NCBI GenBank assembly: GCA_010909165.1
Contig: MU008178.1
Location: forward strand, 1 to 64,000
Direction of reading: 5' to 3'
Length of the DNA: 64,000 bases
From: Anthoceros angustus
Taxonomy: Eukaryota > Plantae > Anthocerotophyta
In this document: piece by piece, positions 1-64,000 of the stretch
How positions within the stretch are numbered: position 1 is the stretch's first letter
Layout of the letters: every line of letters starts with the position of its first letter
Notes under the pieces: generated by a model
What the model was told of the DNA's origin: nothing
Databases searched by the model: none
Seen by the model: the letters and a program-made list of their open reading frames with translations, nothing else
Translations under genes and position numbers: made by a program

Positions 1-210
1 CAACGACCCAATCAAGACTTGCTCTTCTTGTATCTGATGGAGGAAGATGCCAACCACACCAAAAGAAATGTGCGGGAGCGCTTGTTTTCACGCATGCCAT
101 GAAGGATGAGTGTGTACGCCATATTGTCGATCCGCTCAAGCACTGAGCCTTCGTCTCGACCCGCAATGGATTAGAGTGTACAGTCGCGTGAAGAACTTTG
201 ACGTAAAGTC

Positions 211-835
211 GCGGCCTCGCCTGGGCCTCGACGCCCACCGGTTTTTTTTTCGGGTAGTGTAAATTTTAGAGAGAGAAAATTGACCTTTTGGTCATTATTT
301 TACCCAGAGTAAAATTCATTACAAGATAGTAGAAAATCATCTACCATCAAGGTACAAAACAATGAACCATACAAGTGGGTAAAATCATCTACCATCAAGG
401 TAGAAAATAGAGCACTAGAGTAGAAAACATGACCAAGTGAATACCACCGGTCTAGAAGCTCATTCTAGAAATCCCACCAAAATCGCTAATCGACAAAACA
501 TTTTCGTTAAATAATATTCATGCGGATCCGTGATATACAAAACCAACAAAGAAACCTTTTCTTTGCGAGTTTCTGATATCCGTAATGGCATGAAATACAA
601 ATTCAACTAATGAAGAGTAAATACCGATAGATTGAACTCGCTAGATTGAACTCTACTTCAACAACAATGGAACCTACAAACAAAACGAAACAAAGACACA
701 AACCGTGATTAGGCCGATACTAGAAAACACTGGAAATAATCATAGCAAATACTTAGAAATGATACTCACCTTATTTAGGAAATTGAGTATAATTATACTG
801 ATTGAAAACGTAATTTTCGACCACTTGGCTTGATT
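211..835 (-). mobile_element. Truncated second copy of the 3' end of the tyrosine-recombinase element (terminal motif, 3' flank and end of last exon)
   Basis: Aligns by eye with 37833-38405 (e.g. GAAGCTCATTCTAGAAATCCCACCAA, AAATAATATTCATGCGGATCC, GGCATGAAATACAAATT). Starts with the same GCGGCCTCG..TGGGCCTCGA motif and includes a diverged version of the last coding exon end (...FPK*). Confidence 0.8.
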
Positions 836-1132
836 GGCGTACAGGTAGTGGTAGTGCACCCTAGACGTTGGCTGGCGCATGAGAAACCGGCTTACTCCTA
901 AGAAGCTCCCCTGTAGAATATCAGAGCATTCAAGGCGAGATTCACTCTCTCACCTCGAACAACAGATTCTGTCATATTTGCTTGGTGTGCAGCATCTGAG
1001 GAGTGCTCTTCAAGGCAGGCAACAGCTTGAAGTCCAAGCAATTGGTCCGGAAGACATCGACATGGGAATCTCATCCCATTAGGTGTACATAAATACAAGA
1101 TTCAGTTGTAATCTGACGGCTGGAGATTGCTG

Positions 1133-2905
1133 TCACACTTTCTGGGATGTGGGAAATGCCATAGCCACTCCTTGTCCCTCTTTGTTCTTCCATTGGGACG
1201 TAACAGTCTTGAGTTGTGTGTAAAAGTTCACTCCTGCCTTCCCATAGAAGTTGAGGTCCCCTGCGAAGGAAGTTTTCGATCCCGTGAAGGAGGAAAAGGG
1301 CAATGGTACCGGGATGGGCACGTTGATGCCCACCTGCCCCACCTCAATCTCATGCTGAAAGGTTCTGGCGGCCACCCCGAGTTGGTGAAGATGGCAGTGC
1401 CATTGCCGTACCTGTTGGTATTGATAAGCTCGATGGCATCCCTCAAACTGCTTACCTGCAGGCACACCAGAACTGGACCAAAAATCTCCTCCTGGTAGCA
1501 TGCCATGTCAGTTTTCACATCAGCGAGGATGGTAGGACCTATGAAGTTGCCTTTCTCATAGCCATCCACTTGAAGGTTGCGGCCATCCAGAACGAGCCTG
1601 GCACCCTGCTTCTCCCCGCTCTCGATGAGGGACAGGATTCGTTCCTTAGCTTGCTTGCTGATCACCGGTCCAAGGTCTGCACCATCCTCCGTCCCGGCAT
1701 TCACCTTCAGCAACCTGGCCTTCTCCTTCAGCTTCTCTTCCCAGGGCTTGGAATCACCCACGAACACGGCAGTAGAGATGGCCATGCACCTCTGTCCAGC
1801 TGCCCCGAACGCAGCTCCTACAAGGGCATTCACCGTGCTCTCCGGACTAGCATCCGGCATGATGACAGCATGGTTCTTGGCCCCCATGTTGCACTGCACA
1901 CGCTTCCCCTGGCAGATGCCCGCTGGTAGATGTGCATCCCGGCCACATCCGAGCCCACAAAGGAGATGGCCTTGATGTCCGGGTGGTCGCACATGGCATC
2001 CACAACCCCGTGGGTGCCGTGCACAATATTCAGAACCCCAGGTGGCAGCCCGGCCTCCGACACCAGCTCTGCCAGCAGCATCGCAGCCCCTGGGTCCTTC
2101 TCGGAAGGCTTCAGGATAAATGTGTTCCCGCAAGTGACTGCAAAGGGGAACATCCACAGCGGAATCATAGCCGGAAAATTGAAAGGGCAAATCCCTGCAC
2201 ACACTCCCAATGGCTGCCTGATGCTGTACGTGTCTATCCCGCTGGACACGTTCTCCACAAACTCCCCCATCTGAAAATTGGCCATGGCTGCCGCCTGCTC
2301 CACCACTTCCAGCCCTCGGAACACATCCCCTCTAGCATCCGCAAGAGTCTTCCCCTGCTCCAGAGTCACGATCCTGGCCAGCTTCTCCATGTCCCGCCGG
2401 ATCAATTCCTGGAACTTGAGCATCACCCTCTGCCGGGAGGTCACAGGAGTGTCCCTCCACTTAGGGTAAGCCATCTTGGCAGCTACCACGGCCGCATCAA
2501 ACTCCGCAGAAGTGGTGAGGGGAACTTGGGACACGCTCTCCTGAGTAGCAGGATTGACCACATGGATCCACTCATCGGAGCGGGAGTCGATGAATTCCCC
2601 GCCGATGAACAACTTCACCTTGGGAGGAGAAGATGCTGCACTCTCAGGACTCTCTTGAAGGCAGCTCCTCCAGATCAAAATCTAGCAGTCAGTAGAGGAG
2701 GGAGGTGGAAAAGGAGGACACCGACGGAGCAGAAGATGCGAGGTTCCTCCTGCTCCATAAACCTATCTCCTGCCACCATCTCCACCCTTTGCTGCAGAAG
2801 CCTCTGCCGCCTACCACTCTCCAGGAATGAAATCGATTCAGAGCAGATCGGTGACGAGGCTCCTCCCCGGCTCACCACCCGCCACAATTGCCTTGCTACC
2901 GGCAT
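1133..2905 (-). CDS. ALDH6B: Methylmalonate-semialdehyde dehydrogenase (ALDH family 6), copy 1; one N-terminal intron, catalytic region intronless; 1-bp frameshifts near 1370 and 1920
   Basis: ORFs 1830-2678, 1228-2202 and 1133-1501 give [10 protein letters not shown]...[17 protein letters not shown]...[10 protein letters not shown]...NMGAKNH...[11 protein letters not shown]...EEIFGPVL...[19 protein letters not shown]. Putative intron GTTTATGG...CTGACTGCTAG at about 2683-2762. ATG at 2905. Confidence 0.9.
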
Positions 2906-4021
2906 CTTTGCTCACCCCGGCTGCGATTCTTCACACCTCAACTAGAAGACAACGCACGACTAAGAAGTTGAGCACGACTCAGAGTTCAGTACCCTGCTGA
3001 ACGTTTCCTTGTGATTTCGTATGCGGATTTGAGGAAGTGGATTTTCTACTACTGGTCGCATTCCCGGCGATCGTCCTTCCGAACCCGCCCACTAGTTCCT
3101 CTGTCAAGACGGCCTCTGACTTTTGCAAGCGTTTAGACTTTTCGGTGCCTATCTTTCTTGAAATCCCTATGTTGATGACAAACTCCTATATCTCTCACCG
3201 CTTCAGTCGTAAGCTCGATACCGATAAGGTAGGGCGGCTGGATGCCGATCTTCGCCAGTTCCGCGTTTTTTGCGGCCCTCTTGCCCGTGGATTAGAATCG
3301 TGACTTGAATAGTGTTCAGCCTGTTGACTTGCGTTCGTCTTGTTCCAGACAATGCTTGAGGATAGCATATAGCGATCCGGGGTAACGTTCGTCAATCTAT
3401 GCAGCCATGCGGGTCTGGTCAACAAGGCACACAGTAATTTTGTTGCAAACCAGAGAACGAGGGTATGGAAGCAGTCAGGTCAGAGCTGCTGGACAGACGG
3501 GGACGGATTGGTGCATAATGTTTTGGTTGGGGATATGAAGCATCCCAAGAGTTAAGCAACCTATGCCGTAATCCAATGCAGCCAATCCGTGACAATGAAT
3601 TGAAAAATCTGCGGGCCTATGTTGCTATGTCACACTGCCACCATAGTGTACAAGGAAGTGGAGAGGGAATCTCTAATTTGCTGTTTATACAAGCATGATA
3701 CATTTGTACAAGGATGCATGGTCCTGTAGGAGGTAGTGGTAGTGCACCCTAGACGTTGGCTGGCGCATGAGAAACCGGCTTACTCCTAAGAAGCTCCCCT
3801 GTAGAATATCAGAGCATTCAAGGCGAGATTCACTCTCTCACCTCGAACAACAGATTCTACCATATTTGCCTGGCTGTGCAGCATCTGAGGAGTGCTCTTC
3901 AAGGCAGGCAACAGCTTGAAGTCCAAGCAATTGGTCCGGAAGACATCGACATGGGAATCTCATCCCATTAGGTGTACATAAATACAAGATTCAGTTGTAA
4001 TCTGACGGCTGGAGATTGCTG

Positions 4022-5786
4022 TCACACTTTCTGGGATGTGGGAAATGCCATAGCCACTCCTTGTCCCTCTGTACTTCCATTGGGACGTAACAGTCTTTAT
4101 CTGTGTGTAAAAGTTCACTCCTGCCTTCCCATAGAAGTTGAGGTCCCCTGCGAAGGAAGTTTTCGATCCCGTGAAGGAGGAAAAGGGCAATGGTACCGGG
4201 ATGGGCACGTTGATGCCCACCTGCCCCACCTCAATCTCATGCTGAAAGGTTCTGGCGGCTACCCCCGAGTTGGTGAAGATGGCAGTGCCATTGCCGTACC
4301 TGTTGTTATTGATAAGCTCGATGGCATCCTCCAAACTGCTAACCTGTAGGCACACCAGAACTGGACCAAAAATCTCCTCCTGGTAGCATGCCATGTCAGT
4401 TTTCACATCAGCGAGGATGGTAGGACCTATAAAGTTGCCTTTCTCATAGCCATCCACTTGAAGGTTGCGGCCATCCAGAACGAGCTTGGCACCCTGCTTC
4501 TCCCCGCTCTCGATGAGGGACAGGATTCGTTCCTTGGCTTGCTTGCTGATCACCGGCCCAAGGTCTGCACCATCCTCCGTCCCGGCATTCACCTTCAGCA
4601 ACCTGGCCTTCTCCTTCAGCTTCTCTTCCCAGGGCTTGGAATCACCCACGAACACGGCAGTAGAGATGGCCATGCACCTCAGCTGCCCCGAACGCAGCTC
4701 CTACAAGGGCATTACCGTGTCTCCGACTAGCATCCGGCATGATGACGGCATGGTTCTTGGCCCCCATGTTGCACTGCACACGCTTCCCCTTGGCAGATGC
4801 CCGCTGGTAGATGTGCATCCCGGCCACATCCGAGCCCACAAAGGAGATGGCCTTAATGTCGGGTGGTCGCAAATGGCATCCACAACCCCGTGGGTTCCGT
4901 GCACAATATTCAGAACCCCAGGTGGCAGCCCGGCCTCCGACACCAGCTCCGCCAGCAGCATCGCAGCCCCTGGATCCTTCTCGGAAGGCTTCAGGATAAA
5001 TGTGTTCCCGCAAGTGACTGCAAAGGGGAACATCCACAGCGGAATCATAGCCGGAAAATTAAAAGGGCAAATCCCTGCACACACTCCCAATGGCTGCCTG
5101 ATGCTGTACGTGTCTATCCCGCTGGACACGTTCTCCACAAACTCCCCCATCTGAAAATTGGCCATGGCTGCCGCCTGCTCCACCACTTCCAGCCCTCGGA
5201 ACACATCTCCTCTGGCATCCGCAAGAGTCTTCCCCTGCTCCAGAGTCACAATCCTGGCCAGCTTCTCCATGTCCCGCCGGATCAATTCCTGGAACTTCAG
5301 CATCACCCTCTGCCGGGAGGTCACAGGAGCGTCCCTCCACTTCCGGTAAGCCATATTGGCAGCTACCACGGCCGCATCAAACTCCGCAGAAGTGGTGAGG
5401 GGAGCTTGAGACACGCTCTCCTGAGTAGCAGGATTGACCACATGGATCCACTCATCGGAGCGGGAGTCGATGAATTCCCCGCCGATGAACATCTTCACCT
5501 TGGGAGGAGAAGATGCCGCACTCTCAGGACTCTCTTGAAGGGCAGCTCCTCCAGATCAAAATCTAGCAGTCAGTAGAGGAGGGGAGGTGGAAAAGGAGGA
5601 CACCGACGGAGCAGAAGATGCGAGGTTCCTCCTGCTCCATAAACCTATCTCCCTGCCACCATCTCCACCCTTTGCTGCAGAAGCCTCTGCCGCTACCACT
5701 CTCCAGGAATGAAATCGATTCAGAGCAGATCGGTGACGGGCTCCTCCCCAGCTCACCACCCGCCACAATTGCCTTGCTACCGGCAT
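4022..5786 (-). CDS. ALDH6B: ALDH6B copy 2 (tandem duplicate); frameshifts near 4680-4725 and 4860, at different positions from copy 1
   Basis: ORFs 4701-5498, 4642-5037 and 3960-4673 carry the same motifs as copy 1, with a few substitutions. Confidence 0.88.
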
Positions 5787-6479
5787 CTTTGCTCACCCCG
5801 GCTGCGATTCTTCACACCTCAACTAGAAGACAACGCACGACTAAGAAGTTGAGCACGACTCAGAGTTCAGTACCCTGCTGAACGTTTCCTTGTGATTTCG
5901 TATGCGGATTTGAGGAAGTGGATTTTCTACTACTGGTCGCATTCCCGGCGATCGTCCTTCCGAACCCGCCCACTAGTTCCTCTGTCAAGACGGCCTCTGA
6001 GTTTTGGAGCTCAGACCAGGTAGATTGTCTGTCATGTTGATTGCAATTGGCAACGAGTACCTGGCTCGATGTGCCTGATAGTTTGTTCACTAATGTTCTG
6101 GCTGTATTCGCAGCAGGCTGCCGGTTTCCTGTCAGATTGTAAATCTTGGAGGGAATCAAAATCGGAGGCATGTAAGTCAGTCAGGCTGAAAGTGGTGTAG
6201 TTGTCCGAGGGATCTCGAGGAGGAACTTGTTAATGGCTGTGATGCGTCTTATTCATGATGTCTTGGTGCATAGCTAGTAGGTTTTGTTTTGACCGTGGGG
6301 ACCTCGTCTACAAGCTCGCCTTTTTCTTCACAGAGCCAAGATGACTCATGACAAGGCCCTTAGGTGAGTGGCGTGCCTTGGGCGCAGGTGGCGAGGTTTG
6401 TTCTACTCCCTGCCTTGCATCATTCTTGCAGTGCCCTCGATTAAGCTGGCGACTTCTCATGTACAACATTATCGGATAC

Positions 6480-7250
6480 TAGTAGTAGTTGCTGGGCTTA
6501 GCACACTAAGCCTAGCAAGCTTATCAATCCTAACACGCCTATCTAACGTACACACGTGACACGTGAGATCATAACATAGAATGGGAGTAACTCGCACATT
6601 GGCACACACACTCTCCAGGAACAACATGCAAATTCCTCACACATCGCTCTGAAGTCGTAGCTTTGGCCTCCTCACAACACCCTTGCATTGCATATCTGGG
6701 GACAAGCTATGATCCAGGGCTTGTCCTCGCAGAGGGTCTAGCATCGCCCTAGCACACTAAGCCTAGCCACTGTAGCACGGCCTAGCATCGCCTAAGCCTA
6801 AGCCTAGCCTGCGGCCTAGCACAGCCTAACTAAGCCACGGCCTGGCACGCCCAGCACACCAGCTGGCACGGCCCAGACCACTAAGCCAGCGGCCTAGCAT
6901 CGCCAGCACACTAAGCCTGCACTGGCAGCCTGGCACTAAGCCTGCCGCATGCACAGCACGCCCAGCCTGGCCAGCACCTGGCATGCCTGGCACACACTAA
7001 ACTGTGCGGCCAGTATCGCCTAGCGCGACCCTAGCATCGCCCTAGCACACTAAACTGGCGGCCTGGCACATTGCCCAGCGACCTAGCATCGCCTAGCACA
7101 CTAAGCCTAGCGGCCTGGCACAGCATCGCCTAGCGGCTGGCGCACAGCATCGCCTAGCGTCGCCCAGCACGCGGCCTAGCACGCCTAGCACTAAGCCTGC
7201 ACGGCTATCACACTAAGCTGCTTGACTTATAAATCCTAACGCCTATCGCG
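6480..7250. repeat. Degenerate minisatellite of about 10-14-bp units (GCCTAGCACACTAA / GCCTAGCATC)
   Basis: Many imperfect copies of cctagcacactaag and cctagcatcg. Confidence 0.85.
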
Positions 7251-7254
7251 TATA

Positions 7255-7495
7255 CTCCAGATCAAAATCTAGCAGTCAGTAGAGGAGGGAGGTGGAAAAG
7301 GAGGACACCGGAAGGAGCAGAAGATGCGAGGTTCCTCCTGCTCCATAAACCTATCTCCCTGCCACCATCTCCACCCTTTGCTGCAGAAGCCTCTGCCGCT
7401 ACCACTCTCCAGGAATGAAATCGATTCAGAGCAGATCGGTGACGGAGGCTCCTCCCCCGGCTCACCACCCGCCACAATTGCCTTGCTACCGGCAT
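7255..7495 (-). pseudogene. ALDH6B: ALDH6B 5' fragment (exon 1 plus intron only), part of a duplication of about 5535-7250 at 7255-9140
   Basis: [14 protein letters not shown]... exon and intron, truncated at CCAGATCAAAATCTAG. The upstream region is duplicated as well. Confidence 0.8.
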
Positions 7496-8199
7496 CTTTG
7501 CTCACCCCGGCTGCGATTCTTCACACCTCAACTAGAAGACAACGCACGACTAAGAAGTTGAGCACGACTCAGAGTTCAGTACCCTGCTGAACGTTTCCTT
7601 GTGATTCGTATGCGGATTTGAGGAAGTGGATTTTCTACTACTGGTCGCATTCGGCGATCGTCCTTCCGAACCCGCCCACTAGTTCCTCTGTCAAGACGGC
7701 CTCTGAGTTTTGGAGCTCAGACCAGGTAGATTGTCTGTCATGTTGATTGCAATTGGCAACGAGTACCTGGCTCGATGTGCCTGATAGTTTGTTCACTAAT
7801 GTTCTGGCTGTATTCGCAGCAGGCTGCCGGTTTCCTGTCAGATTGTAAATCTTGGAGGGAATCAAAATCGGAGGCATGTAAGTCAGTCAGGCTGAAAGTG
7901 GTGTAGTTGTCCGAGGGATCTCGAGGAGGAACTTGTTAATGGCTGTGATGCGTCTTATTCATGATGTCTTGGTGCATAGCTAGTAGGTTTTGTTTTGACC
8001 GTGGGGACCTCGTCTACAAGCTCGCCTTTTTTCCTTCTGCACAAGAGCCAAGATGACTCAGAATAAAGAAGGCCCCAGGGTGAGTGGCGACTCAGGGGCA
8101 GGTGGCGAGGTTTTGTTCTACTCCCGCCTTGCTGCATCATCATTCTGCGCCCTCGATTAAGTGGCGACTTCTCATGTACACATTATCATTAGTAGTTGC

Positions 8200-9000
8200 T
8201 GCTTAAGACACTAAGCCCAGTGCTTATCAATCCCAACACGCCTATCTAACGACACACACGCGACACACGAGATCATAAACAGAATAACAGGAGGAGTAAC
8301 TCGCACATCGGCACAACACACTCTCCTTATAAGTAAATACATGCAAATTCCTCACACATCGCTCTCGGTCGAAGCTTTGGCCTCCCCACAACACCCTTGC
8401 ATTGCATATCTAGAGGACAAGCGCGATCCGACAGCTCCGCGAGGTCCAGTCGCCTAGCACACTAAGCCTAGCGCTCAGCGGCCTAGCACAACTAAGCCTA
8501 GCACTGCCCAGCAGACGCTTGCATGCAAGCCTAGCACCCGCCCAGCACGCCTAGCACTAAGCCCAGCACCCAAGCATCGCCCAGCACACTAAGCCCAGCA
8601 CGCCCAGCACGCCCAGCACACTGCTTCCCACCCGCCTAGCACCCCAGCACACCAAGCCCAGCACCCCAGCCTAGCACACTAAGCCCAGCCCAGCACTGGC
8701 AGCACACCAAGCCCAGCAGCCTAGCATCGCCCAGCACACCCCAGCATCGCCTAGCACACTAAGCCAGCGCACCAGCACATTGCCCAGCACGACCTAGCAT
8801 CGCCCAGCACACTAAGCCCAGCACGGCCTGGCACGCTAGCATCGCCTGGCACGCCCCTAGCATCGCCAAGCGCCTAGCACGCCAGCACGCCCAGCATCGC
8901 CTAGCACACAAGCCTAGCACGCCTATCACACTAAGCCAAGTTTATAAATCCTAGCACGCCTATCTAACGATACATAGATCATAGTCAGAATAACAGGAGG
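8200..9000. repeat. Second block of the CCTAGCACACTAAG / CCCAGCAC minisatellite
   Basis: Same units as 6480-7250, at the equivalent position in the duplicated segment. Confidence 0.85.
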
Positions 9001-10172
9001 AGTAAGTCGCACATCGAGGCAAACACACCTCCCACGAGATCAACACGCAATTCCTCACACATCGCCTCGAGTCGTAGCTTGGCCTCCTCACAACACCCTT
9101 GCATTGCATATTTAGAGGACAGCTCACATCGGACAAGCTATGATGCTTGTCCTATGAAAGGTTCATATATACTGTACTCCAGATATTCCTAAGATCGACG
9201 CAAAGATATGCCTAAATATCCCAAGAATACACTATAATACGCATGAATATGCTAAAGCATATTACTTGAGCTTATCCACTTAGCTATTGCTAACCATTTT
9301 TAATTAACACTAATCAATTCTTAATTAACATAAGCACTTTAGATTAATTAACATTAATTATTTACTTACTTAAACATAAGTAATTAGATTAATTAATTCT
9401 AATCAAACACTAAACCCAAGTACAGAGATTAGTGTCACAACGGCATGACAAAGGCCATGTATTGGTAACTTGTATCGACACACGCACTTGCGTTATTCGC
9501 ATGGCCTTGTCAAGCATAGAAAAATGCTCACCTGGATTCGATCGCGTGAACATGGGAAACGACTAGCTACTAACCACGATTCAACCGCCAATTTGTTTCA
9601 ATGCTCTTGTCACTGCTTGCAAGCTCGTTGCCTATTGATTGATTAGACCTTGGCTGGTTAAGGCTGCTTAGGGTAAGTTTCTCGCACACAAATCCCTCAT
9701 GAGAAAATAGTCGCACCCTAGAACGGCGGAAACCAATCCATTCGGGCTTTTCTTTTTTGGCAAGGAAAATGGACTGTTGCCTCGAGGATTTCTTTTCACA
9801 ATTTACTTTACTCTTTTTTACAAGTGTAATTATACCAACATTCTACGTGTAAGTCTCTACGTTCTCTTCTACTATACCAACTTCAAAAGAATGTTACAAT
9901 GCAATAGAGGATAACACAATGGAATATACGGACTGAGCTTTAGACTACCTTTCCTTTCAGCTTTTGCACCTTGAAATCTAATTGGAATTTGAAAATAGAC
10001 GGAATCTGATGAAAGAATATGCGGACAAGTTAGTAACTGGTGTGGTAGGTGGACTGATCCTGAGCTGTTGCTGGATACCATACAGTTTTGGTTAGCTTTT
10101 CATTAGTCCTTTGAGTTGCAACCCTAGATTGCTCAGAAGCTACAGTTTGTCAGATTGACATACATCGTGTAG

Positions 10173-10361
10173 GAAGCGAGAGGGGTTCAAATGACAATCC
10201 CAATGCCTGGCCGCAATGTATCGCAGCAAGAGGAAGCTCATGTGAAAGCGCAGTATAGGCAATTGAAACATCTGGTGGACGAACACGACATTGTGTTCCT
10301 GCTAACTGACACAAGAGAGAGTCGATGGTTGCCAACCCTCTTGTGTGCAGAGGGAAACAAG
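10173..10361 (+). pseudogene. ATG7: Isolated ATG7 (autophagy E1-like enzyme) exon with flanking splice sites
   Basis: AG|EARGVQMTIPMPGRNVSQQEEAHVKAQYRQLKHLVDEHDIVFLLTDTRESRWLPTLLCAEGNK|GT matches the ATG7 IPMPG...FLLTDTRESRWLP segment. No other ATG7 exons found. Confidence 0.85.
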
Positions 10362-10551
10362 GTGACTGGCTTGGAGTGGACGTTCGTATATTCTGTGTTT
10401 GTCGTGCAGTATTTGTTATGCTGAGTGGCCACAGAATAATATTGCAAAGGCTTTGGTGCAGATCAGCAGGATGGATCTCCACCTAGATCACGTTTGGGAT
10501 GCTATTTCTGCAACGACGTGATTGCTCCACTGGATGTGGGTATGGTTCGTG

Positions 10552-10686
10552 CCGCAGTTCCTCGGGCTCAACACGCTGGGCATCGTCTTCCCCCGCGGCC
10601 TGCTGCATTGCCAAAAGAACATCGGTGACAACAAGGCCTTCGCCATCGCCGGCTTCAGCAGCCAGAACCCCGGCCTCCAGGTCCTG
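10552..10686 (+). pseudogene. Germin-like protein fragment with internal deletion
   Basis: [11 protein letters not shown] is fused directly to [34 protein letters not shown]. These are the cupin/germin motifs GLNTLGIS and VFPxGLxHFQ...SQNPG with the intervening PHTHPR box missing. Confidence 0.75.
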
Positions 10687-11144
10687 GTGACATCCTGTTC
10701 AGCGATTCTTCCCACCCCAGTTCTGCCGATATCTTGGAGCAGGCGCAGGGCATCGACGGCAACATCTTGGACAAGAAGTCTATTATAGTCCCATTTGGAT
10801 GGAATTTCCGTATATGGGACTTGGTATTTCACAACTTGTACCTATGATGTGCCTAAGCTACTAGCACCAAGAGCATCCAGTCCCTCTAGGCACATCGAAG
10901 CGCAGATGCACGTTGTTATAAATTTGTGCCTGTTTGCCCTAAGCCGTTTGGGCAAGCTCCTGGCTTTTGCCCAAGGGATGACTGTCACTCCAAAGCCCAC
11001 TGTGTATACAGCACAACACTGTTCTCGTCCATACTGCACAACACACAATGAAAGTGCAGGGACCGTTTATCATACAGCATACCTTTTACATGTATGTATG
11101 TAACCCTCCATCCAACCCGGTGTACAACAAAGCAAAAAACTGAC

Positions 11145-11200
11145 TCCAGACAGGGGTTGCAGTGGGGGGAGCATCCCCACGCTGCATCCCCTGTCTGGGA
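11145..11200. other. GC-rich near-perfect hairpin
   Basis: TCCAGACAGGGGTTGCAGTGGGGG ... CCCCACGCTGCATCCCCTGTCTGGGA. Confidence 0.8.
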
Positions 11201-11848
11201 TTCACAATAAAAAGTAGGGAAGTATAATACTCACAGGCTTTTCAGTTTCACGTTTTGAAACTTTCGTTTACATCCAGGTGTATTAACTAGAAGCAAAGAG
11301 AGTATCTCATCCTTCCTTAAATTAGAACCTGGAAAACAGCTGTTAGTGAGAAAATGCCTAATAGTGTTGGGCAGTCAGCTATGTTGGAAACCATTGGCCA
11401 CAAAAGCATCAATGAGAATTTGGATCTCTTGTATGGCTTTCCGAGCATCAGAGTTGATGTAAAGCAAAGGGAACACGTGCGACAAGATGACTTCGTAAGC
11501 TTGTCCAACAGCCCGATTGGACATGAAGTGAATGAATTGGGCAAAGCAGAAAGGAGCTGATGAATACAGGCATCCCCCAAGCTTTTTTGGGCCCTAACGT
11601 GGAGAGAAGGGATGGCTTCCCTGTTTGGATTCACCCATTGAATGTGGTTACTACACAGTCTGAGGTTCAGGATTTCAGCACAGACTCTGAAGGTTATCTC
11701 CTTGGAAAGAGAGCTCATTTCTATCATTCCAGTTTGAAATTTCCAACCATGCTACCGGAGAATTCTCATATAGAAAATATGACAAAAGATCCCTATGAGA
11801 CACTCAAAATACTTGATGGAAAACATGCCTGGAAATTGCCCGAGTACC

Positions 11849-11932
11849 AGCTATTCGAGCCCGGAGTTTCCTTCGAGCCTTCTGAACAGCGACATTGTAC
11901 TCGCTGCTCACGGTGGGGTAAACCTTTCCCAT
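11849..11932 (-). pseudogene. APX: Cytosolic ascorbate peroxidase N-terminal fragment, with a probable 5'-UTR intron upstream
   Basis: MGKVYPTVSSEYNVAVQKARRKLRARIA resembles the cAPX N-terminus (YPTVSE.Y..AVEK.RRKLRGLIA). Similarity stops before the LRLAWHSAG motif. Confidence 0.75.
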
Positions 11933-12525
11933 GGATGCCTCTACGGAGGCAGCAAAAGGTCCGATTTGGAGCTTGTCAAGAAACTCTCTCGCAATTTTTA
12001 CAGTCTGCTGTGTAACAAGGTGAGTGGCGACAAGACGAACTAACGCACGAGTCAATTAACGCGCTAGATACCGAGACGGTGGAGAGTTTGCACGCAGCCT
12101 GATAGCAGGAGGATTCCTGAGAGGCAATTCCGGAAATCCAAGATCCGACTCTCGTCACGCTCTGCGAAAATCTTGCCAGCAACAACGGAGCGCTTCAGAT
12201 CCCGCAGCAAGAAGACGAGGTTCCTTCGGAGCGGCATCCGCACTAGCAATTGGACAGAATCTACATTGACAGGAAAAGAAAAGCACAATGGAAAGCGCCC
12301 CACACCGCGACTGAGGCAGAGACTCCAGCGACTGATGTGGCGGGTGCGGGAGCAGGACAGGCTGCCGTTCTTGCGTCTTCCTCGTGCCTTGATTGCGCAC
12401 GGAGAGTGACGGAGTTTGAACTGAACTATAGGAGATTCTTATCCACCCGAGCGCACAGAATTGCGATATTTTATTATTCGATAGTTTCCTCCTTGCGGGA
12501 AGCGGAGAGACGGCAGCGGAAGGCG

Positions 12526-13340
12526 ATGGCGGCAGCCGCAGGCGTAGCGACTGTCACAGGGTGGCAGACTCGCTGCCGTTTCCAGACGCAGGCGAGCATC
12601 ACCTGTAGAAGTTGCCCTAGTGTGTGCAATGCAGCGTCGCCTGCGGCGCTGTGGAGCTCTCCCGGCGGCGTAGGATTCGGTGGTCAGGGATTCAGGGAAT
12701 GCCGTGCTGCGGAGTTGCGGTCCGTTGGCGTGAGGCCTCGTGGAGCCCGGCCTTGTACGAGGGCCTCTGCGCAGGGGGATGAGTTTCAGGTGCGCAGGCT
12801 GCTTGTTTCAGCGTGAGCTTGTTTTTGCAGATGAGATTTAGCAGATGTGCAGCATTGCTGCCTGCTGTGTCAGAGTGGATGCATTCAGTGGATAGCTCGG
12901 TTACTTGTGCCCGGTTGTACAGACGACCTCGCAGTCGGGAGTGAAAACCAAAAGCATCCTTTGCACAAACTGCACGGGGAACGGTGAGTGTCCACTGACG
13001 CCAGTCTAGGGTTTCTGCATGCTAGTCTGTGGTCTAAAACTCTTGCTGATTTTCGCAGGGGCTGTTGTGTGTTCCCAGTGTAATGGAGAAGGCGTGAATG
13101 CGGTGGATCACTTCAATGGCCGGTTCAAAGCAGGCCAAATTTGCTGGCTGTGCAGGTACTCTGTATTCCATTCGCTATGCACCTGTCCCGAGCCCTGCCA
13201 GTGACATCTTTCTGTACCTGAGTTTACCTTTCTCCCTGGCTGTGTCGATGTAATCCTGCAGGGGCAAGAAACAAATGCTCTGCGGAGAGTGCAATGGTGC
13301 TGGATTCATTGGTGGCTTTCTGAATACGCAAGACGATTAG
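12526..13340 (+). CDS. BSD2: BSD2 DnaJ-like zinc-finger Rubisco assembly chaperone; exons 12526-12789, 12923-12983, 13059-13155, 13262-13340
   Basis: Splices in frame to a transit peptide plus CTNCTGNGAVVCSQCNGEGVNAVDHFNGRFKAGQICWLCRGKKQMLCGECNGAGFIGGFLNTQDD*. All introns are GT-AG. Confidence 0.93.
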
Positions 13341-13883
13341 GGCCTGCAACACCCTAGGCCAGCATATCGCGGTCACCTTTTCGGCTATTATTCACGCCGA
13401 ACTAGTATCTCATCGTTTGTGCACTGAAGTAGAGATTCCGAAGTAAACTGCTTGTTTCTACTTCATACAGTCCAGACGCAATCAGCGTGGTCGACGTGTC
13501 TGAGTCTGGGTCATCCTCACGAGGCTTATCCGAGAAGATAAAAGGTTCAATATAAGTTATAATCTTCATTCAATTGTACGGTGGAAACATTCTTTAATCA
13601 AAAGAGGCTGCACAGCGGCTAGTGTATACAGAGTATGTAAAGACTTTTTGAACCCGCTTGCAGTGGTTCGCACATGGAACCAAGATCTGCCGCAGGAGGC
13701 CGTAGATCGAACTTGACTGTTAAATTCTCTGCGTATTTTCTCCAAGGGGCACAGAGAAAATGTTAGGCAAGTCAAAACGACTCTCACAAGAGAGTTCTCA
13801 CAAAGTACACAGTCCCGAGGACAGTTCTTCAATCGCAAGAACATCCATGCTGAACCTGAAGATCTGACTACAGTTCGACCACC

Positions 13884-14792
13884 CTAGGCCGCAGCCTCCT
13901 GCTTGGCGGCCTCTTCAAAAGTCTCGCCCTCTACCAGCTCAGGCACGTCCTCATCGTCGTCATCTGCCGCACCAGACTCTTGCCTCTGGTACTGCTGAGC
14001 TATCTTTTTCAAGTTGGCCAAGTTGTCCGGACCTGCACAAAAGAACGAACAGAACACATGTCACTCGACGAGGCTAATAGAGACCACAGCGAAATTTGGC
14101 TGGCAGAGCACTAACCAAGCTGGTTGATGATGCCTGGAAGCAGATCTTGCAGCTCTGGTAACAGTCCAACATTTCTTAACGTCAGTGGGCGTTCAAAATG
14201 ACCACTCAAGGCCAAACTTATTAGCCACTTCCAGCAAACCACAAGAGTGTGGACTTCGCCACAAAACCAAGGCACAAAAAATAAGCAGCACATACTCTTC
14301 GTTTGCGACGGTCCGCTAACAACCCACGTGTTTGCAGCGATGGACGCTTGCACTGCAAGGAAAAACATACAGACGTCAGAATTTGCGGGTATGTTTAAGT
14401 AAAAGTGCTACATTCCCAGAAAACTGTGAACAAGTCGAAGACCATACCATAAACACATGGTAGTGAACACATACGGGACCAAGCCTCAGCTCACCTTTGG
14501 GATTGGAAAAATGAATAACGGTCTCATCCTTGAAGATATTGACCTCCTCAATTCCGGGTATCGTGTTGACACCCAATCTTTTCAAGGTGTTCTGCAACCT
14601 TTTGTCATCCGTAGTAGTGGTTTTATGCACGGCCTTCTTCTTCCTGCACCAGCAATCCCAGCCCCCATCAGTACTCAGCGAAACCACAAACCCCATCCCA
14701 CCACAACCCTCCGACGAAGCTCACCTCCTAACGCTGCCCTTCCCACCAGTGCGGACCGCACTGGCCATCTTCATCAGCTTCTCCCTATTCAT
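13884..14792 (-). CDS. BTF3: Nascent polypeptide-associated complex beta subunit; exons 14792-14725, 14643-14495, 14352-14296, 14154-14116, 14032-13884
   Basis: Splices in frame: [49 protein letters not shown]...[14 protein letters not shown]...[17 protein letters not shown]...[16 protein letters not shown]. Confidence 0.95.
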
Positions 14793-15284
14793 CTACAACA
14801 CGCGCAAGGCATCCACAATGTCAGCACGTGCTCCCAGCCGCACCACATTGCCAAGAACAAGAACCCGGCCAGGGAAGCCGCGGTGACACACACCGCGAGC
14901 TGAGACGCGGTCACGAGAGGTCACGTGAGGTTAGGCGGTAAGGCAAGGCACGATGTGCGGGCGCCCAAGGGCGGCGGCAACCGGCGGTGGCAAAGCGCAA
15001 GATTTCACAGACAGTGGCGCGGCCACCACACGCAGATATACCTTGGCTTGGCTTCGGATGGATCGGGCAAGGGCTAAACCCTGAAGCGGCTGCGCTCCTG
15101 CGTCTGAGGCTGAGCGGCGTCAGCTGGGAAGAGCCTTGCCCCTTTTTGTTTGGGCTTTGCTAAAACCTAAGCCCTCTGGCTAAACTCGGGCTAAGGTTGC
15201 GCCGGCCCTGCCACTTCGGATAAACCCAATTACGCCGAGCACGCCTGTAGGGCTCTGGAGGGTTTGAGCACAGCTTTGTAAACT

Positions 15285-15345
15285 CTACTAGAAGTAGGCA
15301 CACATATATGCATGTGTGTGCCTACTTCTAGTAGGCACACACATA
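15285..15345. other. Two overlapping palindromes
   Basis: CTACTAGAAGTAGGCACACA..TGTGTGCCTACTTCTAGTAG, and GTGTGTGCCTAC-TTCTA-GTAGGCACACAC. Confidence 0.8.
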
Positions 15346-16199
15346 TACCTTGGATAATATATTCAACAAGGTGGACTCTTAGAAAAAATAAAAAGGCCTA
15401 TTTAGATATTCTGTTCTTTCTTGTAGTTTATGGTACGACCGGACAAATTTAGAGCTTGTTAAATATTTTAGGATTTTTTTTAGTTGGAAGTAATATAACG
15501 AAATGCCTCTCCAACAACAAATATAGGTTTTTCCATCTCCCAAACTATGATATTATCTAAATCTAAAATCTTATACAAATTCATAAGTGATATATGTTTT
15601 GACTGTAATAACTTGATAATCTGTGTATGCTAGACTTCTTGGTTACAACAATCTCATCTAACTTGCTAGCACCTAGTTCCCTTAGCTTAAGACTCAATCT
15701 AACACGATATTGGCAAAAAAGTAGTTAGCTACTGGCAACTCCAATGTGACAGAAAATGCAAAGGCAAAGACTCTCAATCACAAGAAGAGGTGCTTGTCTT
15801 TGAGGGTATGCAAATGGATTGGTACAAGCCAGCTTTTTTGTTGTTTCCTAATGCTTCAAATGCAAAGAGCAATTTGGGTTGTACAGAGTTCTCTACGTTA
15901 TTTGACAATCTCCCGAACACAACTCCTGCTAGTAGTAGAAGAGTCGTAAGGTGGCTAGAGAACCTTAAACAACTTGAACAATAGAATTGTCAGATAATGG
16001 TATAGAGTTTATCCATCCTAATCTATCATAGGTAGATGCAAATTTTGGGCTTGAATTTATACCACTTCCGATCACAATTGTGAGGCAACTTCTCATATTT
16101 GTAGTGAAGTTGAGTCTCATGTTCAAGAGAAGGTTGACTTTAACAACACAAGCTCGGGCTTTCCGTTCTAAAAAAGGAACTCTTGATTAAACTCAGAAT

Positions 16200-16600
16200 G
16201 ACGAATCTACTCAAAACGAGTCTTTGAAGATACAGATCACTTCATACACTTATTTTTACCCATATTCTGAACTCACCAACCTTGAGCACATATTCTGGTG
16301 GCCTTGTCCTTCAATATCATGTTTTAAAAAAAATAAAAAATAAAAAAATACCTTTCAATATCTGAAGACTGGTACAAAGCCATATAGAAGAGGTTTTAGA
16401 GGCTTTGAATACAGAAGAGCGCTCTACTATCGAGAGCCCATAGAGGGTGGGCAAAGTAGGGAATCGGCATAATTACCCCACACTTTCATACCAAGAAAGG
16501 CAAAAGATCTAGGGGTCGCAAATCTGGTCAAGCCAACGGAAGTCTCGTATGGCGAAGCCTGGAGATGTCTAAAGAAGAAAATGACAAAGAGAAAGCAAAA
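16200..16600 (+). mobile_element. Possible L1-type LINE C-terminal remnant
   Basis: IPRKAKDLGVANL...AWRCL resembles the PKxxGGLGxxxL...W motif, and LEHIFWWPCP resembles the zf-RVT EHxFWxC motif. Highly degenerate. Confidence 0.3.
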
Positions 16601-17810
16601 CAAAAACATTTTGTCTCCAGTCTGCCAATCTGACATCTACCTCAAAGATTCCAATAGATGCTTTTAACCCATGATAGTTCATGCGTTGGGACGATGTGGC
16701 TAGTGCACGAGCAGCAGGCCAGCTTAGGCTAGTCCCCAGCCATCCTTAGGGCAGACCACATTCCGCTCCGTTCCATTGTCTAAAACCAGCTAGCAAAGAC
16801 CAAGGACAATGGGGAAACCCCAAGCCCGGCGTTTCTAACCCGGTGGTCCCGAAACCCTAGAAGAATTCGTGACCAATGTTAGAAATCAAACACCAAAACC
16901 CAAGGACAAAGGGAAAGCCTCAAGCAGATCGTTTCAAATTGTCCTTGGATTTCGCAACCTACGGTTTTTGGTAACTATAGCTAGGTTAAATATTCAAATA
17001 TCGAAACCCAATGAGTAGGCAATAAATGCGGTAAATATTCAAGACAATAGCTCATTCACACTGTACACCAGAGAACAAGGAGTCTTCTTGGAGAGAATGC
17101 ACGGGAAACACATGTCGGCCTCAAGACGGCTGCAAAAGCATAGGAAGGGGCCCCGCAAGTCCATCTCCATTCCCGCCAATGCACTGCGTCACGAAGGGAG
17201 AGACTACCACGTCATCTTTCAACTCTATTCACACAGGGTTCTCTTCCAGACACTGGTCTACTACATCTATACTGCAGTTCAAAGAGCGCAAACACTGTAG
17301 GCAAGAAGGACACCTCATCAAGCGCGGTAAAGGCCGGTTCTAGGTCAAGGCTATGTCAACCTGAGAGCGTTGTTCTTTCTCTGAGGCTTTTGCATTCTTG
17401 AGACTTGTTTGCTCGTACTGTCCGCTATAGAGCTCTTACTTTTTACAACTAGCAATGGGTGCAAAAAGCTAAGAAGATAGAATGCCATGCCGAGAAGGAC
17501 ATCGAGACAAGGCGATTGGCAACGGCGGCCTTCTGCGCCGGGGATGGAGCCGTTGAGGCCACACTGGAAGGGAATGCTTCGTTGGACCCAGCGATGGTTG
17601 TGAAAACAAGAACTTGGCACATGCTACTTTGATCTTAGGGTCGACGCCTCAAAACCTAAAAGGTAAGTGGGTGCAGGTGAAGAAGTTGAGGACGCAGGCA
17701 CAAGTCTAAGAGGACAATTGCGACGAGGACGAGAGGGCACATGGAGGATCCCATAGTTTGCAAGGTACTTGTGGAGGCAAGGGGGGGAATTGGGGACGAG
17801 CTAAGCACGG

Positions 17811-17993
17811 TGTTACGATAGGCATCATTAGGTTAAGCCTAAACACATATGTCATGAATAAGCACGTTAGGGTTATATATGAACGGGTATGTATATAGTA
17901 CTTAAAAACATTTTTGTGTATGAGATTGTCATTATCAAATCTACTAAAGTGAGTTTGTTCTTTAGCTTCTTCTCGCTCCGCTCGATATTTTCA
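17811..17993 (+). repeat. 5' LTR (183 bp)
   Basis: TGTTACGATAGG...GATATTTTCA, followed by an iMet-type PBS. Confidence 0.96.
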
Positions 17994-18036
17994 TGGTATC
18001 AGAGCATGGTGCTCTGCTTCCTGCTGGATTTTGACA

Positions 18037-18694
18037 ATGCCGAGGCGAGGAGGCCGTAGAGGACATCAGAGTGGTGTGCCCCCAAGAAATTTCCACAAGG
18101 AGGCCCACACACGAAGACAAACAGCAGGTGTTCCGATTGATACCTTGCTGGACCTCTACGAACACGACCATCCTGCCCTCTGGCTACAACGTTTTGTGGC
18201 ACAACGAAGAACCCCACCTGGACCAACCTGGATCAGAACTCGCAACCAGGAAATTGACCGACTCTACAGGGAGCGTTGTCACAGGAGAGGACAGAATTCA
18301 AATTTGTTCTTTAATCCTACGGCAGATCAGAATCCTCATTTGCTTTTCCGCCCTAGGAACGCTGTGACTCCCTCCTGTTCCAGTCTTCTTCCTCTGCCAC
18401 AACAACGAAGAGACAACAATCTTAGAGCAGCCCCACAGCCTAGGATCAGCGCTAATGAGAGATGGCTGCCCTGGCTAAATCTTGAAAAGGTGTCGACTTT
18501 GTCACAGCAAACCAGAATCTTACGAGGCGGCTGAGCCATACTGCAACAGGCTTGCCATCTCAAATCTCAAACGGGAAATCAAGGAGGATTTGAATTACAT
18601 CACCTATTCCCTTGAAATGCTGAATCTGAGGCTTCAGGATCAGCAAATTGGATGCAAGGACTCTGTTGTTGGGCAGATGGCTTATCAATCCTGA
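18037..18694 (+). CDS. Extra sense ORF(s) between PBS and gag: 165 aa (18037-18534) plus an overlapping coiled-coil-like frame to 18694
   Basis: MPRRGGRRGHQSGVPPRNF... and ...SNLKREIKEDLNYITYSLEMLNLRLQDQQ. No recognised domain. Confidence 0.45.
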
Positions 18695-19164
18695 AATTTT
18701 CCGCTGCATTTTGAGTGGAGCAATCCTGGCGCAGGGGCAACCCCAGCCAGGATCTGAAGCGGCGGCATGGAACATACACCCCTTCACCATGCAACTTTTG
18801 TCTGCACCTGATTCGTCCAACTGTGAATGTCTATTCACAAGATAGGGACATGACGGTTAGCTTCAACCCTAATCTTTAGTTTAGTTTCTTGAAGCGACAT
18901 ATTTTTTTAGGGTTATGCCTATAAGCGCAACTGTTCACTAGTGTCTGAAAGGTAGTTGAGGAGTTCAGCACAAGAAGGGCGTATCTTTTTGGTACCCCCT
19001 CCTTTGGCTGAACCCTTCCAATTACCCTTCCTGCACTTAATGGTCAGTCTCTGCGACTAAAGCATGAAATTGAGCAAACTATGCATGGATACTTATCTGC
19101 CCTATAGGAACCATTGTTCCTTATAGTCTTTCTGTTATCCGTGTCTTCACCTGAAAGTCCAAAC

Positions 19165-22100
19165 ATGGCTGCTCCAAATTCACATCCACATATAGCCCCG
19201 GCACTATCCTTTACTTCAGAACTGAAGGAAAAGGATCGGTTTAAGGGCAGTGGTTACCTCATTTGGCGAGTCAGGATTAAGGCCATCATGTCTGCTCGAG
19301 GAGTGTGGCCAGTCCTTGATGGCACTTTCAAGCAGCCTGATCCTACCACACACCCAGATGATCACGCCAAGTGGATGCATCACAATGGGATTGCAATGGC
19401 CATCCTTATCAACGGCCTTGATGCAGATCTTGTGCCCGATGTTGAATTCCTTGACACAGCACGAGAGATATGGACTCAGCTGGAGACCACCTACCATTCC
19501 ACTAACATGCTTTCCCTGTCGGCTGTTAGAATGGAATTCTATGCTTTGAAAATGAGGGAGGGAGAGAAGATCGCTGTACATACCAGCAAGTTTCGCCATT
19601 TGAGAGCTCAGATCACGTCGCTGACTGGGAACAAAATGCCGGAAGTCGAAGCTGTATCTCAGCTGTTGATTAGTCTCCCACCCTCTTACCAAAGCTTTGT
19701 CACAGCACAGAATGGACCTGTGAAGCCTGCTTCTGCTGGCGCTGTCGCTGCTGCTGCCCCCACTGTTGAGGACATCATCGGCGCACTCTACCAGGAGGAG
19801 CAGGCCCGCACTCTCTCTGGCCATGCTCCTAAGAACAAGGCAGAGCGGGTGTTAGCTGTGAACACTCGCCCTTTCAAAGGCAAGGGCAAGTTCAGGGGGT
19901 GGAATAACACACCTGGAGGCTCTGCTGGGCAGCGAACTGATTCCACCAGCAGCTCTTCCACAAAACGACCAGGTTCTTGTAACTGGTGTGGTACCCCTGG
20001 GCATTGGGCAAGAGAATGCCGTCGTAAAAGGCAGGTGAGCCACAACGCCCGCCCAGAGCCAATGCTGCTGTCAAAGAGAAAAACTCTGGCGATATGAAAG
20101 CACCAGTCAAGATACTCACTGTCTGCCTTTCCAGTTCGCTGAATGATGACGGCAGCTGGTATTTGGACTCCGGGGCTACAACTCACATTTGTAAAGACAG
20201 GGAGTTGTTCACTTCTCTTAACCTTGGTCATGTCCATGACAAGGTGTTGCTTGGAGATGAGCAGAGTACCACCAGTCTGCGCATAGAGGGCAGAGGTACT
20301 TGTGTCTTCAGGCTGCATGACAACACAGATCTCAAGTTAGACGAAGTTCTGTATGTTCCAAGCATGGCCAAGAACCTCATGTCTATGAGTCAGTTGTTAC
20401 GTTCTCGTACCTTTTGCATGCGGGCTGATTTCAATCACTGCTCCTTCTATAGGAAGACATATCCAGATACGTGCATCTTCAAGGGCATATTGGATCATGA
20501 CCTGTATAGGTTGAACATAACCTGTAACCCTGCCATTGTCCTCCAACATGCTGCACATTCCATGACAAGTAATTCTGTTAGTGCAAAGCAGGAGTCAGTC
20601 TTATGGCACGCTAGGCTAGGACATATAAACAGGTCAAAGCTGATCGACATGTCCGTGATGGAATGTCACAGAGAGCCGTTACCTAAATGCTTTAAGGATT
20701 TACCAGTCTGTGAATCCTGCATCCTGGCCAAGCAGAAGGAATCACCTTTCCCTAATGCTCCTGCACACAGAGCCACACAGGTCTTGGAATTAGTCCATGC
20801 TGACATATCGGGCAAAATACATGAGCCATCCTTAGGAGGTTCACAATATTTCTTCACCTTGACGGATGGCTACAGCCGGTATACATGGACATTTCCTATG
20901 CGTCTGAAAAGTGATACTTTCAACTGTTTCAAGGAATGGCTCTTGACTGCTCAGAGACAATCTGGAATGCCTCTCAAGATCTTAAGGACAGACAATGGGT
21001 CGGAGTTTGTGAACTTATCTTTTGATGAACTGCTTCAAGAGAATGGTATTCTTCGACAATTAACTGTTCCCTACACACCACAACAGAACGGGGTTTCAGA
21101 GAGGAAAAACCAAACATTGTTAGGAATGACAAGGAGCATGTTGATATGGGCGAAGCTGCAGGCTCTTGAGGTGAGGCGGTTGTGACAACCTATATTACGA
21201 GCGAGTCCTTACGAGCTCATCCCACAAGACACCATACGAAACATTCTGGAACAAAAGGCCGAGTCTTCTTCATCTGCGTGTTTTTGGGTCAAAGGCATAT
21301 GCACATATTCCTGTTGAAAAACGCAAGAAGTTAGATGCTCGTGCACAAGCCCTTATCTTTGTAGGATACAGTGAACATGTAAAGGCCTACAAACTCTACA
21401 ATCCAGAAACAGATTCAATGGTGCTTGCGAGGAGTGTCGTCTTCCTAGAGCCTGTTCAGCCCAGGGACATATCATCCACCGAGTCTGTTCCCACATTCGG
21501 TGGTTCTGATATTCTAGATGCTGAAGAGATAGCAGAATATCCCCTGGATGACATGGAACTTGCTGCTGCCCCACCATTTATTCCTGCTCCTGCTGCTGCA
21601 GATGATGATTGGCAACCAGTGGAGGCTCTTGATGCGGAGCAGGGTCCTGTCCCAGGCCAGGATGATCCACCTGTGAGGCAGATGTGGCCCAGGATGATAT
21701 CCCTCATGGCGCCGGTAATCCTCCTGTCCAGGAACAACAAGCAAATATGCCTGATGAGGAACCTGCACCAGAACCCGAGTTGAGGAGATCGACTCGTCAT
21801 CGGCCACCACCTTCTGAATGGGCAGAGCCACGTTATCAGTCCGTGGATTTTAGGACAAACCTGGTGACTAATCCTGTCCTACCAGATGAGCCTACCTCCC
21901 TATCACAAGCCTACGATGGCCCTGAGGCTAAGCAATGGAAGATTGCAGTAGAGGATGAATACCAATCGTTAGTGAAAAATCGGACTTGGACTCTTACAGA
22001 TTTGCCTCCTGGCCGAAAGGCCATATCCTGCAAATGGGTTTTTAAAATAAAACTGAATGCCAAGGGTGAGGTTGCGAGGTTTAAAGCTAGGCTAGTGGCT

Positions 22101-23474
22101 CGAGGTTTTACACAAGTGGAGGGCCTGGACTACCAGGAAACCTTCTCGCCAGTGGTAAGAACGCAATCCATTAGACTACTGCTAGCTTATGCTACGGAGC
22201 ACGATCTGGATCTTCAGCAAATGGATGTTTGCACCGCTTTTCTATATGGGGCCTTAGACGAAGAACTCTATATGCTTCAGCCTGAGGGATACGAGAATAA
22301 GAAGCATCCCAACAAAGTCCTCAAGCTGCTCAAGTGTATTTACGGTTTAAAGCAGAGTGGGAGAGTCTGGTACTTTACCATGCACGTTTATCTGCTCACC
22401 ATTAACTTCGTTCAGGGCACAGCTGACTCCAATGTCTACAAGCTCACGGATGGCTCCTCTATTGTCATCCTTGCACTCTATGTTGATGATGTTATCCTTG
22501 CAACCAATGATCAGCTGCTGCTATCAGAAGTTAAACAGAAACTGAGCAGCAAATTCGATATGAAAGACATTGGCGAGTTGAAGTTCTGTCTTGGTATTCA
22601 GCTCTTGAGGGTTAGGTCTGAAGGACTCCTATACATTCATCAGCATAAGTACATCAGTGAGATCCTAAGGAAGTTTAACCTAGATCAAGCGCGTCCTGCC
22701 ACTACACCCTATTCCGTTGGAACAAGGCTTACCCGAGAGCAGTGTTCTGAAACAGCTGAGGAGATAGAGGATATGCGAGATGTCCCATACAGACATGCTG
22801 TGGGCAGTCTGATTTTTGTGGCCAATTGGACGCGGCCCGATATCCAATACTCTGTTAGTACAGTCTCGCAGTTTTTAGAACACCCTGGCAGGACACATTG
22901 GACGGCTGTTAAGAGGATTTTTCGTTACCTAAAAGGCACTCTCACAACAGGCTTGGTTTACAAGAGTAGCGGCCAAGGAAAGCTTACCTTGACAGGTTAT
23001 ACGGATGCCGACTGGGCTTCTGATTACGACTCTCGCCGCAGCCTGTCCACTTATTGTTTTCTCTTGGCCTCCGCTGCTGTGAACTGGAGCTGTAAGAAGC
23101 AAGCAAGCATCGCCCTCAGCTCCACCGAAGCCGAATATAAGTCCTTGACCGAGGCTTCTAAGGGAGCTGAGTGGGAGAGGAGTTTCCTTGCTGATATTGG
23201 TGAAGTGCAAAACCAGCCCACACAGCTGCTCTGCGACAATCAGTCCGCCCTTGCGTTAGTTGCCAACCCAAAATTCCACGCTCGCACGAAACATATCGAG
23301 ATCCAGCATCACTACATTCGGGACGTTGTGGAAAGGAAAGTGATCCAGGTTGGTTATGTTCAGACAGATGCAAACACAGCTGACATTCTGACTAAAGGCC
23401 TGTCCAAGCAGCTGCACTATGCACATATGGAAGGGTTGGGACTCTCAGATTTCTCAGCTTACTTCCAGCAGTAA
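19165..23474 (+). CDS. Copia gag-pol (gag, zinc knuckle, protease, integrase, RT, RNase H) with a few frameshifts near 20050, 21200 and 21700
   Basis: CNWCGTPGHWAREC, WYLDSGATTHIC, LWHARLGH, RTDNGSEF, PQQNGVSERKNQTL, FKARLVARGF, QMDVCTAFL, LYVDDVIL, GYTDADWA, ARTKHIEIQHHYIRD. Confidence 0.95.
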
Positions 23475-23673
23475 AGCAGTGAGGACTTATCTGGTTGTTG
23501 GGGGGGGTGGAAGCTTGCGCTTCCAGATTATTTTGAGGACCTCCTCTAACCCAGCCAGGCTCCTCCCTGCATATGAAAGCAAGGTTAGTACATGCATATG
23601 AACACAAGGCTGACCAGTGCAGGTGGATGAAGCTTAGAGCAATATTTAATCACCTGGCTGCTGGTCCTTTTTC

Positions 23674-24150
23674 TTACTCTTCCTCGCTGGGTATCACGTC
23701 TTTGACCTTCTCCAGTAGCTTGATAGTCTTTTGAAGCTCCTGGATTAGGCTTTGTTTCCCCGCTTCCCCTTTGAAGTCATCAGACAGGTGAGGTTTGGTC
23801 TGCCCTTTCTTCGCTTTGCCGACTATCATTGAGAAGTCCACCTGCACATGGCAAGGACCTAGGTGCGCGTACTGCCCCCAGCAGTATCGTGCATCCCAGT
23901 CCCACCCTCTAGTAGCAGTGGCTTTCCTCTCTGCGTCTGTAGTTGGAAGGCCTTCTGGTGAAGACGGAAGACTGTCCTTCACGGTTTCAGGGCTTGGTGC
24001 TCTCTTCTTCCTCTTGCTCTTGCGCTGGTTCGCCAGGTTGCTGTAGCTACGCCCGCTCCGTGTTTGCATGATGGCCAGTCTGAGCAGGTGGATGAGCGTG
24101 AACAGGACGAGCTGGATCAGCCCGATCACAGAAGCTAGGTGGGCTGCCAT
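23674..24150 (-). CDS. Antisense ORF (158 aa) between pol and the 3' LTR
   Basis: Open ATG-stop frame with a hydrophobic N-terminus, a basic RKSKRKKR stretch and a C-terminal heptad-like helix. Confidence 0.5.
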   Translation of the reverse strand: MAAHLASVIGLIQLVLFTLIHLLRLAIMQTRSGRSYSNLANQRKSKRKKRAPSPETVKDSLPSSPEGLPTTDAERKATATRGWDWDARYCWGQYAHLGPCHVQVDFSMIVGKAKKGQTKPHLSDDFKGEAGKQSLIQELQKTIKLLEKVKDVIPSEEE

Positions 24151-24343
24151 TTTGCGGCTGCCCCGTCTCGCTTTTATCCTCAGCTGGCCTTGGGGCGCAA
24201 GCGGTTGTGTACGCTACGCGAGTACTCGGCGGCTGGTGCTGTCCGCTACCGGGCGTGATGCCAGCGGTGGTTCAGCTCAAGTGCGTCGGGCTCTGCGTGA
24301 AGGAATCCTGGTCATTTCTATGTGTGTTGAGCTTAAGGGGGGG

Positions 24344-24526
24344 TGTTACGATAGGCATCATTAGGTTAAGCCTAAACACATATGTCATGAATAAGCACGT
24401 TAGGGTTATATATGAACGGGTATGTATATAGTACTTAAAAACATTTTTGTGTATGAGATTGTCATTATCAAATCTACTAAAGTGAGTTTGTTCTTTAGCT
24501 TCTTCTCGCTCCGCTCGATATTTTCA
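24344..24526 (+). repeat. 3' LTR (183 bp)
   Basis: Identical to the 5' LTR and preceded by the AAGGGGGGG PPT. Confidence 0.96.
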
Positions 24527-27519
24527 CACGGTGGCCAAGTTAAGGGGGACAAACTTCAAGGCAATCGCCTAGCACTTTCTGGCGCTAGCGCAGATGGCTT
24601 GGTAAGGCCAACACGAGGTGGGAGAGAAGGACCCAAGCCCCAGTCAGCAATAATCTTCCTGGTATCGACCTTGATACCCTTAGCTGAGATTATATGTCCA
24701 TGGTATTCACATTCCTCCCTTGAGAACACATAGTTGCTGCGTTTTGCTAGTAGCTTGTGCTAGTGCAACTACTCAAATACCTTTCTGACTAGCTGATAAT
24801 GGGGGTCGTGGTCAGCACTGTATATGAGTGTGTCATCAAGGAAGACCTCAACTCCATGGCCAAGCAGTGGTAGTAGGATCTCCTGTATCAAACATTGAAA
24901 AGAGGCCAGAGCGTTCGTCAGGCTGAAAGGCATAACGATGAACTTGAAGTGGCCATGCCTAGTTCTGAAGGCTGTTTTGTACTCATCACCTTCACGGATC
25001 CGGAACTGGTGAAAGCCAGATCTGAGATCTATCTTGGAGAAGAACTTTGCTCCATAGAGCTGGTCAAGGGTTTCGTCAATTCTCAGAATTTGGTAAACAT
25101 TCCTGATGGTGGCCCTGTTGAGGCCCTTGTAGTCTATACACAAGCGCCAGCCCCCATTTGGTTTCCTAACCAGCAACTTTCCATGGTTGAGGTTCAGTAG
25201 GGAGGAATACTGACTGATTTATGTTCTGGTACCAGCTCAATGGCATGGCCTATGGCTCTACGTAATTCTGTAGGCTCTACGACATCTTTGGAACCGGACA
25301 ATAACTCTTTCATGGTAAGAGGGAACGTGTCTTCCTCTTCCTTGGCTTTAGCTGCTCTAAACTCAGGACACTCTTGATGTTGGTACCAATTGCTGTTGAG
25401 GTACGAGTGGTCTTACCAGTCTCTTTCAGCCATTTGATGGAGTCCTACCAATATGGGCTTGTTCGTGACCCATGCTCAGTTGATGTGCAGGTGAAGCACA
25501 TCCTTTTTTCATGGTAGTTCCTTTTCTAATCTTTGGACAAGATCTTGAACATAGGTTTTTTCTCCGCTACGTTAGCTGCTTAAGCCAAAACATAAAACTA
25601 GAAGCAGCCTAGTCTCCTCCTGCCCCTGTAGATTTGAGGTGGTAGATTCGAGTCCATCTCCATGGACTTTATAACCCACTTGCCCAGAACTAGATCCGAA
25701 AAAGATAGTGTTGGCGGGCACGAACACAACGGAGGTTAGTCCAGATCCAGTTCCGATCCGAGCTCCCAACACAACGGTTTCACAACCCCAGTAGCATGAC
25801 TACCACCTGTAGCCCCAAGTCCTTCCCAACAAATTGCTCCAACGACACCACCACAAACTCTGAACCCACTTGCTCACTGATTATTTCGAAGGTTGGGTAG
25901 GTGAATCCGACACCACAGCTACTTGGAAACCCATAGATTGGTGTCGCCGCTTCCCTCAACTCGAGCATGACCTCGAAGGCCTGGAGGACCAAGCCTCGTC
26001 AAGTGGGGGAGAATGCCACAGCACGACACAGTGATCGCTGACCACAGCATTGCCGGGACGACTCGGCTGGTGCACGAGCGGGAGGCCGGCTTAGGTCAGT
26101 CCCCAGCCATCCTTAAGGCACTCCCACATTTCATTCTGCTGGACGGTCAGCCATAGCATGCATACATAATAACCCATAATTACCAGTAATTAAAACCCCT
26201 TTCAGGATAGGTAAAATAGCTTAGACAAACTGTCAAGACACAATCGACATTCGGTTGTTCATGGGTTCTTTGCGCGACATGCATGAGACCCTACTTGTAC
26301 ATGGGATTGTAAGAATACAGCAGACCATTCTAGTTCGATCTACATGTAAGGGACCCAGCAGTCTCTTGTACGTTGCATAAACAAATGCTTCAACCTATGG
26401 GTAAAGACTTATTGGGGAAGTGTCACCCTAGACATCTCAGGCGAGGAATTGAGCAAGATTCTGAATGCAAACTTAGACGCTCATTATCTCCACAGAGACT
26501 ATGCATCTCATATCACAGAGTGGTGGAGCGTTGCAACTGATAAGTGATGTGAGTTGTCATTCTGAGTTGTCATTCTTCTCCCTTGTCTTCGATGGCCCAC
26601 AGCTGCCTCTTGCCGACAAAAGAGGAGGAAGACTTGCGTTTTGGGAAAGTTCTATGCAAGAGGCTCTACAAGTTTTTGTAAAAGAGATCCGCTATCGGTT
26701 GTGAAAGGGATCAACCTGATTGCTTAGAGGCCACACTTTCATTGCGATTGGAGTGCGCGAAGGAGATATTTGCTCGACCCAGGACTCCGTGAACTCCATT
26801 AGGAGGAGATTTAGCCCAATCAAGGGTCAATCTTTGTGACTTCTTTTACTTAACTTTTAGTAGCGGTTAATGTTGCGCTAAAAACCACATACAAGGGAGT
26901 CCACCGCACCCAATAAATGGGGCGATTTCCATACATATTCTAGATGAAAGGATTGTACCCCAACCCGGTACTGATCCGTTTAAAAGGGTGCTTAACTGTG
27001 GAGTTTTGATAGCGAGTGGTTTATGCATTCTTGGGGGTGCTTAGACCACTTAATAACAAAACTTCATGTTGCATCTAGACACATTATCACTATTGTGAGA
27101 TTTGACGGTGTTGGGAGTTGTGCATATGGATTTGGATGTTAGGCTGAAGGTGCGGGAGCACGAGGGTGCGAGAGCGCGAAGGCGCGAAGGTGCGAAGGAG
27201 TAGGAGCGCAGAGGTGTGTGGCGCGCAGTGGTGCAGGAGCGTGGAGGTGTGGGTGCGGAGGTGTGAGGTGTGCGGTCTTGTGAGGCCGCCAGTATGTTGC
27301 CCAAAGCGTGGCGAGTGCGTGCGGGCCGAGGGTGAGCCATGGACATGGGGGATACGTGTGGGGCGCAGGGTGTGGGGTCCCACAGCAAAGCCTAGTTCCT
27401 TGGGCCTGCGGAGCGGAGGCAATGAGGCCGGCCCGCTTTTAGGTTCGTGTCCTTCGCCGGCCTTGGCTTTGCTATTTGGGGCTGCGGCCCGCTTTTGAGG
27501 GCTCACGGCCTTGCGGCGG

Positions 27520-28410
27520 GCCCCGGTTCTAGGCTCTGCAGTGCGGCGGGTAAGACTGATTTTCGAGGCTTGTGCAAGTGGTAGCGCCAGTTTTCAAGGC
27601 TTGCGGCGGCATACCGAGTCTTTTGGTGCTGATTTTTGGCGATAATTCTTCCGGTTTTTCGCGGTTTCAAGTGTCCATTTTAGGGTGGCGCAATTTTGTG
27701 CGCAAGGTGCTCTTCAAGAAATTTTTGGGGGTCCTTTTGCGCTTCTACAGGATTCCTCATTGTCTTTGGCTAAATTTGTACGTCGGGCACTATTTTGGTG
27801 GGTTTTGGCGTGTTCTTAGGGCTCATGATGCGGCGGCAGCAAGACCCGGTTTTCGAGGCTGGCGCCGCCCATTTTCAAGGCTTGCGGTATGCGGCGGCGG
27901 TGTCTTTTGGTGCTGATTTTTTGGCGATAATTCTTCCCCGGTTTTTCTCGCCGGTTTCAAGTGTCCATTTTTAGGGCGCGCAATTTTGTGCGCACGCAAG
28001 GTGCTCTTCAAGAAATTTTTTTGGGGGTCCTTTTTGCGCTTCTTCTCTACAGGATTCCTCGGCTGTCTTTGGCTAAATTTGGCACGTGCGGGCACTATTT
28101 TGGTGGGTTTTGGCGGCGGGCCCCGGTTCTTAGGGCTCATGATGCGGCAGCAAGACCCGGCCAGTTTTCAGAGCCATGGCGCCTGGCCCAGTTTTACATG
28201 AAGGCGGCGGTGAGTCTTTTGGTGCTGATTTTTTGGCGATAATTTTTCCCCGGTTTTTCTCGCCGGTTTGAAGTGTCCATTTTTAGGGCGCGCAATTTTG
28301 TGCGCACGCGAGGTGCTCTTCAAGAAATTTTTTTGGGGGTCCTTTTTGCGCTTCTTCTCTACAGGATTCCTCGGCTGTCTTTGGCTAAATTTGGCACGTG
28401 CGGGCAAATT
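27520..28410. repeat. About three tandem ~300-bp units
   Basis: Recurring TTTTGGTGCTGATTTTTGGCGATAAT...GTGTCCATTTTAGGG...GGTGCTCTTCAAGAAATTTTT...CTTTGGCTAAATTTG. Confidence 0.85.
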
Positions 28411-28411
28411 G

Positions 28412-30500
28412 TTAGGTCAAGTAGGTGAATATGCCTTTGCTGCCAGGGCTCTCCGCCCTCTTCTTTTGGCCCTTGCTTCTGAGGAGACCATTGCACCGCT
28501 TTGCGCCTTGCATCTAGCCCAGAAGGATGCCATCCCCCTGGACATACTCGACTATGTCTCTAATGACCCCTTCTCTCTAGACCGTGCGGCTTTCGCCTTG
28601 GCTCTCTCTACGGCCCCGCGTCTTCTGCCGGGCTATCTAGAATGGTGTTTGAACACCTTAGGAACCTCTTTCTTCCTGAAGACCCATCCAGCGGCTTCCC
28701 TAAGCTCTTTTCCCTAGCTGGCGCTATGGCGCAGGGTGAAATGCTTCTTCGGATCTCTCAAGTCCTTGTAGCTAGCAGGTTAGTTGCCATGGACAAGCCT
28801 GCCCCAAGCTTTGGTGTGCGTCCACACGTGGTCGGGAAAGCCTTCATGCGGTTCCTCAATTCTATTATTGTCCTTCAGTGCCGCTCCCTCCTTCAGCAGC
28901 ACCTTAACCCCCTTCAATTTGGCATCGCCACTAGGGGGGGTTGCGAGTCTGTGGTATTTGGTGTGCAGGCATGCCTTGACACCCACCCGGAGTGGGTGAT
29001 CTTACAGGAGGATGTTGAGAACGCCTTTAATACTATTTCCAAGAGCGTCATTTTCGAGGAGCTTATGGACGCCGGTGGTGTCCTAGGGAAGCTTATCCCT
29101 TTTGTCCGGTACTTCTACGGGAGGTCTTCCAACTTCTACTATCAGCATAAGAACATCTCTTCGGGATTTACCGTTTCTGTCTTGGAATCGCCCACAAGCA
29201 CCAGGCAAGGCAACCCTTTAGGCGATGCTCTCTTTGTCGTCGCTCACTACAGGGCCCTATCCAGGGCCGCTTCCTTAGCGCTTGACTGTGTCTTCCCATC
29301 GCTGGCATACAACTCTCACATCCTCGGACCTAGGGACAAGGTCAAGGTAGCCTTTGAGCTCTTCTTTCATGAGCTCTTTTTGGTTGGCTTGAAGGTTAAG
29401 CTCTCCAAGTGCCTTGTCTGGTCCTTGTCGAGCATCATCCCCACTTCGCAGTTCCCTATTGGGGAGATTGCTCCGGCCCCGGGTTTACGGATTTTAGGAG
29501 TTTCCTTCGATTCTCCTAATTTCATTGGGAGCTTCCTGGACCAGGCTCTCCAGGAAGACTTATCCCATGTCGAGGACCTTCCTCTACTGGAGTATGCTCA
29601 GGTGGCCTTCAGAATTCTTTCTTCCTGTTCCGCTAGGCACTTGGGCTACCTCATCCGCACATAGCCCCCGTCTCAGGTTCAAGATTCTATCTCGGTTATA
29701 AAGGTTGAACAGGAAGATTATGGACACTCTCGGAGACATAATGGGCCCAGGGGCTTTCAAGTGCCCTCATACTTTATTTCGTTATGGTCCCACCCGATCT
29801 GATTTGGGGGCACGGCACTGCTCTCATTGGAGGTTTCTTCCCGGACAGCTTTTTTGAGGAGCTGGGCCCTGTCAGCCCTTGCCGTGGCCTCTTGCTTCAT
29901 CCTCCAGTACCGGCCCTTTCTAGAGGATCTTGTTTCTGGTGTGAAAGAGGGAACCTTCCCTCTCAAAATTTCCTTGAGGCAGGCCAGGAAAATGCTTTTT
30001 GCGGATGGTAGGTGGGAATTCCCCCCTTTCTCGAATTTCATCTCGAACAGTTTCAGGGGGTTGCAGGCGGCGTTGCTTGAGAAGCAGTCAAGCTTTCCAG
30101 CCCGTCCTCCTAGACTCCTCCATCCACAGGTCTACGAGAGCTCCGCTTTGCTCTTGTTCTAGTAAGGGTGCTGGCGCTTGGCTTCTGGCTCGTCCATGTA
30201 TTTGGGGTTTTGTCATCGCACTTACCACCTTCGCCACTGCGATGCGATTCCGTTTTGGCCTGCTCTAGCCTGTGGCATTCTCCATCTTTATCTGTGAGTG
30301 CGACTCTGCCCTCGATGGCTCTGGGGTACACCTTGCTTACTGTCTCCATGGGGGTCACTCACGACGTAGTTCGCGATGTCATGTTTGCCATAGCTCGTGA
30401 AAGCGGCTACATGGCCTGGAGGGAGCAAGGGTACACTCTTCGTACAGGTTGGTCAATTAGGCTGACTTGTACCTTGTCCGCGGTGATCAAGTCTCGGTGG
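28412..30500 (+). mobile_element. 5'-truncated CRE-like (RLE-type) non-LTR retrotransposon, degenerate
   Basis: RT 28642-29664 (ASRLVAMDK..GVRP..LNPLQFGIA.RGGCE..QEDVENAFNTIS..TRQGNPLG). C-terminal CxC...H...C zinc knuckle followed by THDVVRDVMFAIARESG at about 30290-30430. Confidence 0.75.
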
Positions 30501-30752
30501 CAAGATATCATACTCAAATCATTGGAAGTTCCTTTTCATTTAGATTCATGAAACAAATTGTAGAATTCTCATAACTGTTAGACGACCAATATGCATCATC
30601 GAGACATTCTGAAAATCTAAGACCCCTCGAAACAAAACACATACATAACTACAAAAGATTATGAATAAAAACTTATAAAACAACTCCATGCTACTATAAT
30701 ATCCAAAGCCTAGGAGTCTCTTTATTGCCACACTAAACTCACTATCGTAGGG

Positions 30753-31110
30753 TAGGGTGTCATTTTGACCGAGTACTATCTCGGTCCGGACACTAGCTCG
30801 TTGGTCCGGACGAGGAAGGGACGTGCCTTTTGCGACCATTGGTCACTAAATATAATCAATATAAATAATTAATTTATAAATAATAATATAAAAGGCATAG
30901 ATGCGAGTCCGCAGCATCACTACCGGTATGCTGAGACTACGTCCATGATAAGATGGGTCCATGTGTCCATAATAAATATAAATCCACGATATAAAATTAA
31001 GCAATTTCTTGATTTTAAACTGGACTTTTATGAACCCTCGGTCCACGAAAAAATAAGGGACCGAGGTGGGGGCTCAGACCGAGAACCTCGGTCCCATGTT
31101 TTTTTTGATA
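30753..31110. mobile_element. Possible DNA-transposon terminus with CTCGGTCC/GACCGAG subterminal repeats
   Basis: TAGGGTGTCATTTTGACCGAG followed by repeated CTCGGTCC motifs in both orientations. No partner terminus found. Confidence 0.3.
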
Positions 31111-31147
31111 CATGCGGACAATCCGAGTCGAAATAAAGGAATCAGCC

Positions 31148-34100
31148 GAGCTACGCTTTTCAAGAAAAATAAATTATTTTTACTTTAGTCTGATATTTTA
31201 ATATTAAAGATAAAAGACTTGTTTAATTTAACTATTTTATTTTTATATAATAAATATAAATTAATATATATCGAGCAACTATTTTCTCAATAATATAATA
31301 TAATATGAAAATAATATATAAATTAATATAAAATATATTTGCTCAATTTTTAAATTTTTCTAAATTATTCATCGAAATGTAAAAATTTCTAGATATAATG
31401 CCAATACCAAAGTATAACCAACTAGTGCACTTGAACCACAGTAGCTCGGGATGCGAGGAATTAGGATTGGATTGAGGGCAAAAACCACACAACTCGGGAT
31501 GCTAGCGAGTGGGGTTGAATACTCACTGTTCTCAACCGAGGCCTTGCCTCTAACAACTAGACCCGAGCGAGTGAGGAATCGAGATCGAGCTCGGGATGCA
31601 ACAAAGTAGGATTAAACCAGCGACCACGTGAAGGCCTTGCCTTCAACTACCAAGACCCGGTTTCTTGATATTGGTTTAGTATGGACGTGCTTAATATATG
31701 ATCATTTATAAAGTGCTGAATTGAAGAAAATATACTACCTTCTTTGTTGAAATTATATAGAATATTTTATACCGTATTAAAAATTAATCCTTAAAAATTG
31801 ACTATTCGACAAAGGCGTCAAACCATAGCCCCACTCCCCACGATCGTGTCATTCTTTATGTTAGTGCCTCTCTTTATATGTTGTTGCATCACATTGCATC
31901 GTATTCAATACGGCACGAAATCACAAATTTGACTCGCCAGTGCAAAGTATGATATCATGAATACACAATCAAGTGAACACACCTCGCGAAGATCTTGGCT
32001 GGAGGAGTATGCGGGTTGGGTGACGTCGACGTTTTCCCAACTTGAGCGAACTTTATTTTCGATCTGTTCCCCTACTACACAAAATTGGTTGGATCGAAAC
32101 TGCTCATACAATCTTACTCTTCATCCCTGTTGAATTTGGTGTTCAGGATTCACGATCTTACGGTGGCGATCTCTCTGGCCTGGTCATTGTTTCTTTGGTA
32201 GCGGGGTTGCTTGCTCGACTTGTGGGTGGAATGATTTCGGTGGCGTCAACATGGACGAAATGCCACCGCACATTTTCCACGGTTGCTAGCGATCTTCTTC
32301 GTTCCAGCTTCTGAAAATAATGATGTTCACTCGATTCACAAAACCGGTGACTTCTCCATGCTTTAGGTGATGTTTAGTAATATGAAATGGCAAGCGGGCT
32401 GGCACGAAACAAGGATGGCACATCAACCAGCGCCTGCCAGATATCTTTGAGAGGCGTGTCCGAGAAAACACGAAGCCGGTCAGGGTAGCGCGGGCGCAGG
32501 ATGTAACTTTCGACGGCAACAAATGTCTGAGTTCGTCTCTTCGTCCCGATTTCTGCGGTGAGCACAGATCTAGCCTCGGGAAGCAAGTTTGCGGTGGTCG
32601 CACATGGAAGGATTTTGTATTCCAACCGGGCTTCATCGCATATGATCGTTTTGTGGAAGAATTGGCGAAAATTCGGTCATGTTCTTGGGGCTCTTGCTCC
32701 GCTCATCTTGTTGCATGATCTTGAGCTTTTTAGGTCTCGACCTCACGATGCTTCAAGGCCTTGAAATGGCTCGGCTGCACTGGGCAACCCCATACCACCA
32801 CCTTCCCTAGCACCGACGCTCAAGGGCTTCCCCAACCACTAGGAATGCCACCTTTCTGCGTTTTGAAATTAGTCTCACTGAAGGAGATGTCATCGGATCG
32901 GTTGATGAGCAAATTGTTTACTTGGAATCGCTTGCAGAGGAGATGCTTGAGAACTGCCTGCCCTCGCCCTAGCGCAAACATTTCCACCACGGATTAGATT
33001 TTTTTTTACACATGCCGGAGCAGGACTAGTCAGACAAATGCCACCCCGTCAGGGAGCTACGCTTTTCAAAAAATAAATTATTTTTACTTTAGTCTGATAT
33101 TTTAATATTAAAGATAAAAGACTTGTTTAATTTAACTATTTTATTTTTATATAATAAATATAAATTAATATATATCGAGCAACTATTTTCTCAATAATAT
33201 AATATAATATGAAAATAATATATAAATTAATATAAAATATATTTGCTCAATTTTTAAATTTTCTAAATTATTCATCGAAATGTAAAAAATTTCTAGATAT
33301 AATGCCAATACCAAAGTAAGGCAACTAACCAGTGCACTTGAACCACAGCGCTCGGGGATGCGAGGAATTAGGATTGGATTGAGGGCAAAAACCACACAAC
33401 TCAGGATGCTAGCGAGGAGTGGGGTTGAATACTCAATTGCCTCAACCGAGGCCTTGCCTCTAACAACTAGACCAGGCGAGTGAGGAATCGAGATCGAGCT
33501 CGGGGATGCAACAAAGTAGGATTAAACCCGCGACCACGTGAACCAAGGCCTTGCCTTCAACTACCAAGACCAGTTTCTTGATATTGGTTTAGTATGGACG
33601 TGCTTAATATATGACTGTTTATAAAGTGCTGAATTGAAGAAAAATATACTACCTTGCTGTTGAAATTATATAGAATATTTTATACCGTATTAAAAATTAA
33701 TCCTTAAAAAAAATTGACTATTCGACAAAGGGGCGTCCAAACCATAGCCCCACTCCCCCTACGATCGTGTCATTCTTTATGTTAGTGCCTCTCTTTATAT
33801 GTTGTTGCATCCTGTTGCATCGTATTCAATACGGCACGAAATCACAAATTTGACTCCGCTTGTGCAAAGTATGATATCATGAATACACAATCAAGTGAAC
33901 ACACCTCGCGAAGATCTTGGCTGGAGGAGTATGCGGGTTGGGTGGGACGTCGACGTTTTCCCAACTTGAGCGAACTTTATTTTCGATCTGTTCCCCCTAC
34001 TACACAAAATTGGTTGGATCGACGCGAACTGTTCATACAATCTTACTCTTCATCCTGTTTGAATTTGGTGTTCGTAGGATTCACGATCTTCTGGTGGCGA

Positions 34101-35042
34101 TCTCTGCGTCATTGTTTCTTTGGTAGCTGGCGGGGCGAAGTTGCTTGCTCGATTCTGCTGGTGGCTGGTGAATGATTTCGGTGACGTCAACATGGACCAG
34201 GAAATGCCCACCGCACATTTTTCCACCGGTTGCTAGACAGCGATCTTCTTCCAGTTTCCAGCTTCCAGTTGCCTGAAATAATGATGTTCACTCGGTTACC
34301 GAAACCAGGCAGCTTCTCCCATGCTTTAGGTGATGTTTAGTAATATGAAATGGTAAGCGGGCTGGCACGAAACAAGGATGGCACATCAACGGCGCTTGCG
34401 GATATCTTTGAGAGGCGTGTCCAGAAAACCTGGCCCGGTCGAGTGGCGCGGATGTAACTTTCGACGGCAACAAATGTCTGAGTTCGTCTCTTCGTCCCGA
34501 TTTCTGCGGTGAGCACAGATCTAGCCTCGGGAAGCAAGTTTGCGGTGAGCACAGATCTAGCCTCGGGAAGCAAGTTTGCGGTGGTGCTGTACACCATGGA
34601 GAAGGATTTTGTATTCCAACCCCGGGCTTCACTGCATATGATCGTTTTTGTGGAAGAATTGGCGAGAAAATTCCCGGTCATGTTCTCTTGGGGCTCTTGC
34701 TCCTGCTCATCTTGTTTGCATGATCTTGAGCTGCTTTTTAGGTCTCAGCCTCTGATGCTTCAAGGCCTTGAAATGGCTCCAAGCCACAGAATTGGGCACT
34801 GCCATACCACCACCTTCCCTAGCACTGACGCGCTCAAGGGCTTCCGGCCCCAACCCTGCTAGGAATGCCCTGCTCTGCGTTTGCTGAAATTGGTCTCACC
34901 TGAAGGAGATGTCATCAGATCGGTTGATGAACGAAATTGTTTACTTGGAATCTGGCTTCGGTACAGGGAACAGATGCTTGAGAACTGTTCCTGTCCTCTG
35001 CCCTAGCTGCAAACATTTCCACCACGGATTAGATTTTTTTTT
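31148..35042. repeat. Tandem duplication of a ~1.9-kb unit (31148-33008 and 33054-35042)
   Basis: Both begin GAGCTACGCTTTTCAA...AAATTATTTTTACTTTAG and end CCACCACGGATTAGATTTTTT. Copy 2 has an internal ~36-bp duplication near 34505-34580. Confidence 0.9.
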
Positions 35043-35282
35043 TAATTTGGTATTTTGAAAATAAATCAAAACAACCCCGGGGGAGAAATCTTCAGCAAGG
35101 GTTCTGATTCCCCTATGTTACACATCGTATCATCCCAGCAGGAAGAGACCACAGATTAGATGTACAACCCTACCACCAACTTAGTACAAAAGCAGGAGCA
35201 ACTAACCACACTCAAGGAAGAATTTGGCACTGAAACCAGAAAGATACCAGGCCCAGAATCTAACGCGAAGCAGGATGTCTAC

Positions 35283-35962
35283 CTTGGTGTTGCAGTTCTC
35301 AAGTATTAGGTGGGGATAAGCTTCTAAAACTGTGCCCAGAGGCTCAGTTTTACTCCTTTCATGCCTTGTCTTCTGCACAAGATCGGATACCGCTAAGTAT
35401 GTGATAGTAGCCGGAGTTGCATGCTTCATCTTTCACACCTGCAAGGCTCCATGTGACCAACCAAAAGCAAATTATGCTACTCACCACATTCATGACCCAA
35501 AATAAGCTGTTGGGCCATAAGGCAAGTGACAGACAACAAGGCCATCAGGTTTCCCTCGATGCTCATGAACGATTACAATATCAGTGAAGTCATTTGCTCT
35601 GAATGCCGAGACAATTTCTGAGATGACCTACAACGACTGGATCGGCCACGGTTGATGACAGACACGATCAACTGGGGACGACACAGACGATAAGGATGGA
35701 GAAGTTTGCAACTTACTTGACCTCCACAGTTTAGCCTTTGTGCATTTGGCAGCAGTATCTTGAGCTCCTACACCGCACAAGAACGCCACCGTTGAAAACC
35801 TGGCACAGGATATTTTGACAATATCCAGGCAGAGAAACAAACTTTCACTCGGATACATACCTTCACGAATCGGGTGAGCGTACTGCTGGGATCGCTAAAC
35901 GTGGTTAGCAGAATTTTGCACACCTGCGTGCGCATACTCATCGTCGATGCCGGGCGCCATCT
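35283..35962 (-). pseudogene. IMP4: IMP4 (U3 snoRNP Brix-domain protein) internal fragment; exons 35962-35861, 35767-35717, 35627-35485, 35372-35283
   Basis: IDDEYAHAG..KILLTTFSDPSSTLTRFVK | ELKILLPNAQRLNCGGQ | VISEIVSAFRANDFTDIVIVHEHRGKPDGLVVCHLPYGPTAYFG | KTRHE...LGTVLEAYPHLILEN, with GT-AG introns. N- and C-terminal exons not found. Confidence 0.85.
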
Positions 35963-36472
35963 CTAGGACATTCAAGAAAATACAAACTCTGGCAGGTTCG
36001 CAGACTTGTGAACCCTAGTGGTGGATTCAGACTTTCAGACCTGCCTCGTAGCTAAAATGCTAGACTAGGTTTGCAACTCATTGGTCAATGGGTTTTATAC
36101 TGAGGGATTTGCGTTCAGCTCTTCGAGGAGTACAGTGTAAGCGCTTCTGCACGTTCTCCCCATTCTTCCACGAGACGACAAGACAGGAGAAACATCTTGT
36201 GAAGGGACTGCATTTCTCACTTTTGCCAGAGAGAGAGGCGGACAAGTAAGGGGTGCAGGAATTGAATTAAGTGTGGCTATCGCTTCTAGCGCTAAGGCCA
36301 TACTACACCTATACTATATAGGTACACAGAGGCGCAGAAGCACCTAAGAATTTTTGAGTGGTGGAGAACGAGGCAGTCGGAAACCTTGTTAGAGTGTGCT
36401 AGTTGTGACATTTTTGTGCGATCTTTTGGGTTTAGATTCACAAGTGTGTACGTAGATGGTGGAGAACGCAAG

Positions 36473-36790
36473 GCGCTAATGGTCACTGTGCTCTTAATGC
36501 GAGCACGGAAACCAAAGCGCCAACCCACCATGGTGAGCATGTCACACCGTAGCGGTCATGCCATCGCTCTCATCCACTCTCCCGTTCGGCGCGACGGCAT
36601 TTCGCACGCCCGTCACCGCTTCACTAACCATAATGTAACGTATAATATAGCTATACCATATGTACTCTGTATTGTACCCATATGTCTACGTATTTTTGAA
36701 CCCGTCTTTAGTTTGAAGAAGTGCAAACTCTGAAAGTGCCCTATCCCGCACGCTCGCGAGGCTAGGTTCCAAAGCTGGCCGTGACCGAAC
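36473..36790 (+). repeat. Left arm of a ~300-bp inverted repeat
   Basis: GCGCTAATGGTCAC...CTTCACTAACC...GTACCCATATGT...CTTTAGTTTGAAGAAGTGCAA...GTGCCCTATCC; its reverse complement is at 54295-54578. Confidence 0.85.
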
Positions 36791-36830
36791 TTGCTAAATG
36801 AAGCTCGACTTGAACACGGTGGTCGCTTAG

Positions 36831-37240
36831 TTGGAAGAGGACGAGCCTACCCAGCTCAACTTTGTGCCTCTGCGCATCAGTGTACAGGATTACAATAGAG
36901 GCTCACATGTCTATAGAGGTTGCGTGAAATGTTTCACTGGTATCTTGCCGGAAGGGTGGTGTAAAAAATGTAAGGCTGTTGTGAATGGGCAAATGGGCAA
37001 ATGCAATCAGGTTTGGAGGAGTCGAGCAGTCTTGACTCCTCCTTCTTGATTCGATTGTGAGGCATGGGCGACGGCATTCACTGCTGGTAGAGATTTTATT
37101 AGGCTCACGGCTGAAGAGTTTAGCTTGAAGGAATTAGGAGGAGAAGGTATAGAAGTCTTGGACTGGCTGCTGCACAAGAGTTTCCTATGCCTCTTCTCCA
37201 TCAAAAAACATCAAGTCGTGACCTTCCAGCATCATCATTC
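36831..37240 (+). pseudogene. Possible RPA1 C-terminal-type zinc OB-fold remnant (one in-frame TGA at 37047-37049)
   Basis: VYRGCVKC-x9-CKKC...VWRSRAVL..*..AWATAFTAGRDFIRLTAEEFSLKEL...EVLDWLLHKSFLCLFSIK resembles the Rep_fac-A_C pattern. Confidence 0.45.
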
Positions 37241-38343
37241 TAAGGGCGTCGGTCTCGTTCGAGAATTGTTTCGACCTTGGTGTGATGGACAACGAGCCAA
37301 TAATTTGCCAGTTACGCACGGTGAGGCGCCTCTAGTGCAAACAATTTCAGCTTTTCATGCGGACACAAATGAGTGCGAGCACAGCGAAGACCTTGTGAGC
37401 AAACATGTGAACAAGCCTTTGTCAATTGTTGTGCCTCTTGTCGTTTGTTGTTCTCTGTCTATGGTTGTAACTATTGTGCTGGTTTCACTTCCAACAAAGA
37501 GTCTTGCTGCGATATGTCCCGTAGTTTCTCTTGCAGCAATTATAGTGTTCAAGCTTTTGTAGCAGTCAAAGACACGAGTCAGCGTAAATTACATAGTGCT
37601 ATACATTGGTTCTCAATTGATGTCTTATATGTCCATGTACCACAAATAGGCTTGCATTCCCTACCACATATTATGGAACAATGGTGTCCACTCGTCTAGC
37701 AAGCTCCATGAAAGTGGGCTGTTTCTTCTTAGATGGCAGCTTCCAAGTACTACTTCTTTCCCAAAAAGCAAGCACTTTTCAAGCTATTATCGGTGCTATG
37801 TCACGTACTGTAGTCTTGTTGGAAGTGTGATGGCGGCCTCGTGGGCCTCGAGGCGCCCGCTGATTTATTTTGAGGCCGGTAGATTCTAGAGAATTAACCA
37901 AATATAATTATTTTTTGCTCAATAGAGTAAAATTTATTACAATAGGATAGAAAATATGCCATGTGAGGTGAAAATGATTCACCATCCATGTTAAAACCAG
38001 GGCCGTAAGGTAAAGTATTGGGCCATGTAGATCTAAAGAAGCTCATTCTAGAAATCCCACCAACATCGCTAATCGGGAAGTAAAACATTTCCTATTAAAT
38101 AATATTCATGCGGATCCAGGATATACAAAAAACCAACAAAGAAACTTTTCTTTACAGAGTTTCCTGTATATCCAGAATGGCATGAAATACAAATTAAAAT
38201 AATGAAGAGTAAATACCAGAATAGATTGATCCCCATTACTGGATTGATTGATCAACCTACATAAAAAGCGTAACTTAGGCATAAAACTAAAAGCACAACA
38301 AAATCCAATAATAATCCACAGATACTTAATGAACATACTTACC

Positions 38344-41300
38344 TTATTTTGGAAAATTGACTTTACAATTATACAAATTGAAAATATAACTTTCACGACC
38401 ACTAGGTTTCATTGGCACAACTTGTCCAACACTGTCATAGTTTTGAAGGAGTTGATGAAGCTGGGGGCTTCGAAAAAATTGTTCTTCCTGTAAGGTGACA
38501 ACCTGATAAAAAAAACATTAGTTTTCACTCAGCTGAATATGATAAAAGGCAGGCAAGATAACTTACTGATTCCGGAAGATTTTCGACAGTGGTAGTGGAC
38601 ACCCCTTCAGATGCAGTATCAATTTTCTGTTTCTGTTGTCTTTCCCATTGCAATCTTCGAATCTCTTGCTGCTCTTTCTGCTGCAGTTTCAGTTTTTCTT
38701 GATGTTTCAGGTGTTCTTGACTTCTTTCTACATTCTTCCGCCTCTGAATCTCGAGAGCTTTAGCTCTTTGCTTGGACACTCGTAGTTCAACAGCTTTGCG
38801 CCTTTGCCTTTCAATAAGTGCCTCTATGTCTTTTTGCCGTTGCAACTCCCTTTCCTGTTTTTGCCTATCATACTCTGATTCCCGTTCTCGCGAGATATGA
38901 GCAAGATGCTGCTCAAAATTGCTTGTATTGCCATTGCCAATCCCATTTTGCAATACCACATCCAGAGGTAATATGGCCACATTTCTGTCCTGTTGCACTT
39001 CAGACATCTCATCACAATCACTTGGCACAATGGCCTGCAACTGAGGAACCACTGAATTATCAATGTTGAAATGTGGAATAGTAAGGCTTCCCATACTGGT
39101 GGCTGAAATTGCATCTTTAGTAGATGGGTTTGAAATCTGCCAAAAGCAAAGAGTCAGACTAACTCCAAAAGAAATATAAGGACAAAATTATGCAATAACT
39201 TAACCTTGACATCATTTTGAACTTGAATTAAAGCCTCTGTCGTTGGTCTGATCTTAGTGATCTGTAGATCATGGACACTACTTTCAAACAGAGTATCTGA
39301 ATCCATTGCTTCACTATCTTTTACCTAGCAATACAGCACAAAATAGAGTTAAAAGACATCACCAAAAAGCACCAAACGCAAAAAACAATGACAGTAATAA
39401 CCTAATTTTAAGGGCAGCAAATGCCACTTCGAGAATAATCTGGTGTACTGTTGACATTGTAATGCAGTGTATTCTCATAACGGATAACAGGAGTAGCAAC
39501 AGACAACACAACCTGACAATACAAAGAGTCAGAAAACACTACAGTATAACGGTTCTGAAAATAGACAACAAATTCCTCACTTACATTCTCAACAGGTGGC
39601 GCTTGTAGAGGAAATTGACTGCACGCCTGTGAAAGCTGACAATATTATAACATTTTCAAGCAATATGATTTACCTCATGCAAAAAAAAAAAAACTTACAT
39701 CTTCAGGCTGACTCGCAAAAACGACTTCCGGAGTCACATCGAAACTAGTTGATGGAAGCACGCCCCGCAGGTCGTCTTGCATCCGATTCAGTTCTTCATT
39801 CAATAACTCTTTGTACGATCTTCGTTCACCTGGAACTAGCACCTTTGCTGCTGCTGCTTGTTTTGCTTGCCCTGAACGGTCATATCTGCAAACCAACAAA
39901 TTGTAAGAAGGATTAACAAATCACATCAACAGCAAAAGCAGCCACTACAAATTACCTTGAGAATCCAGCATCCGTTTTGTGTCCAGTAATACTTCTTCTG
40001 GCATCACAAGGCACCTGGGCCATTGTAAGGCGTGTAATCATTGTAACGCGACAACTTTTGTTCGTGTAATAGCCATCGAGACCAGCCCCTTCTGTCATCG
40101 TCTTCATATACCTTGACAACATTCCTTTGGACACGCGAAGTTTCGCATACCACGCCTGGTTTAACAATATCTTATTAGTATGATATAGAGAGAAATACAC
40201 AGAAAACAGAAGATTTTAAACTTACATTTGATCTGGGATTGTCGATTGGGGAATTGAATAGACCCTACTAGAAAAGGGCAGTCATGTTACACTTTATGTT
40301 AAGATTTGGACCCCCCTTTGTTGCAATTATGTTAAAATCTTGGGGTCTTGTTACACTTTTGGGACCCCCTTATTACGATTAGGTTTGGAAACCAACCCTC
40401 CACCTTATTCTGAGTCATATAGTCTTGTTGCAATTATGTTGCAATGTAGTGAGAGGTGGTTTGTGTCCCTCTCAAAATTTCAACATAATTGCAACAACCA
40501 AAGTGTTACATCGTCTCTTATTGATTTTGCGCTTGGTACCGAACCTCCTCCCCATCTACCTTCCTCTTTTACTACTATTACCCTATGGAATACCTAGTTT
40601 TACTTAGTAGTTCCACCGATACTCGTATGAATACACATATATAAAATACATGTATGAATACATTCTTTGTAAAATACACGTATTGTTCATGGTAACATAT
40701 ACTATATGGTAATTTCACTGTGATATATGGTCATATTCTATTTTATATAAAATAAGCATATCGTCACACGGATAACGTACATACTTTGTACACGTCCACG
40801 ATCGTTTACTAGTTTGTCCTTGAGCACTCGATTGCCTTTTGTGCCTCTGAGTTTGTGCTACAGCGGACCCATGTTTGCTATCTTGCGTGGGGTTGTTTGG
40901 CTCAAGTCCTCCCTCCTTCTCTCTCCCCTAGACAAGCGCCTCATGTCAATTCTGCGCCTTTTTGCCCTTGCCTCGACCATGGCTGTTGGTTGCTCCACTC
41001 CTATCCTCCCTCTCCCTCCTTCTTCCATCGCCTTCCCTAACTTCACATCATAGTCTGGTTACGCATCAGCTGAAAATTTGAGATAAGAAATAACAGCATG
41101 GAATGGGTCTTGGCCTGACCTTGCAACTACTTGCAGTTGTACATGTACACGAGACACCCTGCCATGCTACTATCGCCTTCTCTAACATCAAATCGCACTA
41201 GCTAGTTACGCAACAGCTGAAAATTTGAGAGGAAATCACAGTATTGGAACAGGTCTTGGCCTGACCTTGCAATGCTCTGTACAAGATACGCGGTGTACGT

Positions 41301-44300
41301 GATCCCGCCACCATCCCTTCACCAACATCATGTCACGGTGGTTACGCATCAAGCGAAAAATTGAGAGGAAATCATAGCATGGAATGGGTCTCTCTGGAAA
41401 TCACGGCATGGATTGGGTCTCTACTTGAAATCACGGCATGGAACGGGCCTCCTCCTCTTCCTTTCCCTCTCCCCTCCTCCTTCTTCCATCTCCCCTCCTT
41501 CCTCCCTCCTTCCTCCCTCCTTCCTCCCTCCTTCCTCCCTCCTTCCTCCCTCCTTCCTCCCTCCTTCCTCCCTCCTTCCTCCCTCCTCCTCCCTCCTTCC
41601 TCCTCCTTCTTCCTCCTCCCTCCTTCCTCCCTCCTTCCTCCCTCCTTCTCCTCCTCCTCCTCCCTACCTCGGATCCCTCTCCCCTTTTCCTCCTTGCCTC
41701 TCCTCCTCCTCCTCTCTCGGATCCCTCTCCCCTTTTCCTCCTCCTCTCCTCCTCCTCCTCCTCTATATGGATCCCTCTCCCCATTTCCTCCTTGCCTCTC
41801 CTCCTCCTCCTCCTCCTCCTCCTCCTCCTCCTCCTCCTCCTCCTCTCCCTCCTCCTCCTCCTCCTCCTCCTCCTCTCCTCCTCCTCCTCTCCTCCTCCTC
41901 CTCCTCCTCTCTCCTCCCCTTTTCCTCCTTGCCTCTCCTCCTCCTCCTCCTCCTCCTCCTCTCCTCCCTCCTCTCCCCCTCCTTCCTCTCCTCCTCCTCC
42001 TCTACCTCTCCCTCTCCTTTCCTCCTTGCCTCTCCTCCTCCTCCTCTCCTCCTCTCCCCTCCTCCTCTCCTCCTCCTCCTCTCCTCTCCTCTCCTCCTCC
42101 TCCTCCTCCTCTCCTCCTCCTCCTCCTCCTCCTCCTCCTCTACCTCGATCCCTCTCCCCTTTTCCTCCTTGACTCTCCTGCCTCCTCCTCCTCCTCCTTA
42201 TCTACCTCTCGTCCCCTTTTCCTTGCCTATCGCCTTCTCTAACATCAAATGACACTAGCTAATTCATAGCATGAAAAATTTGAGAGGAAATCAGTATTGG
42301 AAGTACAAGATCTGCGGGTGTACGTGATCGCCCACCACCATCCGTCACCTCGTCATGTCACCTGCTGTTACGCATCGGTGAAAAATTGAGACTAGAAATC
42401 ACGACTTGGAGCGGGTCTTTACTTGAAATCCATGGACATGGAGCGGGCCTCTTCTTTCCCTCTCCTCCTCCTCCTTTCCATCTACCCTCCTCTTCCCTCT
42501 CCCCTCCTCTTCCTTCCCTCTCCCCTCCTCTTGCTCCTCTTCTTTTCCATCTTCCCTCCTCCTCCTTATAATCTCCCCTCCCATCCTTCGCTTTCCCTCC
42601 TCCTCCTTCCTCTCTCCCTCCTCTCCTCCTCCTCCTCCTCCTCCTCCTCTACCTCGGATCCTCTCTCCCCTCCTTCCTCCTTCCTCCTCTCCTCCTCCTC
42701 CTCCTCCTCCTCCTCCTCCTCCTCCTCCTCCTCCTCCTCCTCCTCCTCCTCCTCCTCCTCCTCCTCCTCCTCCTCCTCCTCCTCTATATGGATCCCTCTC
42801 CCCATTTCCTCCTTGCCTCCTCCTCCTCCTCCTCCTCCTCCTCCTCCTCATCCCTCTCCTCCTCCTCCTCTCCTCCTCCTCCTCTCCTCCTCCTCCTCCT
42901 CCTCCTCCTCCTCCTCCTCTACCTCATCCCTCTCCCCTTTTCCTCCTTGCCTCTACCTCCTCCTCCTCCCTACCTCGGATCCCTCTCCCCTTTTCCTCCT
43001 CTCTACCTCCTCCTCCCTACCTCGGATCCCTCTCCCCTTTTCCTCCTTGCCTCTCTACCTCCTCTACCTCGATCCCTCTCCCCTTTTCCTCCTTGACTCT
43101 CCTGCCTCCTCCTCCTCCTCCTTATCTACCTCGATCCCCGTCCCCTTTTCCTCCTTGCCTCTTCTAACATCAAATGACACTAGCTAATTACGCAACTGAA
43201 AATTTGAGAGGAAATCACGATTGGAAGTACAAGATCCGGCGGGTGTACACGTGATCGCCCGCCACCATCCGTCACCTACGTCATGTCACGGTTACGCGCA
43301 CGAAAATTGAGACTAGAAATCACGACTTGGAGCGGGTCTTTACTTGAAATCACGCATGGAACGGGCCTCTTCTTTCCCTCTCCTCCTCCTTTCCATCTAC
43401 CCTCCTCTTCTTTCCCTCTCCCCTCCTCTTCCTTCCCTCTCCCCTCCTCTTGCTCCTCTTCTTTTCCATCTTCCCTCCTCCTCCTTATAATCTCCCCTCC
43501 TCTCCTCTCCCCTCCTCCTCCTTCCTCTCTCCCTCCTCTCCTCCTCCTCCTCCTCCTCCTCCTCTACCTCGATCCCTCTCCCTCCTCCCTCCTTCCTCCT
43601 CTCCTCCTCCTCCTCCTCCTCCTCCTCCTCCTCCTCCTCCTCCTCCTCCTCCTCCTCCTCCTCCTCCTCCTCCTCTCCTCCTCTACCTCTCCTCTCCCTA
43701 TTTCCTCCTTGCCTCTCCCTCCTCCTCCTCTCCTCCTCTTCCTCCCCACCTCTCCCTTCTCCTCTCCCCTCCTTCTCCTTGCCTCGCAGAGTGAGCCTCG
43801 GACCCTGAACTTAGACATAGGTAAATAATATTATGTTTAGGTCACCTTTAAAGGTGAGTTAATGGGCATGTTCTTGTGATATTGTGTCAGGCACCATTAA
43901 CAAATAGTTGTGAAGAGAGTGCAAAGAAGGCGCTAGGAAAAACCTTAACTAATTGTACTCCCAATGGGGTGTAATAAAGATGGGGGAAGAGAAGAGAGAG
44001 AGGGTCCTTATTCTGATCATGTTGCAATTGCATGAGGAATTCATAAACAATGCATATGAGAGAGGATGTAGTTAAGAGGGTGAAGTGGTAGAGAGAGAGA
44101 GTGTGTTAAGATTGTAGGCCCACTTGGGGAAAGAAATGACAAACTTAATACCAAGCCTCCAAATGATGTTGCAAGTTAGAAGTGTAACATAAAATTGCAA
44201 CAACGACTGTAACATAGGCTGCCCTTTCTAGTTTCTAGAAACCCTTGGATAGCTTTGTTTTGGTCGCTTTCAGTTCACTTTGGCGAGTGATCGATCATAA

Positions 44301-45905
44301 CTCTGAAGGTTTGGATCACATCAAACTCATAGTTCTTAACCTTTGGGCGAAAGTGCTCACTTTGGTAGTTGCGCATGTCAACCTTATAATTTTTGGACAT
44401 TCGTTTCTGATACCTGCAAAGAGGAACTAATCAACAACGCATACCAAAAAGCAAAAAGCGGAAACCTACTAAAAAAAGAGGAAGAGACCTACTGAACAAA
44501 ATTTCCGCCAGAATATGATGCAAATGAAAAGTCCTTGATAAGAAGATTGTGCAACTCCTCTCCACCACGTACACCAAACCGATTCGTACAAAAGTATGCA
44601 CACCTGCTCCAGTAAACAACTAAAACTAAGATACATGATGTTTCTTTGTATTAAAACAAAAAAAATAGAACACACCTCTTTTGAGCGCCACGTCCAAAGG
44701 AATACTGGTGGTCCCTATGAGCTAAAATCCTCCGCTCATCATCATTAGAGATAAGCTTCACCTCCTTCCGACACGATACAATTCCAAGGTCCTTACTGAT
44801 CTTCATTGAAGCAACCAGGGCAGCCTGTGGCCCATGAAATATACCATGGAATATATTGATTATTGGGACATCAGAGCCACGACGGCTTTGATCCAACACA
44901 CATTTCCTCATCAGGATTCGATTAAACCCTCGAAAGAAGGACATTAACCTGCACAACGAGAAGAAAAGCTTTCAACCAAATGGCAACCAAGCAAGAAAAA
45001 CAACCAAAAACACAAGGGGGAGAGCTTTACGTTTCTGGAGAAAACCTGCTGTTGTCTTTCAAATTACGCACTTGGTGAAAGAAGAGTATTAAAATGAGGT
45101 TCAGGTCCCTATGGGGAATGTCCTCTACCGCTCTGTCCCATCCCCTTACACCGCTAACTTTCATGAACGCTTTCAAACGACTGCGACACCAATTGTTTTG
45201 ACGTTTCGACTTATCCTCACCACCACTCAGTGCATTATCAACAGCACCATCAGGAACAGAAGGGTCAAACCCCTGCTCTCTGAATATAGCTTCATCCTCA
45301 ATCTCTTCTACCCCCATGGCAAAGTCATCTTCAGGACCAGCACATCTTAATCTTTCAAACATATCGAGGCACTCTTGATCCGGTACCACTTCAGGGTTAG
45401 GGACAACCACAAGCATCGAGAACTCACCAAGCTAACATGGAGGGCCTGCCCCACAGACACTTCCAGTCTGCAGACATGCCTTCGCAGCATTGAGGACCAT
45501 GCTATCGTCAGTGATCAAATGATCATTGTCACTTACAAAGACAACACCCCTCTCAGTTACAGGGACATAGTTAATGATCTCAGACAAAGGGCCTTCCACC
45601 AAAGGAACAGCTCGAGTGTCCACACTTCTTCTCTTCTGGGCAAACTCAGCTGCGTGCCGAGCAGCCATCTTAGAAGGAAAACGCCTTGGCGGCTTTGGAC
45701 AAGTCTTCAATGGCACCAAATATGTCCTCTCACTATGGACAAGAACACCATCGACTTTACCATCATCATTGAGGGGATGAGTTGCAGTATATGCAATTGC
45801 AGACTTGACACGTTGTTGTGTGAATGGCTTTGACATGACTTCGGAGATAGGAACTTGTTTTTTCCCCGGTCCAGCAGGTCCAGTAGGTTTCCTTTTTGGA
45901 GCCAT
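38344..45905 (-). CDS. Crypton/DUF3504-type tyrosine recombinase, multi-exon, interrupted by a ~4-kb insertion. Exons: 45905-45461, 45388-45031, 44948-44676, 44603-44493, 44413-~44242 plus ~40265-40226, 40155-39956, 39885-39699, 39626-39585, two uncertain exons, 39136-38567, 38502-38344
   Basis: Spliced motifs: SKRQNNWC..L..F...IPHRDLNLILILFFHQVR...FSPE|TLMSFFRGFNR; FGVRGGEELHNL; RMSKNYK; LFNSPIDNPRSN|AWYAKL; YTNKSCRVTMITRL; ITGHKTDAGFSR|YDR; C-terminal YIFNLYNCKV. Intron phases are consistent through the catalytic core. Confidence 0.85.
40267..44241. mobile_element. Non-autonomous CACTA-like TIR element inserted into YR exon 5
   Basis: TIRs ACTAGAAAAGGGCAGTCATGTTAC (40267-40290) and GTAACATAGGCTGCCCTTTCTAGT (44209-44232), with subterminal TTGCAACA/GTAACA repeats. 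Flanking CCC(T) on both sides. Removal rejoins ...LSK|GLFNSPIDNP. Confidence 0.7.
41160..43790. repeat. Higher-order repeat: three units, each a ~200-bp header plus a long (CCT)n/CT polypyrimidine tract
   Basis: Header ...CTAACATCAAAT...GAAAATTTGAGAGGAAATCA...CTTGAAATC recurs near 41180, 42235 and 43160, each followed by CCT-rich tracts. Confidence 0.9.
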
Positions 45906-47053
45906 CTCCAAAGTGGTGTCATGTCAGACCTTAAGAAGGCATTCAAAACAACCAAACAGAATTACAGTAATTTATTCTACTTACATGAAAAATAGAAACG
46001 CCAAATGAAACCTGCTGGCGGTTAAGAACTTGATCAGATGATCTAGGCAGTGGCAAGGGCGGTAGGCACAATCCCGATAGCAATGACATCTGAAAACTAC
46101 AGTTTTGATTCATTCCCTTTCCAACTTCGTTGAGTATGCAACTATCCGCCATCTTCAACATGGCATCTTTGGACATTGCCAAACTTAAAAACTCATTGCA
46201 AAGAAACATCGAAAATAATTTTAACCCCCAAGATACCAAGAGATGAAAAAATTCACAGAACATAGCTTCACATAATTTCAAACACATGACAGACACATAT
46301 TGAAGAATTTCCTTTGAGAATGGAGGCCAACCCTCCAAACGTTGAGATAGCCTGCAATATCGACAAGCAAAAAGTTAAACATTCGCAAAAGGTCGAAAAA
46401 TCCACAATATTGCATTTCTGTGATTCAGCTTATACTTGGTAGAATTCTCTACCGAAACACCGAATGACAAGTTTATAAAGTTACAAATGGCTAAATCCAT
46501 GCCTGGAGTTCACAGAGCAAAAGATCAAGGTGCAAGAGACGATGAAAGACAACTTAGGTTATGGCACGTACCAACAGGTTGATGGGGTATCGTCGCCTCT
46601 ACAGGCACAGCAAATTCCAAGGAAATACAATTACAGGTTGGACTAACTGCAATACACAAAAAACAAAAGAGTGAATCAATAACTCTAGAGAGCCAGACCA
46701 TAGACAAACAGAACACACGGACATCACAAACGACAAGAGAGATAAATAACAGATACTCCACACTGAACTTTACAACTAATGAAAAGACTCTTAACTTGAA
46801 ACTTCAAACACTGCTAAAAACATTCTAGACCAATAACAGATTGGAGTCCGCTAACACAGCTCACATCCTACTCGTTGTTCAAGACGCTTAAGGTTCAAAA
46901 ATTATCAATTTGAACTTGAAGACAAACACCAAACGGATCACAGATGATTAAACATGCAAACCGTAGTACAGAATCACGCATGGCAACAGGTCAACAAGAT
47001 CACGTACACTCACACACATTATCAAAGACACAATACGTACTCTCAAAAGATTA

Positions 47054-47910
47054 TCAAAGACACAAAAAAAAATGGACACCTAAACTGTAGCATGCAAAAA
47101 TAGACTTGAAAGAAAACACAGTACAACCACAAACAGAGCCACCATACACAAACCAAACACGCTCAAGAAACATCACATCAAATAGACGTAGAGCTAACCT
47201 CCACTGGTCCAGGATGTAACAGTTTTAGTCTCCGGCCTACAACCATGACACAATATAGGCGAAAGGTTCATTATACAAGCACATGGGATGACAACGCAAT
47301 AGAGAGCCAAATGTAGCTATACAATGGAATCGCATTATGCAACAAGTGGCAAAAGCAACTGGATTGATAAACCAAACTTTCAATGCCAAGGCGATTCAGA
47401 ACAATATAGGAATACATTTGCTAAACTTGCCAGGCTGAAATCGACTTTAATACTACACTTGATACAATACAGAAGCTATAATTGAAAAGCAATATACAAC
47501 TAGCAACAAAGGTTTCAAAGACGAATGTACAAAGTCTCAAGGCTTTGAGAAACACAACTTAAGAGATAAACATCAACTCAGCACAAAACATATCCATCAG
47601 GCATGACAACGGGGCAGCAAGATCCACATGTACACTGAACTAATTATCAAAGACACAAGAAGAAATTGGAAACATAGACACCTAAACTGTAGCATGCCAC
47701 ACAATACGATTAACAAGCAGGAGCCACACATACACAAACCAAACAAGTTCAAGAAACCTCACATCAATAATAAGCGTAAAGAAACTGACCTCCGCTGGTC
47801 CAAGATGTAACAGTTTTAGTCTCCGGCCTGCAACCATTACAAAATATAAGCAATAGGTTCATAGTACAAGCACATGGGGGGACAACCAATAGAGAGCAAA
47901 AGGTAGCCCT
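47054..47910. repeat. ~280-bp direct repeat (47054-47335 and 47648-47910) in the YR 5' leader, each copy holding a 38-nt mini-exon-like unit on the minus strand
   Basis: CAAAGACACAA...GACACCTAAACTGTAGCATGC...CTGGTCC..GATGTAACAGTTTTAGTCTCCGGCCT in both copies. Confidence 0.8.
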
Positions 47911-48539
47911 ACAACGAAACCACAATACGAACACTTTTGAGACAGAAGCAAGCTATCGCAAGGCGGAAGCACACTTGGAGAACAGCAACATAGGAAACAC
48001 TATGAGCTTTCAAGACAGCCAATTACAAGAACAGAGAGGAAACTCAAAACACCAGAAACCAACCACGCACCAATAGTGAAGGTCGCAGGGGATATCAAAG
48101 GAAAAGAAAACGAACAGTGCGGGCTCAGAGGCTGGCACTGCGCTAGAAGTGGCGGGCTTTAAGTTCTAGGGACAAACAGCTTTCAGGTCCACCACAAACA
48201 GAGTAACTGCATGCAGGACCTTACGCGTAGATAACAAAGAAAGACATGGCCTCCGAGTGCAGAGCAAAGTAAAGAGAAAGACCCCGAAAAGAGCACACAG
48301 ATATGGCAAGAACAAGGACAAGAGCAAAACACCAAAAGTACACAAACACAAGCGGCACAAGGTAGATCGGGAGGACCAGACGCACAAACCAGCCTCAAGC
48401 TCAAGCGCCCTAAACACAAATGATCGCCTGAGCACAAATGATCGTCTGACTGACAGAGAAAGAAACCTCAAAGCGACACAGAACGCAAGTGAACCTTGCA
48501 CAAACAGAGCAGAAGCCGATAAGGGAGAAAGACGTTGTG

Positions 48540-48580
48540 AGTAGAAAAGAGGGCTTTATAGCCTATGAAACCCTAACCTC
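48540..48580 (-). promoter_or_regulatory. Candidate TATA-like promoter of the YR transcript within the divergent intergenic region
   Basis: Minus-strand GCTATAAAGCCC followed by a pyrimidine-rich leader. Strand-composition asymmetry flips near 48.6-48.8 kb. Confidence 0.3.
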
Positions 48581-50077
48581 TCTCACTGTCGGCGCCGACA
48601 ACCTCTCTCTACCAGACCTACTTCAAATTTACCAAACCTACGATCCGAGGCCAATTTAGAACCTACGCCGCCGGGTTGGTGCGTCTTGCCCGCCGCCACA
48701 CCCAAACCTAATTTGAATTCACCTAACCTAAATATCGAACCACCAACAGCTCGAGCGTGAGCCAAAGCGGGCAACGAATAACAGATTGACACGTAGGGAC
48801 ATCGGTGGAAGCCTCTCGAACTGTCTACCTTCTCTTACTTAAGTCTCTCTCCCCAGCTGTAGCTTCTTTTCCAAGTGACTCCCGCTTTCGTTTCTACACC
48901 CGCTACTGCCCACCTTCTGTCGGCGCCGAGCTGCGCGATCGCCATGGTTTTGGTTTTGTGAGGTGTTGCTCGTTAGGGGTTGGTGGAACAGGATGCTGGC
49001 ACCCTAGATCCCTTGAGCTCCTCGAATGCTACCTCTGGACAAAACCCACCTGGTAAGTAGTTCGTCTTCACACTTCATTTCATGCTGCCTAAGGTCTTCG
49101 AGTGCAAGCAATTCGGCAATCATGTTGCTTGGTATGTTAGAGCTCTCGCTGAATCAAGATTTGGTCCTTTTCTAGGGTGGGTCTTACATCGTAACTGTGC
49201 CTGTGTTTCTTTATGTTTACATACTCATCCATCTGATGTCTCTCGCATTTTACAGGCTGTGCGAAGAGACGCTCGAAGGCACCCCACCATTTTGAACTGT
49301 GCGTAAGTTTCTTGCTCCCTTGTTGGCCTCCTGCTTTCACGTTGGTGGTGTTGGTTTAGGCTTCCCTTGTAGTTTTGCGTCCTCTCTATAATCAGTTTTA
49401 AACGTCTACAGTCTAGGCTGGAATGAGAAGGGTCTTCTTCCATCGTACTGTCCCTGTCAACATTTGTATGTTTTCATACTCATCTTGACTGATGTTTTCA
49501 CCTACGCAAATTCCGCGAAGAGAAGCTAGAAGGCACCCCACCTGCGCGTAAGTTTCTTGAGCGTAAGTTTCTTTCTTGCTCTTGTTGGCCTGATCTTTCT
49601 ACATTCGTGGTGCTGATTAAAGCTTGCATGTAGTGTGGCGTGTTTAGGCTTGCTTGCGAAATCTAACAGCAAGTTACTGCACGCTGTTTCTATATAGGTA
49701 TGGCTCTGGGCGTCCTTGAAAGAGCCGGATAGCATTGCGATATGCATTCGAAAACCTCTGACGTTTCTCGAAGGAAAGTGACCACGGCGGCAACAATGAT
49801 GCCGCAAAACTTTATAGTTTCCAACAGTCTGACGACAGAAGGCAATGCAGGTACCTTACACGTTTTCTTGCATTAAGGTTCGCATGATCTCTGTGTGTCT
49901 CAGTGTGCATTAACAAACAAACCTTTAATCCAGGTACATCCACAGGATTACAAGCGTCCTCGAATCATGCAACAAATCCAAGTTATCGACGCTATTTCTC
50001 CACAGGTATGCTCGTTTATGCTACAGACCTCTGGAAGCCGGTTACTAAATCATGCAATTACTGTTTGATGTTTTAGA

Positions 50078-51815
50078 ATGCGTTTGGAAAGTGACAGCCC
50101 AGACGCAATGGTGGACATCAAAGAAGGTAAAAGTCAATTTTTATTTCTTTCTTTAACTTTACTTGATATTCACTTCCTTTTATCTGATATCAATGTTCCG
50201 CAGAGAGCGACTACAGGAGTGTCCACCAAGACAACATGGAAAGTGCACCACCAAACAAACAAATTCCCAACCATGGGGATCCAGGATATGGCACCAAGCC
50301 GGAGATGGAGCTTCCACTCCTAGAAATACGAAAAATCGTCGAGAAAGGTAAAAATAGCTTGTTTGATTTACCCTTTTGTATTAGGCTAATAATAATTATT
50401 TCTTGCAGTCGTTTCAGAACATGCTATGTTTTTATCCATGAACAAACAAGACTTGCAGCTCCTTCGCGTGATGCCAGATGAACTCTACAAAATTAAGAAG
50501 GTAAAATCTCATGACTGAAATATTAACATTTTAGTTCCATATAAAGATTTCTGATAAAGATTTTCAATCTTCATGAGATAAAAAAGAATTTTCGCACAAC
50601 AGTTCAGTTAGAGTTGGAGACTCTGACACTTGTCAACAGATTCAACGGGCATCAACTTTCTGTTGAATCCCTCTTGGAGGTATTTTTAAACCAATTCTTT
50701 AAGCATATTTCAATAAATAGGGAGAACTTATACAGGTCTGTAACAGATTGCTGCAGAACAGGCAGCTGCGGCAAAGGAAATCAAGGATAAAATAGATATC
50801 ATTGACAGTAAAGTCGACAATGTTAATTTCTATCAGGTGAGGCAAATACCGCTCTTAATTCACTTTAAGGTTTACATACTTGACCTAACTCAATTCTCAC
50901 TTTTTGTAGACTCAAAAAGGCAAGCGGAAAATTGATGAGCTTGATGCTCCGGCACCACAATATGGCCCTGACCAAGAATTTTCTCAATTTGGCAAATGGA
51001 TGGAAAAATACCAATATCCTGAAATATTCCAATATTTCAAAAAAAGGTATGTTCCTATTTGGGAACGTAATATTCAAGATCTGGAAGAGCCAATCCTCAA
51101 GGAAGACGGCTCAACTCTAACACTTCAGGAACATAGGGAGATTCAGATGAGTGAGTTATTTTAATCTTTCAAATGACCTCTTCCATGTTTTGCTACAGGT
51201 AAAATGCAATATATTTCCTGTTTAATCGTGTATTCTATGATATACAGAAATTGCACTTGTACTAGAAAACAAAGAGCTCAAAACAAAAGATTTGCTGGCT
51301 CTCATGGAGGATCCAGAGACAACAAAAAACATTAAAAAGGTAAATCATGACAATTTCACTTTCTTTAAACAAGATGTAATTTCTGATGTAAATCTATGTG
51401 CTATCCAGAACTTGCGATCACACTTCCGTAGTGTTGGAAATCTCCACAGCACCTGCTTAACATTGGTCAAAAAGGTATACACAAAGCAGGATCAACTGCG
51501 ACTTGAAATGGAGGTTAGTGACTAACACGTTTGCACCTTCGTTTATAGTTTTCGGAGAGCCAAAAGGAGTTATTCGCACTCTTTGAGGTTAGTGCATGAA
51601 ATGAAAGTGAATTTGAAATCATGTTAAATTCTAATTTAAGACATGTTTCGTTGCAGAAATACTCTCGTATGGATGAAATTCTGGAAATGATAATTTTTCT
51701 TTCTGAGCCATATAACTATCAAAGAAAAAATTATAATTCTGAAGAGGAAGCTGCACCAAATAACACTCCGAAATCACCTGTTTACACGCCATCCACGCCC
51801 GTGGAAGATAATTAG
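50078..51815 (+). CDS. Intact ~10-exon gene of unknown function (about 360 aa, helical/coiled-coil), divergent from the YR; start codon uncertain
   Basis: GT-AG exons join in frame: MRLESDSPDAMVDIKE|ESDYRSVHQD...LLEIRKIVEK|VVSEHAMF...YKIKK|IKKNFRTT...SLLE|IAAEQAAAAKEIKDKID...|TQKGKRKID...GKWMEKYQYPEIFQYFKKRYVPIWE...|...|NLRSHF...|FSESQKELFALFE|KYSRMDE...PVEDN*. Confidence 0.75.
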
Positions 51816-52149
51816 AATGTTGCAGTAAATAGTTAAAAGTATCCAGTGAACTGTGAAAAACTGTTACAGACGTTAAAACCAAGCACTATAGAAATGTAAA
51901 GGTGCTTTCATCGTAGTAAGAGAAAAAAGAATTATAAGCAGGGTACTCCAAGCAACAACTCTAAGATTTGAGCGGACCTCGCCGCCTCGATGTGCGGTCC
52001 AGTGGGCGTCTGGGCCCCGACTCGGCCGCTCCCTTACGCCCGAGAGCGGATGCTCGTTGGGCGCCTGACCTCGACGGTCTCGGCCTCGGCGCCGTTCGCC
52101 CGTCGGCAGCCCCTCGTCGTTCCTAACTGGTGTTACCTCGCACCGGCTC

Positions 52150-53950
52150 CATGCCCTCTGGTTGTCGATCATTTCTTTGGAATAAGCCCTTTGCGTCTTT
52201 GCTCAAGAAAAGGCCACTTTTCAAAGCAGTGTCAACTACTGGCATAAAGCTCCCAAACTTGGAGACATCTCCAATCTACCTACTGTGCACACGGTTGCTT
52301 GCTCAAGAACGGGAATACCAATCTCACCTTGGCTACTTGTCCCCAAGCCACTGTCATGAGGGAGGAAATTCTCCCACATGGAAGTGTCCTCTTGATCTTG
52401 GCGAGGTGTTGGAACTCGGTTTGAGCAACAGCTGCAACCTCGGAATACCTAACAACCAGCTTTTGAGTGGGGACTACCTTGTCCATGAGCAGCATAACCT
52501 TTGGTGTTTGCACATGAAACCTCGTCCCTTGCTTACATGTACAATAACCCCAAGGGGTTCCGGCACCACTCAATATATCTCGTGCTTTCCATTGTCTATT
52601 GACATAAGCAATATTTGGAAGTCAGGTTGGTAAGACCACATGGGTCTAATATGGGTTGCTTTTGGATAGCTGCACAATGTCCTCTTGCTTGGAATTTGAG
52701 CATGCCTACTGCATACCAAAAGTGCCAGTAACCTCTTGAACAAAATATGCAGCAGCCAATCAATCGCTGATTATGAAGGGTTTTCTTGGAGAGCAAACAT
52801 CTGTACTTCATATATTTGTGATATGCTTCTATGGACGAGTTGCAGTCTTGTCCGGCATGTGGAATTGTCTGCAACTTTAATCCATTTATGTTAGAACCCC
52901 TTTGGTCTTTAAAATACTTCACAAAGCGCTAGCGGACTCGGAAGGTAGCATAAAAGCAGTTCAAGTCTTTGGCGCATGCTTGGTTTACCTCTACCCGACA
53001 TCAATGTCCATATGCATGATGTCACCCAGGATTTCATAATTGCATGCCTGGTGTCGGGTGCCTTCACCTTTTTTAGCAATTGCAGCCAAGCCCTCCGAAC
53101 ATGCCATAGACACAAGAAAACCAGTACGTTACTTCCAAACACAGCCTTGATGCCATTAATTTCCGCCATACAATCGTCTACCGAGCGGTCGGTTGCCAAT
53201 CGCCTATGTAGCATCCTTGCTCGTAAGCATTCCAATAACTGTGAAATATTGGCGTAGCCTTGCTGGTAATCAGCCGAGGATACCGTTAAAATGATCGTCA
53301 AAAACCAACGGTGAATAGTGGAACTTCCACTTATTGGTGCCAAATGTGGCATCCATAGATATCACTGACTTGTGACTCCAACGCAACATGGACTGTGAAA
53401 ATCTGTTTGGATGCCTAACATAAAATCCTTGGCATGCTGTTCTTCTCCCGGCAAAGGAAAAAACACCTCCTCCCTATGGACATCCATCCACAACTTGACA
53501 CTCACCTCATCGTTTACATGGAATCGCCACACCCAGGTCCAACTTTCTTTTCTCCTTATGTCTCTAGGCAAGCAAAAATCATCCGCTCAGGGCGCTTGCA
53601 CATCACGATGCTTCCTTAAAAACACCTAGACTCATGGTCAATTAGGATCAGCGATCGTCTTCGTAGCAACTTATACTTCACCCACTCCTTCTTAGGCGTG
53701 TGGGCGTAAGGAGCAAGGTAATTTGAAGGCTGAATCACTCGCTAGCAAACCATGACAATACTCTCCCGTTGAATCAATGTGCTCCTTTGATGTAGTCTCG
53801 ATTCGGCAACCTCGGGAAACATCTCCGGTATGTTACAAACAACAAAAGCACCGCGTTTCTTGCTTTCTCCAGCAATCTTGGGCGCTGCTCCCTTTGCCTA
53901 ACCCTTGCTTAGTGATGTCACGCTACTGAGAATCCGAGGAGTTTGCTTTC
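52150..53950 (-). pseudogene. Mutator (MULE) transposase with SWIM finger, frameshifted
   Basis: FMLGIQT, SMDATFGTNKWKF..LVFDDH, DDCMAEINGIKAVF...FLCLWHVRRAW, HAGQDCNSSIEAYH and the SWIM-like YCTCKQG. Confidence 0.85.
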
Positions 53951-54294
53951 GGTAGCCATAAGCACGAGCAAACTTGATGTAGTCTTAGAGTGGTAGATGA
54001 AATTCCTCTTTGCCTCACACGGATCTGGTCCAAACATTGGCCCTTATCAATTTGGTGGGGAAGAGCGTCGACTTCTCTTTTATGAAATCTGGGTACCTTG
54101 TGGGGGAATGTAGCAACGTTTCACAGTCACGTCTGCGGACAAGATGCTCACCATCACCGCCAATTCAATGTCTCCTTCTGAAAGGACGGGACCCAGTTAC
54201 GCACTTCAAAAGGGCAAGGTTGAGGCGGGATGGGGGCACCAGCCTTCTCGGGTTGATTCATCCATAAAATCTATGGGATTGTCTTCTCTATTTC

Positions 54295-54578
54295 TGTCAC
54301 GTGACTTGGGCACAGCCTCGTCTTGTGGATAGGGCACTTCAGTTGCACTTCTTCAAACTAAAGGCAGGTTCGAGAATCGTGAACATATGGGTACAATATA
54401 GAGTACATATGATATAGCTATATCGTTATATTAGGGTTAGTGAAGCGGCGATGGGCGCGGAAATCGTCGCCCGAGCAGGAGAGTGGATGAGGAAGCGATG
54501 GCATGACCGCTGCGATGTGTATCACCATGGTGAGTTGGCGGTTTCCATGCTTGCATTAAACACGGTGACCATTAGCGC
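54295..54578 (-). repeat. Right arm of the inverted repeat
   Basis: Reverse complement of 36473-36790 with indels. Confidence 0.85.
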
Positions 54579-55789
54579 TGGGGTGAGAACATGGTGACCT
54601 TGAATAGCGGGGAAATGTTTCACACATGTCAAAAAGTCGAGAAGCGATCATTGCTAAGCGGACGGAGGCGGCGGGGAATGTCTGGCGCAGCTGCTTTATT
54701 TCATCTTCTGCGGGCAATTTGACGATCGGATTGCGAGGCGTTGCTTGCATTTTGACCTCGTTGTTTTCAAAGGTGGAAGCGAAGACCCAGTCTTGCTTTC
54801 GACATGCGGATGAGGAAGCTTGCGCTTATTATCAACTCCACCCCTCAAGTCTAGTTCTTGCAAGCCTCAAGTCAGCTTGCTGGGCAGGAAAGCGAATAAT
54901 GGTTTGTGCTTAGTGCAACTCGTCTTGGCTTTCCACTGGATCCCAATGACGTTATTGCCCAGCTGCTAGCATGCAAGTATGGAAAGAAGTAACCTTGAAA
55001 GAATTGTAGTTACATATACTCTAAGAGGGAAGCTTAAGATTTTGCATCGCTAAGTCCCTTGGAATCCTTGGAAAGTTCAAATCAAGAATGAGTACATAGC
55101 GGCTAGCTCTCACATGCAAATAGGTTCTCAGGCATCCATAGCGTTGTAAGCAAGACTTGCCATGCACTTCACGTAGTGCTTTCCACAATGGGCGCTACGT
55201 ATGCGTGTGCGGTAGTTTTAGGGAAAAAACTGGCGAGGCAATGATGGATCATGATAATAGATGTTGCAGTGCTTTGGAAAACCTGATGTCAGCTCTCTAT
55301 CGTCTGCATCCCAACGTTTTTGTTTGTTCCAAACCTAGCTTATGATTTGGAACGAACAACATCATTACAGCTCTTTTATGATGTCGTCTTAGGGACCCTT
55401 TTTTTAGCGTCTCCCCATCGATTGCAAGGCGATGTCGCTTAGCCCTAGGCTTCTCTTGGGCGCCTTCATGAGAACTCCGAGATAAAGTGGCGAGACTTAG
55501 TTCCTTTTTCATCCCGGTGGTATCTCGTCGCTCTGGGGTGGGAATTAGTCACGGAGATTGCCTCCGGCTCCACCGTTCCGGTAGGGGCCTGAGGCTCTTC
55601 GGGGAAGAGGGGGCTATCTTTTGCTCGATTGAGGTTGGAGACGGCTAAGCCTCATCAGGTTTGTCAAGACCCCGTGAAGGCGCGTCTCAAAAGATGCCTC
55701 CTACTTGATGTGAAGTATCTTTTATGTTGCCAGACCCTTGATCCGGGCAGGTGGATTGACATCAGGGACTCTACAATTCTTGCTCTTGG

Positions 55790-56330
55790 ACCCTTCACCC
55801 GGCTCCACATGTCCCCATCCCACAAAATATCTTGGAGTTTGTGGCTGAGGAGCCCTTCTATTTGCTTTTATCTGGACAGATTTTTGGTGTGATTAACTAC
55901 TGCATGACTCTCTTAGGGGTCTTTACAGGGTATCTGCCGTCATCTAGTGACTACTTTCTTCTTGAGGATCCTTCTAGTGGTTTTTTGGAGCTCTTTATCC
56001 TGGCAGTGGCAGTGGCGTGGAGACCCCATCAGTTTCATGGTGTTGGGGCTGACAAGCTTTTGGTTATGGAGAACCCACAGGAGTGCCTTCCTCCAGTGGG
56101 AGGCGTTCCTACATTTTCATTAGGCTGCAGCATTGTCTGCGGCTCGAGCCGATCGGGGCTCATCTTAGCCCCCCATCAATTTTGGCATTGCCACAGGAAG
56201 GGGCTACGAGGCAGTGAGTTTTGGAGTAGGCGGTTCTCGGCTACATCGGATTGGGTTCCCCTTGGTCGATGTTGAGCAGCTTTCAACATCCAAGCGCCCA
56301 TCTTCTAAGAGCTTAAAGGCAGGCGGACAA
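55790..56330 (+). mobile_element. Degenerate CRE-like RT fragment (copy 2)
   Basis: FLLEDPSSGFLELF...APHQF...AAFN, colinear with 28550-29080. Confidence 0.7.
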
Positions 56331-57301
56331 GCGGCCAAGTATTATTAACATGATAATTTTGAAGGGAATAGTAACCTTGATTAGAGAACGACACCTCCTT
56401 GTCACGATGTACACCTTCACCACTGTGACATATCACCCTACTTTGATAATCGCACACCCTTTACGAGCCCTTGCTGATAAAGATGCACTTTCAAGTCTAC
56501 ACTCGAGGCCCAGAACCTTTATAGGGTGTGGGCCCATCATATTTTTGTAGAATGCATAGAGGCTGCCATTTTCATATGTTTATTACAGAAAACTTTTACT
56601 TTCAAGTGGTGGAACACAATGAAAACAATCACATACTAGCGGAGTCTCATTTCGGTGGTGAGAACATTGCAACAAACAAGCTGCTAAAGTGGTCATCGGG
56701 CCGACAATAGTCATTCAAAGTCTTGAGGCGACTCGTTTATGCCTTGATCTTGAGTCAAGGACCACCACCAAATTCGAGGCGGTCCATATCCTCGTCAAAG
56801 TTGTCATTCTCCTCCAATGCTTGCTCAGTATTCATTGAAGTATAATTCTTGAATTTGAGCTTGTGGCACTCAACCACTTAGGCTTTAAGGCAATGCTAGC
56901 GTCCTTAAAATGAATAAAGTTGGTTGCCCATGAGCCCATGCAAGCGTCCTTAAAATCAACAAACTTCAGTTATTAAAAAGATATAGGTTTCGAACACGGA
57001 GCCTAGTCATTTCTACACCTTTTTCCCAAGCACTTAACCAACAGTCCCAACTTGCAAGAGTCTTGAGCCGCTAAATATTTATTTTCTTAAAGGCGACCTA
57101 TGAACCCATGGGGGCCGGCGTGTTGGCGGCCGTGGCGCGTGTAGGGGCGCCCGGCGGGCCATGGGCCGAAGTGTGAGGGAGGCGGTGGCGGCGCCATGGG
57201 CGGGCGGGCGTGTTGGGGAGGGCGGCCGGCCCATGGGCGGCGTGCTGGGGAGGGCCGGCGGCCGGCGGCGAGGCATGTTGGGGAGGGCGTCGTGGCCGGC
57301 G

Positions 57302-57393
57302 CCTCCTAGCTCACCGCATGCGAGGTGGTGCTAAGGAGGCGCCGTTCGCGCGCCTCCTTAGCACCATCCTACGGTGCATCTTGAGCTAGGGGG
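57302..57393. other. Strong ~90-bp stem-loop next to a GC-rich low-complexity tract (57100-57300)
   Basis: Perfect GGTGCTAAGGAGGCGC/GCGCCTCCTTAGCACC arms, plus outer CCTCCTAGCTCA/TGAGCTAGGGGG arms. Confidence 0.85.
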
Positions 57394-58199
57394 ACGAAGG
57401 GCAGCGGCGGTATCTATCATCGGGAAGGTGTGGCCCATTTGCGGGAAGGGTTAAAGATTTGCGTCCATAGGTGGCTGAAGAGTACAAGTGGTGGGAAGCC
57501 TTTTGGGTGGACGGAAGAGATTGCTATCATTATGGAGAATAACATTGGGCTAATGCTCTGACGTCCTTGGAAGTGGTTTTCACATGCGATGGATCATACG
57601 GCTGACCACTTCGATCGGATGAGCTTTCTTTGGATGAGGCATTATTGAGGACCTCCCAGTGATATGTGCCAGGGCATATCAAAAATGGGAAACAGCGATT
57701 GGGAATGGTGCGGATGAATAGGGACATAATGGAAATGCAGAAGGGGATGTTACGGCGGTGTTGTGCACTATGGATCCATAGGATAGGCGCCGCAGGCCAT
57801 TCTAGATTGGGAGAGTCATTGGCCGGTAGATGCACGACCTCACTTTCTTATCCATTGGTATCGGAATGAGCACACGGATGCGTCGAAGGGGTATGTGTAG
57901 GAATACATGGTGTCAGTGCCAACCTGTCGATGTATGGAAAAAAGGGAATAGTTCCATTACCCAAAAACATCGAGGCGTTTGTGAATGGCTTGACCATCTG
58001 TATTATGGGTTGTGTTGAGCATGCGGAAATATGTGTATCGGTGGACAAAAAAGCGATAAAGGGATAAGCTTTGCAAGATTACTGGCTTCATACAACCTCG
58101 AGTCAAAGTGCACATGGCGCGACTTTTCTTGTGACGGTAGAAATGGCACAATCCGGTCGTTGTAGGAAGGGTTCGTTCCCAAGGAATATGAACTCGTTT

Positions 58200-61100
58200 C
58201 GTTCGGCGATTCGTCTCACTTTAATGGTTCGGTCCCAATGCACACACTCCTTAGTTCCGTCTAACTACTCGCGACAAACACCAGGCCCTATGGCCAAGCG
58301 TTTAAGGACCCGTTCGCGTCCAGATTCGTTCACGTTAAATCTCTCACACCTCGTCAGTTCCTCTCTCCTCACTACACTTATCGGTCTTAAGGAAGGAAGG
58401 CGGGTTACCTGATCAGGACCTCCTCGCGTTCTCACAGGGCCTCTCGTCAAGACTCTGCCGCCCTCCAGTCCCTCAGGCTCCACGTTCCGGTCCGTTTGGC
58501 GCGGCGGCTGGGCACGGGTCCCAGTCTTCCACACCACAACACGTTAGGTCGTCACGGGACCACTGATCAATCCCTCCGGGTTGCATTCGCTCGTTGACTC
58601 GGGACTCACGTTAGCAAGAAGACACACAAGTGCAGAGCAGCATCAACACCAAGAGAAAGATGATTTATTGAGTGACCCTCTTATACTACGCCGGTCGGCG
58701 TCTTTATTACACCCCTATTCGGTGATGGCCATTTCGGTGCCTAATCGACGCCTACCATCCTATTCCCTCCCCTATCTCCTTGGCGTGGTGGGGAGGAAGG
58801 TCGAGTTCCTTGGGATTGGTGGTCCAATCTCCGTCACAGATTGCGGGCGCACCCAATCGGATGATCCGGCGGGACCCTCCTCTCCCGGAATCACAGCCGG
58901 GTTGGGCTCGTGGCGGTCGGCGGCCGTTACCAACGTCATCCTCCCCAGCCTCCCCATGGGTCCCCTCGGTGGGGCCACCGTATCCTCTCCCGGCGTAAGT
59001 CGAAGGGGCTCCTCCTTCTTGCCGAGTCGGACCTCGAGGTCGGTCTCGACTCGAACTGAACTCGAGTCGGCTTATTTCTGGTCTGGGTCCCCTCGTCTCG
59101 GGGTTCGGACCTCGTCAGAACTTCTGGTCCGGTCCCAAGCTCGGACCCCTTTCACATGGACCTCGTCTTGCTAGGTCCTCCTCCTTACCCCGACCCTTGT
59201 CTTGGTTGGGTTGGCTCCCTCCTGCACCCCTTCGGGCCCTCACCCCCTTCTCGGGCGGGTGGTGGTGAACTTACCTTAGGGTCCGTTGCGTCCCGCTCCT
59301 CTTGGGGCTCCTCTCCTTGCCGTCGTCTCCAAGCAGGGGCCCCTAGGGTCCTGTCTTTGTCCCCTTCTTCCCCTCAGGCCTTCCAGGGGTCGTCTGCGGG
59401 GAGGCCTCTCCCGGGAGCTCGGTGTGTAATAGGCAAAGTCCGAATCCACTTGCTGGATTGCCTCTTCCACGTCTTGCGGGCACCGATACTCCCTTCGCCA
59501 TAGGTGCTCGGTGAGCTGTTGCACCTTGTTGCTCCACCTCCCACTTGGGTTTGATAGGCGGGCGCTTGCTTCATGAGGTGCCAGTGCCTCGGTCACCTCC
59601 GCGTGTCATTGTTGCTCCACTTGCTCCAACTCCCTCCTTGGTTCGACTTGCCGCCATAGCGCGTTCCTTCCTTCCTCGGTGGACCGGCTGCCTTCCGGCG
59701 CCCTCGCCTCTTTGTCCATTAAACTTGCCATCTCCGCTCAGACGGTCGGGCCTTGCGGCTGCGGGCTTCCGAGCCCTTCTCCATCTCGGCGGCGTGCTCC
59801 TGTTCCATCGCCGTCTTGACTCCGTCAGCAGGCCGGGCGCTCTATTTCGGTCGCGTTCGCGACCATGTCCTGAGACTACCATTCCTCTCAATGATAGTTT
59901 GGGCTGCGGCTCAAAGTCTCCTTGCGGTCCTCCATCTCCACCTTGCTGCTCCACCTCCGGTGAGTCAGGAGATCCTCCATCTGTCATGAACTTCTTGGCC
60001 AGTGCTTGCTGCCACCTCCTGCTCCATCTTGAGGCGGTGGGCGCTCTATCTCGCTCGAAGTCTGGATTCTCTCATTGAGAACTCCTTGCTGCTCAAGCGT
60101 CTTGGGTTGTAACTCCAAGGTGTCCTTGTCCTCCAACTCTGCCGCCTCCCTTCTCCTGCAGTGCCAGGGTCCCGATTTCCGGGTCTTGGCCTCCGGTGTT
60201 TACGGCTCGTCGTGCTTGCTCCATGCCACACTTTCGGCCTTGATTGGCGTGGCTCTCTCGGCCGCCTCCCTCCACGGTTCCGATCATAGTGATCGCGATC
60301 GGCCGTGCGTCGCCTCCTTGGCCACCTTCACTGAGCCTCTCGACAGCTCTGGTCGGTCAGGCTGCCTCGCGGTCCTTCGCGGGCGCCCTCGCTTCTGTGC
60401 GCTCGCCCTCTGCACTGCGAGGTCCTCCCCTTGGGCCTCCTTAGCTTGCCAGGCTCCTCGGTGAAGGAATTTGGTCCGGTCCTTGCGGATGGACGGACCT
60501 CCCTCTCGGCCTCGGCGTTTCCCTCCTCAATCGGCCGAGCTTGGCCTTCCTTCCTCTGGGCCCCTCAAGCCTCTGGAGGAGTACCATGCGCCTCGGGTGG
60601 CTTCTACCTCACAGGTCTTCTCGGCCATCCGAGACCCCAAAGCATCTGTCCCATGTGGCAGGACCGCCGTGTTTCTTCCACGGCGCGCTGGTGAGGCTCC
60701 CACAAAGTCCGTGGCGGGGAGGCATTTCACGATCGAGGACCTCCATACCCATGTCGGGGTAAGTGGGTTCTCGGACCTAATCGGGACCCTTAGGTCTGAG
60801 TCTTTGCTCGGAGCTTCACCTCCTTGGCCCTTTTGGCGAGCTCCTTCTCAGCCCTTTTCTCACAGGGCTCGGAGGAGGTGAGAATCAGGAGCAAGCCTTT
60901 TGCCCCTTCACATCGGCAGCGGGGCCGGCTCGAGTCGGCTGCAGTGTCCTCCTGCTCACAGGCGTCCTTTTGCCCTCCTCACTTCCTCGCCACTCAGGTG
61001 GGCGGTAGAAGTCTTGGCAAGGTGCAGCGTTGGTGGCGTGGTCTTGCGTCTCTTGGCTCCCTCACAGTCGTGAGGCTCCTCGGTAGGGGTTGTGGCGGTG

Positions 61101-62390
61101 GCTGCTGGGGTCGGGCGCTTCTGTGGGTGCTCGGTTGGGGCACGGAGGAGGAGGCGGGAATTTCTTCCATACTTCCACAGGTGGTGAGGGGTCCGTTCAG
61201 CGTATGGAGTCAGGAATCCTCGATCGTCCTCCTCCGGGTCCGTTTGGCCTTGACGATCGGCCTCCTCCTCCGGCGCCCTTGCCGCTCCACTTCCGGCGGG
61301 GCCTCAGGTCCTTTCGGGCGCTCAAGCTCTCCTTCCTTGAGGAGCTCGAAATGCCCCATACATGGATCGGTATGGGGCCCCAGATGGCGAGGCTTCTCGG
61401 TCACGAGCTTGCGGGCCTCTGGCTAAGCCCGGCGATAATCCTTCCCGGTCCCCTCTTCCCGGCTGCGGCGCATGCGGGGAATACCAGCAGTTATCACCAA
61501 GGTGATCCACCTTGGTGGCGAGTTCGATGGACAATGATCGGGCTACCGCCCTTACTCAGGTCGGATGTCGATAAGTTGGTGGTCGCGTCGAGCCTCGGCC
61601 CCTGTGGCGGCCTATCTTCCCGCCTTGAGGGGCTACCCTCCCCTTCTTCCTCCTTTGGGCGGTTGTAGGCGCCCTCGGGACCTCAAGGTCCATCGCCTTG
61701 GGTCCTCCGGAGGTTCTTGGACCGCACCTCCTTATTGACCGCCACATTTTCGGGCGAACTCCGGACGGTGACCTATCGAGCGTCGGACCATCGGAACACA
61801 TCCAAATGCCACTCCACCAATTCTCACCTTCCTGGGCCGGGGCCCAAAGTCCGGATAGTCACAATGTTTGCGCTCCACAGGTTCCATGGCTCCCAAACTT
61901 CCAGAGCTTTTGGGTGCCATCGCCTTCTCCTCCCTTGGTTCTTTGTGGGGCCGACGTTGCGCCTTCTTGCGCGTTGTTGCTCCAACCTCAGCGGTGAGCC
62001 GAGCGTCTGGCGTCACGAGATACCGAGCGGGGCGGGCGCGAGATCGCGGTGTCTCGGCTGCCTTGGCCGGCCTTGAAGTAGAGGCGCCTCTTCCACTGTA
62101 GCGCATGCGCAGTGCGGCTTGGCCTGCCTCCCTGCGGCCTTCGCGCGTACTCGGCCTTCGCGCCCGCGCGTCCGGGCGTGAATACTATATAACTCACCGA
62201 TTCGGTCTGGCGGTGCATGCCGTTCTCCACTCGGGGTCGCCCTGGCGTGGCGTCCGTCCTCAGCTCAACTCCTAAGTTACTTTCCTGGCGTACTTATCAC
62301 CTTTGGTCACAGGTGGGTCCGGACTTATCCGTTACCACAGGCGCGCCAGTAGGTCGGGTCGTTCCTCACTCCGGGTCGGAGTACTCCAGT
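58200..62390. mobile_element. GC-rich decayed element, possibly Tat-like Gypsy accessory-ORF region with an LTR-end/PBS-like junction
   Basis: Broken charged/coiled-coil coding-like frames on the minus strand (58.8-62.0 kb). ...ACCACA|GGCGCGCCAGTAGG at 62333-62352 resembles Tat-type PBS sequence. No RT or integrase seen. Confidence 0.3.
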
Positions 62391-63059
62391 GCGTCAGTGC
62401 TATGCTTATTTCCCCCTTTTTCGCCTCATTTTATCCTTCGCTTCTACAAAAAAACAAAACCCTGCCTATTTCCTAGCCCCCCAAGGGAAGTCCGTAGTCC
62501 ACAGTGCCGCTGAAGATAGTGATGACAATGTTGGAGAAGCTGGACCAAGTGATGACGAAGGATTGAACTCTAATGATGAGTGAAATTGAAATCACGGTTT
62601 GTCCCGGGGTCCCAGAGTGAATGTTGTATGTCTGGTTCCAGATGTTACTGTGTTTTGGAAATACCTGCATTGGCTTTTGTTGTCCTTACTAAACCATTTC
62701 CTCCCAAAAATTGAATTCTGATCGTTCCTTCCGATAGCAGCCTTGCAGATTCCTACTTTGCATTAATCCCATAGGTTCGAGTTTGCGACCACCATTCGAC
62801 ATAAACATTGCTGGATGGAAAGTAGGAACTTTAGTGGGTGACACCCTTTTTTTCGGAGACGTTTTCCGGAATGCCTTAAAAACTCTATTTTAGGGCCCAT
62901 AAAAAACCCCCTCAATAGATTATTTACGGAAAACCCCCTTCGAGATTATTCACCCCCTTCAAAAATTATGATGTTTATTCCTTTTGTTCGCTCTTTCTAT
63001 GGTTCCCCGTCTAAGCTATATTATGTGTACGGTGTAGAAATTTCCATGCTTGACTCATA

Positions 63060-64000
63060 GCAAGGGTGAAGGGATCCCTTGGAAGCTCTGTTGCTATAGC
63101 GCATTTAAGGGCCACATCAATAGCGCCTCCTCGATGTGGGAGTGCCTCTTTTCATCGGTGGCCGACGACACCCACATCCTTGGGCCGGTGGACCAAAGAT
63201 GCTTTCGACCTCTTCTCCTTGGAGCTCTTCTGCCTTGGCATGAAGGTCAAGACCTTGAAGTGCAAGGTTTGGTCCTCGTCCAGTATTACGCCCCCTCTTC
63301 ATTATCCCGGGGGGATATTGATTCTCTGCCTTCTTCTTCCGACAATCATGCTCGTAATGGCCAGGAATTTTGCACCAATTACAAGTGAAGGTCTTCCTGG
63401 GCCTGTCATAGATGGTCGTGGCTGAACTTGAGTGAAAGATCCACGCCCACGACCGCGTCCTCTAAAGCCTCCACGTCCACGTGATAAATCCTTGGAGTCC
63501 CGGTTGGGCCCCCGGGCTTTATACGGGAATTTGTGGATGCTGCTTTGAAAGAGGATCTTGTGCATATCGATGACCTCTCTAGGTTGGACGACCCGCACGT
63601 GGCCTTCGGCATCCTCTCTTCCTGCTTTGCGCACCACCCTGGGTACCTCATTCGCACTGTCCTCCCCCTCTCAAGTTTTTCTTTCTAAACTTGGAGATTT
63701 CGACAAGCAGGTTATGCAGTCTTTGGGAGACATTATCGGCCTAGGTTCCTTTGAATGTGCGGCCGGGGAACTGGCGCGACGACAAGCGTCCCTCCTTGTC
63801 GCATTTGGGGGCACAGGTCTTTTGGCCATGGAGGCCTCGGCACCAGCGGCTTTTCTAGGAAGCTAGGCCCTCTCGGCCCCAATTTTGGCCTCTCGCTTCC
63901 TTATTTGAGATACTAACATTTCGGAGAATTTCGTCACAGGAGTTGAGGAGGGGTGCTTCCCCCTCCAAGTGTCCCTAAGGTCGGCTAAGGACCTCTTACC
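63060..64000 (+). mobile_element. CRE-like RT fragment (copy 3), runs off the window end
   Basis: FSSVADDTHILGP (catalytic ADD), KVKTLKCKVWS, ILGVPVG, LDDPHVAFGILSSCFAHHPGYLIRT, colinear with 29280-29990. Confidence 0.8.

Follow-up and report, generated by a model that had tools for sequence, protein, structure and literature searches.

The minus strand of the window, i.e. the whole 64,000-nucleotide stretch of the Anthoceros angustus contig that was analysed, carries between positions 38344 and 45905 the remnant of a gene for a tyrosine recombinase. Its exon pieces are collinear and bordered by canonical GT-AG sites, and the remnant as a whole gives collinear tblastn and tblastx matches to fern, liverwort and transcript-like homologs (Table 1). 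Ten of the introns are short (64-82 nt) and AT-rich, with a GC content of 0.26-0.43 as compared to 0.35-0.50 in the exons, and the remaining one, intron 4, is swollen by satellite units of roughly 920-1,060 nt that occupy about 41.0-43.8 kb. Exon 1 begins with some 215 lineage-only codons, and the family members compared contain nothing related to these residues; the N-terminal (core-binding/QRICH1-like) domain starts thereafter, and from residue ~228 onwards the window protein can be aligned with its homologs. Toward the 3' end, exons 8-10 are placed without homolog support, exon 9 being tentative, and a Pfam search with exon 11 gave no significant family, and the C-terminal motif of exon 12 again aligns with the fern ending ..NMSNCVVNVY and with ..GTFHNCSFN of DUF3504-type proteins.

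Table 1. Features of the recombinase locus and of its second partial copy in the window
Feature	Position	Strand	Description
Recombinase gene remnant, whole	38344..45905	-	12 exons, ~950 codons with X at breaks; from exon chain and splice sites
Exon 1	45031..45905	-	ATG at 45905, basic NLS-like start; ends ..RFSPE-T
In-frame TAG	45432..45434	-	in non-conserved part of exon 1
Candidate in-frame intron over TAG	45389..45460	-	72 nt, GC 0.56, weak donor GGAA/GTGTCT
Exon 2	44676..44948	-	remainder of N-terminal domain, LMSFFRGFNRIL...GRGAQK-R; homolog alignment
Exon 3	44493..44603	-	Arg I and Glu I (FGVRGGEEL); homolog alignment
Exon 4	44243..44413	-	catalytic Lys (RMSKNYKVD); in-frame TGA inside
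In-frame TGA	44275..44277	-	in conserved coding sequence of exon 4
Intron 4	40265..44242	-	3,978 nt, enlarged by CT-rich satellite array
Micro-exon 5	40226..40264	-	GLFNSPIDNPRSN; tblastn/tblastx matches to P0068, P0041, P0015, L001, L002
Exon 6	39956..40155	-	box II Lys-for-His (YTNKSCRVT), Arg II, His III (ITGHKT)
Exon 7	39699..39885	-	catalytic Tyr (FS-R/YDRSGQAK); homolog alignment
Exons 8-10	39626-39585, 39512-39402, 39324-39205	-	all phase 0, introns between them 72-77 nt
Exon 11	38567..39136	-	190 codons, lineage-specific, charged, coiled-coil-like
Exon 12	38344..38502	-	conserved C-terminal motif SYIFNLYNCKVNF and TAA stop
3' non-coding tail	38037..38343	-	candidate element terminus
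Second copy, diverged and truncated	454..838	-	last exon and 3' tail, 74% identity overall

The motifs on which the sequence-only reading had based its assignment are all present and match the homologous proteins column for column: FGVRGG in exon 3, MSKNYK in exon 4, TNKSCR and TGHK in exon 6, FSR/YDRS across the exon 6/7 junction, PETL across exons 1 and 2, and FNLYNC in the last exon. The window copy, like the aligned full-length plant relatives, retains Arg I, Lys, Arg II, His III and Tyr. The canonical catalytic set is nevertheless incomplete, as the box-II His is replaced by Lys (TNKSCR) in every plant member examined.

The recombinase core, which that reading had taken to be continuous after splicing, is broken at two points. 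The first is the TGA in exon 4, before and after which the sequence matches fern proteins in an unchanged frame (DHSPK-stop-TESDQN in the window versus HMPPIVEGDKN in the fern). The second is the exon 4/5 junction, which is out of phase by one base because both donors available to exon 4 (44279/GT and 44243/GT) are in phase 2 and micro-exon 5 requires phase 0. Removal of 40267-44241, as had been suggested, does not give an open frame; the earlier reading had mentioned neither micro-exon 5 nor the TGA. Tentative exon 9 ends with two further stops (TAA 39410-39408 and TAG 39404-39402). The TAG in exon 1 had been explained away by a 72-nt in-frame intron, but although the length would fit, the stretch has the GC content of an exon, outside the range of the short introns, and a weak donor, so that it is probably not an intron. 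The window copy, which has two or more stops as well as a frame break, is decayed and not intact, and it is unable to make the enzyme. Individual lesions may be assembly errors. A search for sequencing runs that contain the recombinase locus found none. The runs that could be found via the neighboring aldehyde dehydrogenase gene have contigs that are only 95-98% identical to that gene, and these runs yielded zero raw reads on the recombinase stretch or on the aldehyde dehydrogenase stretch.

To which recombinases does this gene belong? In a profile-profile comparison with hhalign, a plant-only profile aligned with a DUF3504/QRICH1/KIAA1958-like profile over 348 columns and both domains, with a probability of 99.95% and an E-value of 6e-38, and the nearest Atlas clusters carry DUF3504, Phage_integrase and QRICH1 (score 0.98, 195 shared features). 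The proposed assignment to Crypton/DUF3504-type tyrosine recombinases is supported by this comparison and by the structural matches described below, but neither the pieces of the window nor the homologs attain the gathering scores of the Pfam families. With PF12012 (DUF3504) there was no match for any piece of the window, and the best homolog, P0101 with 24.0 bits (E 4e-5), stays below the gathering score of 29.7, as does P0105 from the moss with 18.7 bits. With PF00589 (Phage_integrase), the exon-6 piece gave 15.8 bits (E 0.012), a weak match and the sole Pfam match among single exon pieces, and homologs gave 17-20 bits, the gathering score being 27.1. The family profile had no match among PDB sequences. 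As the window protein is too broken for modeling, an AF2 model (pLDDT 85) was made from residues 175-560 of P0101, a homolog that shares 36% identity with the window protein. In a fold search of the PDB, this model found Cre/Tre as best match (E 6.6e-8, TM 0.52/0.60, ~360 columns), with QRICH1 among the matches, and among Swiss-Prot models human KIAA1958 was best (E 1.2e-10), with ZMYM2 also listed. According to this model, the family is predicted to adopt the two-domain fold of Cre-like tyrosine recombinases.

The closest relatives of the window protein (33-37% identity over ~370 residues, E 1e-53 to 1e-66, with X set at the breaks) are proteins of Adiantum, Ceratodon and Calypogeia together with two transcript-like contigs (L001 and L002) that have intact reading frames, and in a tree all plant sequences including the window copy form one clade with an SH-aLRT support of 100. 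In the Adiantum ferns, the moss and the liverwort, these relatives are annotated as "hypothetical proteins" and occur in multiple copies. The proteins of Adiantum capillus-veneris lie on contigs of seven different sizes, four of them are ~86% identical to one another, and some have been merged with PPR or fucosyltransferase models during gene prediction; a protein of Adiantum nelumboides is fused to a retrotransposon gag domain. Calypogeia has five proteins on four contigs, and the liverwort copy has no introns over the core. Decayed copies are found at a liverwort locus (L003) and at a further locus (L004), which is interrupted by a Tc5/pogo-type transposon. Our literature search found no paper on such a family in land plants, and to that extent the suggestion of an undescribed lineage, which extends across ferns, mosses and liverworts, stands. 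It has to be restricted, as the family is multi-copy, its sequences are already present, without a name, in public proteomes of plants, where an entry from a moss even has the automatic label "DUF3504 domain-containing".

Within the window, a second partial copy lies 37 kb from the recombinase gene. The block 38037-38229 is 88% identical to it and ends sharply at 38037, and the second copy is cut at 838-843, where a duplicated segment begins that carries the aldehyde dehydrogenase gene. From this one partial copy, one sharp end of the element can be placed, with due caution, at 38037/454. The 3' tail contains an imperfect inverted repeat, GGATATACA...AAAGAAA / TTTCTTT...TGTATATCC. A target site, an empty site or a terminal repeat was not found.

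Taken together, the locus probably is a decayed copy of the gene of a Crypton-like DNA transposon that belongs to a land-plant clade. The transposon-like interpretation is based on the multi-copy nature of the family, the decayed copies, the repeated 3' end in the window and the lack of a reverse transcriptase next to the gene. What alternatives need to be considered? It is unlikely, though the least so of the alternatives, that there is a larger composite element of ~10-14 kb, in which the recombinase would be accompanied by divergent multi-exon ORFs at ~50.5-51.8 kb or by cargo such as a DDE transposase. There are indeed open, exon-like pieces on the plus strand at 50545-51812, and the 5' boundary of the element is undefined. 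However, the upstream 6.3 kb that include these partner ORFs have no tblastx match near the recombinase in L003, L004 or the transcript-like contigs, the partner pieces belong to no Pfam family and have no Atlas relative, no terminal motif common to the 3' end and the region 45.9-52.3 kb was found, and no part of the recombinase unit other than its 3' end occurs a second time within the window.

A functional domesticated host gene, comparable to ZMYM, QRICH1 or KIAA1958 in animals, would require that the defects described above are spliced out or stem from assembly errors, and we consider this very unlikely. The well-kept exon-intron structure with its canonical sites and uniform short introns, the long lineage-specific N-terminus and coiled-coil tail, and the intact, expressed-looking relatives L001 and L002 would agree with such a gene. 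On the other hand, the TGA interrupts conserved coding sequence that has homologs before and after it, exons 4 and 5 do not join in phase, the family is multi-copy with decayed copies in several plants, and a second diverged copy is present in the same window. Moreover, domesticated DUF3504 genes such as KIAA1958, ZMYM2/3/4, QRICH1, KCTD1 and WOC, among which KIAA1958 is structurally the closest reviewed protein, no longer have Tyr and Arg II and are conserved in the host as single-copy genes (PMC3212892), whereas the plant family, including the window copy, keeps both residues and shows a transposon-like decay.

It is still less probable that the gene stems from a tyrosine-recombinase retrotransposon of the DIRS/Ngaro type. 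A Cre-like recombinase is encoded by such elements too, and green algae have DIRS elements (PMC9033089), but replication via RNA does not fit well with eleven spliceosomal introns, both domains match the DUF3504/KIAA1958-like profile, and no reverse transcriptase or RNase H lies next to the gene. The nearest reverse transcriptase domains, at 21.7-23.5 kb and 28.6-29.7 kb, are 9 kb or more away, and the one at 21.7-23.5 kb is part of a Copia element that has LTRs of its own; likewise, the called genes within 10 kb of the liverwort copy include no reverse transcriptase family. A fungal or animal contaminant, finally, can be dismissed as the most improbable explanation: molluscs, cnidarians and arbuscular-mycorrhizal fungi have DUF3504-type recombinases in abundance (PMC13465315), but the window copy clusters with proteins of ferns, a moss and a liverwort whose assemblies are at chromosome scale, and not with animal-type sequences, and the locus shares one contig with other repeats and genes, so that the attribution to a plant genome is upheld.

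As a probable remnant of a Crypton-like transposon, the locus once coded for a Cre-like tyrosine recombinase with an N-terminal core-binding (QRICH1-like) and a C-terminal catalytic domain, and it is part of a clade that so far comprises ferns, a moss, a liverwort and Anthoceros angustus. By analogy with Cryptons, intact members could cut the element out in circular form and integrate it again through site-specific recombination via a 3'-phosphotyrosine intermediate, which would not generate target-site duplications. The window copy, provided that its ends are intact, could at most be mobilized in trans by other copies. Mutation H289K inactivates Cre (PMC2943603), and as the box-II His is Lys in the plant family, its members may be non-working as recombinases. 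We had considered taking the KxxR spacing as a sign of activity, since poxvirus topoisomerase IB has the same spacing, but dropped this argument, as the Lys of that enzyme faces away from the scissile phosphate (PMC2943603) and the Cre mutant is inactive. Activity would nevertheless be compatible with the intact transcript-like frames and with the conservation of the other five catalytic residues in ferns, moss, liverwort and Anthoceros. We therefore only tentatively propose, and with more doubt than confidence, that seedless land plants carry an old, possibly active Crypton-type lineage whose recombinase has Lys in place of the box-II His and whose gene is intron-rich in the Anthoceros branch.

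Among known systems, the CryptonA-type and KIAA1958-like proteins of molluscs and cnidarians and the Glomhopper elements have the same layout as the plant family, with a QRICH1-like domain at the N-terminus and a Cre-like catalytic domain after it. The CryptonA-type shares with the plant family the N-terminal P..TL and C-terminal ..NC.. motifs and the conserved Arg I, Lys, Arg II, His III and Tyr, and in both cases the gene encodes a recombinase only, with no reverse transcriptase. Glomhopper CryptonA elements of Glomeromycota exist in intron-containing and intronless forms (PMC13465315). In contrast to the CryptonA-type, the plant sequences form a separate clade on a long branch with only 20-25% identity, stay below Pfam thresholds, have the box-II Lys and reside in land plants, and the window copy contains 11 introns and is extended at both termini by long lineage-specific segments. 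Prokaryotic tyrosine recombinases, among them Cre and XerC/D, agree with the plant family in the two-domain fold and in the active-site positions, but the identity is only ~13-16%, the plant gene is eukaryotic and contains introns, and Lys occupies the position of Cre His289. DIRS, Ngaro and PAT retrotransposons and the Cryptons of Chlamydomonas are likewise eukaryotic mobile elements that use a Cre-like recombinase; the plant gene differs from the retrotransposons by its introns and by the missing reverse transcriptase, and the algal Cryptons were compared by description only. These two groups are the only elements with a Cre-like recombinase that we found reported for the green lineage.

A review of land-plant transposons from 2022 does not list Cryptons and gives green algae as the only group in which tyrosine-recombinase retroelements (DIRS) have been found (PMC9033089), and the Glomhopper paper of 2026 describes DUF3504 proteins as widespread in opisthokonts (PMC13465315). 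The Anthoceros locus itself is a fossil, and its value lies in being a further documented member with a full exon model. With a dispersed clade in ferns, moss, liverwort and Anthoceros, the repertoire of land plants would gain a transposon class, and a set of "hypothetical proteins" and chimeric gene models in the annotations of ferns and bryophytes would be accounted for. Moreover, whether its members work or not, the family would provide a natural test of a tyrosine recombinase that has Lys at the His-II position.

On the minus strand between 38344 and 45905, the open pieces of the recombinase gene can be linked at canonical GT-AG borders to give a gene of 12 exons (see table), and these exons contain all motifs named in the sequence-only reading: PETL spans exons 1 and 2, exon 3 has FGVRGG, exon 4 has MSKNYK, exon 6 has both TNKSCR and TGHK, SR|Y straddles exons 6 and 7, and exon 12 has FNLYNC. 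Ten introns are short (64-82 nt), with a GC content of 0.26-0.43 versus 0.35-0.50 in the exons. Intron 4, with 3,978 nt, contains a CT-rich array of units of roughly 920-1,060 nt that spans 41000-43830 with a strong skew of C over G and T over A, and this array makes up nearly all of the extra length of the gene. Micro-exon 5 (GLFNSPIDNPRSN) had escaped the earlier reading and was revealed by homologs, while exon 9, for which the phase fits and a 77-nt intron follows downstream, is without homolog support.

Exons of the recombinase gene, and similarity between its 3' part and the second, partial copy in the window
Feature	Position	Strand	Remark
Exon 1	45905-45031	-	
Exon 2	44948-44676	-	
Exon 3	44603-44493	-	
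Exon 4	44413-44243	-	
Exon 5	40264-40226	-	micro-exon, 13 codons, homolog-supported
Exon 6	40155-39956	-	
Exon 7	39885-39699	-	
Exon 8	39626-39585	-	
Exon 9 (tentative)	39512-39402	-	
Exon 10	39324-39205	-	
Exon 11	39136-38567	-	
Exon 12	38502-38344	-	
Coding part			79% identity between copies
Stretch between coding part and terminal block			59% identity between copies
Terminal non-coding block	38037-38229		88% identity between copies

To which protein class does this gene belong? Among the window pieces and the homologs, no single sequence reaches the Pfam cut-offs (best DUF3504 score 24.0 versus 29.7; best Phage_integrase scores about 18-20 versus 27.1). A plant-only profile, however, matched the DUF3504, QRICH1 domain and Phage_integrase profile of KIAA1958-like, CryptonA-type proteins with a probability of 99.95% (E 6e-38), and the 348 aligned columns cover both domains. 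An AlphaFold2 model of residues 175-560 of the homolog P0101, which is 36% identical to the window protein (pLDDT 85, pTM 0.72), had Cre/Tre as best match among solved structures (E 6.6e-8, TM 0.52/0.60) and human KIAA1958 among reviewed proteins (E 1.2e-10), where a XerD homologue ranked third and other Xer recombinases and ZMYM2 lower; the results from the cluster library and the Atlas were dominated by DUF3504 proteins. Owing to the profile match, the fold and these clusters, the initial assignment to the Crypton/DUF3504 type stands by homology and fold, but not by Pfam membership. The first observation was largely right, and its interpretation was right in kind.

When exon 6 was compared exhaustively by HMMER with 1.84 billion representative proteins, only 90 matches were obtained (E up to 0.001), and apart from one repetitive protein that matched in 14 short stretches, none exceeded about 46% identity. 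The full-length matches, collinear with exons 1-7, are "hypothetical proteins" from two Adiantum species, and further searches added more Adiantum proteins, five proteins of the liverwort Calypogeia fissa, a protein of the moss Ceratodon purpureus with the automatic label DUF3504-containing, and the transcript-like contigs L001 and L002, both with uninterrupted reading frame. If X is set at each break, the protein of the window shares 33-37% identity over about 370 residues with the Adiantum, Ceratodon, Calypogeia, L001 and L002 sequences. A maximum-likelihood tree, which excludes fragments and nameless matches and is rooted at midpoint only, unites the plant sequences in a single clade with a long stem (SH-aLRT 100), and the window copy is a separate deep branch alongside the moss, fern and liverwort groups.

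The active site retains Arg I, Glu I, the beta-hairpin Lys, Arg II, His III and Tyr; domesticated DUF3504 genes have lost Tyr and Arg II (PMC3212892). Whereas DUF3504-type relatives keep the box-II His, the window copy and every plant member examined have Lys at this position. Lys is among only five substitutions of Cre His289 that abolish recombination, and poxvirus topoisomerase IB has an equal KxxR spacing, yet its Lys faces away from the scissile phosphate (PMC2943603). That the other residues are conserved argues for a family that may be catalytically competent, and the Cre result calls for caution.

The family behaves like a transposon. Its A. capillus-veneris proteins, four of which are mutually about 86% identical, sit on contigs of seven distinct lengths; gene prediction fuses some of them to PPR or fucosyltransferase models. 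In A. nelumboides, one protein is fused to a retrotransposon gag domain. The Calypogeia fissa copy L003:9974-12091 (GCA_965154635.1) lacks introns throughout the recombinase core, a region with six introns in the window gene, and it is decayed, with an internal stop and RGG changed to WGG. Another family member (L004:3867-10384, ENA ERZ25073694) is split in two by a 5.3-kb insertion with HTH_Tnp_Tc5 and DDE_1 ORFs, i.e. a pogo/Tc5-type transposon. A DIRS-type retroelement is argued against by the introns of the window gene, and no reverse transcriptase was found adjoining it.

The GT-AG exon chain is confirmed, but the spliced core is not continuous: it is broken by a TGA and by the phase at the exon 4/5 junction. 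The TAG at 45434-45432, the sole defect flagged initially, is not the only one, and the 72-nt intron that was to remove it has a fitting length, but an exon-like GC content (0.56) and a weak donor. The TGA (44277-44275) lies within conserved coding sequence, and the homology continues on either side of it (same-frame alignment: window ..MIDHSPK*TESDQN.., fern ..LMLHMPPIVEGDKN..). As both usable exon 4 donors (44279|GT and 44243|GT) are phase 2 and exon 5 has to be entered in phase 0, the two exons are one base out of register. Exon 9, if real, terminates in TAA (39410-39408) and TAG (39404-39402). To judge from its sequence, the recombinase locus is a dead copy and not a working gene.

The last exon and 3' tail recur in a second copy at 454-838 (74% identity). 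The similarity of the two copies stops sharply at 38037/454, which looks like a candidate element end, apparently under constraint. Both 3' blocks contain an imperfect inverted repeat (38100-38175 and 532-580; GGATATACA..AAAGAAA / TTTCTTT..TGTATATCC) about 70-140 nt from this inferred end, and this inverted repeat may serve for recombinase binding or as a terminator; no terminal repeat of the element was found. The second copy is cut off at 843 by the boundary of a tandem segmental duplication (843-3125 and 3731-6006, 97.5% identity) whose ORFs encode aldehyde dehydrogenase (Pfam Aldedh). In public runs from two organisms, transcript contigs are only 95-98% identical to this duplication. None of the public runs searched contained the recombinase locus, and the runs retrieved via the aldehyde dehydrogenase gene, at that identity relatives or paralogues, yielded no reads of it.

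Elsewhere in the window, a Copia element (17809-24526), seemingly inserted very recently, has 100% identical 185-bp LTRs (17809-17993, 24342-24526) and ORFs for gag, protease-integrase and RT that are still open, and 31148-33007 and 33054-35042 are a tandem pair of about 1.9-kb units (87% identical). Several open exon-like pieces at 50545-51812 (+), divergent from the recombinase gene, matched neither a Pfam family nor an Atlas relative, and nothing similar was found near the recombinase loci of other plants. A role as "partner gene" has no support outside the window. The DATFGTNK motif in the minus-strand ORFs at 52599-53473 is reminiscent of MULE-type transposases, and the largest ORF piece had no supporting Pfam match.

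Cryptons have been reported from fungi, oomycetes, a diatom and animals (Kojima and Jurka, PMC3212892), a 2026 paper on Glomhoppers assigns DUF3504 proteins to the opisthokonts (PMC13465315), and a 2022 review of land-plant transposons leaves Cryptons unmentioned and excludes DIRS from land plants (PMC9033089). For ferns, mosses, liverworts and lycophytes, the literature searched yielded no published Crypton description, but just repeat tables in which "Crypton" labels had been assigned automatically. This agrees with the proposed undescribed lineage, a status that is provisional as the search did not extend to Repbase and subscription journals. It is the family, a Crypton-like lineage of land plants whose active site is unusual, that is of interest, and not the window locus.
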